A DNA stretch of 64,000 bases from an uncultured Gammaproteobacteria bacterium. GTDB taxonomy: Bacteria; Patescibacteriota; Microgenomatia; UBA8517. The notes below the pieces were generated by a model, which searched no databases, had not been told where the DNA came from, and was given only the letters and a program-made list of their open reading frames with translations. The DNA lies in contig CAYSAY010000001.1 in NCBI GenBank assembly GCA_964429215.1, positions 182,127 to 246,126 of the forward strand, in the 5' to 3' direction. Below are positions 1 through 64,000 of this stretch, one piece after another; within the stretch, counting starts at the first letter, position 1, and every line of letters begins with the position of its first letter. Position numbers and translations under genes: made by a program.

Positions 1-503
1 TTAGTTCGTCTTTTGCTGCAATCTTCCCTAATTTTCCCTCCTGTACCAATCCACAAGGAACATTGATTGCTTCTTATGATTCAGGTAACCATGGAGTAGT
101 AGGGGGAACGTCTTATTCAGGGAGTGATAAGGTTTACAAACTAGATGAGAAAAGTTTAACTCAATGTTTATGTACAGTTGATGGACAGGGTATTCAAACT
201 AATTGGTGGAAAGCATCTTCGCTTGATGAAACTCAAATTAATATTTTGAAAAATGAAGGATGGATTTATGTCCCTACAGGAAGTGTGTGGGGACTAGATC
301 AAGATTCTTATATGGCTATCAATTCTAAATATTCTTGTACTAGTTCTGATAATATTGGTGGTTCAAATATTTCTAACAATTCTACTTTGGGTCAAGTCTT
401 AGGCCTAGCTTTTACCGGCAATGCAAAATATGTTTACTCAATTATAATCTTAGGTTTTTTACTATTAATATATGGACAAATTCTTCACAGGGCTAGGAGT
501 TAG
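1..503 (+). CDS. 5'-truncated surface protein; C-terminus carries an LAFTG motif followed by a hydrophobic helix and a basic tail (sortase class E-type sorting signal)
   Basis: The frame stays open from position 1 to the ORF listed at 63. C-terminal sequence ...LGLAFTGNAKYVYSIIILGFLLLIYGQILHRARS* has the motif + TM + basic tail layout of a cell-wall sorting signal. A sortase gene follows immediately. Confidence 0.55.
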   Translation, partial: SSSFAAIFPNFPSCTNPQGTLIASYDSGNHGVVGGTSYSGSDKVYKLDEKSLTQCLCTVDGQGIQTNWWKASSLDETQINILKNEGWIYVPTGSVWGLDQDSYMAINSKYSCTSSDNIGGSNISNNSTLGQVLGLAFTGNAKYVYSIIILGFLLLIYGQILHRARS

Positions 504-1002
504 TTTAATAATTTTTGGTTCATTCCTTGTTTATCAAAGAAATAATCCTAACAGAGTTTCGTTTGCATATAGTGAAGAGGTAGCAGTAACTTCAAATATA
601 ATAAAATCTAATGTACCTTCAAGAATTTTAATTGAAAGCGTAGGTATTAATCTACCTATTGTTCAATCCGAGATAAGTGAAAATAAATGGGAAGTTACTG
701 AAAATGGTGTATCGTATTTAACGAGTTCTGTCATACCAGGTGAAATAGGAAACAGTATTATGTATGGACATAATTGGACTAATTTATTAGGTAATTTAAT
801 AAAGGTTAAAACTGGGGACAACGTAGAGATTTATTTTGAAGATGGAAGTAAAAAAATATTTAAAATTACATTGATACAGGAGGTATCTCCAGATGATGTT
901 TCTATACTTAAAGCAACTACTGACAAAAGGATAACGTTATATACGTGTTCCGGATTTCTTGATTCAAAACGATTTGTAGTAATTGGCAATTATTCGATAT
1001 AA
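472..1002 (+). CDS. Sortase family transpeptidase (class E-like)
   Basis: N-terminal signal-anchor. Conserved His in MYGHNW, catalytic TLYTCSGF Cys motif and a downstream Arg. Overlaps the end of its putative substrate gene. Confidence 0.75.
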   Translation: MDKFFTGLGVSLIIFGSFLVYQRNNPNRVSFAYSEEVAVTSNIIKSNVPSRILIESVGINLPIVQSEISENKWEVTENGVSYLTSSVIPGEIGNSIMYGHNWTNLLGNLIKVKTGDNVEIYFEDGSKKIFKITLIQEVSPDDVSILKATTDKRITLYTCSGFLDSKRFVVIGNYSI

Positions 1003-1011
1003 TATATTATT

Positions 1012-1503
1012 GTGTATCGAAAATTAATTATATTAATTGCAGTAACATTATTCCTTGGAGGTGTCATGACTTCAAAATTTGCTAATACGAAAGTGCAAAT
1101 TTCGCAAAATATTAATAATGTAATTGCCACGCCAACTCAGATTTCTACTGTTACTCCTACTTCAACAGCAGTTCCAACAACACAACCAACTAAACTAGCA
1201 AGTGCAAAGCCGACGATAATAACTCCAGTTAGTTTTATTAAAATATATTCTAATTCTAGAATTATTTCTCAAAGTGATAATTCCATTGTGTTTGAAAGTG
1301 ATGATAGTCCTGATGTGATCACTGCCTTTTACAAAAGTTTAATTGAACAAAGTGGGTCAATAGTTACATCGTTTGTAACAACAAAAACAAACGGAAATGT
1401 GCTAAATAAATTAGCAGGTGTTGTAGATAATCAGTCTATTGAAATTGAAATTAAAAGAGAGAAAACTGTATCTAAAACTTCAGTTGTAGCCTCAAGAAAA
1501 TGA
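1012..1503 (+). CDS. Hypothetical secreted/membrane-anchored Thr/Pro-rich protein
   Basis: GTG start gives an N-terminal TM helix followed by a T/P-rich low-complexity region. The start is uncertain: an ATG with a GGAGG Shine-Dalgarno sequence lies at 1066. Confidence 0.4.
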   Translation: MYRKLIILIAVTLFLGGVMTSKFANTKVQISQNINNVIATPTQISTVTPTSTAVPTTQPTKLASAKPTIITPVSFIKIYSNSRIISQSDNSIVFESDDSPDVITAFYKSLIEQSGSIVTSFVTTKTNGNVLNKLAGVVDNQSIEIEIKREKTVSKTSVVASRK

Positions 1504-1582
1504 TATTGACAAGTAATTTTATAAAGCATAGAATTTATTCTATTGAATTGTATTTGATAGAAATTAATAGTAATTTATTTGA

Positions 1583-2212
1583 ATGAATGGACTCGGTCAA
1601 ATGGTAAGTAAGCTTTTGAGATTCATCTCCAATCTTTTACGGCTTCTTTTTAAAGGAATTTTACAAAAAAAGAATTTGCCATTTATTTTAATTTTAATAG
1701 TGATTTCTTGTGTAATATATTTTTTTACAAATGGTGTTGGTAATTTACTAAGTAGTCAAAATAGTAAGTCAGGACAAATACAAGTTGCTCCTGCAAAAGC
1801 TACAACTTCTATAAATAAAGAATTTACTTTTCCATTAAAGAATGAAAAAGGATTAGAAGTAAGTAAAGTAAAATATATTATTGAATCAGCTGAACTTCGA
1901 AATGAAATTGTTGTTAAAGGACAAAAGGCTAGGTCTGTAAAGGGAAGAACATTTTTAATATTTAATTTAAAAGTTGTAAATGATTTTAAACAGAAAATTG
2001 AAATTCAAACATCTGATTACTTGAGACTTTCAGTTAACGGAAATAAAGATGCTTGGTTGGCTCCAGATATACACAGTGATCCAGTTGCGATTCAAGCTAT
2101 TTCTACAAAATACATAAAAGTTGGATTTGCCATTAATGAAAGTGATAAAGATTTATTACTAAAAGTAGGTGAAATAAATGGAGAAAAACAAGATGTCGAA
2201 GTTAAATTTTAA
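1583..2212 (+). CDS. Hypothetical membrane-anchored protein
   Basis: Long ORF with an N-terminal TM segment; no family recognised. Confidence 0.45.
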   Translation: MNGLGQMVSKLLRFISNLLRLLFKGILQKKNLPFILILIVISCVIYFFTNGVGNLLSSQNSKSGQIQVAPAKATTSINKEFTFPLKNEKGLEVSKVKYIIESAELRNEIVVKGQKARSVKGRTFLIFNLKVVNDFKQKIEIQTSDYLRLSVNGNKDAWLAPDIHSDPVAIQAISTKYIKVGFAINESDKDLLLKVGEINGEKQDVEVKF

Positions 2213-2213
2213 A

Positions 2214-2387
2214 ATGAAAAATTATTCAACACAAATACTATCACCAATTTTATTGGAAGATGTTAAAGAGGCAATTAAAAGTATTACTGATTATGGTAGT
2301 GTAGAAATATATATTCAAGGGGGAGTAGTCAGCCAAATTAGTACGAGAAAAATTAAGAAAACTGATCAAAAATTGAAGATGGTATAA
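2214..2387 (+). CDS. Small hypothetical protein (58 aa)
   Basis: ORF begins at the ATG immediately after the upstream stop; no recognisable family. Confidence 0.25.
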   Translation: MKNYSTQILSPILLEDVKEAIKSITDYGSVEIYIQGGVVSQISTRKIKKTDQKLKMV

Positions 2388-2397
2388 ATTATGGGAC

Positions 2398-2426
2398 TTG
2401 ACAACTTAAATAACAGTAAATATATT
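2398..2426 (+). promoter_or_regulatory. Sigma70-like promoter (TTGACA-N17-TATATT) for the 2595 surface-protein gene
   Basis: Perfect -35 hexamer and near-consensus -10 with 17-nt spacing, about 170 nt upstream of the ATG. Confidence 0.45.
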
Positions 2427-2445
2427 GTGATTAAGTAGAATAATA

Positions 2446-2513
2446 GCTGACCGCAAACGGAGGCTTTTTTCACTCAGAGAAATCTGGGGGAAAGAAGCCT
2501 CTGTTTTCGTTTT
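2446..2513 (+). promoter_or_regulatory. Conserved 5'-leader element (GCTGACCGCAA[A/C]CGGAGGC ... hairpin ... U-rich tract), candidate attenuator or cis-regulatory RNA
   Basis: The 19-nt core recurs in inverted orientation at 8384-8402, upstream of the paralogous minus-strand gene. GGAGGC at 2459-2464 pairs with GCCTC at 2497-2501 and is followed by TGTTTTCGTTTT. Both leaders end with GGGGGTGA before the ATG. Confidence 0.4.
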
Positions 2514-2594
2514 ATAAGGAAATAGGGTGAAGTGCCTCTTAGATCTCATCTAATAAATGAGAGGAGGAAAATAGATTGGGGGTGAATATATATA

Positions 2595-3830
2595 ATGAAC
2601 AAATTTAAAAAAGTAGTAGCCTCTGCAATAGCTGCAGGATCCCTTTTAGTCAATGGATTCATGCCAGTTTTTGCTCAAACAACAATAGTACTTTCAGGAA
2701 ATGGAACAAATTCAGATAACACTGCAAATGTTTCAGTTACTCAAAGCACAGTTGTTACTCAAAGCAATAATGCAGATGTTACAAATAAAGTATATGCCGA
2801 TTCCAAAACAGGAGATAACAAAGCAGAAGATAATACAGGTGGAGACGTATCAGTTAAAACTGGTGACTCAGATGTAACTGTTGATGTTAAAAACACACTT
2901 AATAATAATTCTGCAAACGTTGACTGTTGTGGAGCAACAAATACTGATGTACTTATTTCAGGAAATGGATCAAATAGTGATAATGATGTAAATCTTACTT
3001 TAGGTGGAGATAAAAATACCTTAGTAACACAAAACAACAATGCTGATGTATACAATCACGTTGATGTGGATTCAGATACAGGCGATAACGATGCAGAAGA
3101 CAACACAGGTGGAGATGTGTCAGTCGAGACCGGTGATGCAACTGTAAACGTAAACGTAAATACAACTGCTAATGCAAATTCTGCCAGAGTTGGTGGGAAT
3201 GGAGAAGCAGGTTCTTTATCAGCAAAAATCCTAGGAAATGGTACATCTAGTGATAACGAAATCGATTTAGACTTTGGTGGTTCACTTTGGATAACTCAAG
3301 ATAATGAGGCTGATGTGGATAACAAAGTTGATGTTGATGCCGAAACTGGAGATAACAATGCAGAAGATAACACAGGTGGAGAAGTATCAGTCAATACTGG
3401 AGACGCCGATGTTACCGTTGACGTAGAAAACGATGTCAACTTCAATTGGGCAGACGCTGACTGCGGATGCTTATTGAATGATGTGTTGGCAAAGATCGAT
3501 GGTAATGGTAGCGATACAGATAACGATATCACTGCAAATCTTGGACAAACACTTGGTGTAATTCAAGATAATAGTGCAGGTGGAGAAGGAGAATTGGAAA
3601 ATACTGTCTATGCTGATGCAGAAACTGGAGAAAATGATGCTGAAGATAACACTGGTGACCCTGGTGCTGATCCATCAATTGAAACCGGAGATGCAACAAC
3701 AGAGGTAGCGCTTGATAATTCAGGCAATTCCAATGTTTATGGTCAAACACCAGATTGGGAATTCCCAGGTACTGGATTTGATTTCCACTTTTCGTTCGAT
3801 TTGAGCGATTTGTTGGACTGGTTAAGTTAA
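2595..3830 (+). CDS. Secreted repeat protein, paralog family A (NG..S.N...TGDN.AEDNTGGDVSV.TGDA modules with CC motifs)
   Basis: Signal peptide MNKFKKVVASAIAAGSLLVNGFMPVFAQ; at least four internal repeats; paralogous to 3935, 6129 and 7707(-). Confidence 0.6.
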   Translation: MNKFKKVVASAIAAGSLLVNGFMPVFAQTTIVLSGNGTNSDNTANVSVTQSTVVTQSNNADVTNKVYADSKTGDNKAEDNTGGDVSVKTGDSDVTVDVKNTLNNNSANVDCCGATNTDVLISGNGSNSDNDVNLTLGGDKNTLVTQNNNADVYNHVDVDSDTGDNDAEDNTGGDVSVETGDATVNVNVNTTANANSARVGGNGEAGSLSAKILGNGTSSDNEIDLDFGGSLWITQDNEADVDNKVDVDAETGDNNAEDNTGGEVSVNTGDADVTVDVENDVNFNWADADCGCLLNDVLAKIDGNGSDTDNDITANLGQTLGVIQDNSAGGEGELENTVYADAETGENDAEDNTGDPGADPSIETGDATTEVALDNSGNSNVYGQTPDWEFPGTGFDFHFSFDLSDLLDWLS

Positions 3831-3848
3831 TTATGTAATTTTTTGGAA

Positions 3849-3885
3849 CTAGAGTTGCTTACTTACACTTCAGTAAGCACTCTAG
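3849..3885. terminator. Intergenic hairpin (about 14-bp stem with one bulge) between surface-protein genes
   Basis: CTAGAGTTGCTTACT..AGTAAGCACTCTAG inverted repeat. No U-tract, so terminator function is uncertain. Confidence 0.3.
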
Positions 3886-3934
3886 AATCCAAGAGATAAA
3901 GAAGTAAAAAGATAGAAAAGATATAAAAATAAAA

Positions 3935-6136
3935 ATGATTAATAGAATTAAAAAAATACTTTCAGTAATTACTGTTATTGCTTTGCTGTTTACAAATACA
4001 GGGTTAGTTTTTGCTCAATCAATTCCTACTCCTCCTCCGGCACCAACAATGCCATATGTTCCAACTGCACCACCAGCACCAACAATGCCACCTGTTCCAA
4101 CTGCACCACCAGCGCCAACAATTGCACCAACTAATGCTCCTACTCCGCCACCTGTTCCAACTGCACCACCAGCGCCAACAATTGCACCTACAATAACACC
4201 AACTCCTGTCCAAACTAGTGTACCTATTATAGAGCCGATTTTACAACCAACTGCCACTCCTTTAGTTTTGTCACAATTTGTTGATACTGAGAATTTAGGT
4301 GGACAAGAAGCAGATGGTGGAACTGGCTCAAACTCTATTAATACTGGGAATGCTACAAATGATGGATTAATTGTAAATGATTTAAATAGTAATTTGTCTG
4401 CTGTTCTTAGTGACGGAACAGGAAATGGAAGTGCTGAAATTACTAACACTGGAAATGGTGCTGGGTCAACAAATTCTGGATCAGCAGTTGTTGTAAATAA
4501 TACAAATACTGATCAATCTAATTTGGTAGTACTTGAAAATGGGTTGTACCAAAGCGCTGTGACTGGAGATAATTCAGCAAGTAAGAATACTGGAGGCGAC
4601 TCAGCTATTACTACTGGAGATGCTAATGTGACTGGTACGATATTAAACTCAGTTAATACTAATGTAGCAGGTGTTTTGGTTTCTGAGTTTAATGTTATGA
4701 ATGATACTACGGGAGATATAATTCTTGATTTTGTAAATAATTGCATAACTAATTGTGGAACACCTTCAAATACTACTATTAAAAATTCAGGTAATGGTGC
4801 TGATTCTACAAACACTGGATCATTAGATGTAGTAAATAACAATTCAACTAATCAATTAAATGATGCAGTCATTGCAAATGAAATGGATTTGTTTGCAAAT
4901 TCTGGTAATAACGTAGCAGATAAAAATACTGGTGGCGATTCAACAATTGTGACAGGAGATGCTAATGTTGCAGCAAACTTATTGACGTTTGCTAATAATA
5001 ACATTGCAGGTAATGTTATCTATTCTGTTGTTAATATTTTTGGAGATTTGATAGGCGATATTATATTACCTGAAGAATTACTTGCAGGATGTTGCGGAAC
5101 AAATCCTGTAACTCTAGCTAATTTAAATAATGGTGCAGATTCTAATAATGTAACTAACTATTCAAATGAAATAACAGATTCTTTAACACAAATTAATAAT
5201 TTAGAGATTGAAAATAATTTAATCTTTGACGCTGCAACTGGACAAAATGATACTTATGCAAATACAGGTGGAGATTCATCAATTATAACAGGGGATACAA
5301 GTGTGAATGCTAAAGTATTAAATGTTGCAAACAATAATATAAGTGGTGAAAATATGTGGCTTGTAATAGTTAACCAAGCCGGTAGATGGATAGGGAAAAT
5401 ATTAGGTACTGCGGACGGTACAAATATTGCTGGAAGTGAAGGCTTTGAATTTGAAGTAGATGAAAATGGAGGAGTAACAGTTGCAAATGCTGGAAACGGT
5501 GCAGGATCAACCAATACTGCAACCTACAATGAAACAAATAATAATGATACAACCCAAGTTAATAATGCAAAAATTGTTAATAATTTGGATTTGGCTGCAA
5601 ATACAGGGGGTAATTCTGCATCAAAAAATACAAACGGAGATTCGTCTGTGACTACGGGTGATGCTAATATCATCGCTAATATAGTCAATTTTGTTAACAA
5701 CAATATAACAGGAAGTGGAAAATTAGTTGTAACAGTTGTTAATGTGTTTGGTAGTTGGTTGGGTGATTTTGTAGGACCTGGATTTACAAAAGAAGTTCAA
5801 TCGAATGAATCGCCAAGTAATACGGCTATTGGTGGTAGTGATATGCATGTCAATACTAATAGTCAAACTGATAATAACGAGAAAACTAGTGGTTCAAGTA
5901 ACTCAGTAGTTGGTAATAATTCAGTTGTCAAATTAGTTTCACCTGTAGCTTTTATACCAAAGACTAAAGTTCTAGGAGCTAAAATTAGTGTAGTAGACGG
6001 TAATCAGTTGGCAAATAATACAGAAATTGACTCCGATAAAAAGAAAGTTATTAATATAAATTTCGCTTGGGTATTAGCTGCACTTTTCCCAATAGGTATC
6101 GTATCAATTATTTTACGAAGAAGATCACATGCTTAA
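3935..6136 (+). CDS. Large (733 aa) cell-surface repeat protein with a Pro/Thr-rich linker and a C-terminal TM anchor; paralog family A
   Basis: Signal peptide, then PPAPTMP.VPTAPPAPT tandem repeats, then family-A modules (NTGNGAGSTN...TGDNSASKNTGGDS..TGDANV) and CCG motifs. C-terminal TM plus RRRSHA tail. Confidence 0.65.
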   Translation: MINRIKKILSVITVIALLFTNTGLVFAQSIPTPPPAPTMPYVPTAPPAPTMPPVPTAPPAPTIAPTNAPTPPPVPTAPPAPTIAPTITPTPVQTSVPIIEPILQPTATPLVLSQFVDTENLGGQEADGGTGSNSINTGNATNDGLIVNDLNSNLSAVLSDGTGNGSAEITNTGNGAGSTNSGSAVVVNNTNTDQSNLVVLENGLYQSAVTGDNSASKNTGGDSAITTGDANVTGTILNSVNTNVAGVLVSEFNVMNDTTGDIILDFVNNCITNCGTPSNTTIKNSGNGADSTNTGSLDVVNNNSTNQLNDAVIANEMDLFANSGNNVADKNTGGDSTIVTGDANVAANLLTFANNNIAGNVIYSVVNIFGDLIGDIILPEELLAGCCGTNPVTLANLNNGADSNNVTNYSNEITDSLTQINNLEIENNLIFDAATGQNDTYANTGGDSSIITGDTSVNAKVLNVANNNISGENMWLVIVNQAGRWIGKILGTADGTNIAGSEGFEFEVDENGGVTVANAGNGAGSTNTATYNETNNNDTTQVNNAKIVNNLDLAANTGGNSASKNTNGDSSVTTGDANIIANIVNFVNNNITGSGKLVVTVVNVFGSWLGDFVGPGFTKEVQSNESPSNTAIGGSDMHVNTNSQTDNNEKTSGSSNSVVGNNSVVKLVSPVAFIPKTKVLGAKISVVDGNQLANNTEIDSDKKKVININFAWVLAALFPIGIVSIILRRRSHA
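4020..4200 (+). repeat. In-frame tandem DNA repeat (about 45 nt unit) encoding the P/T-rich linker
   Basis: Repeated gttccaactgcaccaccagcNccaacaatNcc units visible directly in the sequence. Confidence 0.6.
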
Positions 6137-7160
6137 ACGATTATTCATTTTAACACTGCTCCCTGCTGTGTTTTTATTTTATGTTGGTCCATTTATTCCA
6201 TACGTTGTAGCTCAGGAATTAATTATTTCAGGAAACGGAAGTAGCTCTACTAGTGAAGTTTTAGTAAACACAAATAATACAGAAAGTATTAGCCAATCAA
6301 ATACGGCAAATATTGTAAATAACATTGAAGTAATTGCAAATACTGGTAATAATAATGCAAGTGATAATACTTCAGGAAGTGTAACTATTTCAACTGGTGA
6401 TGTCTTAACTGATTTGGTTGTTAGTAATAATATTAACAGTGCTACTGTTAATAATTCTTGTTGCGATGTAGAAAATAATTCTTCAGTCTCTATAGTTGGA
6501 AATGGTAGTGGATCTGATAATAGTGTCGTTTTAAATATAAATGATGAAAATTCCATTGTTGTGAATCAGTATGCAAATATAGAAAATAAAGTAATTGGAA
6601 CTGCAAATACAGGAAATAATAGTGCAAATAACAATACAAGTAGTGAAGTGACAATTCTTACAGGAGATATTAAAGTTAATATCAAAATTAATAATTACCC
6701 AGTCAATACTTCTTTGGTTAATTTTGGTAATAGTCCGTTAAGTGTATTTGCCAACATTTCTGATAATGGTGCAAACACAACAAATTACGTATCAGCAAAT
6801 ATCAATAAACCTAAATTTGTTGGTGTTAATAATTACTTTGTTGCTAATAATATTTCTTACTGGGATTTAAAAACAGGTGGAAATACTGCTAGTGGTAATA
6901 CTTCGAGCAAAGTATTAATTAAAACTGGGAATGTGTTTTTTGATTTACTAATTTCAAATGCAGCTAATATAGGTGGAGTTGATTTAGGTTGTTGTGGTGT
7001 TGATCCAGATGATCTGGATGATCCCAATGATCCTGATGACCCAAGTGACCCAGGTGGTTATATAGGTGGCGGAGGTGGGAATGGGGGGTCTACTCTTGGA
7101 AGTTCAATTAATTTTAATGGTCCTGCAATATTAGGTTTGTCTGCAACGTCGTCAAAATAA
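6129..7160 (+). CDS. Secreted repeat protein, paralog family A, with a Gly-rich and PDDP-rich C-terminus
   Basis: Signal peptide; ISGNGSSSTSEV...NTGNNNASDNTSGSVTISTGDV and CCDVEN/CCGVDP motifs. Start overlaps the upstream gene end, suggesting an operon. Confidence 0.6.
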   Translation: MLKRLFILTLLPAVFLFYVGPFIPYVVAQELIISGNGSSSTSEVLVNTNNTESISQSNTANIVNNIEVIANTGNNNASDNTSGSVTISTGDVLTDLVVSNNINSATVNNSCCDVENNSSVSIVGNGSGSDNSVVLNINDENSIVVNQYANIENKVIGTANTGNNSANNNTSSEVTILTGDIKVNIKINNYPVNTSLVNFGNSPLSVFANISDNGANTTNYVSANINKPKFVGVNNYFVANNISYWDLKTGGNTASGNTSSKVLIKTGNVFFDLLISNAANIGGVDLGCCGVDPDDLDDPNDPDDPSDPGGYIGGGGGNGGSTLGSSINFNGPAILGLSATSSK

Positions 7161-7179
7161 GCAAAGCTTGTAATAAATT

Positions 7180-7674
7180 ATGAAAAAAAATTTGATGATA
7201 CTGTTTATAGGTTTTTTATTAGGATTTATATTTTCAAGAATTGAATCACCTGTCATAGTTCATTCAAATGAAGTGCTGATGTATAACGAACTTCCTACAA
7301 GAATATTAATTCCTTCTGTATCTATTGATACTTCAGTCAAAAAGGCATTAATTATAAATGGATATTGGCAAGTTTTTCCTAATTCAGCTGCTTGGGGCGA
7401 TCAATCTGGCATTCCTGGAAATATTGGAAATCAAGTAATATTTGCTCACAAAAGAAGTGGATTGTTTGCAAACCTGAAAGACGTAAAAATTGGAGATAAA
7501 ATTTATGTTTTAACAAGTAAGGGATCATTCGCTTATGAAGCTCGAGAAATAAAAGAGATAAACCCAAATGAAATTGATGTTGTTAAGCCAACAACAGACG
7601 AGACATTAACTTTATACACATGTTCTGGATTTGCCGATACGAAAAGATTAATAGTAGTTGGTAAGAAGGTATGA
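7180..7674 (+). CDS. Sortase family transpeptidase (second copy)
   Basis: Signal-anchor; FAHKRSG His region; TLYTCSGF catalytic motif identical to the first sortase. Confidence 0.75.
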   Translation: MKKNLMILFIGFLLGFIFSRIESPVIVHSNEVLMYNELPTRILIPSVSIDTSVKKALIINGYWQVFPNSAAWGDQSGIPGNIGNQVIFAHKRSGLFANLKDVKIGDKIYVLTSKGSFAYEAREIKEINPNEIDVVKPTTDETLTLYTCSGFADTKRLIVVGKKV

Positions 7675-7708
7675 GAACCCCTTGGTACAATCAAGGGGTT
7701 TCTCTTTT
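7675..7708. terminator. Bidirectional rho-independent terminator between convergent genes
   Basis: GAACCCCTTG-gtacaat-CAAGGGGTT followed by TCTCTTTT. Confidence 0.6.
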
Positions 7709-8306
7709 AAAGACTATTGTTACCACTAGTAACAGTTAGTCCTGATGTTGTCAGACTGTTTCCAGTAGAAACTTCGACAGTACCATTTGTGTTTTTGTTT
7801 GCTTTATTTTTACCTGTTTTTGCCTTAGATTTAACTTTTGCATTTACTACGGTTGATGTTCCTTGAGTAGTGGCATTAGTTTTTAAATCTGTTACTAAGA
7901 CAGAATTATTACTATTGGCACCATTATTTGATATTGTTGATAGTGCTTCAGGATTTAGTTCTGTATTGCAGCAACAAGGATCTGAAATAGTATTGTTTCC
8001 TCCAGTTACTGAAACTGTAGATGTTGCAGTTGCATTACCTGTGTCAATTGTTACATCTCCACCGGTATTGCTGTTTGCTTTATTTCCTCCTGTTGTAGCA
8101 TTTGATTTTACAATTGCATTTACCTGGGTTACATTCCCTTGTGTAATTGTGCAATTATTTGAGTTCGTCAATACAATTGTATTTGTAGAGCTTGCTCCAT
8201 TATTTGTAATAGTTGAGTTCTGTGCAAATACTGATGTAAATGTTGAACCTAAAATTAAAGCGCTAGATATCACGCCTGTTGCTAATTTGTAGACAAATTT
8301 GTTCAT
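7707..8306 (-). CDS. Secreted repeat protein, paralog family A (inverted copy)
   Basis: Signal peptide MNKFVYKLATGVISSALILGSTFTSVFAQ; NTGGDVTIDTGNA modules; CCCNTE motif. Its leader shares the conserved element with the 2595 gene. Confidence 0.6.
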   Translation of the reverse strand: MNKFVYKLATGVISSALILGSTFTSVFAQNSTITNNGASSTNTIVLTNSNNCTITQGNVTQVNAIVKSNATTGGNKANSNTGGDVTIDTGNATATSTVSVTGGNNTISDPCCCNTELNPEALSTISNNGANSNNSVLVTDLKTNATTQGTSTVVNAKVKSKAKTGKNKANKNTNGTVEVSTGNSLTTSGLTVTSGNNSL

Positions 8307-8383
8307 TTTTAATCACCCCCTTTCTTGGAGAGTGATTTTTCACTCGATTGAAGTAATAAAAAACATTAGTTATGTTCATAATT

Positions 8384-8452
8384 GCCTCCGGTTGCGGTCA
8401 GCAAATAACTTAATATCAATAATAATAGCAATATTGGTTGTTTATGTGTCAA
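8384..8452 (-). promoter_or_regulatory. Paralogous promoter and leader element of the 7707-8306(-) gene, inverted copy of 2398-2464
   Basis: The reverse complement contains TTGACA (8447-8452) and GCTGACCGCAACCGGAGGC (8384-8402), then GAGTGAAAAATCACTC and GGGGGTGA before the ATG. Confidence 0.4.
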
Positions 8453-8515
8453 CTGTATCTTTGTGGTATTAAAACCACCCTTTATATATAAATGTAAAGT
8501 TGTTATTATGAATGG

Positions 8516-9424
8516 ATGGATAAACTGCTACACCTATTAATTCCTCGTGAGAGTAATAATCACAAGGCTAAAATATTACATCCTAATAGTTTGTTGATTG
8601 TCACTATGTTGTTTTTGTTTTTTCAGGTATTTGTTAGCAATTTACCTAAGTTAAAGCCTGACATTTTAGGATATGCTGCAAATATAGCGCCAGATGAAGT
8701 TGTAAGGTTAACTAATCAAAAGAGACAAGAAGCAGGCTTATCTTTATTAACTTATAATTCTGATTTAGCCGGTGCTGCTTATACCAAAGGTGTTGATATG
8801 ATTACAAAAGATTATTGGGCACATGTGGCTCCTGATGGAACTCAACCTTGGAAGTTTTTTAATGATTTCGGATATAAATATAAATATGCAGGCGAAAATT
8901 TAGCAAGAGACTTTACAAATCCTAGTTCTGCAGTTGATGCATGGATGAACTCGCCTACTCACAGGGAAAATATTTTAAATCCTAAATATAAAGAAATTGG
9001 TATTGGTGTAGTTGAAGGAGATTTGGCAGGAACTGACACTACAATTATTGTTCAATTTTTTGGATCTACATATTCAGATAAAGTAGTACTACCAGTAGCA
9101 CAGGCAGCACAAACAGAGAAAAAAGTGATTGCCACCGAAGCTCCAAAAATAGTTGCTACACCACTTGCTGTTGAAGTAAGAGCGCCTGAGGTTAACACCA
9201 TTGTAACTACGGAGTCACAACAGGTTTTGATTTCGCCATTTAGTACTACTAAAAATGTGTCATTAATTGTGGTTGGAATATTACTTTTGATATTTGTTAT
9301 TGATGCAGTCCTTGTGTCTAAGAGAAGGATTACAAGGGTTGCAGGACGAACATTTTCACATGTTGCCTTTTTAGGTATGATTGTTGTAATTGTATTAATA
9401 TTAAAGTCGGGAGAAATATTATGA
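8516..9424 (+). CDS. CAP/SCP (PR-1-like) domain protein with N- and C-terminal TM segments
   Basis: DYWAHVAPDG...GENLA...HRENILNPKYKEIGIGV is typical of the CAP superfamily. Hydrophobic segments at both ends. Confidence 0.65.
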   Translation: MDKLLHLLIPRESNNHKAKILHPNSLLIVTMLFLFFQVFVSNLPKLKPDILGYAANIAPDEVVRLTNQKRQEAGLSLLTYNSDLAGAAYTKGVDMITKDYWAHVAPDGTQPWKFFNDFGYKYKYAGENLARDFTNPSSAVDAWMNSPTHRENILNPKYKEIGIGVVEGDLAGTDTTIIVQFFGSTYSDKVVLPVAQAAQTEKKVIATEAPKIVATPLAVEVRAPEVNTIVTTESQQVLISPFSTTKNVSLIVVGILLLIFVIDAVLVSKRRITRVAGRTFSHVAFLGMIVVIVLILKSGEIL

Positions 9425-9437
9425 TGAATGGAACAAT

Positions 9438-9701
9438 ATGATGGAAAGTATGTCTAAACATTTACCACATTACATAAGCTTAATTGGTATTTTTATTGCG
9501 GGTATTATTGGTTTTTATTATTTTCCATATGATAAATCATTCCAAACAGGTCTAGTTGTTGCCTTAGCAGCTTCATATATTTCATGGGGAGTTATTCATC
9601 ACTCCGTCCATAAAGATATCTGTTTACCTGTAATTTTTGAATACGTAGCTGTTTCTGTCCTCGGATTAGTAATTGCTTTATCGTTGATTTATAGGACGTA
9701 A
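9438..9701 (+). CDS. Small integral membrane protein
   Basis: 87 aa, with two or three predicted TM helices. Confidence 0.4.
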   Translation: MMESMSKHLPHYISLIGIFIAGIIGFYYFPYDKSFQTGLVVALAASYISWGVIHHSVHKDICLPVIFEYVAVSVLGLVIALSLIYRT

Positions 9702-9731
9702 CTACTGTACAATATCAGGGCTATTTAGATT

Positions 9732-10610
9732 ATGAAAAAGATAACAAAAGCAGTCATCCCAGCAGCTGGATTTGGAACTAGATTTCTGCCTCAAACCAAG
9801 GCTATGCCTAAGGAGATGCTCCCCATTGTAGATAAGCCTGTAATTCAATATGTTGTTGAGGAAGCAGTTCAAAGTGGTATTAAAGACGTTGTAATTGTTA
9901 CGGGATCATCTAAAAGGGCAATTGAGGATCATTTTGATATGCCTAATGCAGATCTTGTTAATAATTTGATTCAAGGAGGGAAAGAGAAACTTCTTGAGGA
10001 AGTTAGAAAAATAGCAGAGATGGCCAATTTCATTTATGTCAGGCAAAAAGGTATGTACGGAAATGGAACGCCAGTACTTTCAGCAGAGTCTGTAATTGGA
10101 AATGAAAGTTTTGCAGTTCTTTGGGGGGATGAATTTATAAGTTCGGATCCACCAAGACTTGCTCAAATGATGAAAGTTTATGAAAAGTATGGTGGAGTAG
10201 TTATCTCTGGAGTCAGAATTGAATCAAAAGATAGACTTTCTAAATATGGAATTGCTGATTTGGAACCAGTTGAGGACAAAGTATTTAAAATTAAAGAGAT
10301 TATTGAGAAGCCACTTCCAGAAGAGGCACCCTCCAATATGGCTACACATGGAGCATATATATTGCCTCCTGAAATATTCCCTGCACTTCGTGGACTTAAG
10401 CCTACTAAAGGTGGAGAAATTTGGCTTGTTGATGCTATTAATGTTTTACGTGAGCAAGGAGTGCCTGTATATTGTTGCGAGATTGAAAACGGAGTGTATT
10501 ATGATACTGGTAACAAACTTGAGTATATTAAAACAGTAATTGAATTTGCTTTAAAGCATAAAGATTTGAACGGAGAGTTTAGAGAGTACCTCAAAAGCCT
10601 TTCATTATAA
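9732..10610 (+). CDS. galU: UTP-glucose-1-phosphate uridylyltransferase
   Basis: N-terminus KAVIPAAGFGTRFLPQTKAMPKEMLPIVDKPVIQY is a canonical GalU signature. Confidence 0.85.
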   Translation: MKKITKAVIPAAGFGTRFLPQTKAMPKEMLPIVDKPVIQYVVEEAVQSGIKDVVIVTGSSKRAIEDHFDMPNADLVNNLIQGGKEKLLEEVRKIAEMANFIYVRQKGMYGNGTPVLSAESVIGNESFAVLWGDEFISSDPPRLAQMMKVYEKYGGVVISGVRIESKDRLSKYGIADLEPVEDKVFKIKEIIEKPLPEEAPSNMATHGAYILPPEIFPALRGLKPTKGGEIWLVDAINVLREQGVPVYCCEIENGVYYDTGNKLEYIKTVIEFALKHKDLNGEFREYLKSLSL

Positions 10611-11812
10611 TGACTAGCGCAGAAAAAAGAATATTTGGCTTGAATTTAAACAAAAGGCTCATGTTTGGTACAAGGTTTTTTATTGAACTTAAATCAATTT
10701 TTGCTGTAGTACAGCTTTTTTACCTTACTCGTGGTTTAAATCCTTCAGAAATAATTTATTTAAGTTTAGTTTGGAGTGTCACAACATTATTTAGTGATTT
10801 GCCATCTAGTATTATTGCAGATCGATTTGGGAGAAAGAAGACTATTATTTTAGGCATATTTTTAACCGCAATTTCGACATTATCTTTATTTTTTGCGGAA
10901 GGGTTTTGGCAAGTTGTACCTGTGCATATTTTAGGTGCTATGGGTATTTCATTTTTTTCTGGCGCCGATCAGGCACTTTTGTATGATTCAGTGAAAGAAT
11001 TGGGCCAAGAAAAGTCAATGAATAGGATTTCTGGAAAATACTTTGCAGCAGCGAGTTTACCTAAAATTGTTGTACCTCTTTTAGGTAGTTACATTGCAAG
11101 AAATTTATTACCTACCCAATTTTTAATTTTAATAGGTATAGATTTTGTAGGTATGATAATAGCTTTAATTATCTCTACATTTCTAACAGAACCGATAATT
11201 AAAAATAAATTAAAAAATAGTTATGAATATTTAGCTGATGGAATAAAATTGATATCTCAAGATAAAACATTGTTGAAACTTGCTTTAAATAAAATTATGG
11301 TTTTGCAAGCGGCCTTTGTCTATTGGAGAATTTATCAAATACTTCTTCAAAATGCTCAAATGCCAATAATTTACTTAGGAGTTGTTTACACTATTTTCCA
11401 GGGTATAATGTTTGTAACACATTGGAATACTGAAAAAGTACAAAAGTTTTTTGGTCTTGTGAATTATGCGTTATTACCTCAAATATTAGGATTTATTGGA
11501 ATTGCATTTTCTCTACTTAGCACTAATCTTGTAGTAATATTTATTTCGTGTGTTGCGGTAATATTAGTAGGAACTTTTAGAGATCCATTTTTTATGACTC
11601 AAATGCAGGCTAGAATTCCTTCAGCTAATCGTGCAACTGCAACTTCAGCATTAAATACTATTAAAAATAGTAGTGATATACCAATACTTTTATTAATTGG
11701 TTATCTTACAAGTATTAATATTGATTATGTTTTAATCGTTTCAGGCGTAATGTTTTTAGCCTCAATAATATTTTTAAGAATTAAAAAAGAAGATCTTACG
11801 TTGCAACTATGA
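10610..11812 (+). CDS. MFS-type transporter
   Basis: About 12 TM helices; DRFGRKK motif in loop 2-3, typical of the major facilitator superfamily. Confidence 0.65.
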   Translation: MTSAEKRIFGLNLNKRLMFGTRFFIELKSIFAVVQLFYLTRGLNPSEIIYLSLVWSVTTLFSDLPSSIIADRFGRKKTIILGIFLTAISTLSLFFAEGFWQVVPVHILGAMGISFFSGADQALLYDSVKELGQEKSMNRISGKYFAAASLPKIVVPLLGSYIARNLLPTQFLILIGIDFVGMIIALIISTFLTEPIIKNKLKNSYEYLADGIKLISQDKTLLKLALNKIMVLQAAFVYWRIYQILLQNAQMPIIYLGVVYTIFQGIMFVTHWNTEKVQKFFGLVNYALLPQILGFIGIAFSLLSTNLVVIFISCVAVILVGTFRDPFFMTQMQARIPSANRATATSALNTIKNSSDIPILLLIGYLTSINIDYVLIVSGVMFLASIIFLRIKKEDLTLQL

Positions 11813-11837
11813 TATATAATGACTAATTATAACTGTT

Positions 11838-12650
11838 ATGAATAATGATATAAAAAAAACAAAAAATATTGAGGAAGTGAAATTATTACTTAGTCATAAA
11901 CGGCTTAATATGTTTGAAGCGTTATCTAATAAAAATTGGTTTAATCAAACTGATTTTGAAGTTGTTAAAAAGATTTTTTCATTGCCTGATGATTTTGATG
12001 GATACCTTAATGATTTAACAACAAGAAAGGATGAATATGGAGGATTAATTGTAAATAAACTGCATGATTTATTGCCTGGAAATTATTCTGTTTTATCTGT
12101 ATTTGAAGTTGTTTCTATTCAGACAGCTCAGCCATTTACTCATGAATACATGACTTGGAAATTTGGTCGTGATCAGGGATATAGAGGATTGATATTATTC
12201 GAAGAAGAAGGAGAAGTAAAATTCTTTATGTTAAGAAAAGCAGAAAAATTTGCAATTGGAGAGAGTGTTTATGAAACAATTGGAACTTTTATTAAAGAAA
12301 AACATATTAGTGAATCGTCGATACCTGATGAAGTTCAACACCAAATAGATAAAGAGTTGGGTATGAAAGATGTAAAAGTTAACAAATTTATACCACTTGG
12401 GAAAATTGCAGTTGATCCTGTCATGGCTAATTCAACACCTTCACTTTATGCTGTTACGATTGATTTGCCAGGGGATAATGATTTAGAGGAAATTAGAAAA
12501 AAAGTATATAAAACAAAACCAATTTCATTCAATTTAATTATTGAGCCTATTGAAAAAATCTGGGAATATGTAAATAAAACTGATGAGTCTTTTTTCTTGG
12601 CTGTTGTTTCAAGACTTACTTCTATGGGAATAATTAAACCCCAGGCTTGA
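11838..12650 (+). CDS. Hypothetical protein
   Basis: Long ORF with native AT-rich codon usage; no family recognised. Confidence 0.45.
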   Translation: MNNDIKKTKNIEEVKLLLSHKRLNMFEALSNKNWFNQTDFEVVKKIFSLPDDFDGYLNDLTTRKDEYGGLIVNKLHDLLPGNYSVLSVFEVVSIQTAQPFTHEYMTWKFGRDQGYRGLILFEEEGEVKFFMLRKAEKFAIGESVYETIGTFIKEKHISESSIPDEVQHQIDKELGMKDVKVNKFIPLGKIAVDPVMANSTPSLYAVTIDLPGDNDLEEIRKKVYKTKPISFNLIIEPIEKIWEYVNKTDESFFLAVVSRLTSMGIIKPQA

Positions 12651-12829
12651 CAAATACGGATTTATACCCTATAATAACGACTCAAGACTTAAAAAGTTAT
12701 ACTTTAAAAAATAAATTCCTCAGATAGCACCCTTATAACGGTTTTAACCGTTGAATCTCAAGAAATTAAGAGGTGCCCAAACAAATCGTGTTTTTTCAAA
12801 ATTCATATAGACCTAAAAGGAGATTTACC

Positions 12830-13609
12830 ATGTCTGATTTAAATGCTTTACTACCGATTGAAGCTGCCGATCTCGGTACGCTGTTGTCGACCCGTCCTGA
12901 CTCAACACCTCAGCGCGTTAAGTTCTGGATAGATGATGTTCCGTTCGAAACACCTGTTCACAGCTTTGTGATGCGGCTCGTTGTGCCCGGTCGTGCGGAT
13001 GTTCAGATTACCTATGGTTACAATCCTACGATCGGTGCCACCGGGAATGATGACATCACGCGTCGTGAACTGGGTGGAGTAATCTCTGCTTATTTCACAA
13101 TGATGGACGGACAGCTTTGGGTTGGAATGCTTAACCAGAAGCGCCCGTGTCAGGATTTGGTAGAATCGGTTCTCAACGTTATTCGCGCGTACTACAGCCC
13201 TGAAAAGTCCCGCTTATCGGTGGCTACTGAACGTGCGAAAGAACGCGCTGGCGTCCCCACCACTTTGCTGGCGATTCCACTTCCATGCGCTATTGGAAAT
13301 GCCAACAATGCAAATGTCGAAACGTGGGATGATCATGGAAATACCCAGTTCGCCTTTTATGTTCCGCCTGAAATGCTGATCTTGGCACCGAATGGCGCGT
13401 ACATATTTGACGATACTGTTGTGACCGCTTTTGACCCTGATGCTGGCAAAATCCTCGGATTGGAATTCCATCCTTGGAAAGTTGCGGCGCGCGTCGGCGA
13501 TGATTTCACTCGGGCAATTGTTTCACCCTTATTGGCTTGGTTGGATGATGTCCAGCAGATCGCCGTTATGGTGAACAATGAATTTGATCCGAGTGTGATG
13601 ACCAAGTAA
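12830..13609 (+). CDS. Hypothetical protein on a compositionally foreign island (much higher GC, Proteobacteria-like codon preferences)
   Basis: ATG at 12830 is preceded by AAAGGAG. Codons are CTG/CGT/CCG-rich, unlike every other gene in the window. Antisense frames stay open, as expected for GC-rich coding sequence. No recognisable family. Confidence 0.55.
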   Translation: MSDLNALLPIEAADLGTLLSTRPDSTPQRVKFWIDDVPFETPVHSFVMRLVVPGRADVQITYGYNPTIGATGNDDITRRELGGVISAYFTMMDGQLWVGMLNQKRPCQDLVESVLNVIRAYYSPEKSRLSVATERAKERAGVPTTLLAIPLPCAIGNANNANVETWDDHGNTQFAFYVPPEMLILAPNGAYIFDDTVVTAFDPDAGKILGLEFHPWKVAARVGDDFTRAIVSPLLAWLDDVQQIAVMVNNEFDPSVMTK

Positions 13610-13637
13610 TGTAAGTTTTGTTTGGGCCTCTCTAATG

Positions 13638-13704
13638 TTCCTCACCACCCCCAAAAAGTTTAATAGCGACTGCGCTGTTGAGCCAAAGGTGGTGAGGAAT
13701 TTTT
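13638..13704 (+). terminator. Hairpin terminator downstream of the foreign gene
   Basis: Perfect 12-bp inverted repeat TTCCTCACCACC...GGTGGTGAGGAA followed by TTTTT; the loop is about 38 nt. Confidence 0.5.
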
Positions 13705-13860
13705 AGAAAGTTTGCCTGTGCGGTATAGAATAAAATTTTTGAATTAAAAACTCAAAAAACAATAAATCTATACGCACGGCAAGAACAAATTCGATTGTTA
13801 ATCTCCATTAAAATACTTCTATACTTGCATTAAATATATCTATCTAGTAACATTTCCATT

Positions 13861-14634
13861 ATGCAGACAATTATCCTTTGTGGAGGCACAGGAACCAGAA
13901 TGAAAGAAGAAACTGAGTTCCGTCCAAAACCTATGGTTGAAGTTGGTGGACAGCCAATTTTGTGGCACATTATGCAGACTTATATGCATTATGGGTATAA
14001 AGATTTTATTATAGCCTTAGGTTATAAAGGTGATATGATTCGTGAGTTTTTCCTCAATTGGAGAACAAATGCAAACGATTTCACTATTGATATGAAATCT
14101 GGTGAAAAAGTTGTATTAACAGATAGACAAAAAGACTTTAAGGTTACTTTAGTGGATACTGGCCTTGAATCGTTAACCGGTGCTCGAATTAGAAGATGTG
14201 CACCTTATATTAAGGGTGAGGAATTCATGTTAACTTATGGAGATGGAGTGTCTGATATAAATATCACTGAGGTCGTAGATTTTCATCATAAACAAAAAAC
14301 ATTAGCTACACTTTCCGGAGTTCATCCAAAGTCAAGATATGGTCTTGTGGAGCTTGATAAAGAGTCTGGAATTGTTACTAAATTTAGTCAACAACCAGTA
14401 TTACATGAATATATTAGTGGAGGGTTTATGGTTTTTGATAAAAAGGCAATTGAATTTTTTACTGACGATGAAATGGAAGTAGGACTAACTCATATGGCAG
14501 AAGATAAACAAGTTTCTATGTATACTCATGAAGGATTTTGGAAAGCAGTTGATACTTATAAGGAACTAGAACAATTAAATGATCTTTGGAATGATGGCAG
14601 ACCTTGGGCAGTTTGGGAGAAAAAACAAAAATGA
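13861..14634 (+). CDS. rfbF: Glucose-1-phosphate cytidylyltransferase
   Basis: MQTIILCGGTGTRMKEETEFRPKPMVEVGGQPILWHIM matches the RfbF/DdhA N-terminus. Confidence 0.85.
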   Translation: MQTIILCGGTGTRMKEETEFRPKPMVEVGGQPILWHIMQTYMHYGYKDFIIALGYKGDMIREFFLNWRTNANDFTIDMKSGEKVVLTDRQKDFKVTLVDTGLESLTGARIRRCAPYIKGEEFMLTYGDGVSDINITEVVDFHHKQKTLATLSGVHPKSRYGLVELDKESGIVTKFSQQPVLHEYISGGFMVFDKKAIEFFTDDEMEVGLTHMAEDKQVSMYTHEGFWKAVDTYKELEQLNDLWNDGRPWAVWEKKQK

Positions 14635-15695
14635 GTGACCTAGAAAAATTCTTCAAAGGTAAAAAAGTATTGATAACGGGGCATACTGGTTTTAAAGGTG
14701 CATGGCTTACTAAAATACTTTTGATGTGGGGTGCAAAAGTTTCTGCAATTTCACTTGATCCACATACAACCCCAAATCTTTTTGAGGTTTTAGAGCTTGA
14801 AAAAGATATTAACCATCATTTGGTTGATGTAACTGATTATGAAAAAGTAAAAGAAGTTTTTGATAAAGAAAATCCAGAAATAGTATTTCATTTAGCTGCT
14901 CAGGCTATTGTAAAAGTTAGTTATGATGACCCGCTTCGTACGTATCATGTAAATACAATGGGTAGTGCTAATGTGCTTCAAGCTATTAATACCACGAAAT
15001 CTGTAAAATCTGCAGTTATGATTACATCTGATAAAGCTTATGAAAATCGTGAGTGGGTTTATCCTTATAGAGAAACAGATAGACTTGGTGGAATTGATCC
15101 ATATAGTGCCAGTAAGGCTGCAGCTGACATAATAGACCAATCTTTTATCGCATGTTTTATGAATAAGGAAGATAGCGCACTTGTTGCAATCGCTCGTGCT
15201 GGTAATGTGGTTGGAGGAGGAGATTGGTCTCCAAATAGACTTATCCCTGATGTAGTACGTGCAATTTATGAAGATAATAAACCTGTAGTTACAAGAAACC
15301 CACAGGCGATTCGTCCATGGCAGTTTGTTTTGGAACCATTGTCTGGATATTTATTGTTAGCTAAGTTGTTATTTGAAGGAAATAAAGCGTTTGTGAGTCA
15401 ATGGAATTTTGGACCAAATGATGAAAATTTTATTCCAGTAATTGAACTTATTAAAAGAGGAATTACAATTCTTGATAAAGGGAATTACGAAGTTGACGAG
15501 AATAGTAATTTTCACGAATCAAGATTTTTAAAGTTAGATATATCAAAAGCAAAAACAGATTTAAATTGGCATCCAAAGCTTGGAATTAAAGAAACCCTTG
15601 AGTTTGCATATAATTGGTACAAAAATTATTATGAGAAAATAGAGTCCCCTGTTAAATATACTGAGGAGCAAATAAAGGATTATTTTAGTCGTTAA
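14631..15695 (+). CDS. rfbG: CDP-glucose 4,6-dehydratase
   Basis: KKVLITGHTGFKGAWL Rossmann motif and the overall RfbG layout. ATGA overlap with rfbF. Confidence 0.8.
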   Translation: MSDLEKFFKGKKVLITGHTGFKGAWLTKILLMWGAKVSAISLDPHTTPNLFEVLELEKDINHHLVDVTDYEKVKEVFDKENPEIVFHLAAQAIVKVSYDDPLRTYHVNTMGSANVLQAINTTKSVKSAVMITSDKAYENREWVYPYRETDRLGGIDPYSASKAAADIIDQSFIACFMNKEDSALVAIARAGNVVGGGDWSPNRLIPDVVRAIYEDNKPVVTRNPQAIRPWQFVLEPLSGYLLLAKLLFEGNKAFVSQWNFGPNDENFIPVIELIKRGITILDKGNYEVDENSNFHESRFLKLDISKAKTDLNWHPKLGIKETLEFAYNWYKNYYEKIESPVKYTEEQIKDYFSR

Positions 15696-15698
15696 ATT

Positions 15699-16229
15699 AT
15701 GATTTTTACACCGACCGAAATTGATGGAGCGTTTTTAGTTGAACTTCAACCAAGAATTGATGACAGAGGTTATTTTACACGTAGTTTTGCCCAAGAAGAA
15801 TTTGATAGTGCAAAAGTTAATTTTAAAATGGTTCAGACAAATCAGGCTTTTACTAAAGCCAAGGGGGTACTTCGAGGGATGCATTGGCAAACAGAACCAA
15901 AATTGGAAGCTAAATTTTTTCAATGTTTACAGGGTGAAATATTTGATGTAATTTGCGATGTGCGAGTGAGCTCACCTACTTATGGAAAGTGGGCAGGATT
16001 TAATCTTAAATCTGACGAGTTTAAATTATTGTTCATCCCAGGGGGATTAGCCCACGGATATGAAACTTTGACTAAAAATTGTAAAGTTCAATATATGGTT
16101 GGAGAGTTTTATTCTCCTGAATTTGAAAAAGGTTTTAGGTGGAACGATCCTACATTTAATATAAAATGGCCAATTGAGCCAACATTTATGTCAGATAAAG
16201 ACAAGGCATTACCAGATTATCAAAAATGA
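15699..16229 (+). CDS. NDP-4-keto-6-deoxyhexose 3,5-epimerase (RmlC-like cupin)
   Basis: TEIDGAFLVELQPRIDDRGYFTRSF...GVLRGMHWQ is an RmlC-family signature. Confidence 0.75.
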   Translation: MIFTPTEIDGAFLVELQPRIDDRGYFTRSFAQEEFDSAKVNFKMVQTNQAFTKAKGVLRGMHWQTEPKLEAKFFQCLQGEIFDVICDVRVSSPTYGKWAGFNLKSDEFKLLFIPGGLAHGYETLTKNCKVQYMVGEFYSPEFEKGFRWNDPTFNIKWPIEPTFMSDKDKALPDYQK

Positions 16230-17068
16230 AAATACTTATATTAGGTTCTCAAGGCACACTCGGACAAGTATTGCTATCTGAATTTAATAACAACGGAAAT
16301 GAAACTGTTGGGTGGGATAGAGAAGACGTGGATATCACGACAGTTGAAGTAGAGTCCAAAATAATAGAATTAAAGCCAGATGTTATTTTAAATGCAACTG
16401 CTTATAATGCAGTTGACCCAATGCAGATTGATGAGGAAGCCAGAAAAGTTGGTTTTTTGATGAATGCTGAAGTTCCTGGTAAGTTAGCTAAAATTGCAAA
16501 GGAAATTGATGCGACTTTTGTTCATTATTCAACTGATTACGTCTTTGATGGAAAAAAAGAAGAAGGTTACAACGAAGAAGATACTCCAAATCCTATTTCT
16601 GTTTATGGTGAATCTAAATATGAAGGTGAAAAAAATGTCCAAAAGTTTGGAGAAAAGTACTATATTATTAGGCTTTGCAGATTGTTTGGGGAAAAAGGAA
16701 TTAGTGCTGCTAGTAAACGAAGTTTTGTAGAAATAATGCGAGGAGAAATTGAAAAAGAAGAATTAATGGTAAAAGATGAGGAAATCGCTTGTCCTACTTA
16801 TGCACCTGACGCGGCTAAATTTACAAAAGAACTTATAGAATCTAACTCACCTTGGGGAATTTATCATGGAACAAATTCTGGAAGTTGTACTTGGTATGGT
16901 TGGGCTGAAGAAATCTTTAAAAATTTAGGTAAAAGTCCTAAAATGATAAAAGGTTGTGCAAAAGATTATCATAATCCTGCACCTCATCCTCAATATTCAG
17001 TATTATTAAATACAAAAAGGCCTCTTCAAAGAAGTTGGCAGGAAGCTCTTTCTGAATTTTTAAATTAA
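16226..17068 (+). CDS. NDP-4-keto-6-deoxyhexose reductase (RmlD-like, NAD(P)-binding)
   Basis: MKILILGSQGTLGQ glycine-rich motif; YxxxK-containing SDR-like fold; position immediately after the epimerase. Confidence 0.65.
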   Translation: MKILILGSQGTLGQVLLSEFNNNGNETVGWDREDVDITTVEVESKIIELKPDVILNATAYNAVDPMQIDEEARKVGFLMNAEVPGKLAKIAKEIDATFVHYSTDYVFDGKKEEGYNEEDTPNPISVYGESKYEGEKNVQKFGEKYYIIRLCRLFGEKGISAASKRSFVEIMRGEIEKEELMVKDEEIACPTYAPDAAKFTKELIESNSPWGIYHGTNSGSCTWYGWAEEIFKNLGKSPKMIKGCAKDYHNPAPHPQYSVLLNTKRPLQRSWQEALSEFLN

Positions 17069-17070
17069 TT

Positions 17071-17613
17071 ATGGCTACTTTGATTACTGACGGTTTTGAT
17101 GAAGGCGATGATTTAAAAGTAGTTTCTATTCTAAATAAGTGGAAGGGTGGAATTTTATCTGATCAACTTTTTACTTCAATTTCTAAAATGACTCCTCAGC
17201 TTGCTTGTATAATTGTTGTTTTTCGTAAAAAAGGGGAACTATTAGAAACACTACTATTGCCAAGACCAGAAGGAGATCCTGTTTGGTCAGGAATGCTAAA
17301 TCTTCCCGGTAAAATGTTTAGAGCAATGGATTTTAAGAGGGAGGACAAAAATCCGGTAAATGGTCCACTTGAACGAATTCAAAAAGGTGAATTAAAAGTT
17401 GAATTGAATAAACTTGACATAAAATTTGCCGGTCTTGCTTTTCAGGATACAATTCGGGGTCCAATAATGGTTTTGGTGCATACATATTTTGTAGCAAATG
17501 ATTTTAAAGGAAATGAAGATTGGACATGGAGAGAAGTATCCCAACTTAAAGATTCAAAAGATATGATTCCAACAGAGATGGATGCAATTGAAGTCGCATT
17601 AAAATCTATTTAG
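17071..17613 (+). CDS. Hypothetical protein
   Basis: ORF with native codon usage; family unknown. Confidence 0.4.
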   Translation: MATLITDGFDEGDDLKVVSILNKWKGGILSDQLFTSISKMTPQLACIIVVFRKKGELLETLLLPRPEGDPVWSGMLNLPGKMFRAMDFKREDKNPVNGPLERIQKGELKVELNKLDIKFAGLAFQDTIRGPIMVLVHTYFVANDFKGNEDWTWREVSQLKDSKDMIPTEMDAIEVALKSI

Positions 17614-18559
17614 CTTCTTTAAACCACTTACCTTCTTTGTAGCCAGTTGAATTCCAAAAAAAGTCCGCGGGACTTACTTTTTTATAAAGCCAATCTGGAG
17701 CTCTATGATAACAAAGTTTACCAAATTGATACCCTAACCAGCCCATTGCAAGTTGTAGGAAAGCTGTTGGAAACATTAACGGTTCGTTTTTTAAAACATG
17801 AGTTAAAAGTGCAATTGCATATGAAGTTCCTCTCTTTTGGTCGCCTCCTCCGCCTAAATCTAAAATTCTATCCCACTGTTTTCTATACATTCCTGTATCA
17901 AAATGTCTGACAAATTCTTTTTGTGGTGTGTAGTTATGTGAATGATTAACTATTGATTCTGATACATATGCAATCTTGTGACCTTTGCGTAGAATCATTG
18001 CTGCAGCAACAGCATCTTCGCCTGATAATATCCATCTAAAGCCTCCAATTTCGTCCAGTGCTTTGTTTGACCATGCTGTACATGCGTCAGAGCAAAAACC
18101 AGTGTATCTTCCATATTTCGGAGCATCTTTGATGCTTCTGATATTACTTTTATCTGGAAAATTAAATTCTCTACCAAATCTTGCAATAATATTAGCGCCG
18201 TCGTGAGCAACTTGTTTTGCATAGGAAATTTTTGCTTTGCCTTCAACAATTGGTTGAATTAATTTTTCAAGCATATCTGGTTTTGCATATGCATCGGGTG
18301 TCATCATGACTACAATGTCGGTACCTAAAGTTTTTCTTGAAATTTCTCTTGCATAACCATGGTTCATTTCAATACGAGGAATTACTAATGTTTCTACACC
18401 TAATTTTTTAGCCAATTCTACACAACCATCGTTTGAAGTTGAGTTAAATACAAGTATTTTTGCTTTTATCGTTGATTTTACAATTAGAGGTAAACTAATT
18501 TTTAATTTTTCAATATCTTTGTATGTAATTATGGCAACCCCGACAGTCAACTTTTTCAT
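17606..18559 (-). CDS. Glycosyltransferase family 2
   Basis: N-terminal LTVGVAIITYKD GT-A signature and DGC/DD motifs. Confidence 0.65.
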   Translation of the reverse strand: MKKLTVGVAIITYKDIEKLKISLPLIVKSTIKAKILVFNSTSNDGCVELAKKLGVETLVIPRIEMNHGYAREISRKTLGTDIVVMMTPDAYAKPDMLEKLIQPIVEGKAKISYAKQVAHDGANIIARFGREFNFPDKSNIRSIKDAPKYGRYTGFCSDACTAWSNKALDEIGGFRWILSGEDAVAAAMILRKGHKIAYVSESIVNHSHNYTPQKEFVRHFDTGMYRKQWDRILDLGGGGDQKRGTSYAIALLTHVLKNEPLMFPTAFLQLAMGWLGYQFGKLCYHRAPDWLYKKVSPADFFWNSTGYKEGKWFKEAK

Positions 18560-18610
18560 TGTAAATTTATTATACACGACTTTTAAAAAATGTAATTGAG
18601 GCTAAACGTG

Positions 18611-18619
18611 TGATATAAT
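18611..18619 (+). promoter_or_regulatory. Extended -10 promoter element TGaTATAAT upstream of the 18634 gene
   Basis: Perfect TGnTATAAT 14 nt before the ATG, implying a very short leader. Confidence 0.4.
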
Positions 18620-18633
18620 ACGTTCTAAACATT

Positions 18634-19269
18634 ATGCTGGAAATAAGAAAACAATCTACTTTAGAAGAAAGAATAAATAACGCAATGCACGAAATTGTAG
18701 TAGATGGTAAATATCCTCGTGCTGTTAGATCGCAGAGGTTGATTGAGCTAGGTATTTCAACAAATGATGAACAAGCTGAATTTTGTAAGAAATTGATAAG
18801 TGATTCAGAAAATAAATATGGAAGAGTTTTGATTGTTTATCGTAATCAAAATGAAAAATCTAGTTCTGTTCGTTGGTTTGCTAGGGGTAAGGACAATGAA
18901 TTAGGTGAAACATTTGTTGCTCCGCATATTGAACCAAAAGAAAGTGTAATCGAGGTTTTTGAATTGGTAAAAGGAAAAGCAGTTTTAGCTATTTATGAAA
19001 ATGATGACAAAGATTCTCCAATTAAATTTATTGATTTAGTTCCGGGTTGTCCTCAAATAATATTGCCTGGGCAAATCCATACAGTATTGTGTGAATCTGA
19101 TTTTGTAGAAGTGGTAGAGTTTAAAGTTGTAAGTGATGCTAAAATAAATCCTGATTTTGCACTTCGATTAGGTTTAGTAGATGAAAAACATGTTGAACAA
19201 AGTGGTCCACAGATTGATGAATATCTTAAAACAATGCACCTTAACGCTGATATTGCACTTGCTAGATAA
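18634..19269 (+). CDS. Hypothetical protein
   Basis: ORF with native codon usage; family unknown. Confidence 0.4.
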   Translation: MLEIRKQSTLEERINNAMHEIVVDGKYPRAVRSQRLIELGISTNDEQAEFCKKLISDSENKYGRVLIVYRNQNEKSSSVRWFARGKDNELGETFVAPHIEPKESVIEVFELVKGKAVLAIYENDDKDSPIKFIDLVPGCPQIILPGQIHTVLCESDFVEVVEFKVVSDAKINPDFALRLGLVDEKHVEQSGPQIDEYLKTMHLNADIALAR

Positions 19270-19416
19270 TAATCTTTTTAATTATATTTATGCTTCAGGG
19301 ATATAATTCGTGATGAACCTTTAGTTCTTGGGATTACTATTTTTTTATTAGTGATTATATTAACATCAATTCTCAATTTTTTAATCAGTGTGTTATATAG
19401 ATGTTATAATAAATTA

Positions 19417-19833
19417 ATGAAACTTGATGCAATCCTTCAAACAAGAAGTAAAAAAGATGACATTTCTGTTTGTTTTATATCTCGTGATAATAAAATACTA
19501 ATTGGATTAAGAAATTATAAAGCTAATGAGTGGAAAGATGTTTCAGTTTGGACAGTTCCTGGTGGTCACTGTGAGGATGGTGAAACATTTGAAGAAACGC
19601 TGCGAAGAGAGGCCTTTGAAGAATGTGGAATATCTAATTTAACTATTACGGAATATATGGGTGTTGTTCCTGGAGCAAAAGAAGGAGATACTGTGTATGT
19701 TTTTAAAGCTGAAACTAATGAAGAGCCAAAACTCATGGAACCTGAAAATTTTAGTGAATGGAAGTGGTGTGCGATTTCAGATATTCCATCCAATTTTATA
19801 AATCCTGCTGCACTTAAACTAATAACGCATTAA
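19417..19833 (+). CDS. NUDIX hydrolase
   Basis: Nudix box GGHCEDGETFEETLRREAFEECGI. The ATG at 19417 is preferred over the 19351 start; the start remains uncertain. Confidence 0.7.
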   Translation: MKLDAILQTRSKKDDISVCFISRDNKILIGLRNYKANEWKDVSVWTVPGGHCEDGETFEETLRREAFEECGISNLTITEYMGVVPGAKEGDTVYVFKAETNEEPKLMEPENFSEWKWCAISDIPSNFINPAALKLITH

Positions 19834-19873
19834 CTTGTTGTTGTATTAATAATTTTAATGTATTATTGTCGTA

Positions 19874-20800
19874 ATGGATAAAATAGATTTGTCAGTAATC
19901 ATCGTTAGTTGGAATACCAAAGACATAACTGATAAGTGTTTGGCTTCAATGAAGAAGGCTGTTAAAAGAGCTGAAAAAATAGCTAACGTGGAAGTAATTG
20001 TAGTTGAAAATGATTCTGAAGATGGAACTCCAGAGATGATTGCTAAAAAGCATCCATGGGCAAAATTAATGCCTTCTGGATCTGATCTAGGATATTCAAA
20101 GGGAAATAACTGGGGTTTTAAAAGATCTAATCCAAAAGCAAAATATATATTACTTCTTAATAATGATGCATACGTAAATGAAGATACATTGGTTGATTCA
20201 ATTAACTATTTAGAAAAGCATCCAGAGTGTGATGTCATGGGCTGTAAATTAAAATATTTAGATGGTAGATTCCAACCAAGTGCAGGATATTTACCTAAGC
20301 CATTTTCTGTTTGGGGATGGCTATGGGGACTTGATAAATTACCAGTAATTAAGAGTTTGTTTAATCAGGTTCATCCTAAGGAAATAGAATATTATAAAAA
20401 GGATAGAGAATCTGGTTGGGTAATGGGTGCATTTTTATTTATGAAGCGTGACGTTTTTGTTAAAACAAAAGGATTTGACGAAAACTTTTTTATGTACATG
20501 GAAGAAGTTGAATGGTGCAAGAGAACATGGGACATGGGATATAAAATTTTTTATACTCCAAAGTTTTGGATAACTCATATTGATAAGGCTAGTGCATTTG
20601 GTGATCCTGCAGAACTTGCAAAGATATTTAGAAAAGAAATAGTTGGACTTGTCTATTATATGAGAAAACATTTTAATAGTAGTATGTGGTGGTTATTGCC
20701 AGTTGTTAAAGCTGGAATATTGGTCAGGTTGGCAGTTTTTACAGTATTAAGAAATGAAATGAGAATAAATGCTTACAAGAGAATTTTAACTGAAATATAA
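19874..20800 (+). CDS. Glycosyltransferase family 2
   Basis: LSVIIVSWNTKD...ENDSEDGT and downstream DxD-type motifs. Confidence 0.7.
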   Translation: MDKIDLSVIIVSWNTKDITDKCLASMKKAVKRAEKIANVEVIVVENDSEDGTPEMIAKKHPWAKLMPSGSDLGYSKGNNWGFKRSNPKAKYILLLNNDAYVNEDTLVDSINYLEKHPECDVMGCKLKYLDGRFQPSAGYLPKPFSVWGWLWGLDKLPVIKSLFNQVHPKEIEYYKKDRESGWVMGAFLFMKRDVFVKTKGFDENFFMYMEEVEWCKRTWDMGYKIFYTPKFWITHIDKASAFGDPAELAKIFRKEIVGLVYYMRKHFNSSMWWLLPVVKAGILVRLAVFTVLRNEMRINAYKRILTEI

Positions 20801-22593
20801 TGTTGAAATCCAACTCCGTTATGAAAAAAGTCGCTTTAGTCACAGTAAATTTTAATGGTACAAAAGATACGTTAGAACTCCTTGAAACTATTAAAAAGTT
20901 AAATAAAAAGGATATTGAGTTTAAAGCTGTAATTGTTGATAAAACTCCTAATAGTTGGATAGGGGACTCTATAAAAAATAAACCTGAATATTTAGATTTA
21001 GTTCAAGCGGGAGTTGATAAAGGCTTTACTGGTGGATATAACCGTGCAATGCAATATGCAGTTGCGTGGGGTGCAGAATATGTTTTGGTAATAAATAACG
21101 ATACATTAATTGGGGATATGGATTTAATTCCTAAATTAATGGCAGTTTTGGATGATAAGGAAGATGCTAAAGTTGTTTCTCCAAAAATTTATTTTGCCAA
21201 AGGCTATGAATTTCAAGATAGGTATAAAAAAGAGGAACTTGGTAAAGTAATTTGGTATGCTGGCGGTGAATTTGATTGGAACAATGTAAGAAGTATTCAT
21301 AATGGTATCGATGAGGTGGATGATGGCACAAAATATAAAGAAACAGTAAAAACAGGATTTGTAAGCGGTTGTTGTTTCATGGTTAAGAAGGATACCCTAG
21401 AAAAGTATGGTTATTTTGATGAGGATCTGTTTGCATATTTTGATGACAACGAATGGATGCAAAGGATTTTAAACGGTGGAGGCAAACTTTACTTTACTGG
21501 TCGTACTCATATATATCATAAAGTCTCTCAAACAATGGGAATAGGATCGCCTCAAACAGATTATTTATTAACAAGAAACAGGCTTTATTTTACATTCAAA
21601 TATGCGTCTTTTAGAACTAAGTTTGCAGTTGCTCGAGAAATGGTTAGACAACTTATTACTGGTCGTGAAGCTCAGAAAAAAGGAGTAGTTGATTTTCTAA
21701 AGGGGGTTACGGGGCCTTCACCTTATAAAAAACCAGCTGAAGAAGGATATTCATATCCAGTCAGATTATCTATTATAATTTCTAGCTATAAAACTTCACA
21801 ACTTACAGCAAATTTATTAAAAAGTATTTACAAAAAAGGTTCCGGTTTTGATCCTAAGTTTGATGAAGTTGTAATCGTAGATAATGCAACAGATGATGAT
21901 TTTTCTGTTGTTACCAAGAATTATCCACAGGCCCGTGTAGTTAGGTATGAGATTAATAGAGGATTTGTCGGTGGAAATAATAGAGCGTTTGATTATTCAA
22001 GAGGTGAGTTGGTATTGATGTTTAATACTGATATTGAAGTAAAAGATAACGCGTTAAAAACTTTAATAGACGCAAGTCGCAAATATAACAATGAGGCCGT
22101 ACTAACAGGGAAATTATTGTTCCCAGATGGTAAAGATCAGGACTGTTGTTTTAACCTGCCAACTATTACAGGTGCAATAAAAGAATACTTTTTAAAAATA
22201 AAAGGAAGTTATTTTATGTTTCTACCTAAGGGCAGTAAACACGTAAAAGTAGAAGGTGGGGTTATGGCAGATTTTCTTATTCCCTCAAAGATAATAAATA
22301 GAATTGGAACACTTAACAAAAATTTGTTTATGTATTTTGAAGATATTGATTTTTGTAGACGTTGTAAAGCGAACAATATTCCAATTTATTTTATTCCACA
22401 AGCTGAATTTTATCATCATCATGGGGCAACAGCTAAAAAGATTGGAAAACCTGCAATTAACAAGCAAATCATTGAAAGCGCGAAAATTTATCATGGTAAA
22501 TTCTACTATGCATTAATAACTGCTACACTTTGGTTAGTACAAAAAGTAAATCTTGTTACTGCCCCAATTTCGAAGTGGGAAAAAGAAAGTTAA
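20800..22593 (+). CDS. Two-domain glycosyltransferase (tandem GT2 modules)
   Basis: VALVTVNFNGTKDT in the N-terminal half and LSIIISSYKTSQL...VIVDNATDD in the C-terminal half. Confidence 0.65.
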   Translation: MLKSNSVMKKVALVTVNFNGTKDTLELLETIKKLNKKDIEFKAVIVDKTPNSWIGDSIKNKPEYLDLVQAGVDKGFTGGYNRAMQYAVAWGAEYVLVINNDTLIGDMDLIPKLMAVLDDKEDAKVVSPKIYFAKGYEFQDRYKKEELGKVIWYAGGEFDWNNVRSIHNGIDEVDDGTKYKETVKTGFVSGCCFMVKKDTLEKYGYFDEDLFAYFDDNEWMQRILNGGGKLYFTGRTHIYHKVSQTMGIGSPQTDYLLTRNRLYFTFKYASFRTKFAVAREMVRQLITGREAQKKGVVDFLKGVTGPSPYKKPAEEGYSYPVRLSIIISSYKTSQLTANLLKSIYKKGSGFDPKFDEVVIVDNATDDDFSVVTKNYPQARVVRYEINRGFVGGNNRAFDYSRGELVLMFNTDIEVKDNALKTLIDASRKYNNEAVLTGKLLFPDGKDQDCCFNLPTITGAIKEYFLKIKGSYFMFLPKGSKHVKVEGGVMADFLIPSKIINRIGTLNKNLFMYFEDIDFCRRCKANNIPIYFIPQAEFYHHHGATAKKIGKPAINKQIIESAKIYHGKFYYALITATLWLVQKVNLVTAPISKWEKES

Positions 22594-22594
22594 A

Positions 22595-23233
22595 CTATTT
22601 TTTCTTTCTCCATTTATCAATTTCAGCGTGGTTTCCGGTTAGGAGTACTTCTGGGACTTTGAGTCCATTGTAGTCAAGTGGTTTCGTATACTGTGGGTAT
22701 TCGCTAATCATTCCGCTGTGTGACTCTTCTGCAAGGGATTCTGGTTTAATAACATTTGGTATGAGACGTGTTACAGAGTCAGCTATTACCATTGCAGGAA
22801 TTTCTCCTCCTGTTAAAACATAGTCTCCGATTGAAACGATTTCATCAACAAAGTTTTCGTGAACTCTGTGGTCAATTCCTTCATATCTTCCACAAATTAA
22901 AACTAATCTTTCAAGTTTTGAATAATCGTACGCCTTAGTTTGGGTGAATTTTTCCCCCCCTGCATCTAATACAACAATTTTTGTGTTTTTAGTCTTTGGC
23001 TTAACATTTAGACTCTGTAGGGCAGAGTCAATCACATCTACTCTTAATATCATCCCAGCACCTCCACCATATGGCGTGTCGTCAACTGTTCTTCTTTCAT
23101 CTAACCCAAACTCTTTTAAATCTACAATGTTTAGTTCAAGGAAATTTTTATCTTGAGCACGCCACATTATGGACTCAGTCATAGGTCCTATAAACATTTT
23201 TGGGAAAAGTGTAATAATATCTATTTTTAGCAT
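22595..23233 (-). CDS. trmD: tRNA (guanine37-N1)-methyltransferase
   Basis: MLKIDIITLFPKMF...DDTPYGGGAGMIL is a canonical TrmD signature. Confidence 0.85.
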   Translation of the reverse strand: MLKIDIITLFPKMFIGPMTESIMWRAQDKNFLELNIVDLKEFGLDERRTVDDTPYGGGAGMILRVDVIDSALQSLNVKPKTKNTKIVVLDAGGEKFTQTKAYDYSKLERLVLICGRYEGIDHRVHENFVDEIVSIGDYVLTGGEIPAMVIADSVTRLIPNVIKPESLAEESHSGMISEYPQYTKPLDYNGLKVPEVLLTGNHAEIDKWRKKK

Positions 23234-23277
23234 TAGTATGTATATTTTAGCAGATTAAAGTGGTAAAGTTTATTTAT

Positions 23278-24396
23278 ATGCAAAAAATAGTAATTGTAAT
23301 GCCAGCTTGGAATGAAGGCGAGAATATTTCAAAAATGGTAAAAGTTCTTTTAGAGGAAGAGTTTCCAAAAATTGGGGCTGATATGAGTCTTTTGGTTGTA
23401 GATAATAATTCTAAGGACAATACGTTAGAAGTTGTAAAAGATGCTTCAAAGAAATTCAAAAATGTACATATTGTTCAACAGACTGGTAAAGGTCTTGGAT
23501 CTGCATATATAACTGGGTTTAAGTATGCAATGAAAGAACTTAATGCTGATGCTGTCATGGAAATGGATGCAGATTTTCAGCATCCACCTCGGTTTGTAAA
23601 GCCAATGGTTGATGCGTACATAAATGGTGCTGATTATTGTATTGGAAGTAGATATATTAAAGGTGGATCTGTTCCAAAAGAGTGGGCACTCTTTCGAAAG
23701 GCTGTTAGTTTTTTTGGAAATTTGTTTATAAGAATAGTTTTAATTAAACCTTCACTTCATGATTTAACGACAGGATTTCGGCTTACAAGAATAAAAGGAG
23801 TATTAGATCAGATAAATCTTGATAATTTAATGGAACCAGAAAGATTCGCCTATAAAGTTGATTTATTGTATCAATCAATTAAATTGTCTAAAAAAACTGT
23901 AGAGGTACCTTTAGAGTTTGCGTCACGTACTAAAGAAGTTTCTAAATTTAACCCAAAAGAAATGATCTCAACTTTTAAGGTGGCAATTATTTTGGGAATT
24001 AAAGACAAACAAAAAATAATTAAGTTTGGAATAGTTGGTGGAGCTGGATTTGTTGTTAATTTTATATTTTTAAGAGTATTTAGAAGTTTGGGATTTTCGG
24101 AGCTTTTAGTTTGGCTGTTTGCAACAGAGCTTGCAATTATTAATAACTATATTTTTAATAATATATGGACATTTAAAGATAGTGAAATAAAAGGATTAAA
24201 GGCAATTGTTTTAAAGTTTTTACAATTTAATTTAACTTCTGCAGGAGCACTTGTAATTCAATCTATAGCTGGCCCAATTGGAACAAGACTTTTAGGAGAG
24301 AAATATGATTTTATTGTGTTGGCTTTGGTTGTAGCGTTTCTTGTCCTTCCGTACAACTACTTGATGTACACAAAGGTGATTTGGAAGAAGAAATAG
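23278..24396 (+). CDS. Polyprenol-phosphate sugar synthase (DPM1/GtrB-like GT2) fused to a C-terminal GtrA-like domain
   Basis: IVIVMPAWNEGENI...LLVVDNNSKDNT GT2 core. C-terminal FGIVGGAGFVVNF...NNYIFNNIWTF matches the GtrA family. Confidence 0.7.
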   Translation: MQKIVIVMPAWNEGENISKMVKVLLEEEFPKIGADMSLLVVDNNSKDNTLEVVKDASKKFKNVHIVQQTGKGLGSAYITGFKYAMKELNADAVMEMDADFQHPPRFVKPMVDAYINGADYCIGSRYIKGGSVPKEWALFRKAVSFFGNLFIRIVLIKPSLHDLTTGFRLTRIKGVLDQINLDNLMEPERFAYKVDLLYQSIKLSKKTVEVPLEFASRTKEVSKFNPKEMISTFKVAIILGIKDKQKIIKFGIVGGAGFVVNFIFLRVFRSLGFSELLVWLFATELAIINNYIFNNIWTFKDSEIKGLKAIVLKFLQFNLTSAGALVIQSIAGPIGTRLLGEKYDFIVLALVVAFLVLPYNYLMYTKVIWKKK

Positions 24397-24397
24397 A

Positions 24398-24628
24398 TTA
24401 TATTTTTATGTCATCTAGAGATTCGTATTTGTCAGGATGCGCTTCATAAATCATTATTTTTAAACGGGTACCGAATAAGCCTTGTCTAGCCTTTTCTGCA
24501 CTTTGACTCTTTGCCTTGTCCATGCTTCCTGCTTTTAATACTGGGTTTTCAGCTTTTCCTAAATGTAGCCATTGGCTGCGGTTTCTCCAGATGCCGCTAA
24601 TTCCAGTTGTAATGATACGATCAGTCAT
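24398..24628 (-). CDS. Small hypothetical protein (76 aa)
   Basis: ORF only; no family recognised. Comparison with the L19, S16 and S21 ribosomal proteins found no match. Confidence 0.25.
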   Translation of the reverse strand: MTDRIITTGISGIWRNRSQWLHLGKAENPVLKAGSMDKAKSQSAEKARQGLFGTRLKIMIYEAHPDKYESLDDIKI

Positions 24629-24707
24629 TGCATATTATTAGTCTTAGTTTTGTTGTTTTGCCCACGTTTACTAATTATCTAATTACCTATTTAGCTAATT
24701 AACTAGT

Positions 24708-25838
24708 TCAGAGGAATGGTTCCCAGTTTGCAATTGGCATTGCGTTTTGGGAGATGAAGGCAAGTGAATAAAGATAAATTGGGATAATAATTACAGCAAG
24801 CGCAATTTTAAATTCCTTCTTAACTAATGTATCTTTAAATCCTAGTAATAAAAATGGAACTAAAGGTAGAGAATATCTCATTAAATCTCGGTGTGCCACG
24901 AACAACAGTGGAATAAAAAAAGTTAAAGCGAAGTAGAAATAAAGTGATAGTTTTTCTTGGTAAAGTTTATATACACCAAGTACTCCAATCAAATATATAA
25001 ATATAACTTCTTCTAGCCAAAATGTACCAACCCAAGGTGCAGAGTAATTAAATATTTGAAATGGGGGGAAGAACAGATGCATATTGTCCCCAGATTTAAA
25101 ATATACCAAAAAATCACCATATGTAAGTTTGTAAAAGGTAAATACTAATAAAACTGCAAATGGAATTAATAATAAAGGCAAGTATTTTTTAAATTCAATC
25201 TTTAATAAGTTTTTAAGATTTGGTGTTAAGATTTGTAATATATACGCTCCAAATAAAAGGATTGCAGGCGATTTTGTCATTTGAGCTAAGGCACCCCAGA
25301 GACCTGCATATAAATATTTTTTCTTTCCGAAGTAATACGTTGATGCTAATATGGCTGCTATAAAGAAAGGTTCTGGAGAACCAACAGATCTTACTATTAG
25401 CCACCTTGCGGGGAATACTGCAAAAATTGTTGTAAGCCACAACGAATCGGTTTCGTTTAAATATAGTCTTGCGTGCTTGTTAAAAAATAATAATGCTAAA
25501 AATGAACTAGCGACAGTTACAAATAACATTGCATATGGGTGACCAAATACTGGAGCAAATGATTTTATTAACATAGGAAATAGAGGGAAATGTGCTGAAT
25601 AATATTCATTTGTTAAGGGGAATTGATAATTTTTCCCAATTAATTCTGGGTTATACATAGTTTTCCCGGCTACGATATAAAGAGGACCGTCAAAATTTGC
25701 TACAATTGTGGCCATACCTTGTAGAGGTAGTGGAATCGTCCAAAATTGATTCATTCTTGCAAAAAAAGGTGTCCATATAAGTAAAGTGGGAATAAGGGTT
25801 AGAAGCAAAATAGGTAAAAGACTTTTTAGTGTTCTCAT
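24708..25838 (-). CDS. Polytopic membrane protein (putative GT-C-type glycosyltransferase)
   Basis: About 10 TM helices and an aromatic-rich composition; no specific family assigned. Confidence 0.5.
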   Translation of the reverse strand: MRTLKSLLPILLLTLIPTLLIWTPFFARMNQFWTIPLPLQGMATIVANFDGPLYIVAGKTMYNPELIGKNYQFPLTNEYYSAHFPLFPMLIKSFAPVFGHPYAMLFVTVASSFLALLFFNKHARLYLNETDSLWLTTIFAVFPARWLIVRSVGSPEPFFIAAILASTYYFGKKKYLYAGLWGALAQMTKSPAILLFGAYILQILTPNLKNLLKIEFKKYLPLLLIPFAVLLVFTFYKLTYGDFLVYFKSGDNMHLFFPPFQIFNYSAPWVGTFWLEEVIFIYLIGVLGVYKLYQEKLSLYFYFALTFFIPLLFVAHRDLMRYSLPLVPFLLLGFKDTLVKKEFKIALAVIIIPIYLYSLAFISQNAMPIANWEPFL

Positions 25839-25886
25839 AGTATTGATAATACCATATTGAGGCTACAATATGTTAGACTTATTCGT

Positions 25887-26600
25887 ATGCAGTCAATCTC
25901 TGTTTTTTTCCCTACTTATAATGAAGAAGGAAGTATTAAAGATACTGTTTTGAAAGCCGTAAATGTATTGGAGAGACAATTTAAACAATGGGAAATACTA
26001 ATTGTAAACGATGGTTCAACAGATAACACGAAAGAAATTGCGGAACAATTGATAAAGAATAAGCAAAGCTTGCTCTTAGGAAGAGTTAGAGTAATTAATC
26101 ATATTCAGAATAAAGGTTACGGAGCAAGTCTTCAGTCAGGATTTTATAATGCTAAGTATGATTGGATAGCATTTACTGATTCAGATGGTCAATTCGATTT
26201 TTCAGAAGTTAATAAGTTTGTTGATAAGCAAACAGAAACAAATGCTGATTTAATAATTGGGTATTATAAAAAGAGACAAGTTTCTAAATTTAAAATATTA
26301 ACGTCTAAAATGTGGGAGCTTTCTGTAATGATTCTGTTTGGATTGCATGTTAGGGATATTGATTGTGGTTTTAAACTAATTTCTAAAAAGGTAATAGAAA
26401 AAATCTCTAAACTTGAAAGTGAAAGGGGTGCGTTTATTTCAAGTGAGCTTTTGATTAAGTCAAAAAAATCCGGGTTTAAAATTGTAGAGATTGCTGTAAC
26501 GCATTATCCTAGGACAGAAGGCAAAGGAACAGGTAGAAACTTAAAAGTAATTGTTAAGAGCTTTGTTGATCTTTTTAGGTTGTGGAGAAAACTGAAATGA
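25887..26600 (+). CDS. Polyprenol-phosphate sugar synthase (DPM1/GtrB-like GT2)
   Basis: SISVFFPTYNEEGSIKDT...ILIVNDGSTDNT...FTDSDGQ. Confidence 0.7.
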   Translation: MQSISVFFPTYNEEGSIKDTVLKAVNVLERQFKQWEILIVNDGSTDNTKEIAEQLIKNKQSLLLGRVRVINHIQNKGYGASLQSGFYNAKYDWIAFTDSDGQFDFSEVNKFVDKQTETNADLIIGYYKKRQVSKFKILTSKMWELSVMILFGLHVRDIDCGFKLISKKVIEKISKLESERGAFISSELLIKSKKSGFKIVEIAVTHYPRTEGKGTGRNLKVIVKSFVDLFRLWRKLK

Positions 26601-28078
26601 GAAAATGGATTATTAAAAATTGGGTTTTAGTATTAATTTTATTAGTTGGAGCTTTTATGAGGCTATATAAAATTAATGAATACATGACTTTTTTAGGAGA
26701 TGAAGGAAGAGATGCAATTATAGTTCGTAATTTATTAGTTCATGCAGACCCAATTTTAATAGGCCCAGGAACATCAGTTGGAAGTATGTATCTAGGTCCT
26801 CTTTATTATTACTTTATGGCTCCATTTTTGTTACTTTCTAATTTTTCACCGATCGGTCCTGCTTTAGGAGTCGCATTTCTAGGAATAGCTACAATTTATT
26901 TGGTTTATGTTACAGGACGAGATTGGTTTAATGAGAAAGCAGGATTAATTGCATCACTTTTATTTGCCATATCACCAACAGTAATTGTATATTCAAGATC
27001 TTCATGGAATCCTAATATAATGCCTTTTTTTGCATTACTTGCTGTTTATTCAATCTGGAGAGTTTGGTCAAAGAAACAATACAAATGGCTACTTGTTACT
27101 GCGATTTCTTTTGCATTTGTAATTCAATCTCATTATTTAGGAGTACTTTTGGCTCCAATATTATTTATATATTGGCTTCTTTCGCGTACTCCTATACGCT
27201 ATACGATATTGTCTATTCTCTTGTTTTCTTTTCTAATGAGTCCAATTTTAGCTTTTGATATCAGACATGATTGGTTAAATTCAAAAGCTCTTTATAAATT
27301 TGTTACTGTCAGAGAAGAAACTGTTTCTATTAAGCCTTGGACTGCAATTCCAAAGACTTATCCAATCTATGAGCAAATTAATAATAGTTTATTGGTGGCA
27401 AAAAATGTAAATGTAGGTAGAGTGGTTTCATTTTTAATACTGATGTTGATTTTGTGGATAGTTGTTAAAAATAAAAAATCTGTAATTCAAAACAAAAACT
27501 TATTTATTTTGTTAGCGTGGTACATATCGGGTTTGATTGGTTTTGGCTTATATAAGCAAAATGTCTATGATCATTACTTTGGATTTTTATTTGCTGTGCC
27601 GTTTTTACTAGTAGGAGTTATTTTGTCTGAAAGACTATTAACTGGTAGAAAAACTTTAAATGTTATTGTTGCCGGAATAATAATTTATTTAGTTTTTATT
27701 AACATAAAAGCAAGTCCATTAAAACAGACTCCAAATAATCAGATGAGAAGGGCAGAAAATGTAGCAAATGAAATAATTAAAAGGTCAAATAATGAAAAGT
27801 TTAACTTGGCAGTTATTGCTGATAGGAATTATGAGGATGGGTATCAATATTTTTTGGAAAAAGAAAATGCAAAAATTGTTGAAATTGATGCTCAGATAAC
27901 TGAATCAGTAACAAATCAATTATTTGTTGTCTGTGAAAATGAAAAAACAAAGTGTAACCCAACAAATTCTCCTAAAGCAGAAGTTGCCAATTTTGGTTGG
28001 AGTAAGATTGAAGCAGAATGGGAACAAGATGGTGTTATAATCTATAAATTAATACATAATAAACCTGAAACAAAATGA
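26597..28078 (+). CDS. ArnT/PMT-like GT-C membrane glycosyltransferase
   Basis: TM1 followed by the loop motif FLGDEGRDAII...GPLYYY; multi-pass N-terminal domain plus a C-terminal soluble domain. ATGA overlap with the upstream GT2. Confidence 0.65.
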   Translation: MRKWIIKNWVLVLILLVGAFMRLYKINEYMTFLGDEGRDAIIVRNLLVHADPILIGPGTSVGSMYLGPLYYYFMAPFLLLSNFSPIGPALGVAFLGIATIYLVYVTGRDWFNEKAGLIASLLFAISPTVIVYSRSSWNPNIMPFFALLAVYSIWRVWSKKQYKWLLVTAISFAFVIQSHYLGVLLAPILFIYWLLSRTPIRYTILSILLFSFLMSPILAFDIRHDWLNSKALYKFVTVREETVSIKPWTAIPKTYPIYEQINNSLLVAKNVNVGRVVSFLILMLILWIVVKNKKSVIQNKNLFILLAWYISGLIGFGLYKQNVYDHYFGFLFAVPFLLVGVILSERLLTGRKTLNVIVAGIIIYLVFINIKASPLKQTPNNQMRRAENVANEIIKRSNNEKFNLAVIADRNYEDGYQYFLEKENAKIVEIDAQITESVTNQLFVVCENEKTKCNPTNSPKAEVANFGWSKIEAEWEQDGVIIYKLIHNKPETK

Positions 28079-29067
28079 ATTACCCTGAATCGCAATTAAT
28101 TTTAGAGGAAATTAAAAAGGCAAATAAGATTTTACTTAATTGCCATAGATCTCCTGACCCTGATAGTGTGGGTAGTGCGCTTTCAATTTATCATTTACTT
28201 CAGTTGCTTGGCAAAGAAAATATAAAAATTATTTGTCCTGATGAAATTCCGTATAATTGTAAATTTTTAGATTACTCTGAAAAAATTGAAAAAGTGAATT
28301 TTAACGAATTTGATTTTTCTCAATATGATTTATTTATAATTGCTGATTCTGGTAATTGGGATCAAGTTACGGGTAAAGACAATATTATAAATTCAAATAC
28401 TAAAAAGATAGTAATTGATCATCACTTTACTAATCCAAAATTTGGAGATATTAATATTTTAGATACAAATGCAGGTTCTACTGCTGAAGTTGTGGCTAAA
28501 TTTATAGAAGATATCAATTTAAAAATTGACAAAGTTTTGGCTACATCATTATTAACAGGCGTTATTGCAGATACATTATCATTTCAGACTGATGTAATTG
28601 GCGAATCGTCATTAACTATAGCCGATAGATTAATTAAAGTAGGTGCAGACAGAAACAATATCATTTTTAATTTAAATAAATCAAAATCTTTAGACGAAAT
28701 TCATTTGATAGGATATTTGCTGTCACATGTTAATGTCGAATTGGAATATAAATTCGCATGGTCTTCTGTTTCAAAAGATATATCCAGAGAGTATCCAATG
28801 AGTAAAGAAGCTAAATCTACAGTTGCAGGGTCATTTATACCTGCAATTCAGGATACAGATTTTGGTTTCGTACTTGAGGAAAGTGAGAAATATATTTCAG
28901 TGAGTTTTAGATCTAGAAATAATTTTGACGTTTCAAAAATAGCTGTGGAACTTGGCGGAGGAGGGCATAAGTCGGCTGCTGCTGCAAGAATTCCAAACTC
29001 AACTTATGAAGAGGCTGTAGAGAAAGTTTTAACAGCATGTAGAAAATATGCTAACAAAAATATTTAA
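28075..29067 (+). CDS. nrnA: DHH/DHHA1 phosphoesterase (NrnA-like oligoribonuclease / pAp phosphatase)
   Basis: HRSPDPDSVGSA, DHH and GGGGH(K) motifs. Confidence 0.75.
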   Translation: MNYPESQLILEEIKKANKILLNCHRSPDPDSVGSALSIYHLLQLLGKENIKIICPDEIPYNCKFLDYSEKIEKVNFNEFDFSQYDLFIIADSGNWDQVTGKDNIINSNTKKIVIDHHFTNPKFGDINILDTNAGSTAEVVAKFIEDINLKIDKVLATSLLTGVIADTLSFQTDVIGESSLTIADRLIKVGADRNNIIFNLNKSKSLDEIHLIGYLLSHVNVELEYKFAWSSVSKDISREYPMSKEAKSTVAGSFIPAIQDTDFGFVLEESEKYISVSFRSRNNFDVSKIAVELGGGGHKSAAAARIPNSTYEEAVEKVLTACRKYANKNI

Positions 29068-30420
29068 ATCGTTTTACACTCCTTGGAACTTGTTGATTTT
29101 AATAATTTTACTTTTTGCATTTATACTTAGAATTTATAGAATTGAATCACTTTTAGATTTTCATTACGACCAAGGAAGGGACGCCAAAATTATTTGGGAT
29201 TTATGGCATTCACAGAAATTATTTTTGATAGGTCCAACAACAGGACTTGAAGGAATATTTTTGGGTCCATTTTATTATTATTTAATTGCTCCGTTTTATT
29301 TAATTGGTGGAGGTAATCCTACTATTCCTTCAATGTTTTTATCATTACTCTATACCATAGCTTTATATATACTTTATTTGACAGGATTCAAAATTCAGGG
29401 TCGGTTTACAGGTTTTGTTGCACTTGTTGTAGGAGCTTTTTCAAACAACTTGGTTTTTTCAAGTAGGTGGCTATCAAACCCTACTCCAATTTTTTTAACT
29501 TCAATTATAATTTTCTATTTAATGGTATTAATTATTAAAAAGGAAAAGCCTATTTACTGGATTTTGGTTTATTTGGCAGTTGGTGTTTCATTACAACTTG
29601 AATTGGCAAGCGCAGTATTTTATCTACCAATATTGGCTATTTTTACGATTTGGCAGTTACGAAAAATTAATATCAAAATTTTTTTATTAGCTTGTGTGAT
29701 ATTTTTTGTAACTTTAATTCCTCAAATATTATTTAATTTTAAGCATCAGAATATATTACTTAATAATATTATTAATGAAGTCAAAAATGGAAAATCAGTT
29801 CAGATTAACTATGTTGATAGGATTGGAAATCTATGGAAAATAACAAAAGAGATATTTTAATACTTATATCATTATTTTTAGGTGTACCATTTGTTGGATT
29901 TACTTTATATTCTGGCAATAATGGTAATTTGTATGGTTACTATTTGACAGGATATTTTTTAATAATTATTTTGGCATTTTCATACTTAGCTTCGTATATA
30001 TGGAAATTTAAAATAGGAAAGATTTTAGTTATATTATTTTTATTTTTGTTTTTAAAAAATAATTTAGCAAAAACAATAAATAAATTAAATGTTGATGTAT
30101 TAGAATCTAAAGAGATCGTTTTGCAAAATCAGTTGATAGCAATTAATTGGATAAGAGAGGATGCTGGATTGGATAAATATAATATAGATATCTATGTTCC
30201 ACCTGTAATTCCGCATTCGTACAATTATTTGTTATTGTGGAATAATATAGTTCAAGAAGAAAAGGAAACAACTATTTTATACACTTTATATGAAGATGAT
30301 CCGCCTCATCCTGAAAGATTGAATGCATGGTTGGAACGTCAGAAAAAAATTGGTAAAATTCTTTATGAAGAAAGGTTTGGAGGTATAGTGGTGCAAAGAA
30401 GAGAGAGGATTAAAAAATGA
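29048..30420 (+). pseudogene. GT-C membrane glycosyltransferase paralog split into two frames (29048-29860 and 29833-30420): frameshift or sequencing error
   Basis: The N-terminal piece has HYDQGRDAKII...GPFYYYL, homologous to neighbouring GT-C genes. The second ORF continues the membrane domain in another frame. Combined length matches the intact paralogs. Confidence 0.45.
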
Positions 30421-31892
30421 AAAAGAATATAAAAGTTATCTTGTGGGCAATATTGATTGTATCGTTTTTTTTGCGTGTTTATAATTTTAAATCTTATTAT
30501 ATATTTTCTCATGATCAGGATTTGGCTTCATGGATTATTAAAGACATTGTTGTTAATGGACATCAAAGGCTTATAGGTCAAGAAACTTCAAGTCAAGGAG
30601 TTTTTATTGGATCTTTATTTTATTATATGCAGATTCCTTTTTACTGGATGTCTGGTATGAATCCATTAGGTGCTGTCTTTTTGTCGATTATTTTAGGTGT
30701 ATTTGCAACGTACAGTATCTTTTATGTGTTAAGCAAGATAAACAACGAGAAAGTTGGTTTAATTGGCGCATTTATTTACGCGGTGTCAGCTTTAATTGTT
30801 TTTACTGATAGGGAAGTGGCACCTACTATGCCAGTTGTTTTATGGACAGTGTGGTACCTTTATAGTTTGTTTTTGGTATATCAAAACAAATATATGAAAG
30901 GATTTATGTTGTGGGGATTACTAATTGGTTTGGTGTGGCATTTAAATTTAGCTTTAATAATCCTAGCACCTTTGTTGCTTATTGCCTTTTTATTTTCAAA
31001 ACGAAAAATTGATATTAAAGCAATTGTTGTAGGTCTTGTAGTTTTATTTGTAACTAGTTCTCCATTTATATTATTTGAAATACGTCATAATTTTAGTCAA
31101 ACAAAATCTGTAATATTATCATTAACTACTGATAAAGATCTTCGAGTTACTAATACTAAAGGCTATGCGAAGTTTGATCGTGTAATGCAAATTGTTAATA
31201 AAAATTCAATTGGTATTTTTTCAAAATCAAATTTCATTAGGCCTAGTATTGTAACTTTTGGATTATTACTTTTGTTGATTTACTTTATAAAAAGTAAAAA
31301 AATTAATGGTTTTTTTGGTTTGACTTATTTAATGTGGATATTTTTATATCTTTTCTTTTTTACTCTTAACTCACTAAACGTCTCTGAATATTATTTCAAT
31401 GGAATGAACATTATTTGGATAATTGTATCATCAGTTGCAGCTTCTCAGCTTTTAGAACGAAGAAATGGGAAAATAATCTTTTATATCTTGGGGGTATTGT
31501 TTGTGATAACAAATTTTAATTTTATTTTTAACTTTAATACAGATAAAAAAGGATATGTAGAAAAAATGAATTTAGTTAAATTTATAAATGAAAATCGTAA
31601 GGAACAAGGTTACCCTTGTATATCAATTTCTTATATTACAAAGCCTGGTTATGAATTGGGTTATAGACAATTATTCTGGTTAAATGATATGCATGTTAAT
31701 AATCCAAGTTCAAATTCTCCTGTGTACACCATTGTTTACCCACATAGTTTAGTGGATAAGATTGATGTAAGCTTTGGGTCGTTGGGTCTTATTTATCCTG
31801 ACTTCAAGAGATATAATAAGAATGAAGTTGAGGAAAGCTGTAAAGGTGATAACTCGAATTTAACCGATCCAATGTTTGGATATGTAGAGTAA
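30417..31892 (+). CDS. ArnT/PMT-like GT-C membrane glycosyltransferase paralog
   Basis: SHDQDLASWII...GSLFYYM loop motif; about 12 TM helices. Confidence 0.6.
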   Translation: MKKNIKVILWAILIVSFFLRVYNFKSYYIFSHDQDLASWIIKDIVVNGHQRLIGQETSSQGVFIGSLFYYMQIPFYWMSGMNPLGAVFLSIILGVFATYSIFYVLSKINNEKVGLIGAFIYAVSALIVFTDREVAPTMPVVLWTVWYLYSLFLVYQNKYMKGFMLWGLLIGLVWHLNLALIILAPLLLIAFLFSKRKIDIKAIVVGLVVLFVTSSPFILFEIRHNFSQTKSVILSLTTDKDLRVTNTKGYAKFDRVMQIVNKNSIGIFSKSNFIRPSIVTFGLLLLLIYFIKSKKINGFFGLTYLMWIFLYLFFFTLNSLNVSEYYFNGMNIIWIIVSSVAASQLLERRNGKIIFYILGVLFVITNFNFIFNFNTDKKGYVEKMNLVKFINENRKEQGYPCISISYITKPGYELGYRQLFWLNDMHVNNPSSNSPVYTIVYPHSLVDKIDVSFGSLGLIYPDFKRYNKNEVEESCKGDNSNLTDPMFGYVE

Positions 31893-31906
31893 AAAAACAA
31901 AATAAT

Positions 31907-32644
31907 ATGAAGATCTCAATTGTAATACCATCATATAACGAAGAGAATAATATCCGTACAGGAGCACTTTCCGGAATGGTTGATTATTTAAATGATCAGA
32001 AATATAAATGGGAAATTATTGTAGTTGATGATGGATCAACAGACAAAACTGCAGAACTTGTAGAAAAATTTGCAGCATCACACAAAGGAGTTACAATTTT
32101 AAAAGAACCTCATAGAGGTAAAGGAGGAACAGTTATAGCCGGAATGCTTAAGGCTACAGGCGATATTGTGATTTTTGATGATATGGATCAAGCAACACCG
32201 ATAGATCAATTAGAAAAGATTTTACCTAAATTTAAAAATGGATTTGATATAGTAATAGGTTCTCGTGCTGGTCGTGAAGGAGCTCCCTTAATAAGAAAGA
32301 CAATGGCCTTGGGCTTTTCATTACTTCGAAATTTAGTTTTACAACTACCATATAAAGATACTCAGTGTGGGTTTAAAGCATTTACAAAGGATGCTTCTAC
32401 TAAAATTTTTAAGAAATTACAGATTTTTAACAACAAACAGGCTCAGTCTGGTGCTTCAGTTTCCGCTGGATTTGATTTAGAAATTTTATATGTCGCGAGA
32501 AAACTTAAATTAAAAGTATCGGAAGTTCCTGTCGTTTGGCATCATAAAGAGGGAACTAAAGTTAATCCAATTAAGGATTCTTGGGAGGGACTTCGTGATT
32601 TGTTAAAGGTAAGAGTTAATGCAATTATGGGAAAATATAAATAG
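31907..32644 (+). CDS. Polyprenol-phosphate sugar synthase (DPM1/GtrB-like GT2)
   Basis: MKISIVIPSYNEENNI...IIVVDDGSTDKT...FDDMDQ. Confidence 0.7.
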   Translation: MKISIVIPSYNEENNIRTGALSGMVDYLNDQKYKWEIIVVDDGSTDKTAELVEKFAASHKGVTILKEPHRGKGGTVIAGMLKATGDIVIFDDMDQATPIDQLEKILPKFKNGFDIVIGSRAGREGAPLIRKTMALGFSLLRNLVLQLPYKDTQCGFKAFTKDASTKIFKKLQIFNNKQAQSGASVSAGFDLEILYVARKLKLKVSEVPVVWHHKEGTKVNPIKDSWEGLRDLLKVRVNAIMGKYK

Positions 32645-32661
32645 TTGTATTTTTAAAATAA

Positions 32662-34044
32662 ATGATACATATATTTAGTAAATATAAAGAATTTATTTTT
32701 TTAATATTTATATTATTGGTTGGATTGTATCTACGAGTTTATGATATCCATGTTCGTACTTCATTTGATGCAGATCAAGAATGGTTGGCTTTCAGAGCAA
32801 AAGAATTATCTAAAGGTGATCTGCCACTATTAGGACCTGTGACATCGATAGGAAGCTTTTCAATAGGTCCTGGATATGTTTACTTATTATCGTTTGCTGG
32901 AATATTTACATCAAATTCTCCAATAACTGGTGTATATTTGTCTATAACTTTAGGTATTGTTACTTTAATTGGATTTTTTCTGTTTATATATAATTTTGTT
33001 GACAAGAAAACTTCTTACATTGTATTGTTTTTGTTAGCAATCTCGTCCAGGTTTATTTTTTGGGATCAATTGCCATGGGCTCCATCTTTATTTCTTATAT
33101 CCCAAATAATTCTATTGTCAGGAGCTTATTTATCTAACAAAAATAAATGGGGTTATCCTTTGATGTCTTTAGGATTGGCGTCTGGTTTTCAATCACATTT
33201 TGGAATATTTTTAAGCTTGTTATCAATTTTGATTTATTTGATCATGGTAAAACCAGTCAAATTAAATTTAAAGATGTTTGTATTATCTGCTGCAATTATT
33301 ATTGTAGGGTTTTTGCCTAATTTTGTGTTTGATATTACTCACAATTTTACAAATGTTAAAAAACTAGTCAATGTATTGCAGGATAATGGTGTAGAGTATT
33401 TTGTTAGTTTTAATAAAATAATAAATGTCTTGAGTGCAAATACAATATCTGCAATTTATCCTAGGGATGCAAGTTTTGTAGATAAAATTTTGACTAAAAG
33501 CTTGTTTGCATTAGTTTTGGTCAATACTATAAGTTTATTGAGAGATAAGAAATATAAGAATATGGCACTGCTATTGCTGGCTACTGCAATAATCCCTGCT
33601 GTAGTTTTTTTCATTCAACAAGGTAAGTTTTCCGAATATTATCTTGTAATGACTGTCCCATCTTTAATTGTGATGATGTCTTTATTAATTAAAAAAGTAG
33701 TTAACAAAAAAGTAATTTTAGCGATCATGCTTGTCACGGCAATTTCACTTAATATACCTGAAATTAAAAATAAATACGTAATATGGAATTTAAAGGCAAA
33801 GGAGGATGTTGCAAAGGAAATGATTAGGTTAGCTGGTGTTGATGATTATGGAATATCTTTAACAACTAGTTTGGGTAATAATTTTGGATTTAAATATGTA
33901 TTGGATTACTATGGAATTAAGGCCAAGTTGCCTCCTGAAAAAGGGGAAACAAGAATATTTTCAATTATAATTCCAGAAGGATTTGATGGAATGGTAGGAA
34001 TGAAAGACTATAGTGGCATCGGGCTTCGCTGGTCAGGAATATAA
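32662..34044 (+). CDS. ArnT/PMT-like GT-C membrane glycosyltransferase paralog
   Basis: FDADQEWLAF...GPGYVYL loop motif; polytopic. Confidence 0.6.
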   Translation: MIHIFSKYKEFIFLIFILLVGLYLRVYDIHVRTSFDADQEWLAFRAKELSKGDLPLLGPVTSIGSFSIGPGYVYLLSFAGIFTSNSPITGVYLSITLGIVTLIGFFLFIYNFVDKKTSYIVLFLLAISSRFIFWDQLPWAPSLFLISQIILLSGAYLSNKNKWGYPLMSLGLASGFQSHFGIFLSLLSILIYLIMVKPVKLNLKMFVLSAAIIIVGFLPNFVFDITHNFTNVKKLVNVLQDNGVEYFVSFNKIINVLSANTISAIYPRDASFVDKILTKSLFALVLVNTISLLRDKKYKNMALLLLATAIIPAVVFFIQQGKFSEYYLVMTVPSLIVMMSLLIKKVVNKKVILAIMLVTAISLNIPEIKNKYVIWNLKAKEDVAKEMIRLAGVDDYGISLTTSLGNNFGFKYVLDYYGIKAKLPPEKGETRIFSIIIPEGFDGMVGMKDYSGIGLRWSGI

Positions 34045-34074
34045 GGTTCTTGACTTGGGGAATGATTCGGTTTA

Positions 34075-34917
34075 TTGTTAATTGTGTCAACTGAAATTTC
34101 AAAAATAGTTTTGTTTAAAGATCAGAAAATTCGACGAGATTGGAACAAAAAAGAGGAGAAATGGTATTTTTCTGTAGTAGATGTGGTTTCCGCACTATCT
34201 TCAAGTCATAATCCTCAGGTTTATTGGAGAGTTTTAAAGAAAAGGTTGCTTGACGAAGGATCAAATGAAACCGTTACAAAATGTAACGGTTTAAAAATGA
34301 AAGCGTCAGATGGAAAAATGAGATTAACAGATGTTGCTGATACTGAAACAATATTAAGACTTATTCAATCAATTCCATCACCAAAAGCTGAACCGTTTAA
34401 ATTGTGGCTAGCAAGGGTTGGCTATGAAAGGATTGAAGAAACAGAAGATCCAGAAAAAGCAATTCAGAGAGCTTTATCTACATATCTTAAAAAAGGTTAC
34501 TCAAAATCGTGGGTAGATTTGAGACTTAAAAGTATCGAAATAAGAAAGGATCTCACAGATGAATGGGAAGAACGAGGCGTTAAAAAATCGAATGAATTTG
34601 CAATACTAACTGATGATATTACATTTGCTTGGGCTGGTTTAAGAACCAAAGATTATAAAAACTACAAAAGTTTAAAGAAAGAGAACTTAAGGGACAACAT
34701 GACCAATTTAGAGTTGGTTTTAAATATGCTTGCTGAAACAGCAACAACTGAAATATCAAAAACTAAAAAACCTGATACATTTCCTAAAAACAGAATTGTA
34801 GCTCGAGAGGGTGGAAATATTGCAGGAAAAGCCAGAGAAGAAATTGAAGCAAAATCAGGTAGAAAAGTAATTAGCAAATACCGTTTTGATCAAAAAAGTG
34901 ATAAATTACTAAAATAA
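34075..34917 (+). CDS. Bro-N domain protein (phage antirepressor / DNA-damage-inducible-like)
   Basis: KEEKWYFSVVDVVSAL...NPQVYWRVL and KAEPFKLWLARVGYERIEE resemble Bro-N domain motifs; Lys/Glu-rich C-terminus. The start is uncertain, possibly the GTG at 34084. Confidence 0.6.
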   Translation: MLIVSTEISKIVLFKDQKIRRDWNKKEEKWYFSVVDVVSALSSSHNPQVYWRVLKKRLLDEGSNETVTKCNGLKMKASDGKMRLTDVADTETILRLIQSIPSPKAEPFKLWLARVGYERIEETEDPEKAIQRALSTYLKKGYSKSWVDLRLKSIEIRKDLTDEWEERGVKKSNEFAILTDDITFAWAGLRTKDYKNYKSLKKENLRDNMTNLELVLNMLAETATTEISKTKKPDTFPKNRIVAREGGNIAGKAREEIEAKSGRKVISKYRFDQKSDKLLK

Positions 34918-34924
34918 TAAAAAA

Positions 34925-35659
34925 ATGAAAATAGCTGTTGTTACTGGAACAAGTTATGGATTAGGTAAAAGTATTGCGAAATTACTTTTGTCCAATGGCT
35001 ATAAAGTATATGGAATATCTAGGACAAAAACTGATATATCAAACTCAAACTTTGTATGGTTAAAGTGTAATTTATTAGAAAATGAAGATATTGAAAATAT
35101 TGCTACTCAAGTTTTTGAAGAAAGTATTGATTTATTGATAAATAATGCAGGCGTAGTATTTGCTGAGAATGGGTTAGGATTTACAAAAGAAGTTTTTGAT
35201 AAAACCTTTGGTGTTAATTTAATCGCCCCAGTAATGTTAACTATGGTTTTGAGGGACAAACTCGATAACAATTTGGTAATAAACATTTCATCGACCTCAG
35301 ATCGTTTTGCAGAAAGTGGACTTGCAATGTATTGTTCTTCAAAGTCTGCTGTTGAAATATATTTTGATGCAATTGCGATAGAAAATCCGCAAATTAAATT
35401 TATTAATATTTTACCTGTTTATATTGATACTCCAATGCTGGATAAAATTTCAAAAGACTTAAATTTTTCGACAAATGACGCAAATACACCAGAATTAGTG
35501 GCAGGTGGAGTGATTAATGTAATAAATAAAAAAATCCAATTTGATTCAGGAAGTAGGGTAATGATTTTGACAAATAAAAATATTGTTTCTGAAACAATAG
35601 ATTCAGAAAAACTTTGGTATTATAATATCGATACAAAGGAATTTAAGAAAATTAAATAG
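34925..35659 (+). CDS. Short-chain dehydrogenase/reductase (SDR)
   Basis: VVTGTSYGLGKSIA Rossmann motif, NNAG, and S...YxxSK catalytic region. Confidence 0.7.
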   Translation: MKIAVVTGTSYGLGKSIAKLLLSNGYKVYGISRTKTDISNSNFVWLKCNLLENEDIENIATQVFEESIDLLINNAGVVFAENGLGFTKEVFDKTFGVNLIAPVMLTMVLRDKLDNNLVINISSTSDRFAESGLAMYCSSKSAVEIYFDAIAIENPQIKFINILPVYIDTPMLDKISKDLNFSTNDANTPELVAGGVINVINKKIQFDSGSRVMILTNKNIVSETIDSEKLWYYNIDTKEFKKIK

Positions 35660-35726
35660 CGATAATACGATAAATAGGTCGGTATTAATATATTTATATA
35701 CAGTCAGAATTGATTAAAGTTGTAGG

Positions 35727-35772
35727 AAACAAGTTTGACATTTCATGATAAACAAGTTTGCCACTTCGTGGT
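35727..35772 (+). repeat. Two abutting 23-bp imperfect direct repeats (AAACAAGTTTGNCANTTCNTGNT) just upstream of the 35784 GT-C gene
   Basis: The repeats are separated by zero nucleotides. Together they contain TTGACA/TTGCCA and end in a TGgTAATAT extended -10-like element 9 nt before the ATG. Confidence 0.4.
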
Positions 35773-35783
35773 AATATTTATTC

Positions 35784-37307
35784 ATGAACTTCAAAAACAT
35801 ATTTAATGAATGGAAATGGACAATATTTGTATTGGTGTTGATTTTATTATTTAGCTTCGGCATTCGATATTATAATTTAACTATTCTTCCAGTTTTTGTA
35901 GATGAAGCAATTTATGTCAGGTGGTCACAAGTTATGGCAACGGAACCTACACTTCGGTTTCTTCCACTCTCTGACGGGAAGCAGCCTTTGTATATGTGGG
36001 TACTTATGTTTTTGATCAGTAAATTTAGTGATCCGTTATTTATAGGTCGACTGATATCAGTTTTTACAGGTTCTGCTACTTTGATCGGTGTATTTGTGTT
36101 TAGTTATTTATTGTTTAAATCTAAGAGGGTATCTATTTTTTCGGCAGCACTATATGGTTTATCACCATTTACAGTGTTTTTTGAAAGAATGGCTTTAGTT
36201 GATTCTACATTGTCTATGTTTGGAATTTGGACTGCAATATTTGGGTATTTAACTTCGAAATATAAACGTCTTGATTTGGCAATGATAACAGGTTTCATGT
36301 TAGGTTTTGCCTCACTTACAAAATCTCCTTCTCTTTTTATTGCCTTACTTATTCCATTGTTTTGGTTTTTAAATGGATGGAAGGGAATTTGGAAGCTTTC
36401 CGCTACTTACATAATTGCGTTTGCAATGTATAACATACAGAGACTTGGTCCAAATTTTGGTCAATTAAGTTCAAGGACTGCAGATTATGTTTTGCCAATC
36501 AATCATATATTTACAAATTTACTTGATCCATTGATTCCCCACCTTAAAGATTTTGTCGTTTGGCTGTTGTCCATGGGACCTGCTTCTTTGATAGTAATTA
36601 TATTAATTGGTATAGTCGTTGGTGTAAAAAAACACTTTAAAGAAACTTTTGTTCTATTAGTTTGGGGATTAGTACCTGTAATAATCCAAGCTGAATTAGG
36701 TATAACCTTTACAGCAAGATATATATTTTTTACATTGCCATATTTATTTATTTTGGCGGGTCTTTCCGTATTGGCTAAACATAAATTTTTAAGAATGGTC
36801 TCTTTCGTTTCTATATTGATCTTTGTTTTTCAGAGTTCTATTTTTATATTTTATTTATTAACAAATCCTGAAAAAGCCAATCTTCCGAGAGGTGAACGTT
36901 CAGGTTATTTAGAAGAATGGACTGCAGGTCAAGGTATTAAAGAAATATCACAGTATCTTCGTGTAGAAGAATCAAAAGAACCTGGTAAACAAATTGTTGT
37001 AGGTACTGAAGGATTTTTTGGAACGTTGCCTGATGGTCTTCAAATATATGTAAATGATTTACCAAACATAATTGTTAAAGGGGTTGGTGTTATAGTTGTT
37101 GAAACACCTCAAACACTTAAAGACGCCTTTAAATCTGGAAATAAAACTTATTTAGTTATGAATAAGTCAAGATATCGAGGAGACCCTGATAAAGAAGGGT
37201 TAAAATTGATTGCAAGGTATCCTAAAGGTCTACGATTAACTGATTCTGATCAGTACGCAAAACTTGGTCCACAAGAAGAACTCCTCTTTTTTGAACTTGT
37301 AAAATGA
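35784..37307 (+). CDS. ArnT/PMT-like GT-C membrane glycosyltransferase
   Basis: VFVDEAIYVRW loop-1 DE motif; about 12 TM helices; C-terminal soluble domain. Confidence 0.65.
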   Translation: MNFKNIFNEWKWTIFVLVLILLFSFGIRYYNLTILPVFVDEAIYVRWSQVMATEPTLRFLPLSDGKQPLYMWVLMFLISKFSDPLFIGRLISVFTGSATLIGVFVFSYLLFKSKRVSIFSAALYGLSPFTVFFERMALVDSTLSMFGIWTAIFGYLTSKYKRLDLAMITGFMLGFASLTKSPSLFIALLIPLFWFLNGWKGIWKLSATYIIAFAMYNIQRLGPNFGQLSSRTADYVLPINHIFTNLLDPLIPHLKDFVVWLLSMGPASLIVIILIGIVVGVKKHFKETFVLLVWGLVPVIIQAELGITFTARYIFFTLPYLFILAGLSVLAKHKFLRMVSFVSILIFVFQSSIFIFYLLTNPEKANLPRGERSGYLEEWTAGQGIKEISQYLRVEESKEPGKQIVVGTEGFFGTLPDGLQIYVNDLPNIIVKGVGVIVVETPQTLKDAFKSGNKTYLVMNKSRYRGDPDKEGLKLIARYPKGLRLTDSDQYAKLGPQEELLFFELVK

Positions 37308-37320
37308 TACAATTTAAACT

Positions 37321-38781
37321 GTGGAAGAAGAAATTGGAATAGAAACAGTTAAGGAACGAAGTGTCCGCGGAATTGTCGTATTGACTGGTAGAACTTTTTT
37401 ACTTCAAATTATAAGTTTAGTTGCACAACTTTTTTTATTTGCTTATCTTGGTAGATACGAATTTGGAGTATTTGCCATAGTTTCTGCAATTATTAACTTT
37501 CTTGTTTATTTTTCGGATATTGGCCTTGCTGCAGCTTTAATACAGAAAAAGGAGAAGCCAACTGAATTAGATTTAAAAACCACATTTACAGTACAACAGA
37601 TTTTAGTATTTTTAATAATAGGAGTAGTTTTACTTTTAACCCCATTTTTTGCTGAAAAATACTCATTAACTACTGATGGGAGAGTACTTTTGTATGCATT
37701 AAGTGCATCGTTAGTTTTTTCATCTTTTAAGAGTATCCCATCAGTGTTGTTAGAGAGAAAGCTGGAATTTGTTAAATTAGTTTTTCCTCAGATTTTAGAG
37801 CAAATTGTCTATAACTTAGTACTTGTAGTAATGGCCATGAACGGAGCAGGTTTGGCTAGTTTTAGTGTAGCCGTTCTTATTAGGGGTGTTGTAGGCCTTG
37901 CAACTATTTATTATCTACAGCCTTGGAAACCCGGTATTGCATTTTCAAGAGAAACATTAAAAGGACTGTTTAAGTTTGGAATTCCATATCAAATTAATAC
38001 GTTTCTTGCTACATTAAAAGACGATGGCATGACCATTGTGTTAGGAAGTATAATCGGCCCTGTTGGGATTGGAATACTTTCTTTTGCTCAAAAAATTGCA
38101 AGGCTTCCGCTTACTTTTTTTATGGATACTGTAACACGTGTAACTTTTCCTGCATTTTCCAGACTTCAAGATTCTAAACATGATTTAGAAAGAAGCGTAA
38201 CTAGATCAATATTCTTTATTTGCTTGTTGGTGTTTCCAAGTCTTGCTGGAATAATTATTCTATCTCCTCTACTTGTTAAGGTCGTTCCTAGATATGAACA
38301 ATGGACCCCAGCTCTTTTGCCAATTATATTTATTTCGATAAACTTTGCCTTTGCTGGAGCTACGACACAACTAACTAATTTACTAAATGCTATTGGAAAG
38401 ATAAAAATAACTTTTTATCTCATGATTATGTGGACAGTTTTAACTTGGTTAATGGTTCCATTCCTTGCACTTAAATTTGGTGTAAATGGTGCATCCGTTG
38501 GATATTCATTAGTTGGGGCATCATCTTTGATAGCTATTTTTATAGCGAAAAAATATGTTAATTTTTCAATAGGAGATTCAATTGTTAAACCTTTAATCGG
38601 AACTGTATCTATGATGATCATACTATTAATTGTACGTAACTTTTTAGATGTAAGTGTTAATTCAATGTTTATATTAGGGTTAGTAGGTGTTCTTGTTTAT
38701 GGGTCTGCAATGATATCTATGATTGGTGTTTCTTTAATAGAAGATGCTAAAAAAAGCTTTAAAACTATATTTTCAAAATAA
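37321..38781 (+). CDS. Wzx-like oligosaccharide/polysaccharide flippase (MOP superfamily)
   Basis: About 14 TM helices; N-terminus RSVRGIVVLTGRTFLLQIISLV is typical of Wzx-family flippases. Confidence 0.65.
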   Translation: MEEEIGIETVKERSVRGIVVLTGRTFLLQIISLVAQLFLFAYLGRYEFGVFAIVSAIINFLVYFSDIGLAAALIQKKEKPTELDLKTTFTVQQILVFLIIGVVLLLTPFFAEKYSLTTDGRVLLYALSASLVFSSFKSIPSVLLERKLEFVKLVFPQILEQIVYNLVLVVMAMNGAGLASFSVAVLIRGVVGLATIYYLQPWKPGIAFSRETLKGLFKFGIPYQINTFLATLKDDGMTIVLGSIIGPVGIGILSFAQKIARLPLTFFMDTVTRVTFPAFSRLQDSKHDLERSVTRSIFFICLLVFPSLAGIIILSPLLVKVVPRYEQWTPALLPIIFISINFAFAGATTQLTNLLNAIGKIKITFYLMIMWTVLTWLMVPFLALKFGVNGASVGYSLVGASSLIAIFIAKKYVNFSIGDSIVKPLIGTVSMMIILLIVRNFLDVSVNSMFILGLVGVLVYGSAMISMIGVSLIEDAKKSFKTIFSK

Positions 38782-40417
38782 TATAAATTGGATTTTTGTT
38801 GTCCTAATTGGGTCAATTGCGTGGTGTTTAACAATTGTTAAAAGTGGTTGGAGATATGAATTCGGATATGGGTTTTGGGGTGCAAATGGTTATGATGGTA
38901 TATGGCATATTTCTTTAATTAATAATATGTCTAACTTCAATTTTGAAAATCCAGTATTTGCAGGAGAACTTATTAAAAATTATCATGTAGGTTTTGATTT
39001 GTTGCTTGGAATAATAAATAGAATAACTAATATACCTGCTTCAATATTATATTTTCAAATATTGCCTGTTATTTTGTCACTATCTATAGGACTATTGACT
39101 TATAAATTTGTATTTGAGTGGACCAATAGTAAAAAGTCAGCAATTTATTCTACAATGTTTACTTATTTTGGTGGGTCGATGGCTTGGTTACTAAATAAAG
39201 GAGAATCTACATTTTGGTCGCAACAGGCTATTTCGACATTAGTTAATCCACCATATGCATTGTCATTAGTTTTGATTCTGGCAGGTTTAATTTTATACAG
39301 GAGAAAAAATTATTTAAGTATAATATTTTTTGGTTTACTAATTTTTATCAAGGTTTATTCTGGACTTTTAATTATTGGAGGATTATTTGTTGCCGGAGTT
39401 TATGATTACTACAAAAATAAAAATAAATTTACTTTAAAGATTTTTGTAGGTACTTTATTGTTGTCTTTTACCCTTTATGTTCCATTTAATTTAAATAGTG
39501 CAGGATTAATTAAGTGGGAACCCTTTTGGTTTTTGGAATCCATGTTTGCGGCAGGGGATAGATTAATATGGCCAAAAATGGCAGAGGCAATGCTTTCTTA
39601 TAAAAATCAATCAGTTATTTTAAAATTTGGAATAGCTTATGGTTTTGCTTTTACATTATTTATATTAGGTAATTTTTGGACTCGACTTATTTTTATTAAG
39701 GATCTGTTTAAAAAAGTTGATTCAATTAAACTGATATTATTGTTTGCGATTATTGCAGGAGTTACTATTCCAACTTTTTTTGTTCAATCAGGTACACCTT
39801 GGAACACGATTCAGTTTATGTATTATTCATTATTTTTTAGTGGAATATTGAGCGGAATCACCCTTAGTAAAACAAAGTCTTTATTTTCTTTAATTATTTT
39901 TATTGTAACTATACCAACTACATATATAAGTTTGACATCAATGTATGTGACAAATACTCCACCCGCAATTGTTTCAAAAGGCGAAATAGAGGCTTTAAAC
40001 GTATTGAAGAATCTTAAAGATGATGGTGGTGTGGTTTTGACATATCCTTATGATTTAGCGTTTGGTCCAGTTCCTCTTCCTAATCATATTCCATTATATA
40101 AATATGCTACGACTTCATATGTGTCTGCATACAGTTTAAAGAATTTATATTTTGAGCGTACAAATTTAGAGATTATGGGTTATGACTGGGTCGGTAGAAG
40201 AAATAATGTGGAGACATTTTTTACAACACTAGATATAAGTATTGCAAAGGCTTTTCTTAATGATAATAATATTAAATATTTGTATTTGGTTAAAGAAATG
40301 ACTCCATTGTCTGGGGAGTTGTTAAAGATTGGACCTGCTGATTTGGGGTTAACGAAGATTTTTGAGAATAAAGAAAGTATAATATACATATATGCCAAAG
40401 ATTTCGGCAGTTATTAA
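38744..40417 (+). CDS. Polytopic membrane protein, paralog family B (FW..G.DG.WH motif); putative glycan polymerase or transferase
   Basis: Homologous to the minus-strand gene at 54836-56707 (GFWGANGYDGIWH versus VFWSAHGHDGTWH). More than 10 TM helices. Confidence 0.5.
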   Translation: MLKKALKLYFQNNINWIFVVLIGSIAWCLTIVKSGWRYEFGYGFWGANGYDGIWHISLINNMSNFNFENPVFAGELIKNYHVGFDLLLGIINRITNIPASILYFQILPVILSLSIGLLTYKFVFEWTNSKKSAIYSTMFTYFGGSMAWLLNKGESTFWSQQAISTLVNPPYALSLVLILAGLILYRRKNYLSIIFFGLLIFIKVYSGLLIIGGLFVAGVYDYYKNKNKFTLKIFVGTLLLSFTLYVPFNLNSAGLIKWEPFWFLESMFAAGDRLIWPKMAEAMLSYKNQSVILKFGIAYGFAFTLFILGNFWTRLIFIKDLFKKVDSIKLILLFAIIAGVTIPTFFVQSGTPWNTIQFMYYSLFFSGILSGITLSKTKSLFSLIIFIVTIPTTYISLTSMYVTNTPPAIVSKGEIEALNVLKNLKDDGGVVLTYPYDLAFGPVPLPNHIPLYKYATTSYVSAYSLKNLYFERTNLEIMGYDWVGRRNNVETFFTTLDISIAKAFLNDNNIKYLYLVKEMTPLSGELLKIGPADLGLTKIFENKESIIYIYAKDFGSY

Positions 40418-41300
40418 TACCAATAATGAAGAGAAGAGGTTGCCACGAGCACTAGCCTCTCTTAAAGGATTTGCAAATGAAATAGTTGTCGTCGACATGA
40501 TGTCTACCGATTCATCGCGTGAAATCGCTAAGAAATTTGGCGCACGAGTATTTAAACACAAAAAGTTAAGTTTTGTGGAACCAGCAAGGAATTTCGCGAT
40601 AGAAAAAGCTAAATATGATTGGATTTTAATATTAGATCCTGATGAAGAAATTCCGGAAAGTTTAAAACTTTTCCTCAAAAAAGAAATAAAAGAATCCAAG
40701 GCTGACTATTATAGAATACCAAGAAAAAATATTATTTTTGGTAAATGGATGAAACATACTGGCTGGTGGCCAGATTTAAATATTAGATTTTTTAAGAAAG
40801 GGAGCGTGACTTGGAATCAAGTTATTCATTCTGTTCCTATGACTACAGGTACTGGAATTGATTTGCCTATTAAGGAAGAGTTTGCATTGAAACACAACGC
40901 ATATTCGTCTGTAGAGGAGTATGTATCAAGGATGAATAGGTATACAGGTGTTCAAGCACGAGAATTAAATCGTAAGAATGTTCAATTTAATTGGGCAATG
41001 CTTGTGACTAAGCCTTTATCTGAATTCTTAAGAAGATATTTTGCTGAAGAAGGATTTAAAGACGGTACACATGGACTTGCACTTTCGTTACTTCAATCGT
41101 TATCTGAATTAGTTGTTTATGTAAAGTTGTGGCAAAAACAGGACTTTAAAAAGAAAAAAATAGAAATTTATGATTTGCAAAACTTATTCTCCAAAGCAGG
41201 GAAAGAGTTAATTTGGTGGCTTGATGAGTCTAAAATTAGAGTAAGCAAAAATATATTCAAAACTATATGGTTAAAAATAGAGAGAAAAATAAAATTGTGA
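40392..41300 (+). CDS. Glycosyltransferase family 2
   Basis: ISAVINTNNEEKRLPRALASL...EIVVVDMMSTD...LDPDE. Confidence 0.65.
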   Translation: MPKISAVINTNNEEKRLPRALASLKGFANEIVVVDMMSTDSSREIAKKFGARVFKHKKLSFVEPARNFAIEKAKYDWILILDPDEEIPESLKLFLKKEIKESKADYYRIPRKNIIFGKWMKHTGWWPDLNIRFFKKGSVTWNQVIHSVPMTTGTGIDLPIKEEFALKHNAYSSVEEYVSRMNRYTGVQARELNRKNVQFNWAMLVTKPLSEFLRRYFAEEGFKDGTHGLALSLLQSLSELVVYVKLWQKQDFKKKKIEIYDLQNLFSKAGKELIWWLDESKIRVSKNIFKTIWLKIERKIKL

Positions 41301-42016
41301 AGGCTTCGGTTTCTGTAATTATTCTTAAAGGTGAAAAAACAGATAATGAATTGTTAACCAAGTGTTTAAAGTCTGTCAGTTGGGCTGATGAGATAGTAAC
41401 AATTGAGACTCAAAAAATAAATGGAAGCTTTTCTGAATGGAGAAACGAAGGAATTAAAAAATCTAAGGGGGATTGGATATTTTATGTAGATACAGATGAA
41501 GAAGTTACGCAAAATCTTCAAAGGGAAATTGAGTTAATAATTACAAATGAAAAATTAAGAATTTACACGTATGCTGTGCCACGCAGGAATATTATTTTTG
41601 GTAAAGAATTTAAACATTCAGGTCAGTACCCGGATTATCAAATTAGGTTATTTAAAAAAACAAATTTGAAAAAATGGGTAGGGAAATTGCATGAACAACC
41701 TGAATATGAAGGTATATTGGGGTATTTAAAAAATTCATTAGTTCATCACAAAAACATGACTATTTCTGAAATGATTGATAAGACAAATAAATGGTCAGAG
41801 ATTGAAGCTGATTTGATGATTGAAGCAAAACATCCTCCGATGAACTTTGTCAGGTTTTTAACTGCAGGCTTACGAGAGTTTAGTCTTTGGTTTGTAAAGG
41901 AGAAGGCTTTTTTAGATGGTAAAGAAGGCGTTATCTATGGAATTTATCAGATTTATAGTAAACTCATTTCATATTCCAAATTATGGGAAAAGCAGCAATC
42001 TACAATCCGTATTTAG
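41296..42016 (+). CDS. Glycosyltransferase family 2 (paralog of 40392 and 62626)
   Basis: VSVIILKGEKTDNELLTKCLKSV...DEIVTIET...VDTDE. The GTG start overlaps the upstream TGA. Confidence 0.6.
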
Positions 42017-43017
42017 ACACACTTGGTGGTGGGGAGAAATATACAATGGCATTTGCCAATGTTCTAGCTGAGTTGGGATATACAGTACATGTCGAGTGGA
42101 AAAATGTTGAAATCAAATCAAAAATTGAAAAAAGATTTGGAATAAAGTTACATGAAAATATAAGTTTTATAACTTCTATCAATCGAGGTGAGGGGTATGA
42201 TTTGTGTTTTTGGGTAAGTGATGGAAGTATACCTACACTACGTTCAAGAAATAATATAATTCATTTTCAGGTTCCTTTCACTGGGGTTGGGGGTAATTCA
42301 TTACTTAACAAGATGAAGCTTTTTAGAGTTAATAAAGTTGTATGTAACTCTATTTTTACCAAGAGGGTTATAGATAAAGAGTATAGGGTAGACTCAGAGG
42401 TTGTCTATCCACCAATTGATACTAAGATGTTTAAACCAAAAAGAAAGGAAAATATTATTTTGTATGTAGGTAGATTTTCGAATTTATTACAATCAAAGGG
42501 TCAAGATAAATTGGTGGATGAGTTTAAAAAATTATATTCAAATGGATTTTCAAATTGGAAATTAGTATTAGCTGGAGGTGTTGAGGTTGGTGCAGATAAA
42601 AATGTGAAGCAATTAAAAAAAATGGTTGGAAAATATCCAATAGAAATTATTGAGAGTCCTAGTTTTAGTGAAATCAAGAATTTATATGGAAAGTCAAAAT
42701 TGTTTTGGTCAGCATCAGGATTTGGATCAAATGAAATAAAAAATCCTGAGAAAGTTGAACATTTTGGTATGACTTTGGTTGAAGCAATGTCTGCGGGTTG
42801 TGTTCCAGTCGTTTATAACGCTGGCGGACACAAGGAAATAATTGAATCTGGTATTAATGGCTACTTGTGGCAAAATAAAAGAGAATTAGTTAGTTTTACT
42901 AAAAAGTTAATTGGAGGAAAAGGATTGATAAAGGAGATGTCTGCCAAAGCTATCGAGTCGTCATTAAAATATGATAATGAAATTTTTAAACAAAAGATTA
43001 TTAAACTTCTTAACTAA
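41983..43017 (+). CDS. Glycosyltransferase family 4 (GT-B fold)
   Basis: C-terminal EHFGMTLVEAMSAGCVPVVYNAGGHKEII (EX7E-type motif). Confidence 0.7.
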   Translation: MGKAAIYNPYLDTLGGGEKYTMAFANVLAELGYTVHVEWKNVEIKSKIEKRFGIKLHENISFITSINRGEGYDLCFWVSDGSIPTLRSRNNIIHFQVPFTGVGGNSLLNKMKLFRVNKVVCNSIFTKRVIDKEYRVDSEVVYPPIDTKMFKPKRKENIILYVGRFSNLLQSKGQDKLVDEFKKLYSNGFSNWKLVLAGGVEVGADKNVKQLKKMVGKYPIEIIESPSFSEIKNLYGKSKLFWSASGFGSNEIKNPEKVEHFGMTLVEAMSAGCVPVVYNAGGHKEIIESGINGYLWQNKRELVSFTKKLIGGKGLIKEMSAKAIESSLKYDNEIFKQKIIKLLN

Positions 43018-45343
43018 ATTTTATCCATATTTAATTTTTGTTATATTAATTGTGATCTTTTTCTGGAAATCATTTATTTTGGGTCATGTTCCTTTACCTG
43101 CTGATTTAGTAGTTGGTGCGTATTTTCCTTGGTTGGATTATAAATGGGGGTATGATGTTGGAGTACCTGTTAAAAATTTAATTACATCTGATGTAGTCTC
43201 TGTAATTTATCCTCTTAGAATATATGCTCTGGAATTATTATCAAGAGAGGAAAGTATATTGTGGAACCCTCTTATGTTTGGAGGATATCCATTACTAGCT
43301 AATTTTCAATTAGGTTTATTGTTTCCAACAATTATTTTATATTCAATTTTTTCAAATGCTAGTGCTTGGACAACACAAATTATATTACAGCCTTTATTTG
43401 CAATGGTAACTTCCTTTGTATTTTTAAGACACTTTAGAATTTCTAAAGCTAGTTCGATTTTAGGATCTGTAGTGTACGCTTTTTCTGGATTTAATATGAT
43501 TTGGATGGAATGGGGTGCACATTCTATGACATCTGCATTTATCCCACTTATTATGTATGTAATTGCTAATTTTATTGAGAGTCGAAAAATTAAGTGGGGA
43601 ATATTATTGTCTTTATTTATTACTTTGCAAATATTTTCTGGATATCCACAGTTATTAATATATACTGCTTTTGCCTCTATTTTGTTTATTCTAATAGTTT
43701 ATTGGGGCAAGTTTAGTTTAAATGATATATTTTGGTTAATATTTTATTCAACTCTGGGTGTACTTGTGTCTTCTGTTCAGCTCATACCTTCGTTAGAACT
43801 TTTAAAAGAATCGCAAAGAGTAAATGAGAATCTTTCATATGATCTTATATATTTACCATGGCAAAACTGGATATCTTTTTTTGCACCAGATTTCTATGGT
43901 AATCATGCAACTGGTAATTTTTGGGGAATTGGAAATTATACGAATAATGTAGGTTACAGTGGAATAATACCATTGTTACTTTCTCTCGTAGCGCTATGCA
44001 GTTTTAAAAAAAATAATTTAGTTAAATTATTTGTAATTTTATTTGTGGTAAGTCTCATCTTTTCATTTCCATTTCCTTGGACTAAATATTTATATTCTTT
44101 GAATTTACCTGGAATTGGAGCATCTTCATTGACTCGCATTTTAATTTTGACAAACCTTGCAGTTGCGTATTTGTCAGCAATTGGACTTGAGTTGTTATCT
44201 AGAAAAATTAAAACAAAAGTTTTATTTGTGTCGTTTATGCCTATATTAGTTTTAATGTGCCAGATTATTTATAGCTATATTATGTTTAAAAATGGTAGCC
44301 AAAATTATTTAATTGGATTTAGAAATTTGTTTTTTCCTTTGGTCTATTCATTTATCTCATTTTTGTTGATTCTTGTAGTTTATTGGAAACCTAAGTTATC
44401 TAACGTAGTATTGATATCTATTATATTTTTGTCTATTGCAGAATTATTCAGATTTGGTTGGAAATATACACCATTTTCAAAACCATCACTAATTTTTCCT
44501 TCAACGCCAATAACTAATTTCTTAGTTAAAGACAAAACTCTTTTTAGGGCACATTATGTTGATGTAATACCAATGAATATGTGGTCTGCTTATGGTTTAC
44601 AGTCTGTCTCTGGATATGATGCTCTTTACCCCTTAAGTATCGCAAAGTATATTGCAGTCACAAATTCTGGTACTGCTTTGTCTAATCCGTTGAATAGGCA
44701 TGGTTCGATTAATAATTTAAATTCAAAATTATTTAACTTGTCAAATAATAAGTATGTTCTAGCCATGAAAAAGAATGATAAAAATGAGCCGAGTATTAAT
44801 GGAGTAATTAGTGAAAAATATAATTCAAAGCAATTTGCAAATGTATTTGATGATAGATCCGTCGCGGTTTTAGAAAATAAAGAAGTATTACCAAGGATAT
44901 TTTTTGTTTCTGATTGGAAAATTGAAAAGGACGATGAGAAAACATTAACTCAGTTGCTTGATCCTGTGTTTGATTTAAAAAATAAAATAGTAATTTCTGA
45001 TGAATTTAAGGATTTTGTTCAAAGTGAAAAAATACCAAAATATGAAATTAGTAATGTTATGTATCAATCTGGAAAAGTAAGTTTTGATTTGAACTCTGAT
45101 ACTGATGGATTTATATTTCTTTCTGATACCTACTATCCTGGATGGAGGTCATTTGTAGATAGTAATGAGGTGAAGATATTCAAAGCAGACTTCGCTTTTA
45201 GAGCAATACCTGTGACTAAGGGGTCTCATAATATCTTGTTTATTTATGATCCAATATCGTTTAGAATAGGAAAGTTAGTTTCTGGATTATCTTTGTTTTT
45301 GTTATTATTAATTTTTATATATGGATACAAAAAAAATAGGTGA
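42971..45343 (+). CDS. YfhO-family membrane protein (GT-C fold glycosyltransferase)
   Basis: 790 aa; N-terminus GHVPLPADLVVGAYFPW...ILWNPLMFGGYP is characteristic of YfhO; many TM helices plus a C-terminal extracytoplasmic domain. Confidence 0.7.
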   Translation: MIMKFLNKRLLNFLTKFYPYLIFVILIVIFFWKSFILGHVPLPADLVVGAYFPWLDYKWGYDVGVPVKNLITSDVVSVIYPLRIYALELLSREESILWNPLMFGGYPLLANFQLGLLFPTIILYSIFSNASAWTTQIILQPLFAMVTSFVFLRHFRISKASSILGSVVYAFSGFNMIWMEWGAHSMTSAFIPLIMYVIANFIESRKIKWGILLSLFITLQIFSGYPQLLIYTAFASILFILIVYWGKFSLNDIFWLIFYSTLGVLVSSVQLIPSLELLKESQRVNENLSYDLIYLPWQNWISFFAPDFYGNHATGNFWGIGNYTNNVGYSGIIPLLLSLVALCSFKKNNLVKLFVILFVVSLIFSFPFPWTKYLYSLNLPGIGASSLTRILILTNLAVAYLSAIGLELLSRKIKTKVLFVSFMPILVLMCQIIYSYIMFKNGSQNYLIGFRNLFFPLVYSFISFLLILVVYWKPKLSNVVLISIIFLSIAELFRFGWKYTPFSKPSLIFPSTPITNFLVKDKTLFRAHYVDVIPMNMWSAYGLQSVSGYDALYPLSIAKYIAVTNSGTALSNPLNRHGSINNLNSKLFNLSNNKYVLAMKKNDKNEPSINGVISEKYNSKQFANVFDDRSVAVLENKEVLPRIFFVSDWKIEKDDEKTLTQLLDPVFDLKNKIVISDEFKDFVQSEKIPKYEISNVMYQSGKVSFDLNSDTDGFIFLSDTYYPGWRSFVDSNEVKIFKADFAFRAIPVTKGSHNILFIYDPISFRIGKLVSGLSLFLLLLIFIYGYKKNR

Positions 45344-45971
45344 GGATTTACACGAACATGTTCCAGCAAATTGGTACTTCGAATCTTTAAAGAAAGATCC
45401 ATTCCAAAAACTTTGGCATACTACACGGTTTAGAGAAGTAAGAAAAGTTGCATCTTCTGCAGACTCAGTACTTGATGTTGGGTGTGCAGATGGAGTGTTC
45501 TCGAATGTAATTTTTAAAAAGATAAATCCTAAAAAATATATTGGTTTAGACGTAGTAAAGACTTCAATTGCTTGGGCAAAGAAACATTGGGCAAAAAACA
45601 AGAGAATGAAGTTTGTAGTTGGTGATGCTCATAACCTTACATTTAAAGATAATCAGTTTGATGCAGTTTTTTGTCTTGAAGCTTTGGAACATGTCGCGGA
45701 TCCAATTAAGGTCTTAAAAGAGTTTAAAAGAGTTATGAAAAAAGATGGTTATGGAGTATTTTTAGTACCATCTGATAATGATCTATTTAAAATTGTTTGG
45801 TGGGTTTGGTTGCATTTTTATCCTAGAGGTTGGGTTTGGAGAGAAACACATATTCAAACATATCGTAATAACTATCTTCCAATAGCTTGTAAAAAAGCTG
45901 GATTTAAAGTGGAGATAGATAAAAAATTCAATTTAGGTATGTTGCACTTAGTCAAGGTAAGGAAATCATGA
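45321..45971 (+). CDS. Class I SAM-dependent methyltransferase
   Basis: VLDVGCADGVFS motif I and downstream motifs. Confidence 0.65.
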   Translation: MDTKKIGEDLHEHVPANWYFESLKKDPFQKLWHTTRFREVRKVASSADSVLDVGCADGVFSNVIFKKINPKKYIGLDVVKTSIAWAKKHWAKNKRMKFVVGDAHNLTFKDNQFDAVFCLEALEHVADPIKVLKEFKRVMKKDGYGVFLVPSDNDLFKIVWWVWLHFYPRGWVWRETHIQTYRNNYLPIACKKAGFKVEIDKKFNLGMLHLVKVRKS

Positions 45972-46876
45972 ATTTGACCAGTAAATTTAAAGTATCCGTT
46001 GTAATTCCTAATATTAATGGCAAGTTTTTGTTGGAGAAAAACCTTCCTAAAATATTTAATATTGTAAATAATCCTAGAAATAATATTTTAGAAGTTGTAA
46101 TTGTTGATGATGGAAGTACTGATGATAGTGTTAAGTTTTTAGAGAAAGAATATAAAGGAAAAATAAAATTAATTAAGCATACTAAGAATAGAGGATTTTT
46201 AACTGCAGTTAATACAGGAGTTAGATCGACAAAAGGAGATTTAATATTACTTTTAAATACTGATGTGTACCCAGAGGATAATTTTTTGGAATATGTATTC
46301 CCTCATTTTGAGAACAAGCAAGTGTTTGCTGTATCAACCCATGAAAAAGGTTTTGGAGCAACTCGAGGATTGTTTGTAGATGGTTATATTAGTCTGAGTA
46401 TGGCTCCAGAGACTAAATCCTCGGACAATTGTTTTTACGCAAATGGTAGTGGGGGCGTATTTCGAAAAAGTATTTGGCAAAAACTTGGTGGAATGGATGA
46501 GAAATTATTATCTCCAAATTATTGGGATGCAATCGATATTTGTTTCAGAGCCTCTAAAAGAGGATATGTAAATATATGGGAACCAAATTCTGTGGTGACT
46601 CATAAACATGAACCTACAAAATCAAATTTTTCTGAAAAATATATGTTAAAAGTAAAGGAAAGAAATCAGTTGTTGATGATTTGGAAAAATATTCATAGTA
46701 AGAATTTGATTTCTAAGCATATCGGCGCTGTTTTTGCGAGATGTTTAAGGCACCCGGGATATATCAAAATTGTGTTGATGGCACTATCTAGATTGCCTAT
46801 TTTACTCAAAGCTAGAAAAAAAGAAATTAAAGAATGCGTAGTAAGTGATGAAGCCGTGTTTCAAAAGTTTATTTAG
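45968..46876 (+). CDS. Glycosyltransferase family 2
   Basis: VSVVIPNINGKFLLEKNL...VVIVDDGSTDDS...LNTDV. Confidence 0.7.
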   Translation: MNLTSKFKVSVVIPNINGKFLLEKNLPKIFNIVNNPRNNILEVVIVDDGSTDDSVKFLEKEYKGKIKLIKHTKNRGFLTAVNTGVRSTKGDLILLLNTDVYPEDNFLEYVFPHFENKQVFAVSTHEKGFGATRGLFVDGYISLSMAPETKSSDNCFYANGSGGVFRKSIWQKLGGMDEKLLSPNYWDAIDICFRASKRGYVNIWEPNSVVTHKHEPTKSNFSEKYMLKVKERNQLLMIWKNIHSKNLISKHIGAVFARCLRHPGYIKIVLMALSRLPILLKARKKEIKECVVSDEAVFQKFI

Positions 46877-46907
46877 GAGCAAATTGCTGTAGAATATATA
46901 TAGCTAT

Positions 46908-48593
46908 ATGCTTAAAATTGTTAAAAATAGACTCTTCTGGATTATCTTGGTCATTATATTTTCAATTCCTGCAGTTTGGAATCTTTTAAGGCCTGGATTT
47001 TTTCCAATGCAGGATGATTTACAAGCTTTTCGTGTCCAGCAAATGGACAAATGTATTCAAGATGCACAAATTCCATGTCGTTGGGTACCTGACGCAGGGT
47101 ATGGTTATGGTTATCCTCAATTTAATTACTATCCACCCCTTCCATATTATATTGGTGCGCTTATGCATAGAGTTGGTATCCAATACATAGATACTGTAAA
47201 AATATTATTTATTTTTGGTTATGTCGCTTCAGCTGTTTCTATATTTATTTTAATTGAAGCCTTAATTGGGTCTTGGCCTGCTTTTGTGTCGTCTATCCTT
47301 TACACATATATTCCGTATAAGGCTGTAGAGGTCTATGTTAGAGGAGCATTGAGTGAGTTTTGGGCGCTTACATTTTTCCCTTTGATATTGTGGGCAATTT
47401 ATAAATTGATTACCTCGGGAAGTAAAAAGTATTTTATATTGTTCTCTATTTATTTAGGATTACTTTTTACAACTCATAATTTGATGACCTTAATCTTTGC
47501 CCCTGTTGCGATTATATGGGCTATTTATTGGTTGTACGCAGAAAAGAAGATGAATAAAATGTTTATGAAGGTCGGTTTATCGGGGCTATTGGGTGTTGGG
47601 TTGGCTGCTTTTTTTACATTACCTGTAATTTTTGAAAAACAGTTTGTTCACGTAGAGTCTATGCTGTCAGGATATTTTGATTATCGTGCACACTTTGTCA
47701 ATTTATATAAAATATTTCTCTCTAGAGAATGGGGTTATGGGTCATCAGGTTTTCCAAATGAACTTCTTAATCTCTCTACGGGGTTGATTCAGTGGATAGT
47801 TGGAATAATTGCATTATTCTATGGAATTAAATATTTAAAAAAGGATCGCAAATCTTCTTTGTTGGTGATTGTTTTATCTGCAATTGAATTAATAACTTTG
47901 TTTATGATCCACATGAAATCGAGTTTTATTTGGGCACAAATCCCAGCTCTTTGGTATTTACAATTCCCTTGGAGATTTTTAGCTGTTAGTATATTTTTGC
48001 TTTCTACTTTAGGTGCATATGCAGTTTATTTTTCTGGAAAGTTTAAATATGTTTTTGGAACCATTCTTGTTATTTCTGCAATTTTCGTGAATATAGGTTT
48101 TTTTGTTCCAAAAGATTGGCTATACATAACTGATTCAGATAAGTTTTCTGGGATAAGTTGGCAGAAACAAATGACTATAAGTATTTTTGATTATCTCCCT
48201 ATATACGCAACTCTACCACCTATTAATGAAGCACCTAAGGTTCCCGAAATAATGGATGGGAAAGCAGAAATAATTGATTACAAAAAGGGGAGTGACTTTC
48301 AAATGGGGAGTATCAAAGTATTAGAAGATGCAAACATTCGTTTACCACTGTTTGATTTTCCTGGAATGAAGGTTTGGTTAAATGGTAAAGAAATAACTCA
48401 TTATAATAATGATTGTAGAGGTACAGACTTTTGTTACGGACTTATTTCATTCGCAGTTCCAAAAGGTGAGCATAAAATTGAAGTTAAATTAACTGATACA
48501 CCTATTAGAAGAATAGGAAATATAATTTCGATTTTAAGTATAATAGTACTATTAGCATTGATATTTATTAAATATGATACAAAAACTAAGTAA
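46908..48593 (+). CDS. Polytopic membrane protein, paralog family C (QDDL...IPCRWVPD motif), first of three tandem copies; putative GT-C-type glycosyltransferase
   Basis: TM1, then a loop with DD and CRWVPD, then about 12 TM helices, then a C-terminal soluble beta-rich domain. Confidence 0.5.
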   Translation: MLKIVKNRLFWIILVIIFSIPAVWNLLRPGFFPMQDDLQAFRVQQMDKCIQDAQIPCRWVPDAGYGYGYPQFNYYPPLPYYIGALMHRVGIQYIDTVKILFIFGYVASAVSIFILIEALIGSWPAFVSSILYTYIPYKAVEVYVRGALSEFWALTFFPLILWAIYKLITSGSKKYFILFSIYLGLLFTTHNLMTLIFAPVAIIWAIYWLYAEKKMNKMFMKVGLSGLLGVGLAAFFTLPVIFEKQFVHVESMLSGYFDYRAHFVNLYKIFLSREWGYGSSGFPNELLNLSTGLIQWIVGIIALFYGIKYLKKDRKSSLLVIVLSAIELITLFMIHMKSSFIWAQIPALWYLQFPWRFLAVSIFLLSTLGAYAVYFSGKFKYVFGTILVISAIFVNIGFFVPKDWLYITDSDKFSGISWQKQMTISIFDYLPIYATLPPINEAPKVPEIMDGKAEIIDYKKGSDFQMGSIKVLEDANIRLPLFDFPGMKVWLNGKEITHYNNDCRGTDFCYGLISFAVPKGEHKIEVKLTDTPIRRIGNIISILSIIVLLALIFIKYDTKTK

Positions 48594-50196
48594 GAACTGG
48601 ATTTTAATTTTAATATTTATTCTTGGTCTTTCTGTTTCCTGGCCTTTGATGAAATCAGGATATTTTTCTCATCAAGATGATTTACATGTAATTAGAATAG
48701 TTGAGATGAGAAAGTGTTTCACTGATCTTCAAATTCCATGCCGTTGGGTACCTGATATGGGTTGGGGAAACGGTTTACCTATGTTTAACTTTTACGGAGT
48801 TTCGACGTATTATTTTGGTGGTATTTTAAGTTACATTTTCGGATATTTAATTTCTGCAAAAATTCTATTTTTCGTGGCATTAGTCTTAGGAAGTTTTGGT
48901 ATGTACTTGTTAGTTAACAATTTGTGGGGAAAATATGCTGGATTAATTGCAGCAGTTTTATATATGTTTGCACCTTATAAGGCACTTGATATTTATGTAC
49001 GTGGTGCATTGACCGAAGCGATAGCATTATCGATCGTGCCATTTGTTTTTTACTTTTTTCAGAAAAAAGATTACAGATATGCAACGCTATTTTTATTTTT
49101 GTTTCTAATAACACATAATATTATGACAATAATATTTTTGCCGGTTTTATTACTTTGGGTTTTTTACTTACAATTTGAAACAAAATTTAAAGATTTTAAA
49201 ATAGTTTTTACTTCATTTGCTATCGCATTTGGTATGTCTGCCTTTTTTCTATTGCCTGCATTTTTAGAAAAAGATTTGGTACAGACTGAAAGTTTAACGA
49301 GATTTGAACTTGATTATCGTGCAAACTTCATTAGTGTAAAGCAACTGTTTTTAGATAGGGCGTGGGGTTATGGAACATCTATTCCAGGACCAGAAGGGGG
49401 AATGAATTTTCAGATTGGTTGGCCACATTGGATTCTTGCTGTTTTGTCATTATCAGTAATCTTTGTTAAAAAAATAGATAAAAAAACAAAAATTTTAGTT
49501 TTATCCATATTCATGATATTTCTTATGTCAGCGTTCATGACACACAATAAATCCTCTTTTATTTGGGAAAGAATTAATGTTCTTCGTTTTTTTCAATTCC
49601 CTTGGAGATTTTTATCGTTATCAATTTTGACATCTTCAATTTTAGGTGGTTTTATTGTTTCATTGCTGAAAAATAAAATACAAATATTTGTGTGTTCTTT
49701 AGTAATAATATTAAGTTTTGTTTTAAATTGGAATTATTTTAAACCTCGAGAATTTTATGGTCTTACTGATAATGATCGATTAACAGGATTGCAGTGGGAT
49801 CAGCAACGAAAAGGAGCATTGCTAGACTACTTACCAAAGACTGCACTTGAACCAAGAGAAGGTGCGCAAACATTACCACTTGTAATTAGTGGCGAGTCTA
49901 AAGTAACTGGTTTTGTGAACAAATCAAATAGTTTTAAATTTAATATTGTGGTTAATAGTGAATCTAAAATAGAGGTGCCAGTTTATTATTTTCCAAATTG
50001 GGAGGTTTTAGTAAATGGTACAAAATATCCTTCTACACATGATAATTTATTGGGGAGAATTGCAATTAATTTAAAAGAGGGTGAATATGTAGTTACTGGA
50101 AAATTTAGAAATACGCCATTAAGAACTATGTCTAATGTGATATCGTTAATTAGTCTGTTTGGTTTAATATACTTATGGAAAAATTACAAAAAATAA
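48574..50196 (+). CDS. Paralog family C membrane protein (second copy)
   Basis: SHQDDLHVIRIVEMRKCFTDLQIPCRWVPD; same architecture as the first copy. Confidence 0.5.
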   Translation: MIQKLSKNWILILIFILGLSVSWPLMKSGYFSHQDDLHVIRIVEMRKCFTDLQIPCRWVPDMGWGNGLPMFNFYGVSTYYFGGILSYIFGYLISAKILFFVALVLGSFGMYLLVNNLWGKYAGLIAAVLYMFAPYKALDIYVRGALTEAIALSIVPFVFYFFQKKDYRYATLFLFLFLITHNIMTIIFLPVLLLWVFYLQFETKFKDFKIVFTSFAIAFGMSAFFLLPAFLEKDLVQTESLTRFELDYRANFISVKQLFLDRAWGYGTSIPGPEGGMNFQIGWPHWILAVLSLSVIFVKKIDKKTKILVLSIFMIFLMSAFMTHNKSSFIWERINVLRFFQFPWRFLSLSILTSSILGGFIVSLLKNKIQIFVCSLVIILSFVLNWNYFKPREFYGLTDNDRLTGLQWDQQRKGALLDYLPKTALEPREGAQTLPLVISGESKVTGFVNKSNSFKFNIVVNSESKIEVPVYYFPNWEVLVNGTKYPSTHDNLLGRIAINLKEGEYVVTGKFRNTPLRTMSNVISLISLFGLIYLWKNYKK

Positions 50197-51851
50197 TATC
50201 TAAAAACATTTGGTTAATAATTCTAGCACTTTCTATACCTGCTGTAAGATATTTATTCGTTTTTGGATATTTTGGAGTTTCGGATGATTTACATATAGGG
50301 TGGCTTTTTGAAATGGATAGGGCTGTAAGGAATTTACAATTCCCTCCAAGATATATTCCTGATTTATCATTTGGTTTTGGATATCCATTATTTACATTTG
50401 TATATCCTTTACCTTTTTACATCGCCGAGATGTTTCATGTTGCTGGTTTTTCATTAGTTAATAGTATTAAGCTAGTTTTTGGACTTTCAGTTCCTTTTTC
50501 TATGTACTTTATGTACAAATTGTTAAGATTGTACTCCAAAGAAGATATTTCTCTTGCTGGAGCAGTACTTTATGTCTATGCACCATATAGAGCGTTAGAA
50601 TTTTTTGTGAGAGGAACGTTAGGGGAGATAGTTGCTTTTGTTTTCTTTCCTTTGATTATTTTATCTTTCATCAAATTAACAAGTAATAATCTTTCAAATA
50701 ATGGAAAGTCATTAAAGTGGGTGGGAATTGCTGGTTTGTCACTTGCAGGCCTTGTTTTGTCGCATAATATTATGGCTTATATGTTCATGCCGTTTTTACT
50801 TTTATTTGTTATTGCTCGTGTTTTGTTTTTAGTAAAAGACAAATGGCTAATAGCTAAAGACTGTTTTGTAGCTTTCATCCTCGGTCTTCTTTCGTCAAGT
50901 TATTTTTGGGTTCCTGCAATTTTAGAGAGTAAATTAATGAAATATGACACAGTTTTTAACTTTTATGACCATTATCCAGCGCTTAAACAATTTATCAATC
51001 CATATTGGGGTTACGGGGCTTCAGTACCAGGTAATTACGACACGATGTCATTTTATATGGGAGCTGTTGGCGTTTTGGTAATAGCTTTTGGCACATTAAT
51101 TTTTGTAATAAAGCAGAAGTTGTTTTCAAAAGAAGAAAAAATATTGTTTGGTTGGTCCATTTTTACGATACTTGTATCGGTGTTCATGATGAACTTTAGA
51201 TCTGCGTGGTTTTGGAGAAACTTACCTCTTCTTCCGTATTTTCAATTTCCTTGGAGATTTTTGGCTATGATTACCTTAATGTCTCCTATTTTATTAATTG
51301 TTTTTTCAAAATTTACAAAAATTAAATTCATTTCTATTGCTGTGATTATTTTTGCAATATTTTTAAATTTTAATTATTTTAAAACAAGTGAGTATTTAGG
51401 TCGTAATGATGATTATTATATAAATAGATATATTCCAGTTCCTGTTGCAACTGAGGCATATTTTAAAACTTCAGAAGAATATTTAAGATTGCCAAATGAA
51501 ACAGAAAAACGACCAGACAAAAATTATCCTAGGGCTTTTACTGAGAGTAGTGAAGCTAAACTTGAAGTTGAAGAATTGAGCCCTTTAAATGCAATAATAA
51601 AAACAGAAAGCGAAAAAGAGTTTGTATTAAACTACAATAAATATAATTACCCGGGTTTTTTTGCAAAGATTGATGGTAATAAAGTTGAAATTAAATCAGG
51701 AAAACCTTTTGGTCAAATTTCATTTTTAGTTCCTAGTGGAAAACATGAAGTAATCGTGGGGTATAAAGAATCACCATTTAGATTGATCTTTGATATAATT
51801 TCAGCTATTGCAATTGTAATCTCAATTTATTTAATAATTAGGAAAAAATGA
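50175..51851 (+). CDS. Paralog family C membrane protein (third copy)
   Basis: VSDDLHIGWLFEMDRAVRNLQFPPRYIPD; same architecture as the other two copies. Confidence 0.5.
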   Translation: MEKLQKIISKNIWLIILALSIPAVRYLFVFGYFGVSDDLHIGWLFEMDRAVRNLQFPPRYIPDLSFGFGYPLFTFVYPLPFYIAEMFHVAGFSLVNSIKLVFGLSVPFSMYFMYKLLRLYSKEDISLAGAVLYVYAPYRALEFFVRGTLGEIVAFVFFPLIILSFIKLTSNNLSNNGKSLKWVGIAGLSLAGLVLSHNIMAYMFMPFLLLFVIARVLFLVKDKWLIAKDCFVAFILGLLSSSYFWVPAILESKLMKYDTVFNFYDHYPALKQFINPYWGYGASVPGNYDTMSFYMGAVGVLVIAFGTLIFVIKQKLFSKEEKILFGWSIFTILVSVFMMNFRSAWFWRNLPLLPYFQFPWRFLAMITLMSPILLIVFSKFTKIKFISIAVIIFAIFLNFNYFKTSEYLGRNDDYYINRYIPVPVATEAYFKTSEEYLRLPNETEKRPDKNYPRAFTESSEAKLEVEELSPLNAIIKTESEKEFVLNYNKYNYPGFFAKIDGNKVEIKSGKPFGQISFLVPSGKHEVIVGYKESPFRLIFDIISAIAIVISIYLIIRKK

Positions 51852-53092
51852 AGAAATTCGTAACAATAATTTTAACAATTGGAATAATCCTACGTATTAT
51901 TTTGTCTTTAACTACTTATCATTCTGATATTATTCCATTTGATTTTGCAGGAAAGGTTATAGCAAGCGGAAATGTTACTAATTTTTACGATTACCTCTGG
52001 GATTTACCAGATAATCATCCTTATCTAAAGGTATACCCAAGGAATTTATTTAACTACCCTCCACTTCCTTATTTCTTTTTAGGAGGAACATCTCTTTTAA
52101 CAACTTGGATAGTTGATTCAACAGTACATGATAATTTTGTATTAGATTTTCCTAAAACTTTAGGTAATCCTCAACTTAATCTGTTGCTGTTATTAATGAA
52201 GCTTCCATATTTCTTTTTTGATATAGCCATAGCATTTATGCTTATGAGCATATTCAAAACAGAAAAAGAAAAGAAGTGGGTATTCGCATTATGGATTTTT
52301 AATCCTGTTAGTCTTTATGCAACTTACATGGTTGGACAATTTGATGTAATACCAACTTTTTTAACTGTGGTTGCATTGTTATTAGCACTAAGGAAGAGTT
52401 CGTTATTACCGAGTGCGATTTTGTTAGGTCTTGGTGCTGGATTTAAGATATTTCCGTTATTGTTTATAATTCCTTTAGCCTTTGTAAAAGTGAATTGGAC
52501 AGAGAGAGTTAAGATACTTGCTGTTTCTGGTATGACTTATATAGTTGCCTCTTTTCCGTTTCTATTTTCTGAAGGTTTTAGAAGAACTGCATTACTTGCG
52601 GGACAAACTACTAAAAGTTTGTATGCTCAAATTCCAATTTCAGGTGGTGAATCTGTAATTTTATTCTTGGCTGCAACAGTATTCATTTATATTTTATTCA
52701 TGTATAAACAAACACTAGCAGTGGATTTGTGGAAAAGATTTTTTGTCATGATATTAGTCTTTTTCATATTTACTCATTTTCATCCACAGTGGTTTTTGTG
52801 GACAATGCCATTTTTTGTATTAGATTTAGTTTATACAAAGTTTAAACATTTGCCCTTGTTCGCAGGTTTATTGGCAGCATATGTTGGAATGATTAGTTTT
52901 TTTGATTCTGGTCTTTCAATTGGGTTATTTGCACCAATTAACCGAGGTTTATACAATTTGCCTGATTTCTGGAAGCTATTGGGGCTAAATTTTGATGTTA
53001 ATATGTCAAGAAGTTTATTGCATACTATTTTTGTTGGTATCTCGTTATACTATATATATTATTATTTCCCAAGAAATGATCAAAAATCTTAA
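51848..53092 (+). CDS. Polytopic membrane protein, paralog family D (NYPPLPYFFLG motif; DUF2029/GT87-like)
   Basis: Homologous to the next gene; about 11 TM helices. Confidence 0.5.
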   Translation: MKKFVTIILTIGIILRIILSLTTYHSDIIPFDFAGKVIASGNVTNFYDYLWDLPDNHPYLKVYPRNLFNYPPLPYFFLGGTSLLTTWIVDSTVHDNFVLDFPKTLGNPQLNLLLLLMKLPYFFFDIAIAFMLMSIFKTEKEKKWVFALWIFNPVSLYATYMVGQFDVIPTFLTVVALLLALRKSSLLPSAILLGLGAGFKIFPLLFIIPLAFVKVNWTERVKILAVSGMTYIVASFPFLFSEGFRRTALLAGQTTKSLYAQIPISGGESVILFLAATVFIYILFMYKQTLAVDLWKRFFVMILVFFIFTHFHPQWFLWTMPFFVLDLVYTKFKHLPLFAGLLAAYVGMISFFDSGLSIGLFAPINRGLYNLPDFWKLLGLNFDVNMSRSLLHTIFVGISLYYIYYYFPRNDQKS

Positions 53093-54284
53093 ATTAACAT
53101 TACTTTTGGTGATATCACTTCGTATTTTAGTCTCTGGTTTGCTTTTTCATCCTGATATCAAGACAATTGCATTCCAAACGTCCTTTTTGAAGCAAGGAGT
53201 TTTTAATATTTACCCATATTTAATTAATAATAGGGCAAGTTTACCTTTGAAAGAAGAATTTGTTTATTTCCCTTTAACTTATTTCACCCTCGGTAGTTAT
53301 CAGACTATAGCTACAAGTATATTGGGAAGTAATTTCACTAAGTGGCTAAATGATGCAGGGGCGAATTCTGTAGTGAATAATCCTAGCGTAATTTTATACT
53401 TAATATTTTTGAAATTGCCGTTACTGGTGACTGATATTGCGATTGCATTTTTACTTCTCAAAATTTTCAAAGACAAAAAAGAGGGTGAACAGGCATTTAC
53501 TTTGTGGTTATTTAATCCTTTTACTATTGTTTTAATCTATGCCTTTTCTAATATTGACTTGTATGCAGTTCTACTTACTTTAATTGCGTTTTTATATATA
53601 AAACGAGAAAAATTGATTACCGCCTCAGTGTTCATTGGTCTTGCAGTATCATTTAAACTTTATGCTCTCCTTTTCGTTCCATTTCTGTTTCTTAAAGCCA
53701 AGGATACTAAAGAAAAGATTTTGTCAGTAATTGTACCTATTTCTATCTTTTTGATTACAATCGTTCCATTTTTTTCACAGTCCTTTATAAACTCAGCACT
53801 CCTTTCAGGTTTGTCCACTAGGCTATTTGGACCGAGTTTTGCGATAGGGTTTGGTGAATCAGTTGTAATGGGAATATTTTTGATGACAGTATTATTTTTT
53901 GGAGGTTTTATAAATGATACAAAGGTTCATTTGTTTAACTACTTTGTGAGTTTACTTTTAATTATTTTTTCATTTTCCCACTATCATATATCATGGCTAC
54001 TTTGGATTGCGCCGTTTCTTGTAATATTGGCAGTTAAACGACCTAAACTAACTTTGCCTATATTTTTTTGGTCAGTATTTGCAATAGCTGTTCCAATGTT
54101 TTATTCAGATCGATCAATGACAATTTCTCTTTTTAGGATTTACACCACTTGGTATGATATGTTGCCTACACCGTTTTTAGTAATACAGAAGATATATGAT
54201 CCTTATATCTTCCAAAGTATGTTACATTCAGTACTAGCAGGTATATCAGTTGTTATTGCATATAAAATAAATAAAAATGATTAA
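53073..54284 (+). CDS. Paralog family D membrane protein (second copy)
   Basis: VYFPLTYFTLG...FLKLPLLVTDIAIAF parallels NYPPLPYFFLG...LMKLPYFFFDIAIAF. Start chosen at MIKNLKL. Confidence 0.5.
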   Translation, partial: EMIKNLKLTLLLVISLRILVSGLLFHPDIKTIAFQTSFLKQGVFNIYPYLINNRASLPLKEEFVYFPLTYFTLGSYQTIATSILGSNFTKWLNDAGANSVVNNPSVILYLIFLKLPLLVTDIAIAFLLLKIFKDKKEGEQAFTLWLFNPFTIVLIYAFSNIDLYAVLLTLIAFLYIKREKLITASVFIGLAVSFKLYALLFVPFLFLKAKDTKEKILSVIVPISIFLITIVPFFSQSFINSALLSGLSTRLFGPSFAIGFGESVVMGIFLMTVLFFGGFINDTKVHLFNYFVSLLLIIFSFSHYHISWLLWIAPFLVILAVKRPKLTLPIFFWSVFAIAVPMFYSDRSMTISLFRIYTTWYDMLPTPFLVIQKIYDPYIFQSMLHSVLAGISVVIAYKINKND

Positions 54285-54858
54285 CAAATCGAAATTAATA
54301 GTCTTTACAACAATTACAATTTTATTTTTGTTGTTTGTATTACCTGTCCTTATGATACTTCCTATCAGGATGGTTCCTAGTGGTGACCAGCCTGGGTATG
54401 GTGATATAGGAAGAGTATCTGTCTATGGTTTAAGGCAATTTACTCAAACGTTCAAGTCAACTGATATTAATTTAATGGCAATTGGGACTACTATTAAAAA
54501 TCCGAATTTAAAAAATAAAAAGGTTGTTAATTTTAATTTGTATGATGAAAAGAATAATTTAATTAGAGAAGTTAAACTAAATGGATTTAACATTGGAGAC
54601 GGTGATTTTGTAAAAATTGTATTTGATGTTATTCCTGATTCTAAAAACAAGAATTATAGCTTTACAATTTCATCTCCAGAAGCAAACGAAGAAGAAATAT
54701 TAGAATTATTCTTGATAGGTCCAACAGAGTCTATTTTTACCTATGCATATAACGATGAAGTTAAAGAGGGTGGAATACCTATGGTTACCTTTCATAAGCC
54801 TGAAAGTTTAGGAAAAAATATAGTTAAAATATACTCTAATATATTCTCCAAACTATAA
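54277..54858 (+). CDS. Hypothetical membrane-anchored protein
   Basis: N-terminal TM segment; no family recognised. Confidence 0.4.
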   Translation: MINKSKLIVFTTITILFLLFVLPVLMILPIRMVPSGDQPGYGDIGRVSVYGLRQFTQTFKSTDINLMAIGTTIKNPNLKNKKVVNFNLYDEKNNLIREVKLNGFNIGDGDFVKIVFDVIPDSKNKNYSFTISSPEANEEEILELFLIGPTESIFTYAYNDEVKEGGIPMVTFHKPESLGKNIVKIYSNIFSKL

Positions 54859-56707
54859 CCTCTGAGTTTTCGAATAATTTAATAAGACCAAGTGATTTAA
54901 TATCAATTTTTGGTGCGACTTCCTTAGGATAATACAAAATGTTTGAATTGGTTGATGATATGGCTGATTTAACAACGTCAGCTTTATCACTGTTAAATAT
55001 AGTTTTTTTGATTTCTAAACGAGGTCTATATTCGTATCCCATGATGTCTACTTGTTCGTAATCGTCAAAATATGTTCTTCTTGATGTTAACGCTGAAACA
55101 TATGACGTATCAAACCAGTCCCAGATATGAGGAATTGGTTTTTTTAGGTTTAAATATTCATTGTATGGAGGAGTTAAGATAACATCGTCTACATTAGTAT
55201 TATTTTTTATAAAATTAAGTGCTTCAAGTTCAGCAGCAGTAATTTTTGTGAAAGGTTGCCTTATATGGTTATCTGAGATGTAGAATTCGCGAAAGAGCTT
55301 TACTTGTGTTGGAATCATCAAAGAAAACAAGAATATCGTATATAGTATGTAGTATATTGGTTTCTTGACTCTGGCAAATATTTGAGCAGTACTAATACCG
55401 GCTAATATGCCAAATAACAAAATAAAGTATTGTAAAAATTGTGCAGTGTTACTTGCTACACCTTTTTGCAAAAAGAGTAATGGTAAAACAATTGATAGAA
55501 TAATTGAGACCTTAAATATTGCATTAGTTTTCACTAATTCCCATAAACCTAGAAATCTCATTCCTAAATTTCCAAAGAAGAAAATTAAAAAGCCCATTCC
55601 TTCAAGCCAGATTACGCGTTTCCAGTTGTGTTCATATATATATGTTTGGCGTCTTAATTCCCAATCCAAAAGGTTAAGTCTTGAAGGTTCTACTATCATT
55701 GTCCTTATATACCACCAAGGTTCGTAAATCAAAAATGATCCAGTGTTTGAAGAGTTAGGAATGTATAGGGCAAGTGCCACGATTCCACTTAAAAGAGAAA
55801 GTAAAAATAGTCTTCTGTCTTTGTTAAAAATTAATTTCCATGTACCAATAATTGATAATGTGCCAAGCAGGATTACTCCTGCATATATTTTAAAGGCTGA
55901 TATTGTTCCTAGTAAAATAAGTGAAATTAAAAAGTACTTTTTTTGTAATCTTTTCTCTTTTTGATCGAGAAAAACTACGCAATAGTAAATGCTCGCTAAA
56001 AATAAAAAATTAGAGATTATTTGGGGAGGATTACCACTAGAACTTTGAATTTGAGTAGCCCAGAAGACGCTTTCTCCCTTTCCAATCAAATATCCAAAAC
56101 TACCTGCAAAATATGTAAATATGGTTGCCCATATTGAAGCTGAAAAGTTATTTGTTAGTTTTTTTGTCAAATAATAAACAGAAGCTCCAAGAAATAATGA
56201 ATAAATTAATGGGAATATTTTAAAATATAAATTTTCATTTGAAATGCCTGTGTATTTACTAACTATGGTTGGTAATATATCTGAAAAAAAATGATAATTT
56301 TTAAGCGGTGTTCCGGCAAAAATTGGATTTTGGAACGGATAACCTTTCTTAATTTCCTCCATTAATGCCATGTGCCAAGTACCATCATGACCATGGGCGC
56401 TCCAGAAGACTAAATCTCCTGAATTATTGTATGTGCCACTTGGTGAAATGATTGCAATTTGACTAATAATTCCAATAGTGAATATTAAAATAACAATTAT
56501 TGTTTGTATGTTTAATTTGATTTTTATACTTTTAAATCTTTTAACTAAAGAGCGAAAATTGAATACAATCGTTAAAAATAAAACTGGTATGATTAAGTAG
56601 GGAATATTTAGTACAATAAAGATATATGAAACCAGAGTTGCAAGGGAAAATGCAAAAATCGAACCCATTAACAAGCTTTCCATTTGCAAATTATATACTA
56701 ATTGCAA
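54836..56707 (-). CDS. Polytopic membrane protein, paralog family B (inverted copy of the 38744 gene)
   Basis: VFWSAHGHDGTWHMAL...PIFAGTPLKNYHFF aligns with the 38744 product. The 5' end is uncertain because the ORF overlaps the divergent gene at 56650. Confidence 0.5.
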   Translation of the reverse strand: MQLVYNLQMESLLMGSIFAFSLATLVSYIFIVLNIPYLIIPVLFLTIVFNFRSLVKRFKSIKIKLNIQTIIVILIFTIGIISQIAIISPSGTYNNSGDLVFWSAHGHDGTWHMALMEEIKKGYPFQNPIFAGTPLKNYHFFSDILPTIVSKYTGISNENLYFKIFPLIYSLFLGASVYYLTKKLTNNFSASIWATIFTYFAGSFGYLIGKGESVFWATQIQSSSGNPPQIISNFLFLASIYYCVVFLDQKEKRLQKKYFLISLILLGTISAFKIYAGVILLGTLSIIGTWKLIFNKDRRLFLLSLLSGIVALALYIPNSSNTGSFLIYEPWWYIRTMIVEPSRLNLLDWELRRQTYIYEHNWKRVIWLEGMGFLIFFFGNLGMRFLGLWELVKTNAIFKVSIILSIVLPLLFLQKGVASNTAQFLQYFILLFGILAGISTAQIFARVKKPIYYILYTIFLFSLMIPTQVKLFREFYISDNHIRQPFTKITAAELEALNFIKNNTNVDDVILTPPYNEYLNLKKPIPHIWDWFDTSYVSALTSRRTYFDDYEQVDIMGYEYRPRLEIKKTIFNSDKADVVKSAISSTNSNILYYPKEVAPKIDIKSLGLIKLFENSEVIVWRIY

Positions 56708-58104
56708 TATTAATATTAGGCTTCATTTTAAGAGTGTATAAGATTAACTCACTTCCTATATACGGTGATGAACTTACAATTGTTTACGATAGTTATAGCT
56801 TACTAAAAACTGGCCGTGATCAAACAGGTGAATTTTTGCCAATTACATTTAAAATGGGAGCAGGTAGGCCTGCTGGATACGTTTACGGAAGTATACCGTT
56901 TGTTGCTTTATTTGGTCCTACAGCACTCGGAGTACGTGGATTGTCTCTGCTTTCTGGTCTTGGAATTATAGTAATAATGTATTTTCTGGGAAAGAAAATC
57001 TTTGGCCCGCCTGCCGGCGAGGCGGGTGAAAAAATTGGGCTTATTGCAAGCTTTTTAACAGCTATTTCATCTTGGGATATTTATTTATCCAGAGCAGGTT
57101 TTGAAGCACATTTTGCACTATTATTAACGCTTGCTGGAGTACTTTTGTTTTTACATAGAAGGTATATGGTAATGGCTATTCTTTTTGGACTAGCCGCTTT
57201 TACATATCCCACATTTAAATTAACAATACCATTATTGGGTGTTATTTTACTTTTGTATTCAGGGTTTAAGAGTGTTGTTTATCAGAAATCATTTTTAATT
57301 TCTCTTGTTGTTCTTGTATTATTTGCTGGATTTAATTTACGTGAAACTATTAAAGGTGTTTCGGAAGAAAGATTTATGAGGTTAAACATTCTCGCTGACT
57401 CGAATGTAAAAGAAGAAGTCATCCAAAATATCAATGAGCAGAGAAAACTATCAAGCCTTCCTGAATCGATTAAACCATATATTTACAATAAACCGTTTAG
57501 ATATACTAGGATTTTATTTGAGAATTATATTGAAAATTTGTCACCTCAATTTTTATATTTAAGAGGTGATAGAAATCCAAGGCATAATCCTGGCGAGTGG
57601 GGAATGATGTATTTAATAGATATTCCATTACTGTTTACAGGTCTGTATTATTTGGCCAAATTAGAAAAAAAGAATTTAGTTTTTCTTGTTTTGTGGATTT
57701 TGATTGTTCCTCTTGCTACTATGCTTCTCGGTCAAACGCATGCTTTGAGAAATAATTTAATGTTGCCTCCTCTAATTTTAATTTCTGCTTTTGCTTTAGC
57801 AAATTTACCCAAATTGTTTTCTACAATAGCTCTTTTAATTATGGGAACACAGTTAATTTTTGTATTAATGGCTGTTTATTTTTATGCCCCACATAAATTT
57901 GGTTCATTTTGGTCAATTGACGCAAAAAATGCATCGTTAACGGCTATTGGACAAGACAAAAGTAAACAAGTGGTTCTTTCTACAAAAATTGGGGATATCG
58001 AATATGCTTATCCAGTTTACGCCAAAATTGATCCAAGACTTGTAATTTCTCAATATCAAAAATGGCCAAAAGTTTATGGCAATGTAATTATTACAAATGA
58101 ATAA
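56650..58104 (+). CDS. ArnT/PMT-like GT-C membrane glycosyltransferase (tandem copy 1 of 4)
   Basis: LRVYKINSLPIYGDELTIVYDSYSLLKTGRDQTGEF; DE loop motif. Start at the ATG at 56650 by alignment with its paralogs. Confidence 0.6.
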   Translation: MQKSNPLTSFPFANYILIAILILGFILRVYKINSLPIYGDELTIVYDSYSLLKTGRDQTGEFLPITFKMGAGRPAGYVYGSIPFVALFGPTALGVRGLSLLSGLGIIVIMYFLGKKIFGPPAGEAGEKIGLIASFLTAISSWDIYLSRAGFEAHFALLLTLAGVLLFLHRRYMVMAILFGLAAFTYPTFKLTIPLLGVILLLYSGFKSVVYQKSFLISLVVLVLFAGFNLRETIKGVSEERFMRLNILADSNVKEEVIQNINEQRKLSSLPESIKPYIYNKPFRYTRILFENYIENLSPQFLYLRGDRNPRHNPGEWGMMYLIDIPLLFTGLYYLAKLEKKNLVFLVLWILIVPLATMLLGQTHALRNNLMLPPLILISAFALANLPKLFSTIALLIMGTQLIFVLMAVYFYAPHKFGSFWSIDAKNASLTAIGQDKSKQVVLSTKIGDIEYAYPVYAKIDPRLVISQYQKWPKVYGNVIITNE

Positions 58105-59740
58105 ACTATCTAAAATTGTTTTATTTTTAATTATAGTCTTAGCCTTTGTTTTGAGGGTTTATAATATAACTTCAATTCCACCATCTTTAAACTGGGATGA
58201 GACCTCAATTGGTTATAATGCCTATTCAATTTTAAAGACTGGTAGAGATGAATGGGGTGAGTTTATGCCAGTTCACTTTAAATCGTTTGGTGAGTATAAA
58301 CTCCCCGCACAAATTTATGCCTCAATCCCTGCTATTGCAATTTTTGGTCTAAATGAATTTGGTGTGCGTATTACTCCAGTAATATATGGGACATTATCTG
58401 TGTTACTTTTGTACCTGTTGGTACAGGAACTCTACAAAAAACGAGAGATTTCATTACTATCTGCATTTCTCCTTGCAGTTTCTCCGTGGCACATACAATT
58501 AACGAGAGGATCGTTTGAATCATCATTTTCTCTGTTTTGGTTTTTAATGGGACTTTTACTTTTAGTTAAAGGGTTCAAGAATACCAAGTGGTTAATCGTT
58601 TCAATGCTTCCATTTGTAATTTCAGTCTATACGTATAATACCGCTAGAGTATTTACACCATTATTTTTATTTGTAGTGTATTTAATTAAATATAAATATT
58701 TAATTAAAAATTTTAAATATGCGCTTTTTAGTTTCTTAGTATTTGTGTTTTTGGCAATTCCAATTGTTCCATTTGTTATTTCAGGGGATGCAGCGGCAAG
58801 ATATAAGTTAGTTAGTATTACTGATGATGCTGGATTAATTCCAAGAATTGAAGAGAGAAGAAATCTATCTAAGTCACCAAAAGTGGTGACAAAATTAATT
58901 CACAATAGATATACCTACAATACTGTTTATTTCAGCCAGAATTATATAGCCCATTTTACACCTGACTTTTTGTTTTTTAGTGGAGCAGGGCACAGACAAC
59001 ATCATGTGCAAGGAGTTGGAGAACTGTATTGGATTCAGGCTCCCTTTTTATTGGTTGGATTATATTTTCTGTTAAAAAGAAAGGATATAAGTTTAAAAAT
59101 ATTACTACCGTGGTTATTCTTAGCATTTGTTCCTGTGTCAATGACAAACGATAGTATTCCAAATGCGTTACGTACTCTTATCGCAGTTCCTGTTTATCAA
59201 ATTTTTTCAGCAATTGGTTTTTTTGAAGTCTGGCAAATGGCAAAAAGCAAAAAGCAGAAGACTGTTTTGACACTGGTAGCAATTGCATTATTTGTAATTA
59301 ACATTTTTATGTTTGCAACTAATCTCTATACCCTATACCCTATACGCTATTCTAAAGACTGGCAGTACGGTAATAAGCAAGCAGTGGAGTATATTCAAAA
59401 AAATCAAGACAATTATGACTTAATAGTATTTACGAGAAGTTATGGTGAACCTCATATTTTTACATTATTTAATTTAAAATATGATCCTGCAAAATTTCAG
59501 CAGAGTTCTAATTTAGAAAGATTTGAAACATTTAATTGGGTAAGAGTATTAAGATTTGATAAATATAACTTCCCAGATTTAGGTGATCTTGGAACAAAGT
59601 ATGAAGATATTATTAAAGTAAATCCAGGGAAAAGAATATTATTTATAGGAAAGCCTAATGATTTTCCTGAAAGAGTAAAAATATTAGAAAGGATAAACTT
59701 CTTAGATGGCTCAGAAGCTTTTGAGATTACTACGAACTAA
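58097..59740 (+). CDS. ArnT/PMT-like GT-C membrane glycosyltransferase (copy 2)
   Basis: LRVYNITSIPPSLNWDETSIGYNAYSILKTGRDEWGEFMP. Confidence 0.6.
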   Translation: MNKLSKIVLFLIIVLAFVLRVYNITSIPPSLNWDETSIGYNAYSILKTGRDEWGEFMPVHFKSFGEYKLPAQIYASIPAIAIFGLNEFGVRITPVIYGTLSVLLLYLLVQELYKKREISLLSAFLLAVSPWHIQLTRGSFESSFSLFWFLMGLLLLVKGFKNTKWLIVSMLPFVISVYTYNTARVFTPLFLFVVYLIKYKYLIKNFKYALFSFLVFVFLAIPIVPFVISGDAAARYKLVSITDDAGLIPRIEERRNLSKSPKVVTKLIHNRYTYNTVYFSQNYIAHFTPDFLFFSGAGHRQHHVQGVGELYWIQAPFLLVGLYFLLKRKDISLKILLPWLFLAFVPVSMTNDSIPNALRTLIAVPVYQIFSAIGFFEVWQMAKSKKQKTVLTLVAIALFVINIFMFATNLYTLYPIRYSKDWQYGNKQAVEYIQKNQDNYDLIVFTRSYGEPHIFTLFNLKYDPAKFQQSSNLERFETFNWVRVLRFDKYNFPDLGDLGTKYEDIIKVNPGKRILFIGKPNDFPERVKILERINFLDGSEAFEITTN

Positions 59741-61070
59741 TATTTTTTTGGTTTTAATCTGTTTACTGTTTTTAGTAACTAGATTGTACAAAATTAGTGA
59801 GATTCCTGGCTCTGTTTACTGGGATGAGGCTTCAATTGGTTATAATGCATATTCAGTTTTAACTACAGGTAGAGATGAGTGGGGTGAGTTTATGCCACTA
59901 CATTTTAGGGCGTTTGGCGAATTTAAGTTACCGGTTTATATTTACTCAGTTGCTATTTCAGAGAGTTTGTTTGGCATGAATGTTTTTGCTGTTAGGTTTC
60001 CAGCTGTGATATTTGGTTTGTTGTCAATTGTTGGGTTGTACTTAGTAATAAATAAAATCACTAAGTTAAAGATAGTTGCGCTCTTGAGTTCATTTTTATT
60101 TTCAGTTACGCCTTGGTTTTTTATATTTTCTAGAACTGGTTATGAAGCAGTTAGTGGTCTTGCCTTTTTTATATGGGCGATTTATTTTTTAATTAAGTCG
60201 ATTGAAGAGAAAAATTACTTAGTACTATCTACAATTTTATTTGTTGGGTCTACTTATAGCTACAACAGTTTTCGTATATTAACACCTGTGGTTTTAGGAC
60301 TAGGGCTTTTGTATTTTCTTGTCAGAAAGCACTATGGAGTTGTATTTATGTCAGCATTAATTCTTCTTGCTAGTATGTTTCCTCTTTATAAATTATTTAA
60401 ACAGGATTCAGGTCTATCAAGACTTCAATCAGTGAAATCAACAAGTAATATTGTAAGTAATTACATTAAAAATTATTCTCCTTATTATTTATTTATTGAA
60501 GGGGATACAAATCCAAGAAGCCAAGTACCTTACAAATCACAGTTATATTTTACTGATTCAATCTTCTTGATATTGGGAGTTTTATATATTTTGAAAAGCA
60601 AAAATCCGAAATTGTATTTAGTGTTATGTCTTTTGTTAATTGCCCCAATTCCAGCTGCGATAACAAAGGAAAATCCTCATGCACTGCGAAGTATTTTGAT
60701 GAGTCCTATATTTAGTGTAATATCTGCGCTTGGAATTTATTATCTTTCAAAATCTAGTAAATTATTAATTGTAATTGTAGTTGGTGCTTATTTAATAAGT
60801 TTTGGAAATTATTATTATAAATTTAATACTGAATATAATGATCTGTCAAAATCTGCTTGGCAGTTTGAATACAAAGATATTTTTGAAAAACAGAAAGAAG
60901 GATGCGTGAGTGATGAATTTGCACAGCCATATATATTTGCTCTTTATTACCAAAAAGTAAATCCAAGTGATTTTATTGCCACCCGTGAACTAAATCCTGT
61001 TTCTGACTGGGGCTTTTCAACAGTAAAATCATTTGGTAAATATACATTTCCCAAAATATGCAAAAACTAA
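59706..61070 (+). CDS. ArnT/PMT-like GT-C membrane glycosyltransferase (copy 3)
   Basis: YWDEASIGYNAYSVLTTGRDEWGEFMPLHF. Confidence 0.6.
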   Translation: MAQKLLRLLRTNIFLVLICLLFLVTRLYKISEIPGSVYWDEASIGYNAYSVLTTGRDEWGEFMPLHFRAFGEFKLPVYIYSVAISESLFGMNVFAVRFPAVIFGLLSIVGLYLVINKITKLKIVALLSSFLFSVTPWFFIFSRTGYEAVSGLAFFIWAIYFLIKSIEEKNYLVLSTILFVGSTYSYNSFRILTPVVLGLGLLYFLVRKHYGVVFMSALILLASMFPLYKLFKQDSGLSRLQSVKSTSNIVSNYIKNYSPYYLFIEGDTNPRSQVPYKSQLYFTDSIFLILGVLYILKSKNPKLYLVLCLLLIAPIPAAITKENPHALRSILMSPIFSVISALGIYYLSKSSKLLIVIVVGAYLISFGNYYYKFNTEYNDLSKSAWQFEYKDIFEKQKEGCVSDEFAQPYIFALYYQKVNPSDFIATRELNPVSDWGFSTVKSFGKYTFPKICKN

Positions 61071-62629
61071 CTTACTTTTTTTTGGCATTAATTGTTGCAT
61101 TAGCAGTTTTTTTAAGATTCTGGAAGCTTGATACAATCCCAGCATCTCTTAATTGGGATGAGATTGCAGCAGGATATAATGCATACACCATAGCAAATTG
61201 GGGCGCAGATGAATATGGAAATAAATTTCCCCTTGTTTTTAAATCTTTTGCTGATGACAAACATCCAGTTCATATTTATTTAACTTCAATAGTTGTTAAG
61301 ATATTTGGCCTTTCTGATTTTAATATTCGTGCAACTAGTGCCGGTATAGGGGTGTTGACTGTATTTTTTGTATTTTTTCTTGCAAGAAAACTGTTTGATA
61401 GTAATTTAGTAGGATTATTTGCAGCATTATTTTTGGCGGTTTCGCCTTATCATATTCATTTTTCGAGAGGTCTTTGGGAGAATAACTTTGCATTATTTTT
61501 TCTGGTTGCTGGTCTTTCCTTGATTTACATAGGTTTAAGAAAGTTAAATTACTTTATTCCAGTAGCATTTTTATTTTTTGGACTTTCGTTTTATTCCTAT
61601 CATTCAGCGAAAATCGTTGTTCCATTGGTAGCGTTACTTGCCTGCATTATTAACATTAAAGAGCTGGTTCGAAACAAAACAGTTTTAATTTCTTCAGTTT
61701 TAGTTGTTTTATTTTTTGGACTGCTTTTGATTAAAGATACTAGGATTTTGGGATTTGCGAGGATGAATCAAACAAAGTTTTCAGAGGAACAAATAAAAAC
61801 TGCAGGTGGGAAATATAAATTGATATTTAATAATTATATGAAACATTTTACATATTCTTATCTTTTTGATAAAGGAGATCAAGGTCCTAGAGCATCTGTT
61901 AAAGTTGTTGGTGAATTTTACAAGATTGATCTTGTATTAGCATTTGTTGGATTTTTGTTTCTTGTTTACAGAAAAAAATGGCAAGCATTATCAATCATTT
62001 CATTATGGTTATTATTATCACCAATTCCTAGTTCTGTGTCCTCGGTAGAGCCAAGTGCTATAAGAGGAATATTTATGGTAGTTCCTGTGTTATTACTATC
62101 AGCATATGGTGCAGGAGCTTTAGTATTTTTATTCAAAAATAAATTCCTAAGAGTTGGAATTATTTTGATCGTACTAGGAATTTTAAGTCGTGAAGTAATT
62201 AATTATTTGAATTATTATACAAAAGTGTATCCAATCAAAGAGGCGATTGAGTGGCAATATGGTATGAAACAAATTGTAACCTATGCGGAAAGTAACCCAG
62301 ATATGTATAAGATGTATGTGGATAATATAAGGCAACAGCCCTATATATACTTTTTGTATTATTTGAAAGTTCCACTACCGGAATTACTTGCTAGTGTAAA
62401 ATATGATGAAAGTAATTCGAAAAGTTTTAATACAGTTCTTTCTTTTGATAGATATCAATTTGGTAACTGGAATATTATAGAAAGTTATCCAAATGAAGGA
62501 ATTGTATATGCAGTTACACCAAGTTATTACACAGGTTTAAGATATATACAACAGTTTGACGTTATCAAGTTAATTAAGTATCCTGATAGAAGTGATGCAT
62601 TTTATATAGTAGGAGGACATCAACAATGA
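61058..62629 (+). CDS. ArnT/PMT-like GT-C membrane glycosyltransferase (copy 4)
   Basis: NWDEIAAGYNAYTIANWGADEYGNKFPLVF. Confidence 0.6.
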   Translation: MQKLTYFFLALIVALAVFLRFWKLDTIPASLNWDEIAAGYNAYTIANWGADEYGNKFPLVFKSFADDKHPVHIYLTSIVVKIFGLSDFNIRATSAGIGVLTVFFVFFLARKLFDSNLVGLFAALFLAVSPYHIHFSRGLWENNFALFFLVAGLSLIYIGLRKLNYFIPVAFLFFGLSFYSYHSAKIVVPLVALLACIINIKELVRNKTVLISSVLVVLFFGLLLIKDTRILGFARMNQTKFSEEQIKTAGGKYKLIFNNYMKHFTYSYLFDKGDQGPRASVKVVGEFYKIDLVLAFVGFLFLVYRKKWQALSIISLWLLLSPIPSSVSSVEPSAIRGIFMVVPVLLLSAYGAGALVFLFKNKFLRVGIILIVLGILSREVINYLNYYTKVYPIKEAIEWQYGMKQIVTYAESNPDMYKMYVDNIRQQPYIYFLYYLKVPLPELLASVKYDESNSKSFNTVLSFDRYQFGNWNIIESYPNEGIVYAVTPSYYTGLRYIQQFDVIKLIKYPDRSDAFYIVGGHQQ

Positions 62630-63525
62630 AAAAAGAATTAAAATTATCACAAAGTGACAAGCTACGCTTATCTGTAGTTCAAGCAACAAGAAATGAAGCT
62701 GAAAATATCGAAAGGAACTTGAAATCTGTAAAAGATATCGCCTTTGAAATGATTGTTGTTGATGAGTATTCAACAGATAATACTAAACAACTTGCTGAAA
62801 AAAATGGTGCAAAAGTTTATCTAGAAAAACATCATGATATTTTTCATATTACAAAGCAGAAGGCTATAGATTATGCGACAGGCGATTGGATTTTACAGAT
62901 TGATTCAGATGAAGCTGTTACACCAGAACTAGCTAAAGAAATTAAAAAAGTATTAAATGGAGAAGAAATTGTAATTAATGATCCAAAAAAGAAAAAACTT
63001 TTTGATAAACATCAAGAATTGCTTGCAGAAAGAGATGGAAAATTAGGTAAAGACGAAGGAGAAGTTGTTGCTTATAACGAAATTGTAGCCTATTTTATAC
63101 CTCGAGTAAATATGTTTTTGGGTAGACCATTAATTCATGGAGGGGTTTATCCGGATGGGGTTATAAGACTGTTTAAGAAGGGCAAAGCATGGTTACCGGG
63201 AAAATCAGTTCATGAGCAAATGGAAATAGATGGAAAAGTTGGGTGGCTTAACAATAATCTTCTTCACTATGATTCACCAACACTTTCTAGATATTTTTGG
63301 AGGCTTAACAGATATACAGATGCTCATGCGCTTGAGTTGAAAGTTAATAAAGTTTCTAAGGGGTTAGGTGGTTTTGTTCAATATGTTTTTGTAAAACCTA
63401 TATTTACTTTTTTTAATTTGTTTTTAAGACATAAAGGTTTTAAGGATGGAGTAAATGGATTTTTATGGAGTTTTTTCTCTGCCCTTCATTTTCCCATAGC
63501 TTATTTTAAATATATAACTTCTTGA
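62626..63525 (+). CDS. Glycosyltransferase family 2 (paralog of 40392 and 41296)
   Basis: LSVVQATRNEAENIERNLKSV...EMIVVDEYSTDNT...IDSDE. Confidence 0.65.
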   Translation: MKKELKLSQSDKLRLSVVQATRNEAENIERNLKSVKDIAFEMIVVDEYSTDNTKQLAEKNGAKVYLEKHHDIFHITKQKAIDYATGDWILQIDSDEAVTPELAKEIKKVLNGEEIVINDPKKKKLFDKHQELLAERDGKLGKDEGEVVAYNEIVAYFIPRVNMFLGRPLIHGGVYPDGVIRLFKKGKAWLPGKSVHEQMEIDGKVGWLNNNLLHYDSPTLSRYFWRLNRYTDAHALELKVNKVSKGLGGFVQYVFVKPIFTFFNLFLRHKGFKDGVNGFLWSFFSALHFPIAYFKYITS

Positions 63526-63556
63526 CACCTGTCAGAATTCTGTCATAATTATGACA
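63522..63556 (+). promoter_or_regulatory. Toxin-antitoxin promoter (TTGACA-N16-CATAAT) overlapping the palindromic operator TGTCATAATTATGACA
   Basis: Perfect 16-bp palindrome at 63541-63556; near-palindrome TGTCAGAATTCTGTCA immediately upstream; -35 hexamer at 63522-63527. Confidence 0.5.
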
Positions 63557-63578
63557 TATGACGCAACAATTAATTACT

Positions 63579-63842
63579 ATGGAATCATTTGCTTCGGTTC
63601 AAGAGGCTCAGGCAGGAATTACTAAACTATTTGCTAAAGCTAAAGATAAAGGCAAATTTGTAAGAGTAATGAGAAATCAAGAACCTCTCGGTGTATTAAT
63701 ACCAAATAATATTTGGGAATCACTTCTTGAAGATATTGAAGCTTTATCTAGCCCAAATTATATTAAAGCGATTTCTGATTCTCGAAAATCTAAAAGAACT
63801 TATTCTTCAGATGAAGTAAAAGATATATTAAGTTATAATTAA
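63579..63842 (+). CDS. Phd/YefM-family type II antitoxin
   Basis: MESFASVQEAQAGITKLF...VRVMRNQEPLGVLIPNNIWESLLEDIEAL follows the YefM/Phd pattern. Start chosen at the second Met by alignment. Confidence 0.65.
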   Translation: MESFASVQEAQAGITKLFAKAKDKGKFVRVMRNQEPLGVLIPNNIWESLLEDIEALSSPNYIKAISDSRKSKRTYSSDEVKDILSYN

Positions 63843-63846
63843 TTAG

Positions 63847-64000
63847 TGTATTCTTACGAATTCAAAATTAAAGCATTAAAACAGCTTAAGAAATTGGATA
63901 GACCTGTTCAGAAAAAGATTATTGAGAAGTTGGATCAAGTATCTAAAGAAGAAGTGTTGTTTAGTAATAAAAGATTAACTAAATTTAAAATTGGGTCTTT
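63847..64000 (+). CDS. RelE/ParE-family toxin (3'-truncated by the window end)
   Basis: YSYEFKIKALKQLKKLDRPVQKKIIEKLDQVSKE...KRLTKFKIG matches the RelE/ParE N-terminal pattern. Begins 4 nt after the antitoxin stop. Confidence 0.55.

Follow-up and report, generated by a model that had tools for sequence, protein, structure and literature searches.

A conserved Microgenomates locus with three polyprenyl-phosphate sugar synthase-like genes and many GT-C-type transferases, a probable core of cell-envelope glycosylation

Three GT2 genes, starting at 23278, 25887 and 31907 of a 64-kb stretch of DNA (hereafter the window), lie beside genes for membrane proteins. The question raised by this locus is whether it encodes three repeated modules, each consisting of a polyprenyl-phosphate sugar synthase and a GT-C transferase that works with it, as a preliminary description of positions 23278 to 34044 proposed. 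The host is an uncultured ultra-small CPR bacterium, Woesebacteria-like and low-GC, from a metagenome. Genes called independently on the source contig (ENA ERZ27247837 k141_2432886, 195.7 kb) have the same coordinates as all those named in that description. The segment probably (at roughly 0.7) forms the central part of a locus for cell-envelope glycosylation that is conserved across Microgenomates, in which three synthases load lipid-linked sugars and GT-C transferases use them. This reading builds on observed homologies, folds, conserved catalytic residues and conserved gene order.

Table 1. Features of the locus, in window coordinates.
Feature	Position	Strand	Description
Synthase-1, 372 aa	23278..24396	+	GT2 catalytic domain and four-helix GtrA/DPMS-type membrane domain; type-III-DPMS-like
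Small GT-C-fold transferase, 376 aa	24708..25838	-	Convergent with synthase-1, its conserved neighbour
Synthase-2, 237 aa	25887..26600	+	ArnC/GtrB-like polyprenyl-phosphate sugar synthase without TM helices
ArnT/PMT-like GT-C, 493 aa	26597..28078	+	Conserved partner of synthase-2 (26582-type)
DHH/DHHA1 phosphoesterase	28075..29067	+	NrnA-like; Pfam DHH and DHHA1; embedded in operon
Split ArnT/PMT-like GT-C, N-terminal part	29048..29860	+	PMT_2 35.5 bits; paralogue of 26582 and 30417
Split GT-C, C-terminal part	29833..30420	+	-1 frame, 28-nt overlap with 29048 ORF
ArnT/PMT-like GT-C	30417..31892	+	Variable accessory paralogue; PMT_2 36 bits; paralogue of 26582 and 29048
Synthase-3, 245 aa	31907..32644	+	DPMS/ALG5-like polyprenyl-phosphate sugar synthase without TM helices
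GT-C, 460 aa	32662..34044	+	26582-family paralogue; lineage-variable insertion after synthase-3
ArnT/PMT-like GT-C	35784..37307	+	PMT_2 and PMT over cut-off; outside the span first described
MOP/Wzx-family flippase	37321..38781	+	Polysacc_synt_3 183 bits; downstream of core

Three GT2 proteins of the polyprenyl-phosphate synthase type

All three GT2 proteins match Pfam Glycos_transf_2 (E 1e-24 to 4e-32), and their best solved-structure matches are DPMS, ArnC and GtrB only. They are of the polyprenyl-phosphate sugar synthase type, as first described, and not processive synthases. The three are mutual closest paralogues in the window (~28% identity over 214–237 aa), and the seven remaining GT2 genes align with them over the N-terminal ~100 aa only. 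In each synthase, the catalytic and lipid-phosphate residues (roles after PMC5526996 and PMC12690121) vary little or not at all across 48–80 orthologues. In the residue comparison with known polyprenyl-phosphate synthases that the preliminary description called for, key positions are kept, with exceptions such as N43 in synthase-1, Ala for Ser135 in synthase-3 and Tyr for R128 in synthase-2. Orthologues share 58–75% identity with synthase-2 and about 34–88% with synthases 1 and 3 (relatives across Microgenomates). As judged from their divergence, the synthases are old paralogues, and since orthologues of each are kept across relatives, three distinct conserved roles, i.e. different sugars or anomers, are plausible. 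The sugar assignments given below are probable ones, with similarity as their basis; all NCBIfam equivalog scores are far under cut-off (e.g. ArnC 70.8 bits versus 529, PgfS 93.6 versus 500).

The alignment of synthase-1 with Pyrococcus furiosus DPMS spans almost the whole protein (5mlz; E 6e-42, 36% identity over 327 aa). The GtrA-like membrane domain noted earlier is indeed present (PF04138 GtrA_DPMS_TM at residues 255–375, E 1.4e-14; four predicted TM helices). It does not make the protein a new fusion: a GT-A domain, interface helices and a four-helix GtrA-like domain form the known architecture of PfDPMS, the 'type-III DPMS' (PDB 5MLZ/9EP0; PMC5526996, PMC12992685). Synthase-1 keeps the PfDPMS motifs DADxQHPP and SRY, R131, S135, F177, R202, K208 and the polar-pocket residues N248 and N277. 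Its own catalytic and lipid-phosphate set is D97/D99/Q101, S124-R125-Y126, R140, S144 and R217, and the elements conserved in 48 orthologues are DADFQHPP, SRY, R140, S144, R217, N261, N290 and N360. At the R341 position it has Asn, which matches non-Thermococcales type-III enzymes as reported. K178 is replaced by Ala, with a Lys two residues further, and the gating F338 by Leu (L/M/I/V in orthologues; ungapped extension of the alignment). D39, which contacts guanine in PfDPMS (PMC5526996), corresponds to N43; the 48 orthologues have D in 29 cases and N in 15. Synthase-1 probably makes polyprenyl-phosphate mannose. While PfDPMS comes from a hyperthermophilic archaeon, the lipid in this low-GC CPR bacterium would be a bacterial polyprenol and not dolichol.

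The best PDB sequence matches of synthase-2 are ArnC (E 4e-15), DPMS and GtrB. Across its 80 orthologues D98, D100, Q102 and R130 are invariant, S140 and R209 are nearly so, and an invariant Tyr occupies the position of ArnC R128. For synthase-3 the order is DPMS (E 3e-18), ArnC and GtrB, and the top 21 Foldseek matches of its model (pLDDT 84.6) are to these three enzymes only (TMq 0.64–0.74), spanning 230–257 columns for a protein of 245 residues. Its conserved residues include D92/D94/Q95, S119-R120 and R130. The PfDPMS Ser135 position is an Ala, and in PfDPMS the S135A mutant loses much of its activity (PMC5526996). Orthologues of synthase-3 are labelled dolichyl-phosphate beta-glucosyltransferase by NCBI, JGI and UniRef, and the protein probably makes polyprenyl-phosphate glucose. 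A GalU-like gene is located upstream.

Could these GT2 proteins be ordinary transferases of the cytoplasm, whose acceptor is soluble or is an oligosaccharide linked to a lipid diphosphate, and do they lie next to GT-C genes only because such genes are dense here? This is very unlikely. It would agree with the NCBIfam scores, every one of which is under cut-off, with soluble GT-A enzymes such as glucosyl-3-phosphoglycerate synthase lower among the fold matches of synthase-3, and with the lack of a predicted TM helix in synthases 2 and 3. The top sequence and fold matches, however, are exclusively polyprenyl-phosphate glycosyltransferases, the residues that bind the lipid phosphate are conserved, the similarity of synthase-1 to DPMS includes the membrane domain, and none of the seven further GT2 genes in the window has such matches. 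The preliminary description had taken a missing C-terminal membrane hairpin as a sign against the synthase assignment. The two C-terminal TM helices found in GtrB and CsbB are indeed missing from synthases 2 and 3, but this is not a valid refutation, because PfDPMS without residues 230–352 retains membrane targeting and activity (PMC5526996).

Conserved synthase–transferase pairs and accessory paralogues

Adjacency within the window does not by itself reach significance. GT-C-type genes make up 17 of the 44 ORFs that lie between 13.8 and 63.5 kb, which gives a random gene a ~63% chance of a GT-C neighbour, and three genes ~25%. This density is the remaining point in favour of the ordinary-transferase explanation. 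The pairing is nevertheless real, because it is conserved across relatives. In a sample of 80 species-level Microgenomates genomes (Woesebacteria, Shapirobacteria and relatives), the order is trmD, synthase-1, 24708, synthase-2, 26597, further genes, synthase-3, 35784 and the MOP flippase, and paired genes overlap or are tightly spaced.

Synthase-1 and 24708 occur together in 49 of 52 loci. The product of 24708 has no Pfam match; its AlphaFold model (pLDDT 87, pTM 0.89) confidently predicts a GT-C fold, as its high-probability Foldseek matches are GT-C enzymes only (STT3, ALG9, ArnT with TMq 0.61, ALG12, ALG6, PglB, AftA, PimE). Its orthologues share an invariant N48-x-D50-G-P in the first outer loop. 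Synthase-2 is directly followed by a 26582-type GT-C (26597 in the window) in 77 of 80 species, a constancy that gene density does not account for. Their stop and start codons overlap as ATGA, overlapping codons being usual in relatives, and 26597 is probably translationally coupled to synthase-2. The 26597 protein matches Pfam PMT_2 (53.5 bits) and PMT (35.8 bits), both over the curated cut-off, and the profile of its family matches ArnT (5ezm, E 8.6e-6). It carries a D-E motif after TM1, and a D-E/Q motif is found there in all nine GT-C paralogues. Thus the membrane genes flanking the synthases are GT-C-type, as first described, 24708 included.

The third pair differs from the one originally proposed. 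In 52 of 67 loci the gene after the synthase-3 orthologue is a 35784-type GT-C, and in 44 of these fewer than 100 nt separate the two; this gene order, conserved across the 80 species, makes 35784 the usual partner. The gene first assigned to synthase-3, 32662, is its direct neighbour in only 3 of the 67 loci. Its product has no Pfam match, but by BLAST it is paralogous over its full length to 26582 (E 3e-16, 422 aa aligned) and to 30417 (E 3e-13), and it has a D-Q motif after TM1. Orthologues are few (36–55% identity only), and 32662 is a patchy accessory paralogue. Co-evolution of synthases with their GT-C partners, suggested as a check, is seen by distance-matrix partial correlation for pair 1 (0.67, the highest of all synthase/GT-C pairs), whereas pairs 2 and 3 (0.35 and 0.36) score no higher than non-partners.

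Three pairs are therefore conserved, but 'three modules' understates the transferases: five GT-C genes (one split) lie in the span first described and 16 in the window. Those initially omitted from the span are the split gene 29048/29833 and 30417, as was the DHH/DHHA1 gene 28075. The latter (NCBIfam NrnA 93.5 bits, under cut-off) is at the same position in 37 of 80 loci. The 29833 ORF aligns with the C-terminal half of intact orthologues; most relatives have one ORF of ~490–510 aa, and the same split occurs in L008 and L010. Orthologues of 30417 are present in only about one third of relatives. With so many GT-C genes for three synthases, the lipid-linked donors are probably common to many transferases. 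The extra paralogues (29048/29833, 30417, 32662 and many downstream) vary by species; probably they draw on the same three donors and add to the diversity of linkages.

Donors, translocation and acceptor

From these data we infer activities, sugar identities, a flipping step and an acceptor. At the cytoplasmic face of the membrane, the three paralogous GT2 enzymes would each transfer one sugar from a nucleotide sugar to polyprenyl phosphate, probably mannose in the case of synthase-1 and probably glucose in that of synthase-3, while synthase-2 resembles ArnC and GtrB. Synthases 2 and 3 may attach to the membrane via amphipathic interface helices. The lipid-linked sugars would then be flipped to the outer face. 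Synthase-1 may assist the flipping of its own product, and the MOP-family protein 37321 (NCBIfam MOP flippase family 125 bits, under cut-off), whose position is conserved in relatives, is a candidate translocator for synthases 2 and 3. On that face, the ArnT/PMT-like GT-Cs and the small GT-C, each with an acidic motif in the first outer loop, would transfer the sugars onto an extracytoplasmic acceptor, the conserved pairs being 23278/24708, 25887/26597 and 31907/35784. As acceptor, a wall glycopolymer is most likely, built by the island's cytoplasmic GT2/GT4 enzymes and its 6-deoxyhexose pathway; secreted proteins of the cell surface may serve in addition or instead. The same island contains GalU-like, glucose-1-phosphate cytidylyltransferase-like, 4,6-dehydratase-, RmlC- and RmlD-like genes, rhamnosyltransferase-like GT2s, a GT4, the MOP flippase and a YfhO-like protein. 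No gene for an initiating phosphoglycosyl transferase was observed among those of the window.

Protein O-glycosylation is a possible but less probable function, in which polyprenyl-phosphate mannose or hexose would serve PMT-like GT-Cs that modify Ser/Thr-rich secreted, sortase-anchored or pilus proteins, as in actinobacterial Ppm1/Pmt and streptococcal GtrB/PgtC2 and Pgf (precedents in PMC11092751 and PMC5882110). At the start of the window lie genes for two sortases and for four secreted proteins, paralogues of one another with Ser/Thr-rich N-terminal regions; the GT-Cs match PMT and PMT_2; the profile of their family has weak matches to yeast Pmt1 and Pmt4 (E 0.075 and 0.14); and streptococcal PgfS gives the top NCBIfam score for synthases 1 and 3. 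PMT_2 is broad, however, and includes non-protein transferases; among solved structures the GT-C family has its best relative in the lipid-modifying ArnT and not in a PMT; 16 GT-C genes far exceed the need of known protein O-mannosylation systems; and the MOP flippase, rhamnosyltransferase-like GT2s and 6-deoxyhexose pathway make the island resemble one for polysaccharide synthesis.

Somewhat less likely still, the GT-C paralogues could work one after another outside the membrane, assembling or branching a glycan from polyprenyl-phosphate monosaccharides instead of adding single sugars, like mycobacterial lipomannan/arabinan assembly or the luminal ALG3/9/12/6/8/10 steps. The 16 GT-C genes represent at least five families with tandem paralogue arrays, three donor synthases are present, a DPMS-like one together with an ALG5-like one, and the 24708 model also matches the ALG, PimE and AftA enzymes listed above. 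GT87-type proteins are encoded in the window, and the GT87 family includes mycobacterial mannosyltransferases. Yet the number of accessory GT-Cs differs between close species, which fits optional decorations better than an obligatory line, and the presence of a MOP flippase and of cytoplasmic GT2/GT4 enzymes points to a backbone of the conventional, lipid-diphosphate-linked kind.

Relation to known systems

The locus most likely represents a known type of system, here with class-wide conservation and unusually many transferases. The likeness first drawn to GtrA/GtrB/GtrX (O-antigen glucosylation) and CsbB/GtcA/YfhO (teichoic acid glycosylation) holds for the three-part logic of a GT2 synthase, translocation and an outer-face GT-C encoded side by side (PMC5836110, PMC7389260). 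It does not extend to the transferases: the GT-Cs next to the synthases are PMT_2/ArnT-like and not YfhO-like (the sole YfhO-like gene in the window is at 42971), and they far outnumber the synthases. The GtrA component is present in the first module only, as a domain of synthase-1; modules 2 and 3 lack it, and no separate GtrA or GtcA gene was found in the 64 kb.

ArnC and ArnT (lipid A aminoarabinose; PDB 9BHC, 5EZM; PMC12690121) are the best solved relatives of synthase-2 and the GT-C family. The locus differs from this system in the low ArnC equivalog score and missing TM helices of synthase-2, and it has no ArnE/F-like genes. Microgenomates are not known to make lipid A, so ArnT's acceptor cannot be the one used here. 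In actinobacterial Ppm1/Pmt and mycobacterial PimE, AftA, Emb and PpgS with Rv3779, soluble or peripheral synthases likewise feed many different GT-Cs, and GT87-type and PMT-type proteins are shared with the window. These systems are not close sequence relatives (PpgS model 33–47 bits versus a cut-off of 370), and phylum and envelope differ.

Paired synthase/GT-C modules are already known from streptococci, where GacI/GacL of S. pyogenes is one such pair. In S. mutans, the related SccN/SccM and SccP/SccQ, two Und-P-glucose synthase/GT-C modules, decorate a polyrhamnose wall polymer (PMC11754754) and provide the published precedent for iterated modules. The likeness is one of locus organisation, with more than one Und-P-sugar synthase/GT-C pair per wall-polysaccharide locus and different side-chain linkages. 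Unlike Scc, the window encodes three synthases that each belong to a different subtype, together with GT-Cs in far greater number, and its locus is not serotype-specific but conserved at the class level.

Three predicted polyprenyl-phosphate sugar synthases

The three GT2 genes of the block at 23278–34044, synthase-1, synthase-2 and synthase-3, encode proteins of 372, 237 and 245 aa, respectively. The gene coordinates of the preliminary description agree with independent gene calls on the source contig (ENA ERZ27247837 k141_2432886, 195.7 kb), and to these genes can be added a split GT-C gene, GT-C 30417 and a DHH/DHHA1 gene, which lie within the same span and were absent from that description. 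All three synthases match Pfam Glycos_transf_2 and are each other's closest paralogues in the window (~28% identical over 214–237 residues in an all-against-all BLAST), whereas the similarity of the window's seven other GT2 genes to them is confined to ~100 N-terminal residues, the nucleotide-binding part; these seven have rhamnosyltransferase-, MftF- or SunS-like scores. When the three are compared with solved structures, the best sequence matches are dolichyl-phosphate mannose synthase of Pyrococcus furiosus (PfDPMS), ArnC and GtrB only, which bears out their earlier description as DPM1/GtrB-like enzymes; NCBIfam equivalog scores are all far below threshold. The DXD metal/donor motif and the Gln that follows it, which on a GT-A fold mark polyprenyl-phosphate GT2 enzymes, are invariant in 48, 80 and 60 orthologues of synthase-1, synthase-2 and synthase-3, respectively. 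In this family, the lipid phosphate is held by R117, R131 and S135 of PfDPMS (R128, R137 and S141 of ArnC) and the donor phosphate by an Arg (R202 and R205, respectively).

Four transmembrane (TM) helices are predicted in synthase-1 and none in synthases 2 and 3, which have neither a TM hairpin nor a TM domain as a membrane anchor. Human DPM1 is likewise not known to have a membrane helix. The preliminary description had named the absence of a C-terminal membrane hairpin as an observation that would speak against its reading. This absence is real in two of the three enzymes, but PfDPMS without residues 230–352 is still membrane-targeted and active (PMC5526996), so the anchor is not essential to the family.

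Synthase-1 aligns with PfDPMS over nearly its full length (E 6e-42) at 36% overall identity (catalytic part, 38%; membrane domain, 33%), and carries PF04138 (GtrA/DPMS transmembrane domain) at residues 255–375. A recent study (PMC12992685, 2026) defined a type-III DPMS by three motif sets, 89-DADxQHPP-96 (x = L, F or Y), R117 (SRY), R131, S135 and K178 (KIL), and N248, N277 and F338, and concluded that it is a trait of hyperthermophilic archaea. Most of this definition is found in synthase-1 and its 48 orthologues in the related loci. DADFQHPP occupies residues 97–104, and its D, D and Q are present in 48/48 orthologues, F in 46/48, H in 47/48 and the two prolines in 41/48 and 44/48. The SRY motif and the equivalents of R131, S135, F177, R202, K208, N248 and N277 are kept; the residues for the lipid and donor phosphates are all present (R125, R140, S144 and R217), and the polar pocket is represented by N261 (45/48) and N290 (48/48). 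Synthase-1 departs from the type-III enzymes at two positions. K178 is replaced by Ala in 42/48 orthologues, a Lys two positions further on being conserved (46/48), and the gating residue F338 by Leu357 (L, M, I or V in orthologues), a position that lies beyond the HMMER alignment and was reached by ungapped extension. The same extension places Asn360 (48/48) at R341, where all non-Thermococcales type-III members also have Asn (PMC12992685). The near-full-length alignment and the shared motifs make the "fused GtrA-like flippase domain" of the preliminary description a known DPMS architecture: the domain is there, but the fusion is not new. With synthase-1, an environmental bacterium of low GC content provides a relative of an enzyme type that a recent description confined to hyperthermophilic archaea. 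For this type, translocation of the product by the membrane domain has been proposed without proof (PMC12992685).

Synthase-2 is closest to ArnC in sequence matches to solved structures. It keeps DXD-Q, an invariant R130, and S140 and R209 (75/80 and 78/80 orthologues), which correspond to S141 and R205 of ArnC. An invariant Tyr (Y127) stands at the position of ArnC R128, and position 136 is variable (Lys in 38/80 orthologues). Its C-terminal helix is strongly amphipathic (hydrophobic moment 0.71). Synthase-3 keeps DXD-Q and S119-R120, with R120 and R130 invariant; S135 of PfDPMS is replaced by Ala, and the residue that corresponds to R202 varies. Its model (pLDDT 84.6) has a GT-A fold, and the best 21 fold matches are only ArnC, GtrB and DPMS (TM-scores of 0.64–0.74, aligned over 230–257 columns for 245 residues). 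Two helices of the model, 128–145 and 221–240, are candidates for the amphipathic interface helices that the family has after strand 5 and at the end of its catalytic domain, but their hydrophobic moments (0.43 and 0.42) are no higher than those of control, ordinary surface helices. The evidence for synthase-3 as an ALG5-type enzyme consists of the naming of its orthologues as dolichyl-phosphate beta-glucosyltransferase by NCBI, JGI and UniRef and of the GalU-like gene at 9732.

Features of the island and its surroundings in the window
Feature	Position	Remarks
Sortases	472–1002, 7180–7674	flank four paralogous secreted-protein genes
Secreted paralogues	2595–3830, 3935–6136, 6129–7160, 7707–8306 minus strand	signal peptides, Ser/Thr/Asn-rich N-terminal stretches; C-terminus of the 3935 protein (hydrophobic segment and basic tail) resembles a sorting signal
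GalU-like gene	9732–10610	311 bits against a cut-off of 327
Nucleotide-sugar set	13861–17068	glucose-1-phosphate cytidylyltransferase-like, then 4,6-dehydratase-, RmlC- and RmlD-like
Synthase-1	23278–24396	
Small ORF	24398–24628 minus strand	76 aa
GT-C 24708	24708–25838 minus strand	376 aa
Synthase-2	25887–26600	
GT-C 26582	26597–28078	
DHH/DHHA1 phosphoesterase	28075–29067	NrnA-like, 93.5 bits, below cut-off
Split GT-C 29048	29048–29860 and 29833–30420	ArnT/PMT-like; two ORFs (270 aa; 195 aa, in −1 frame) that share 28 nt
GT-C 30417	30417–31892	
Synthase-3	31907–32644	
GT-C 32662	32662–34044	
Bro-N-domain gene	34075–34917	
Short-chain dehydrogenase	34925–35659	
Polytopic membrane proteins	38744–40417, 54836–56707 minus strand	557 aa and 623 aa; 30% identical over 536 aa
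GT-C tandem array	46908–51851	three PTPS_related-type proteins, 28–35% identical
GT-C tandem array	51848–54284	two GT87-type proteins, 31% identical
GT-C tandem array	56626–62629	four PMT_2-type proteins, 26–32% identical

GT-C transferases of the block

The membrane proteins encoded beside the synthases are GT-C transferases, as the preliminary description had them: GT-C 26582 by its Pfam PMT_2 and PMT matches, GT-C 32662 by paralogy and GT-C 24708 by its modelled fold. Gene 26582 matches PMT_2 and PMT above the curated thresholds; PMT_2 is also above cut-off for 29048, 30417 and 35784. GT-C 32662 has no Pfam match but is paralogous to 26582 and 30417 over its full length. The intact proteins of this group have the features of the ArnT/PMT group: they are polytopic (8–13 hydropathy peaks per protein), carry the family domain and bear an acidic motif in their first outer loop. 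In 9/9 aligned PMT_2-type paralogues of the window this motif is D-E or D-Q and stands directly after TM1. Searching solved structures with the single sequences of 26582, 24708 and 32662 yielded no useful match; ArnT was reached (E 8.6e-6) only with a profile of the nine PMT_2-type paralogues. The GT-Cs adjoining the synthases have PMT_2/PMT matches or none, and no match to YfhO (PF09586); the sole YfhO match in the window is a 790-aa protein at 42971.

GT-C 24708 has no Pfam match and no sequence match in the Protein Data Bank. It has more than 1,700 homologues, and a model built on 35 of them (pLDDT 87, pTM 0.89) has high-probability Foldseek matches that are all GT-C enzymes (STT3, ALG9, ArnT with a TMq of 0.61, ALG12, ALG6, PglB, AftA, PimE and Pmt4). 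The first outer loop contains an invariant N-x-D-G-P, in which D50 is invariant in the 35 homologues. A GT-C membrane fold is predicted for this protein, and its first outer loop bears a conserved Asp. Some orthologues have a precomputed PMT_2 match, and one is named a Gpi18-like mannosyltransferase by JGI.

GT-C 29048 is split in two. The same split is found in two related loci (L008, 13021–14477, and L010, 13163–14547), and about 40 other relatives have a single ORF of 480–540 aa. The split versions are without a membrane segment of ~25 residues at the junction, and both halves are conserved (54–68% identity). The conservation of both halves makes this look like a real gene fission, not an assembly error.

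Conserved gene order and the identity of the pairs

The window has a G+C content of ~31% and carries nearly all of its genes on the plus strand. The noted block is one part of a longer glycosylation island (~50 kb, 13.8–63.5 kb) with 16 GT-C genes, which make up 17/44 island ORFs, against three synthases. For a gene picked at random in the island, the chance of lying next to a GT-C is ~63%, and at this density the adjacency of synthase and GT-C within the window by itself proves nothing. Scanning one genome per species with the synthase-2 protein yielded at least 490 related loci; in the best 80 (58–75% identical to the query) ORFs were called and assigned to their best BLAST match among the window proteins. 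The lineage-naming titles among these 80 are Candidatus Woesebacteria, Shapirobacteria, Amesbacteria, Collierbacteria, Microgenomates and Patescibacteria group, which identifies the host as a CPR bacterium of the Microgenomates. Many related MAG records (L002, L006, L012, L019 and others) bear the title "uncultured Gammaproteobacteria bacterium", which looks like a mislabel, as the loci in these records share synteny and 58–75% identity with those of Woesebacteria and Shapirobacteria.

The genes recur in the order trmD (minus strand), synthase-1, GT-C 24708 (minus strand), synthase-2, GT-C 26582, DHH, GT-C 29048, (GT-C 30417), synthase-3, GT-C 35784, (PTPS_related GT-C), MOP flippase 37321, 38744 and GT2 40392, where genes in parentheses are those so marked in the consensus. 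A 26582-type GT-C directly follows synthase-2 in 77/80 loci (best 80 of at least 490), nearly always with a stop/start overlap, which in the window is ATGA. Synthase-1 and 24708 occur together in 49/52 of those among the best 80 that have either; both are absent from this position in Shapirobacteria-type loci. Directly after synthase-3, a 35784-type GT-C is found in 52/67 loci and a 32662-type in 3/67 (among the best 80, where some low-identity synthase-3 matches, 36–45%, may be other paralogues). By these counts three conserved pairs do exist, but the third reaches outside the block: its GT-C is 35784, not 32662. In the window, the two partners of this pair are separated by 32662, the Bro-N-domain gene and the short-chain dehydrogenase gene. 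Orthologues of 32662 are few and 36–55% identical, whereas the flanking genes in the same loci are 50–84% identical. GT-Cs 32662 and 30417 and the many GT-Cs downstream are variable additions. The Bro-N gene is common to close relatives. A phage or mobile origin of 32662 and the Bro-N gene was considered and dropped for lack of support, as no close relatives of either protein, the only kind that the method detects, were found in the viral contig collection.

Co-evolution, the check suggested for the pairs, was assessed by distance-matrix correlation in 32 loci with trmD controlled for, and singles out only the first pair. The partial r is 0.67 for synthase-1 and 24708; pairs 2 and 3 (0.35 and 0.36) are no higher than non-partners, and the overall maximum (0.69) is between two GT-Cs. 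We do not read these values as speaking against the pairs.

From 25887 to 34044 the genes overlap or are spaced by no more than 17 nt, and thus look like one operon, as judged from gene overlaps only. A scan of 22.4–38.9 kb for promoters and terminators gave sites no more numerous than in shuffled sequence. The DHH/DHHA1 gene lies between GT-C genes with overlaps of 4 nt and 20 nt, and its position is kept in 37/80 related loci (best 80 of at least 490). The one sizeable gap of the block (311 nt), between synthase-1 and 24708, is largely taken up by the 76-aa ORF, which is among the gene calls of the source contig and has no Pfam match and no predicted membrane helix.

Proposed role and relation to known systems

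The locus would work like the Gtr, CsbB/YfhO, ArnC/ArnT, Ppm1/Pmt and SccN/SccM systems. The Gtr or CsbB/GtcA/YfhO logic invoked earlier describes its proposed way of working, but strict membership does not hold. Unlike GtrA/GtrB/GtrX, it has no separate small GtrA translocator gene: no stand-alone GtrA-type gene (a small TM-rich ORF) was found in the 64 kb, the only such domain being the fused PF04138 of synthase-1. Unlike CsbB/GtcA/YfhO, it has no GtcA gene and its adjoining GT-Cs lie outside the YfhO family; it differs from both in that synthases 2 and 3 lack a TM hairpin.

Functions in the locus are assigned here from homology, predicted structure and gene order; we also infer the sugar identities, anomeric configuration, flipping step and acceptor. 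Three lipid-linked monosaccharide donors would be made at the inner membrane face and moved across the membrane. Synthase-1's own domain may do so for its product, and the MOP-family protein 37321 is a candidate translocator for the donors of synthases 2 and 3, by analogy with archaeal AglR. The GT-C enzymes would then use the donors outside the membrane. Besides its synthases, the island encodes seven other GT2 enzymes, a GT4, the MOP flippase and the YfhO-like protein. The product of 13861 scores as a glucose-1-phosphate cytidylyltransferase (276 against a cut-off of 300) rather than RmlA, so the 6-deoxyhexose of this gene set may be CDP-linked. The cytoplasmic transferases, the 6-deoxyhexose genes and the MOP flippase point to a wall glycopolymer as the putative acceptor, which would then be decorated. 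Streptococcal rhamnose polysaccharides are built in this way: a single locus encodes two synthase/GT-C pairs, which attach distinct glucose side chains (PMC11754754).

Protein O-glycosylation has to be taken seriously as an alternative to a decorated wall glycopolymer. The GT-Cs are members of the PMT family, the start of the window encodes two sortases and four paralogous Ser/Thr-rich secreted proteins, and there is a published precedent (PMC11092751). From their sequences, the four secreted proteins are possible glycosylation acceptors, or part of a possible pilus-like locus. In a third reading, the many GT-Cs would act in series on a polymer assembled outside the membrane, as mycobacteria do; the 16:3 ratio of GT-Cs to synthases fits such a process, but this reading is weakened by accessory GT-Cs that vary from species to species.

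Complete relatives have genomes of 0.80–1.08 Mb, of which the island would be ~5%. A more far-reaching proposal, which we consider improbable, is that Microgenomates, whose genomes are below ~1.1 Mb, spend ~5% of their DNA on a glycosylation apparatus of archaeal/eukaryote style. Three synthases, namely a type-III-like DPMS that flips its product with its own membrane domain, an ALG5-like one for the glucose donor and one for a third donor, would feed at least 16 GT-Cs. Outside the membrane, these would build a surface glycan or branch it heavily, in the manner known from mycobacterial lipomannan and arabinan or the ER-luminal ALG steps, and GT-C cassettes varying between species would create surface diversity. 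If so, type-III DPMS would not be confined to hyperthermophilic archaea.

Iterated synthase/GT-C pairs are already published, and the locus contains no new mechanism; its value is in annotation and in the guidance of experiments. The setting, however, is new. The locus is conserved throughout a class of CPR bacteria, a single operon-like block combines three different synthase subtypes, the GT-C complement is unusually large for a genome below ~1.1 Mb, and a type-III-like DPMS occurs in a bacterium. No description of the locus was found in open-access papers and preprints on glycosyltransferases in CPR, Patescibacteria, Woesebacteria and Microgenomates. The ultra-small cells of CPR/Patescibacteria are thought to live attached to other cells, and their envelope is, to our knowledge, almost unstudied. 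A locus whose order is kept in at least 80 species-level Microgenomates genomes offers a concrete, testable entry point, with three candidate lipid-linked sugar donors and three conserved donor/transferase pairs; the variable extra transferases could explain surface diversity between species.

The polytopic membrane proteins 38744 and 54836 have no match in Pfam or NCBIfam. The place of 38744 after the MOP flippase is kept in relatives, and for this reason its product could be a polymerase, a ligase or a further transferase.

Follow-up and report, generated by a model that had tools for sequence, protein, structure and literature searches.

The embCAB cluster comprises three tandem paralogous GT-C genes whose products carry C-terminal extracytoplasmic beta-rich domains and use polyprenyl-monophosphate sugar donors in the making of a wall polysaccharide. 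Enzymes of the YfhO family serve in LTA GlcNAc transfer in B. subtilis and S. aureus, act on WTA in Listeria and, as PgtC2, PgfM1 and PgfM2, perform protein O-glycosylation in streptococci. YfhO-family enzymes work together with a GT2 that makes a C55-P-sugar (PMC8035078; PMC12041528), and both CsbB/YfhO (PMC8035078) and GtrB/PgtC2 (PMC12041528) are characterised cases in which a GT2-made lipid-sugar donor is paired with a GT-C enzyme. Clan CL0111, the GT-C clan, includes the family PF10131 (PTPS_related) with the remark 'function unknown' (PMC7801869), and a literature search that covered PF10131, PTPS_related and the GT-C enzymes of CPR turned up no functional study of any member. Here we describe three adjacent genes, A, B and C, within a 64,000-nucleotide stretch of DNA (the window, meaning the whole stretch analysed), and we consider it likely that they encode three active, non-redundant GT-C-fold glycosyltransferases which use lipid-phosphate-sugar donors on the outside of the membrane and belong to an envelope-glycan locus.

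Like embCAB, A-B-C form a tandem trio of paralogous GT-C genes, and their products likewise have a beta-rich extracytoplasmic domain towards the C-terminus (Table 1). The original prediction of three paralogs in a row was borne out in position, strand and length, and the 561 and 540 aa products are likewise present in gene calls of public assemblies for the same contig. Pairwise BLASTP alignments over nearly the full length gave 35% identity for A and B (E=1e-111), 30% for B and C (E=6e-56) and 28% for A and C (E=7e-54), which at the sequence level is a similarity well above chance. The reading frames overlap at the ends of A, B and C by 20, 22 and 4 nt, respectively. Of the shared motifs that had been proposed, QFPWRFL is common to all three proteins, whereas the literal QDDL and IPCRWVPD occur in A and B and are replaced by SDDL and FPPRYIPD in C, so that DD, P-x-R-[WY]-[VI]-P-D and QFPWRFL are the forms covering the whole trio.

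Table 1. Features of the A-B-C locus and its surroundings, in window coordinates; residue numbers are those of A.
Feature	Coordinates	Strand	Basis or comment
Two further GT2 of polyprenyl-phosphate-sugar-synthase-like type	23260-24396 and 25857-26600		
GT2 like polyprenyl-phosphate-sugar synthases, candidate lipid-linked donor maker	31907..32644	+	NCBIfam
Wzx-type flippase (Polysacc_synt_3), same co-directional array	37321..38781	+	PF13440, 183 bits
YfhO-family GT-C, 790 aa, three genes upstream of A	42971..45343	+	PF09586, 66 bits; hhalign
GT2 glycosyltransferase directly upstream of A	45968..46876	+	PF00535, 79 bits; ortholog precedes A in many loci
Paralog A, 561 aa	46908..48593	+	GT-C-fold membrane glycosyltransferase at the edge of PF10131; ORF, PF10131, AF2 model, Foldseek
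D36-D37, acidic pair opening extracytoplasmic loop 1	47013..47018	+	presumed catalytic or metal-binding motif; conservation
IPCRWVPD element, residues 55-62, loop 1	47070..47093	+	P56, R58, P61 and D62 invariant
Long extracytoplasmic loop, residues 243-292, with E243 and WGYGSS	47634..47783	+	pLDDT, conservation
QFPWRFL, residues 352-358, outer end of TM10	47961..47981	+	model secondary structure; conservation in relatives and all classes
Extracytoplasmic C-terminal domain, residues 400-531, beta-sandwich	48105..48500	+	strands 447-528; class-specific consensus
C-terminal TM helix, residues 532-553, then basic tail	48501..48566	+	hydropathy, model helix
Paralog B, 540 aa	48574..50196	+	start overlaps end of A; paralogy to A; PF10131, 26.1 bits
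Paralog C, 558 aa	50175..51851	+	most divergent; SDDL, FPPRYIPD; without loop-1 Cys pair
Two GT87-like GT-C genes directly downstream of C	51848..54284	+	PF09594, 36.4 and 31.5 bits

The idea that this is an unrecognised, undescribed family did not hold. A scores 28.5 bits against PF10131 and so lies above the gathering cut-off (26.4 bits), B falls just below it, and C has no match; among 89 relatives, 57 hit the family with E <= 0.01, and relatives that carry fusions reach 46-104 bits. In addition to the clan listing, NCBI names exist for the orthologs, either '6-pyruvoyl-tetrahydropterin synthase-related protein' or 'glycosyltransferase family 39 protein', and the PF10131 family name itself (6-pyruvoyl-tetrahydropterin synthase related membrane protein) is a misnomer. 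The TM2-TM10 core aligns to the first ~300-346 positions of the 621-position PF10131 profile (1-298/333 covered by A/B, 1 to ~300-346 by stronger relatives), and its second half is unmatched in all of them. A, B and C had no meaningful NCBIfam match, and none of them matched YfhO (PF09586, gathering cut-off 28.5 bits) at E <= 1. The YfhO-like flavour noted originally has some support from hhalign, which aligned the A/B/C family with the YfhO of the window, its closest recognisable relative there, over TM1-TM8 (81.5% probability, E=1.1e-5) and again in the C-terminal domain (57%, E=1e-4), and YfhO is also matched by 12/89 relatives at E <= 0.01. Both groups have a GT-C fold, an Asp-containing loop 1 and a C-terminal beta-domain that shows the pattern 'FPGW...G.H' and leads into a last TM helix; YfhO proteins are ~790-870 aa long compared with ~550 aa for A/B/C, whose outer domain is much smaller. 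A, B and C probably belong to the PF10131/YfhO-like part of the GT-C clan and represent a kind of enzyme that is already known.

When the PDB was searched with a sequence profile, only noise came back (E >= 0.18, TetR-like regulators), so sequence alone cannot tie A/B/C to solved structures. The structure model of A was of good quality by its own scores (AF2; pLDDT 87.1, pTM 0.91), and the Foldseek comparison suggested along with the original prediction upheld the proposed GT-C resemblance, as GT-C enzymes accounted for 37 of the top 38 matches in the PDB. Mycobacterial AftA was the best match (E=3.6e-5), AftD had the best TM-score (0.45), and AglB, STT3, PglB, Pmt4, ArnT, EmbA/B, DPY19 and ALG12/9 were also found, although TM-scores to solved GT-C structures were modest (0.38-0.45; TMq 0.27-0.45 over the top hits). 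The likeness to the EmbC-EmbA-EmbB, AftA and AftD enzymes comes with no detectable sequence similarity. Emb and AftD are 2-3x larger than A/B/C and carry genuine carbohydrate-binding modules, and the Emb/Aft lineage belongs to Actinobacteria, whereas A/B/C belong to Microgenomates.

Hydropathy and model secondary structure agree with the layout described at the outset (TM1, acidic loop, multi-pass core, beta-rich C-terminal domain) and add a terminal TM helix that had not been mentioned (residues 532-553; hydropathy 2.87, helical in the model). In A, TM1 spans residues 8-27 and is followed by D36-D37; GT-C superfamily members are multi-pass membrane proteins with a conserved acidic motif (DxD, DD or DE) in the first extracytoplasmic loop. 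Basic residues mark the N-terminus, the short loops and the C-tail, and this puts the C-terminal domain, loop 1 and the long loop on the outside of the cell. For the acidic motif of loop 1, we infer an outside location from this positive-inside pattern together with the co-varying cysteines: A has no more than four Cys, which make up two pairs on the outside (49/57 and 503/509), and C57 and C49 co-vary perfectly among the 89 relatives (C/C in 46, x/P in 43).

The residues D36, D37, Q54, P56, R58, P61, D62 and Q352-R356 form a core that is invariant in 89/89 relatives. Across 64 A, 47 B (the B of the window and 46 orthologs) and 49 C sequences, D36, R58, K98, R145, E150, H190, Q352, W355 and R356 are unchanged, and E243 does not vary within classes A and B, class C having E or D at this site. 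Class B retains the conserved polar residues. In the long loop, E243, G276, Y277, G278 and S280 are invariant in the alignment of relatives. Its WGYGSS motif occupies residues 275-280 in A, and pLDDT drops below 50 at 252-256 and 275-286; this low model confidence suggests that the loop may be mobile. By hydropathy, model and conservation, the invariant acidic and basic residues gather at the outer face, an arrangement also seen in GT-C enzymes. D37 was aligned by hhalign with an Asp in loop 1 of the YfhO encoded nearby, and from this one alignment and the position in loop 1 we presume that D36/D37 correspond to the catalytic Asp of known GT-C enzymes.

Of the 84 Microgenomates loci compared, 50 have the genes in the order A-B-C. 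The triad is a conserved core in Woesebacteria, Daviesbacteria and related groups. A, B and C fall into separate orthologous groups, with 45-95% identity within groups (56-95% for C) compared with 28-36% between paralogs, and the consensus sequences of the three classes diverge both in loop 1 and in the C-terminal domain. Conservation of the key residues in all three classes suggests that all three paralogs probably keep activity, and the separate orthologous groups, the kept gene order and the class differences make it most likely that they are non-redundant. A-type proteins in L083 and P0268 are fused to a GT2 domain with best NCBIfam matches to PgfS and ArnC; other relatives are fused to PMT_2 modules or, more commonly than to polyprenyl-phosphate-sugar-synthase-like GT2, to rhamnosyltransferase-like GT2 domains. 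There are also putative high-GC multi-module proteins, among them P0247 with 3,329 aa. We had considered whether the GT2 fused to A homologs is the ortholog of the GT2 directly upstream of A and rejected this, as the partners are two other GT2 types, the commoner of which is absent from the upstream position in the window.

The surroundings of the trio are in line with an envelope-glycan locus. GT87 comes after C in most loci, and the Wzx-type flippase is conserved upstream in L001-L004. In multi-component transmembrane glycosylation systems (GT-A, flippase and GT-C), a GT2 that forms a C55-P-sugar and a flippase are encoded with the GT-C. Three PgfS/ArnC/AglJ-like GT2 genes and this flippase lie in the same co-directional island, 8-23 kb from A/B/C. 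The GT2 nearest to the trio among these three has PgfS, ArnC, AglJ and Dol-P-hexose transferase as its best NCBIfam matches (all NCBIfam GT2 matches being far under equivalog cut-offs), and it shares 37% identity with the GT2 part of the fused A-type protein in L083. The window also contains rmlABCD and rhamnosyltransferase-like GT2 genes. A GtrA-type flippase was not found among the small ORFs scanned in the window, which has no tRNA genes.

How the three proteins may act can be outlined from these data. Each would start inside the cell, cross the membrane 11 times, place a beta-sandwich of ~130 residues outside and return through its last helix. The conserved polar set on the outer face (D36, D37, R58, D62, K98, R145, E150, H190, E243, WGYGSS and QFPWR) would take up a polyprenyl-phosphate-linked sugar and hand it on to an extracellular acceptor. 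We infer this type of donor from the PgfS/ArnC-like GT2 fusions, the GT2 genes of the island and the CsbB/YfhO and GtrB/PgtC2 analogues; it would be made in the cytoplasm by a PgfS/ArnC/DPM1-like GT2 of the same island and then flipped across the membrane. The three paralogs most likely perform three different steps on one cell-surface glycan, differing in sugar, linkage or acceptor position, and would act together with the adjacent GT87, YfhO and PMT_2 enzymes. Because rmlABCD and rhamnosyltransferase-like GT2 genes share the window, one possible product is a wall polysaccharide that contains rhamnose.

A division of labour among separate enzymes has to be weighed against other arrangements and chemistries. 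A, B and C may assemble into a single hetero-oligomeric GT-C machine in the way of EmbA-EmbB or Pmt1-Pmt2, a reading compatible with the proposed fold and chemistry that we regard as possible, if doubtful. The strictly conserved gene order and the overlapping stop and start codons, which suggest co-translation, argue for it, as do in-frame B-C fusions (P0241, 1093 aa; a 1094-aa ORF in L019), which the topology permits since every one of the proteins has its two ends in the cytoplasm, and the presence of EmbA/EmbB and Pmt heteromers among the structural matches. However, all three proteins have the full putative catalytic set, so that no pure scaffold is apparent, and distant relatives stand as single genes (L062-L084). 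The acceptor could alternatively be a protein, with A/B/C acting as PMT/GT39- or PgtC2/PgfM1-like O-glycosyltransferases on Ser/Thr-rich stretches of surface proteins (pilins, S-layer or membrane-anchored proteins) and not on a polysaccharide; we think this rather unlikely. PMT_2 is matched by 53 of the 89 relatives at E <= 0.01, weak PMT_2 matches run over TM2-TM7, C orthologs bear the GT39 name, ArnT, Pmt4 and Pmt1-Pmt2 are among the structural matches, and streptococcal YfhO-family enzymes do glycosylate proteins (PMC12041528). Yet PMT_2 (PF13231) stays below its cut-off in A (18.4 against 26.1 bits) and is missing from B and C, Pfam showed in none of the three a PMT (PF02366) match or the MIR domains that eukaryotic PMT/GT39 members carry in the large loop, and their motif set (DD...RW-PD, QFPWRF) differs from that of PMT/GT39 and PMT_2 (ArnT-like) enzymes. 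Moreover, the context of rmlABCD, rhamnosyltransferase-like GT2, Wzx flippase and GT87 is closer to polysaccharide assembly, and no candidate acceptor protein was identified.

A different donor appears improbable. Enzymes acting on polyprenyl-diphosphate-oligosaccharides would either transfer them en bloc, as an oligosaccharyltransferase or ligase, or polymerise Wzx-flipped repeat units, and it is true that AglB, PglB and STT3 rank high in the structural comparison and that the array encodes a Wzx-type flippase while no Wzy-type polymerase was recognised among the scanned proteins. But STT3 (PF02516) gave no match at E <= 1, the C-terminal domain is without WWDYG (WGYGSS sits in the long membrane loop), Wzy_C is found in just 1/89 relatives and weakly, and monophosphate donors are suggested by the fused GT2 of polyprenyl-monophosphate-sugar-synthase-like type; an STT3-type oligosaccharyltransferase was rejected on the missing PF02516 match and WWDYG motif. 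That A/B/C are transporters or non-enzymatic membrane proteins is hardly credible: they are multi-pass proteins and a few MFS/GLUT structures do appear far down the Foldseek list, but at noise level (probability 0.06-0.2, TM-score ~0.1), on which result the transporter reading was rejected, no transporter family in Pfam or NCBIfam rises above noise, and the clustering of invariant charged residues on the outer face is that of GT-C enzymes.

Three lipid-phosphate-sugar-dependent GT-C glycosyltransferases are therefore the reading we prefer, and as such the family is real and conserved but fairly ordinary, enzyme and locus both being of the expected kind. A more speculative and, we believe, unlikely extension would have the triad form a Microgenomates-specific GT-C 'assembly line', possibly an EmbCAB-like hetero-oligomer, that builds a lineage-specific envelope glycopolymer, with the GT2 fusions channelling lipid-sugar from synthase to transferase. 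If true, this would be the first function assigned to PF10131 and would bring to light a major component of the CPR envelope. CPR/Patescibacteria have tiny genomes, yet roughly 40 kb is spent here on ~18 GT-C-type membrane proteins. A functional assignment of PF10131 would extend to thousands of genes (a profile search gave ~18,800 clusters at 50% identity) and inform how epibiotic or ultrasmall bacteria build their surfaces, and the motif set, predicted topology and GT2 fusions lead to testable hypotheses on donor, catalytic residues and partners.

The C-terminal domain, when modelled separately (pLDDT 73), weakly matched CBM6/35 and the accessory beta-sandwiches found in glycoside hydrolases (E ~0.01), and we dropped the label of carbohydrate-binding module as these generic beta-sandwich matches are too weak to carry it. 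At the other end of the protein, the DD...RW-PD motif of loop 1 precedes the Pfam PF10131 model, whose match begins at residue 72.

The three tandem genes A, B and C lie on the plus strand at exactly the positions of the original prediction, and their sequences identify the products as clear paralogs, with 35% identity between A and B (E=1e-111), 28% between A and C (E=7e-54) and 30% between B and C (E=6e-56), in each case over nearly the full length. Each gene overlaps the next one, by 20 nt (A), 22 nt (B) and 4 nt (C), and the publicly available annotation of this metagenomic contig (ENA ERZ27247837, 195,692 bp) agrees, predicting identical products of 561 and 540 aa. The motifs by which the trio had been described hold only in part: QFPWRFL occurs in all three proteins and the others are verbatim in A and B, but C has SDDL and FPPRYIPD.

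Genes in the window (nucleotide positions) and segments of protein A (residues, read from hydropathy and the secondary structure of the model)
Feature	Position	Strand	Remarks
A	46908-48593	+	ORF, 561 aa
B	48574-50196	+	ORF, 540 aa
C	50175-51851	+	ORF, 558 aa
PMT_2 proteins	26582, 29048, 30417, 35784, 56626, 58097, 59706, 61058		
YfhO	42971-45343		
GT87	51848, 52992		
GT-C-like proteins	24708, 32662, 38744, 54836	- (24708, 54836)	no Pfam match
rmlA/B/C/D-like genes	13861-17068		upstream of island; NTP_transferase, dehydratase, dTDP-4-dehydrorhamnose 3,5-epimerase, RmlD
Two rhamnosyltransferase-like GT2 genes	19874-22593		upstream; one with double GT2 domain (597 aa)
Three GT2 resembling polyprenyl-phosphate-sugar synthases	23260-24396, 25857-26600, 31907-32644		all below equivalog cut-offs
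A, TM1	8-27		follows basic N-terminus
A, loop 1	28-92		long, with juxtamembrane helix
A, further TM helices			ten, after loop 1
A, short basic loops	212-216, 309-317, 376-380		KKMNK, KYLKKDRKS, SGKFK; on one side
A, long loop	243-292		low model confidence
A, soluble domain	400-531		beta-sandwich, strands 447-528
A, last TM helix	532-553		followed by basic tail

The predicted likeness to GT-C glycosyltransferases is supported by structure prediction, the check proposed with it. An AlphaFold2 model of A built from an alignment of 89 sequences is confident (pLDDT 87.1, pTM 0.91), and in a Foldseek comparison with the PDB GT-C enzymes took 37 of the 38 best places, among them AftA (E=3.6e-5), AglB, STT3, PglB, Pmt4, AftD (TMq 0.45), ArnT, EmbA/B, DPY19, ALG12 and ALG9. 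We rejected a transporter role, as MFS-type proteins appeared only at noise level (probability <= 0.2, TM-score ~0.1). Searching the PDB with a sequence profile produced no match above noise.

While these results place the proteins in the GT-C superfamily, the view that they form an unrecognised family was not upheld, because A (28.5 bits, cut-off 26.4) and 57 of 89 relatives (E <= 0.01) match PF10131 (PTPS_related) and orthologs already carry NCBI names, '6-pyruvoyl-tetrahydropterin synthase-related protein' for the A type and 'glycosyltransferase family 39 protein' for the C type. PF10131 is a family of unknown function within the GT-C clan CL0111 (PMC7801869), and our literature search found no paper characterising any member. 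B falls narrowly below the cut-off (26.1 bits), C has no PF10131 match in Pfam, and A also shows a PMT_2 match below threshold; the 89 relatives additionally match PMT_2 (53), DUF6541 (15) and YfhO (12). Membership of PF10131 is marginal for A, B and C but firm when the whole family is considered, and assignment to YfhO, PMT/GT39 or STT3 failed on a defining test in each case. A, B and C are an uncharacterised new member set of a known kind of enzyme, and the most useful new facts are the conserved triad and its GT2 fusions.

More than 2,700 homologs of A were found among the candidates scored (the best 120 being 60-94% identical), and C defines a separate group of ~700 (best matches 56-95%). 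All informative taxon names among them belong to Patescibacteria/CPR of the Microgenomates group (Woesebacteria, Daviesbacteria, Shapirobacteria, Collierbacteria, Dojkabacteria). When 1.84 billion representatives were searched with a family profile, 18,813 clusters formed at 50% identity matched at E <= 1e-3, and a stricter limit of E <= 1e-30 left 6,299. Some come from organisms of high GC as judged by amino-acid composition, and by these matches the family is large and extends beyond CPR.

The positive-inside rule predicts that loop 1, the long loop and the C-terminal domain of A lie outside the cell. Residues invariant in all 89 relatives (D36, D37, Q54, P56, R58, P61, D62, K98, R145, E150, H190, E243, G276-Y277-G278, S280 and Q352-R356; numbering of A) fall on this predicted outer side or at the outward-facing ends of helices. 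The four cysteines of A, its only ones, are arranged as two pairs on that side (49/57 and 503/509). Covariation between C49 and C57 is perfect (46 C/C versus 43 non-Cys/Pro), which fits a loop-1 disulfide in A and B types that is absent from the C type. Aligned by hhalign, the A/B/C family matches the window's YfhO over TM1-TM8 (81.5% probability, E=1.1e-5), with D37 opposite the YfhO loop-1 Asp, and its C-terminal domain aligns with the YfhO C-terminus at 57% probability. Modelled separately (pLDDT 73), this domain matches only generic glycoside hydrolase accessory beta-sandwiches and CBM6/35 (E ~0.01).

ORFs were classified in 84 related loci, of which 80 belong to GTDB species representatives. 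The order A-B-C recurs in 50, at times with a fourth paralog; at greater distance (40-45% identity), relatives often stand as lone genes. The complete CPR genome CP129472.1 (841,695 bp) shows the gene order of the window over the entire neighbourhood (Wzx-like flippase, methyltransferase, GT2, GT2, GT4, methyltransferase, GT2, A, B, C, GT87, onward). Since orthologs are 45-95% identical and paralogs 28-36%, the triplication is old, with every copy retained. D36, R58, K98, R145, E150, H190, Q352, W355 and R356 never vary in the 64 A, 47 B and 49 C sequences, and position 243 is always E in A and B but either E or D in C. The classes diverge at loop 1, residues 405-440 and the beta-domain. This pattern argues for three active enzymes that differ in specificity, and against redundant or decaying copies.

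We liken the working mode of these proteins to that of YfhO, PMT_2 and Aft/Emb-type GT-C enzymes; CsbB/GtcA/YfhO and GtrB/PgtC2 are characterised analogues (PMC8035078; PMC12041528). By this analogy, A, B and C would each act at the outer face and take the sugar off a lipid-phosphate carrier, with D36/D37 as the putative acidic pair for catalysis or metal binding and K98, R145, H190 and R356 as candidate phosphate ligands, and would pass it to a surface glycan, the acceptor being chosen by the class-specific outer domains. The GT-C fold would equally be kept if the three formed one hetero-oligomeric machine, glycosylated proteins at oxygen, or carried out en-bloc transfer or polymerisation; we give these readings lower weight than separate transfer by each enzyme.

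A cytoplasmic GT2, of one of two unrelated kinds, is fused to the N-terminus of some A-type proteins, which then measure ~800-830 aa. The first is rhamnosyltransferase-like (loci L003, L007, L012, L014, L045 and L054; proteins P0242, P0249, P0253 and P0325); other genomes encode it on its own, between the upstream GT2 and A, a position at which the window lacks it. The second (L083, P0268) best matches the NCBIfam models PgfS, ArnC and Dol-P-hexose transferase and is 37% identical to window ORF 31907-32644. B and C are fused in frame in P0241 (1093 aa) and in a 1094-aa ORF of L019, and tandem fusions occur with PMT_2 modules (P0299, P0308, P0389) or a YfhO-like module (P0374). PF10131 scores 46-104 bits on fusion proteins, always over profile positions 1 to ~300-346. 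Giant relatives with two to six tandem GT-C modules, P0247 (3,329 aa, six matching stretches), P0275 (1670), P0374 (1337) and P0243 (1116), come from other, partly high-GC organisms and may be genuine multi-enzyme polypeptides or merged gene calls. In genomes with GT2-fused A, a pair of short genes (132 and 151 aa, both without Pfam match; L003 12438-13288) separates A and B, without counterpart in the window.

The triad sits in an island (~24.7-62.6 kb) made up almost throughout of glycosylation genes: ~8 PMT_2, one YfhO, two GT87, several GT-C-like membrane proteins without Pfam match, GT2 and GT4 enzymes, methyltransferases and a Wzx-type flippase. The dTDP-rhamnose set and rhamnosyltransferase-like GT2 genes upstream suggest a rhamnose-containing polymer as its product. 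The GT-C density, ~18 genes in <40 kb (24708-62629), is extraordinary; genomes in this lineage measure roughly 0.8-1 Mb. A 270-aa ORF (29048-29860) matching only the N-terminal PMT_2 domain overlaps by 28 nt a 195-aa membrane ORF without Pfam match (29833-30420); a frameshift may have broken one PMT_2 gene into this pair, or the break may be an error of sequencing or assembly. Apart from 24708, the sole minus-strand gene of the island (54836-56707, 623 aa, GT-C-like) has a 611-aa counterpart in L001 and L002, equally inverted and at the same place; its ends overlap plus-strand ORFs 54277-54858 and 56626-58104, so one called start may be wrong. BRO-N and RhuM-family proteins are typical of phage or mobile elements, and their presence at different points of the window's island (BRO-N, 34075-34917) and the orthologous island of L003 (RhuM, 19515-20528) hints at insertions of mobile DNA.

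The 64-kb window contains no tRNA genes and has ~31% GC throughout, with a local value of 0.39 at 12001-14000, possibly foreign DNA, where ORF 12773-13609 (278 aa, GTG start, no Pfam match) differs from its neighbours in amino-acid composition. Three large successive ORFs at 2595-7160 (411, 733 and 343 aa) have no Pfam match at E <= 1e-4. Loci collinear with this Microgenomates one and 40-70% identical to it occur in many MAG records with the title 'uncultured Gammaproteobacteria bacterium' (L007, L009, L010, L014 and others), and these titles appear to be placeholders or taxonomic mislabels.

Follow-up and report, generated by a model that had tools for sequence, protein, structure and literature searches.

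A tandem array of four diverged GT-C glycosyltransferase paralogs in a Woesebacteria glycosylation island

Why would a bacterium with a tiny genome keep four related membrane glycosyltransferases side by side? The 64,000-nucleotide stretch of DNA analysed here (the window) belongs to a Candidatus Woesebacteria MAG (Microgenomates, CPR) and carries four tandem genes, G1 to G4 (Table 1), within an island of ~38 kb of which they make up little; the window as a whole contains at least 15 GT-C genes. The enzyme family itself is commonplace; what stands out is the unusually heavy investment in cell-surface glycosylation that so large an island implies. The reading we favour, with a probability of about 0.6, is that G1–G4 are four GT-C transferases, predicted to be active, that draw on lipid-phosphate-sugar donors but differ in acceptor or linkage specificity.

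Gene layout and family assignment

The preliminary description placed four tandem, co-oriented ORFs here, overlapping by a few nucleotides and encoding ArnT/PMT-like enzymes, and all of this is borne out. BLASTP identifies the products as paralogs, the stop/start overlaps of G1/G2, G2/G3 and G3/G4 measure 8, 35 and 13 nt, and the start of the following GT2 gene overlaps the G4 stop by 4 nt. These tight overlaps, together with internal terminator-like sites in the array that are not in excess, are compatible with a single transcript. The start of G1 needs a word: its longest ORF opens at ATG 56626, gene callers choose GTG 56734, which would delete the first transmembrane helix (TM1), and the alternative used here, ATG 56650, has an AGGGA-like Shine-Dalgarno sequence just 5′ of it; G1 orthologs (484–492 aa) span 100% of the protein counted from this position. 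The product of the divergently transcribed neighbor matched no Pfam or NCBIfam family; it is 30% identical (BLASTP, E 1e-74) to the 38744–40417 product, has a homolog at ≥40% identity in 30/68 loci and adjoins G1 in Woesebacteria.

Table 1. Coordinates of the array, its loop motifs and the surrounding island (positions within the window)
Feature	Position	Strand	Evidence or remark
DPMS-type polyprenyl-phosphate hexose synthase, GT2 + GtrA-like TM domain	23260..24396	+	Pfam Glycos_transf_2 + GtrA_DPMS_TM
Rest of glycosylation island	25857..54284	+	Pfam, BLASTP paralog sets
Island GT2 genes	25857, 31907, 40392, 41267, 45968	+	Pfam
Island PMT_2-type GT-C genes	26582, 29048/29833 (split), 30417, 32662, 35784	+	Pfam
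Wzx-like flippase	37321	+	Pfam
Island GT4 gene	41983	+	Pfam
Island YfhO GT-C gene	42971	+	Pfam
Island methyltransferase gene	45321	+	Pfam
Three tandem PTPS_related GT-C genes	46908, 48574, 50175	+	Pfam
Two tandem GT87 genes	51848, 52992	+	Pfam
Polytopic membrane protein, divergently transcribed	54836..56668	-	610-623 aa; paralog of 38744-40417
G1, GT-C glycosyltransferase paralog	56650..58104	+	484 aa from ATG 56650; BLASTP, fold
G1 first extracytoplasmic loop motif (P..YGDE...TGRDQTGEFLP)	56755..56841	+	D-E at 56767-56772
G2, GT-C glycosyltransferase paralog	58097..59740	+	547 aa; Pfam, AF2/Foldseek, orthologs
G2 loop motif (PPSLNWDETSIGYNAYSILKTGRDEWGEFMP)	58178..58270	+	D34-E35 at 58196-58201
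G3, GT-C glycosyltransferase paralog	59706..61070	+	454 aa; Pfam, BLASTP to G2
G3 loop motif (PGSVYWDEASIGYNAYSVLTTGRDEWGEFMP)	59805..59897	+	D40-E41 at 59823-59828
G4, GT-C glycosyltransferase paralog	61058..62629	+	523 aa; Pfam, BLASTP to G2
G4 loop motif (PASLNWDEIAAGYNAYTIANWGADEYGNKFP)	61139..61231	+	D34-E35 at 61157-61162
GT2 (GT-A fold) glycosyltransferase	62626..63525	+	299 aa; Pfam Glycos_transf_2 9e-17

How different are the four copies? Pairwise protein identity is 26–32% over nearly the full length (BLASTP, E 5e-26 to 9e-77); relative to G2, G1 is 30% identical (E 2e-48), G3 32% (E 9e-77) and G4 29% (across residues 1–545). The sole DNA-level repeat is a 158-nt block over the loop motif, 62–75% identical among G2, G3 and G4. 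With identity this low and only one short, diverged repeat, the genes are diverged paralogs and not a near-identical assembly duplication. The same four-gene set recurs on L002, an independent Logan contig, and on L083, a 95%-identical relative.

Pfam assigns G2 (PMT_2 1.7e-10, PMT 8.7e-9), G3 (PMT_2 1.6e-10; PMT 23.1 bits, cutoff 22.7) and G4 (PMT_2 3.4e-14, PMT 7.5e-6) to the PMT_2/PMT clan; the PMT (PF02366) scores, although above the gathering score, are marginal (23–36 bits). G1 has no Pfam match over cutoff (PMT_2 15.5 bits vs. 26.1 needed), many of its orthologs carry PF13231, and its placement among GT-C enzymes relies on BLAST and the predicted fold. The AF2 models of G1 (pLDDT 73.5, pTM 0.78) and G2 (pLDDT 72, pTM 0.75) have significant Foldseek matches to GT-C enzymes only: STT3, PglB, ArnT and ALG12 for G1; AglB (1e-7), PglB, STT3, ArnT 5ezm, ALG12 and Pmt4 for G2. 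These matches are moderate overall (TM 0.45–0.56, high rmsd), and the TM-scores of G2 are 0.55/0.56 to ArnT 5ezm, 0.54/0.60 to ALG12 and 0.48/0.39 to PglB. No characterised or PDB sequence is detectable for the G proteins by BLAST or a PDB profile search; they probably constitute a Patescibacteria subfamily of the clan that lacks characterised members.

A conserved loop and a variable C-terminal domain

An acidic D-E pair lies just past TM1 in all four proteins. The W/Y-DE loop motif initially described as conserved is present in G2 (LRVYNITSIPPSLNWDETSIGYNAYSILKTGRDEWGEF), G3 (TRLYKISEIPGSVYWDEASIGYNAYSVLTTGRDEWGEF) and G4 (LRFWKLDTIPASLNWDEIAAGYNAYTIANWGADEYGNKF), while G1 (LRVYKINSLPIYGDELTIVYDSYSLLKTGRDQTGEF) keeps the D-E in a variant form, Y-G-D-E without the W, and has DQTG where the others have DEWG. 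Within each orthogroup, the D-E motif is ≥90% conserved: Y38 G39 D40 E41 and D57 are invariant among 36 G1 orthologs, as are N32 W33 D34 E35, D51 E52 W53 and P58 among 31 G2 orthologs; WDE and DEWG are kept in ≥90% of 63 G3 sequences, and WDE, GYNA and DE in ≥90% of 72 G4 sequences. TM1 and loop 1 are the most conserved part of the proteins, with 27–64% identity between paralogs vs. 17–36% elsewhere. This similarity does not stem from gene conversion because loop identity within a genome equals that across genomes.

Does the pair mark an active site? D55/E56 of ArnT 5ezm and D77/E78 of Pmt1 are described active-site residues (PMC7801869), and the loop D-E of G1–G4 corresponds to these catalytic motifs. 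When G2 is aligned to E. coli ArnT by hhalign, W33 pairs with W28 and Y40 with Y35, with ArnT D31-E32-T33 two residues out of register with D34-E35-T36 of G2.

The C-terminal domain, assumed by analogy to lie outside the membrane, comprises 67, 130, 74 and 126 aa in G1, G2, G3 and G4, and is thus shortened in G1 and G3. It is strongly conserved inside each orthogroup, being the best-conserved region (0.69) of the G2 orthogroup, and differs between orthogroups. The claim that these domains have diverged stands for length and for the difference between orthogroups, but their sequence is not more diverged than that of the membrane core (17–30% vs. 24–34% identity between paralogs). The pattern is compatible with paralog-specific function and may reflect acceptor specificity.

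A conserved module in a glycosylation island

The G2-G3-G4-GT2 module is conserved through Woese- and Daviesbacteria. Throughout these groups, every copy is matched by orthologs of its own at 40–80% identity, and the duplications are thus ancient; the serial duplication suggested by the preliminary description agrees with the tandem, diverged paralogs, but the events are old and the conserved unit is G2-G3-G4 plus GT2. G2, the most widely conserved copy, has orthologs at 39–95% identity in 80 GTDB species loci, and its clade, with 80 sequences spread over 77 loci, comes close to one copy per genome; the neighbor-joining clade of G4 holds 72 sequences from 66 loci. A G3 ortholog directly follows G2 in 50/60 loci, and G4 keeps its order after G2 in 57/61, both with a median overlap of 4 nt. 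All 68 loci that span 15 kb or more contain a GT2 homolog (59 of them at ≥40% identity), which, among the 40 loci with coordinates listed, lies ~3.1–6.8 kb past the G2 start, downstream of G2-G3-G4. Upstream of the module lie between 0 and 5 further copies; one of these upstream members, G1, is specific to Woesebacteria and directly adjoins G2 in only about one-third of the loci that have it. Every copy is under purifying selection: dN/dS, proposed earlier as a check and calculated for all four against L083, is 0.17 for G1, 0.15 for G2, 0.23 for G3 and 0.13 for G4.

Where would the sugar come from? The 23260 product, the best candidate for supplying the lipid-linked donor, matches Pyrococcus furiosus Dol-P-Man synthase (5mlz) over its full length (E 2.5e-42); its gene is 32 kb from the array, and other genomes show no counterpart of it within 10 kb of G2. 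The GT2 products of 25857 and 31907 resemble ArnC, PgfS, AglJ and Dol-P-hexose synthases, all under the equivalog cutoffs. For the module GT2 (62626), the nearest solved sequences, GmaR (1e-10), SunS (3e-10) and DPMS (1e-3), match the N-terminal ~95 aa only, and past its N-terminal half the protein is unlike a classical GtrB/ArnC/DPMS lipid-P-sugar synthase.

A framework described in the literature combines a GT-A enzyme, a flippase and a GT-C enzyme (PMT_2 or YfhO) that bears an acidic motif in one of its extracellular loops (PMC8035078). By this scheme, the DPMS homolog or the ArnC/PgfS-like GT2s (25857, 31907) would make the donor, and the GtrA-like TM domain or the Wzx-like protein would flip the lipid-linked sugar. 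In each G protein, the first helix is predicted to be N-in and the loop after it to face outward; this loop would carry (i) the D-E motif, the acceptor/metal-binding catalytic site in ArnT, Pmt and Emb enzymes, and (ii) a second conserved block, G-x-D-E; the soluble domain would come after the last transmembrane helix. Each paralog could then move the sugar, outside the membrane, onto a different acceptor site or linkage of a surface glycoconjugate, the shared loop accounting for common chemistry and donor handling, and the paralog-specific long loop and C-terminal domain for different acceptor specificities.

Competing readings and known systems

What is the acceptor? Two proposals would refine this part of the favoured explanation without excluding it. 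A tentative case can be made for a glycopolymer or lipoglycan assembly line, in which G2, G3, G4 and the upstream copies, variable in number, work one after another on a single growing extracytoplasmic polysaccharide or lipoglycan, each adding a defined residue or linkage, as mycobacterial Emb/Aft/Mpt enzymes do on arabinogalactan and LAM. The conserved order of overlapping genes fits this proposal, as do the neighbors (tandem GT87 genes with a weak MptA_B-family match, PTPS_related and YfhO GT-Cs, the Wzx-like flippase, GT4 and NDP-6-deoxyhexose genes) and lower-scoring fold matches to EmbA/EmbB, AftA, AftD and PimE; yet the Emb/Aft matches are weak (E above 0.05), nothing points to processivity or an order of action, and we know of no polymer in Microgenomates. 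Possible, if doubtful, is protein O-glycosylation modelled on actinobacterial or fungal Pmt, or on the streptococcal GT-C enzymes PgtC2/Pgf: polyprenyl-P-sugar would donate single sugars to Ser/Thr residues of surface proteins, secreted or sortase-anchored, within their disordered Pro/Thr-rich regions, and the substrates would differ between paralogs. The PMT matches of G2–G4, the Pmt1-like D-E motif, the DPMS homolog and GT2 31907, whose best NCBIfam match is PgfS, agree with it. Also in the window are genes for two sortases and for several secreted repeat proteins, of which one has a long PTPPPAPT...-type linker and another a TPTQISTVTPTSTAVPTTQPT linker; GT-C glycosylation of Ser/Thr-rich IDRs is documented in monoderm bacteria (PMC12041528). 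However, Pfam detects neither PMT_4TMC nor MIR, the PMT scores are marginal, the candidate acceptors are ~50 kb off, and the Wzx-like flippase, GT4, GT87 and YfhO genes of the island are of a kind more often seen in the assembly of polysaccharides or lipoglycans.

Could G2, G3 and G4 instead form a single obligate complex, in the manner of Pmt1-Pmt2 or EmbA-EmbB, with overlapping genes securing matched stoichiometry? Their co-occurrence, adjacency and 4-nt overlaps in most genomes, and fold matches that include solved paralog heterocomplexes (6p25 Pmt1-Pmt2, 7bvf EmbA-EmbB), speak for this, but we consider it unlikely: in Shapirobacteria (L070–L073) G2 has only a G3-like partner, G3 or G4 is absent from two other loci (L041, L065), and L083 retains both G2 and G3 despite a foreign minus-strand gene between them. 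Very unlikely is an oligosaccharyltransferase function, in which a glycan assembled beforehand on a polyprenyl-diphosphate carrier would be moved en bloc onto protein; the best Foldseek E-values do belong to AglB, PglB and STT3, the flippase and GT4/GT2 genes could build a lipid-linked oligosaccharide, and G2 and G4 have a conserved W-Q-Y-G element past the last TM helix, roughly at the OST WWDYG position. Against it, the true WWDYG motif is missing, and neither G1 nor G3 keeps the element; there is no Pfam STT3 match, the profiles placing the proteins in PMT/PMT_2; TM-scores to ArnT and ALG12 exceed those to PglB; and the C-terminal domains are far smaller than those of OSTs. The database label “ArnT-like” would imply that L-Ara4N, or a sugar like it, is added to lipid A and that this confers resistance to cationic peptides. 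The loop motif is shared, and the 5ezm TM-score is among the highest, with ALG12 comparable or higher, but this function is effectively refuted: the NCBIfam ArnT equivalog scores 16–21 bits vs. a cutoff of 567, hhalign to E. coli ArnT reaches only 56% probability over 140 columns, no ArnA/B/D homologs occur among the window ORFs scanned, and the CPR has been placed in a monoderm clade that lacks an outer membrane and lipid A (bioRxiv 10.1101/2021.05.31.446380). Finally, an assembly artefact, or recent duplicates drifting toward pseudogenes, has the tandem arrangement as the sole array feature in its favor, plus a split-looking GT-C gene elsewhere in the island (29048/29833); it is refuted by the identity between copies, the independent contigs, orthologs of every copy in dozens of species and the dN/dS values.

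How does the favoured set of GT-C transferases compare with known systems? ArnT (GT83; 5ezm/5f15; E. coli b2257) is similar in fold, size (~550 aa), small C-terminal soluble domain and W..D-E-T..Y motif past TM1, but the equivalog HMM fails by a wide margin, the arn operon context is absent and the motif register is two residues off. Pmt enzymes (GT39; yeast 6p25, Pmt4; actinobacterial Pmt) share the Pfam PMT match of G2–G4 and the loop-1 D-E; they depend on a polyprenyl-P-mannose synthase, a homolog of which is present here, and, like them, the G paralogs could form heteromers. Unlike Pmt, the G proteins lack MIR and PMT_4TMC, their C-terminal soluble domain is unrelated, and superposition on Pmt1/2/4 is confined to the N-terminal ~265 residues.

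The multi-component (three-component) transmembrane glycosylation systems of monoderm bacteria, CsbB/GtcA/YfhO, GtlA/GtlB and L. lactis CsdAB/CD/EF (PMC8035078), have several features in common with the array: a membrane GT-C that contains a PMT_2 or YfhO domain and has an extracellular loop with an acidic motif, a monoderm host, and genomic candidates for a GT-A polyprenyl-P-sugar synthase and a GtrA- or Wzx-type flippase; several GT-C enzymes can share a single donor pathway. In place of one GT-A and one GT-C, however, there are 3–8 GT-C paralogs in an overlapping array with a single non-canonical GT2, and sequence identity to characterised members is undetectable. The acceptors of these systems, LTA, WTA and rhamnan, are, to our knowledge, not known to exist in Microgenomates.

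Tandem GT-C paralogs also make up mycobacterial embC-embA-embB and Rhizobium rgtA-rgtB-rgtC. The Rgt enzymes are reportedly ArnT-like GalA transferases (Brown et al. 2012 JBC). In both operons, too, diverged paralogs sit side by side, draw on the same class of lipid-P-sugar donor and serve different acceptor positions; EmbA-EmbB (7bvf) works as a heterodimer. Emb proteins are ~2-fold larger and have carbohydrate-binding domains, Rgt enzymes act on LPS, and, unlike either operon, the array described here has a conserved trailing GT2 and a copy number that varies from 3 to 8 across related lineages.

Four GT-C paralogs in an overlapping array

The four tandem plus-strand paralogs G1-G4 belong to the GT-C fold superfamily and the Pfam PMT_2 clan, as profile, fold and motif all indicate. 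G2, G3 and G4 score 41.8, 41.8 and 53.8 bits against PMT_2 (PF13231; cutoff 26.1) and 35.7, 23.1 and 26.1 bits against PMT (PF02366; cutoff 22.7). G1 stays below the PMT_2 threshold (15.5 bits vs. 26.1) and has no PMT match; it is 30% identical to G2 (E 2e-48), and many of its orthologs carry PF13231. No relevant PDB sequence emerged from phmmer with G2 or from a 31-sequence profile. Ortholog alignments served to build AlphaFold2 models of G2 (pLDDT 72, pTM 0.75) and G1 (pLDDT 73.5, pTM 0.78). When both models were compared with the PDB by Foldseek, every match with E < 1e-3 was a GT-C enzyme (AglB, PglB, STT3, ArnT, ALG12, ALG9, Pmt4), with Pmt1/2, DPY19, EmbA/B, AftA, AftD and PimE among the weaker matches; TM-scores to solved GT-C enzymes are moderate (0.45-0.56; 0.55/0.56 to ArnT for G2). 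A weak NCBIfam match to Agl23 (28-32 bits, cutoff 126) was judged uninformative. The family is large: clustering at 50% identity leaves 3,149 representatives of G2 relatives (E <= 1e-30, mostly full length). Databases label the proteins of the array "glycosyltransferase family 39" or "ArnT-like", names that should not be taken as function. The window itself has ~31% GC and belongs to the Patescibacteria group, Microgenomates group, Ca. Woeseibacteriota; orthologs of G2 and G1 are labelled at source as Candidatus Woesebacteria, Microgenomates group or Patescibacteria, and related complete genomes measure 0.8-1.1 Mb.

The preliminary description held that these genes are diverged copies overlapping by a few nucleotides, and both points stand: the G1/G2, G2/G3 and G3/G4 overlaps are 8, 35 and 13 nt, and all six pairs give significant, nearly full-length BLASTP alignments at 26-32% identity (E 5e-26 to 9e-77). 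The sole notable repeat at the DNA level is a 158-nt stretch that encodes the N-terminal motif (62-75% identity). With protein identity this low and a DNA repeat limited to the motif, the copies are therefore old paralogs, not products of assembly duplication; an artefact is ruled out by the same divergence and by the presence of the array on independent contigs (a Logan contig, L002, and a 95%-identical relative, L083). Gene conversion, considered as the source of the 62-75% DNA identity of the loop block, was likewise rejected: loop identity among G2, G3 and G4 is the same within as across genomes (0.645 vs. 0.639 for the G2/G3 pair).

Where does G1 begin? Gene callers choose GTG 56734, which yields 456 aa and would drop the helix that aligns with TM1 of G2-G4. 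ATG 56650, also the start in the preliminary description, was adopted because it retains TM1, because orthologs of 484-492 aa cover G1 from this codon, and because a purine-rich AGGGA lies just 5' of it. Promoter and terminator scans of 56.6-63.5 kb found nothing above the background of shuffled sequence, and tRNA and Rfam scans of the window gave no matches.

The catalytic loop and the soluble domains

The N-terminal motif had been described as common to all four copies. It is so in G2-G4, which read (N/Y)WDE...GYNAY...G(R/A)DE(W/Y)G, but G1 carries a variant, YGDE...YDSY...GRDQTG. All four place a D-E pair a few residues past TM1; the pair is kept in at least 90% of the members of each of the four orthogroups, and a second Asp (G-x-D) is conserved across all groups. 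According to Eisenhaber et al. (PMC7801869), the paired acidic residues between TM1 and TM2 match known active sites, namely D55/E56 in ArnT (5ezm), D77/E78 in Pmt1 and D281/D282 in Emb, and the first Asp binds acceptor and/or metal; by this match, the motif is thus the canonical GT-C catalytic loop. Profile-sequence comparison of G2 with E. coli ArnT gives a weak alignment (probability 56%, E 1e-4): G2 W33, Y40 and S44 pair with ArnT W28, Y35 and S39, and the D31-E32-T33 of ArnT is offset by two residues from the D34-E35-T36 of G2. The loop is predicted to face the outside, given the positive charge of the N-terminus and by analogy.

The x4 orthogroup of the family, which lies outside G1-G4 (loci L029-L066, Daviesbacteria), keeps the Glu of D-E and not the Asp (consensus P.Ft..EA) and may be a catalytically altered paralog. 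Right after the last TM helix of G2 comes D-W-Q-Y-G (D421-G425, 59357-59371), invariant in 31 orthologs, whose position recalls the WWDYG motif of oligosaccharyltransferases; the G4 equivalent is EWQYG, and the element is not conserved in G1 or G3.

Selection was measured on orthologs, against L083; the paralogs, ~30% identical in aa, are saturated at synonymous sites. At dS of 0.14-0.30, dN/dS is 0.17 (G1), 0.15 (G2), 0.23 (G3) and 0.13 (G4), similar to the values of flanking genes (0.07, 0.12). With purifying dN/dS and D-E conserved, nothing in the sequences suggests pseudo-enzymes among the four. Identity between paralogs is 27-64% in TM1 plus loop 1, 24-34% in the membrane core, 18-36% in the long loop (G2 230-312) and 17-30% in the C-terminal domain. 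The claim that the C-terminal domains have diverged therefore holds for size (130 aa in G2 and 126 in G4 vs. 74 in G3 and 67 in G1) but not for sequence, which, set against the other regions, is not exceptionally diverged. Within orthogroups, the first half of this domain is as conserved as the catalytic loop (0.69 vs. 0.67 in G2; about 0.52-0.54 in other groups). Sameness within groups and difference between them is the pattern that paralog-specific ligand recognition would be expected to leave; it supports, short of proof, the earlier idea that the copies differ in acceptor specificity.

A conserved module at the edge of a glycosylation island

To what extent is the array particular to this genome? 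One genome per GTDB species was scanned, with ORFs called and compared with the window proteins. A G2 relative is present in 80 loci from Woese-, Davies- and Shapirobacteria (39-81% identity), and in most of them G3 and G4 orthologs, typically 40-78% identical, come after it. The neighbor-joining tree of 377 family members, with clades defined by bipartitions, contains a G2 clade of 80 sequences from 77 loci and a G4 clade of 72 from 66; average-linkage clustering at loose cutoffs merges G2, G3 and G4. Judged by homologous start positions, 50 of 60 loci have G3 directly behind G2 and 57 of 61 have G4 behind G3, each junction having a median overlap of 4 nt across loci. All 68 loci that reach 15 kb contain a homolog of the GT2 gene that directly follows G4 (median identity 48%); in the 40 loci with listed coordinates it is located downstream of the G2-G3-G4 block. 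The conserved unit is therefore G2-G3-G4-GT2. G1 orthologs are restricted to a Woesebacteria-like subset (34 sequences); G1 abuts G2 in about one-third of the G1-bearing loci, and elsewhere 0.8-8 kb of other genes lie between them. Daviesbacteria carry other orthogroups of the family, in the recurring order x3-x4-x1-G2-G3-G4. Copy number in this family array varies from ~2 to 8, four being one of its states, and the duplications are older than the divergence of these lineages.

In L083, a 208-aa ORF without a Pfam family (5783-6409, minus strand) is inserted between the G2 and G3 orthologs, and a 23S_rRNA_IVP-family gene occupies the place of GT2 downstream of G4. Just the N-terminal ~95 aa of the window's GT2 protein resemble solved enzymes (GmaR, SunS and dolichol-phosphate mannose synthase, DPMS); its C-terminus has hydrophobic or amphipathic segments and an RHKGFKDGxxGF motif. 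Right after the module comes a PhdYeFM-type antitoxin and ParE toxin pair (63558-63842 and downstream; L001 15462-16001), and the best sigma-70-like match of the region (63522-63549) lies just upstream of this pair.

G1-G4 close a ~38-kb glycosylation island (25857-63525, or 25.8-63.5 kb) that holds at least 15 GT-C-type genes, among them several separate tandem paralog sets; members of the 26582/29048/30417/32662 set share 23-30% identity.

Features of the array, the island and its surroundings (window coordinates; single numbers are the positions by which genes are named)
Feature	Position	Strand	Remarks
G1	56626 or 56650 to 58104	+	492 or 484 aa
G2	58097-59740	+	547 aa
G3	59706-61070	+	454 aa
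G4	61058-62629	+	523 aa
GT2 glycosyltransferase	62626-63525	+	overlaps G4 by 4 nt
PMT_2-type GT-C genes	26582, 29048, 30417, 32662, 35784		Pfam; 29048 apparently split
YfhO GT-C	42971
PTPS_related GT-C	46908, 48574, 50175		three in tandem, 28-35% identity
GT87	51848, 52992		two in tandem, 31% identity
Large polytopic membrane paralog	54836-56668	-	30% identity to 38744-40417 (E 1e-74)
Large polytopic membrane paralog	38744-40417	+	see 54836-56668
Wzx-like flippase	37321
GT2 genes	25857, 31907, 40392, 41267, 45968
GT4	41983
Methyltransferase	45321
Nucleotide-sugar genes	9732-17068		NTP transferases 9732, 13861; 4,6-dehydratase 14604; RmlC-like epimerase 15699; RmlD-like reductase 16226
Sortases	472-1002, 7180-7674		flank repeat-protein cluster within 472-8306
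Secreted repeat proteins	2595-3830, 3935-6136, 6129-7160, 7707-8306	last one -	Asn/Asp/Thr/Gly-rich, signal-peptide-like N-termini

The two large polytopic membrane proteins match no Pfam or NCBIfam family. The one beside G1 is divergently transcribed, and its place there is conserved in Woesebacteria: 30 of 68 loci have a homolog with at least 40% identity. Its 5' end and that of G1 overlap by ~19 nt if the starts chosen here are used. Just upstream of the island, in 17606-24396, are further GT2 genes and a DPMS homolog, 23260-24396. The product of the latter joins a GT2 domain to a GtrA-like TM domain, matches the dolichol-phosphate mannose synthase of P. furiosus over its full length (5mlz, E 2.5e-42) and likely supplies lipid-linked hexose donor to the many GT-C enzymes. 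GT2 genes 25857 and 31907 resemble ArnC, PgfS, AglJ and Dol-P-hexose synthases, with no score reaching an equivalog cutoff. The nucleotide-sugar gene set suggests a 6-deoxyhexose among the sugars used. At the other end of the window, a 733-aa repeat protein contains a long linker of the PTPPPAPT... type and, C-terminally, a TM helix with RRRSHA behind it, and ORF 1012-1503 has a Thr/Pro-rich linker; these proteins are candidates for sortase-dependent fibres on the cell surface and for substrates of glycosylation. The apparently split PMT_2-type gene consists of overlapping ORFs of 270 and 195 aa (29048-29860 and 29833-30420). Across their junction, near 29830-29860, the alignment of the 30417 paralog passes from frame 1 to a weak match in frame 3; a frameshift, pseudogene formation or a sequencing error might account for this.

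Donor, acceptor and comparison with known systems

In multi-component transmembrane glycosylation systems (PMC8035078), a GT-A enzyme makes a polyprenyl-phosphate-sugar, a GtrA- or Wzx-type protein serves as its flippase, and the sugar is transferred outside by a GT-C enzyme whose extracellular loop bears an acidic motif; the anatomy of the island resembles such systems. All three component types are present in the window: the synthase homolog with the GtrA TM domain, the Wzx-like protein and the GT-C genes. By this model, a GT-A enzyme would make the polyprenyl-phosphate-sugar, the GtrA- or Wzx-type protein would flip it, and the GT-C enzymes would use their acidic loops to transfer the sugar outside the cell. 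The synthase and flippase lie 19-33 kb from G1-G4 and are not syntenic with G2 in other genomes, and the syntenic GT2 (62626) is not recognisable as a lipid-phosphate-sugar synthase. The favored reading, to which we assign a probability of roughly 60%, is that each of G1-G4 is a transferase of this kind, with donor chemistry in common and a difference in acceptor or linkage. The donor would be a polyprenyl-phosphate-linked sugar, to judge from the mannose synthase homolog and the ArnC/PgfS-like GT2 genes in the same window.

What the acceptor might be divides the alternatives. By analogy with Pmt and streptococcal GT-C systems, O-glycosylation of Ser/Thr/Pro-rich surface proteins is plausible (PMC12041528): PMT scores above the gathering threshold in G2-G4, and Pro/Thr-rich secreted proteins that could serve as substrates are encoded in the window; yet none of the four copies matches PMT_4TMC (PF16192) or MIR at E <= 0.01, as an O-mannosyltransferase might, and the Pmt1/2/4 structures superpose over just ~265 columns. 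Stepwise building of a glycopolymer or lipoglycan, as by Emb, Aft and Mpt, would be an equally plausible role by the same kind of analogy, and the Pmt1-Pmt2 and EmbA-EmbB precedents make a heteromeric G2/G3/G4 complex possible. En-bloc transfer of the oligosaccharyltransferase type (STT3/PglB/AglB, GT66) is unlikely: there is neither an STT3 profile match nor a WWDYG motif, the W-Q-Y-G element is confined to G2 and G4, and TM-scores to ArnT and ALG12 are higher. ArnT function is excluded because scores against the equivalog NF009784 (16.5 bits for G2, 20.7 for G3, no match for G1 or G4) fall far under its cutoff of 567 and because CPR bacteria are placed in a monoderm clade (bioRxiv 10.1101/2021.05.31.446380); no ArnA, ArnB or ArnD homologs were found among the ORFs scanned in the 64-kb window.

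Tiny genomes and a presumed life attached to other cells characterise CPR/Patescibacteria, whose envelope chemistry is barely known. By the size of related complete genomes, the ~38 kb with at least 15 GT-C genes amounts to ~4% of the genome. The G2-G3-G4-GT2 module predates the Woese-/Daviesbacteria split and has since stayed complete, unchanged in order and under purifying selection, a long retention which argues that surface glycans are central to these organisms. The module also offers a defined, conserved set of targets for heterologous expression and structural studies: four enzymes with a catalytic loop in common and a soluble domain particular to each paralog. G1-G4 are uncharacterised members of a well-known enzyme superfamily, and tandem GT-C paralogs have precedents in embCAB and rgtABC. 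No relevant description turned up in literature searches for arrays of GT-C, GT39 or mannosyltransferase genes in CPR/Patescibacteria; the module, its variable paralog extension and the density of GT-C genes in a ~1-Mb genome therefore appear to be previously undescribed. It is conceivable, if rather doubtful, that the module and the variable paralogs upstream of it, together with the island's other GT-C sets, build an undescribed, Microgenomates-specific major envelope glycoconjugate, perhaps a lipoglycan or a surface fibre with heavy glycosylation. At least 12 GT-C enzymes would assemble it outside the membrane, and among them G2, G3 and G4 might act as a heteromeric complex. If so, assembly by many GT-C enzymes outside the membrane would be a mycobacterium-like strategy in the ultra-small (~0.8-1.1 Mb) genome of a symbiont.
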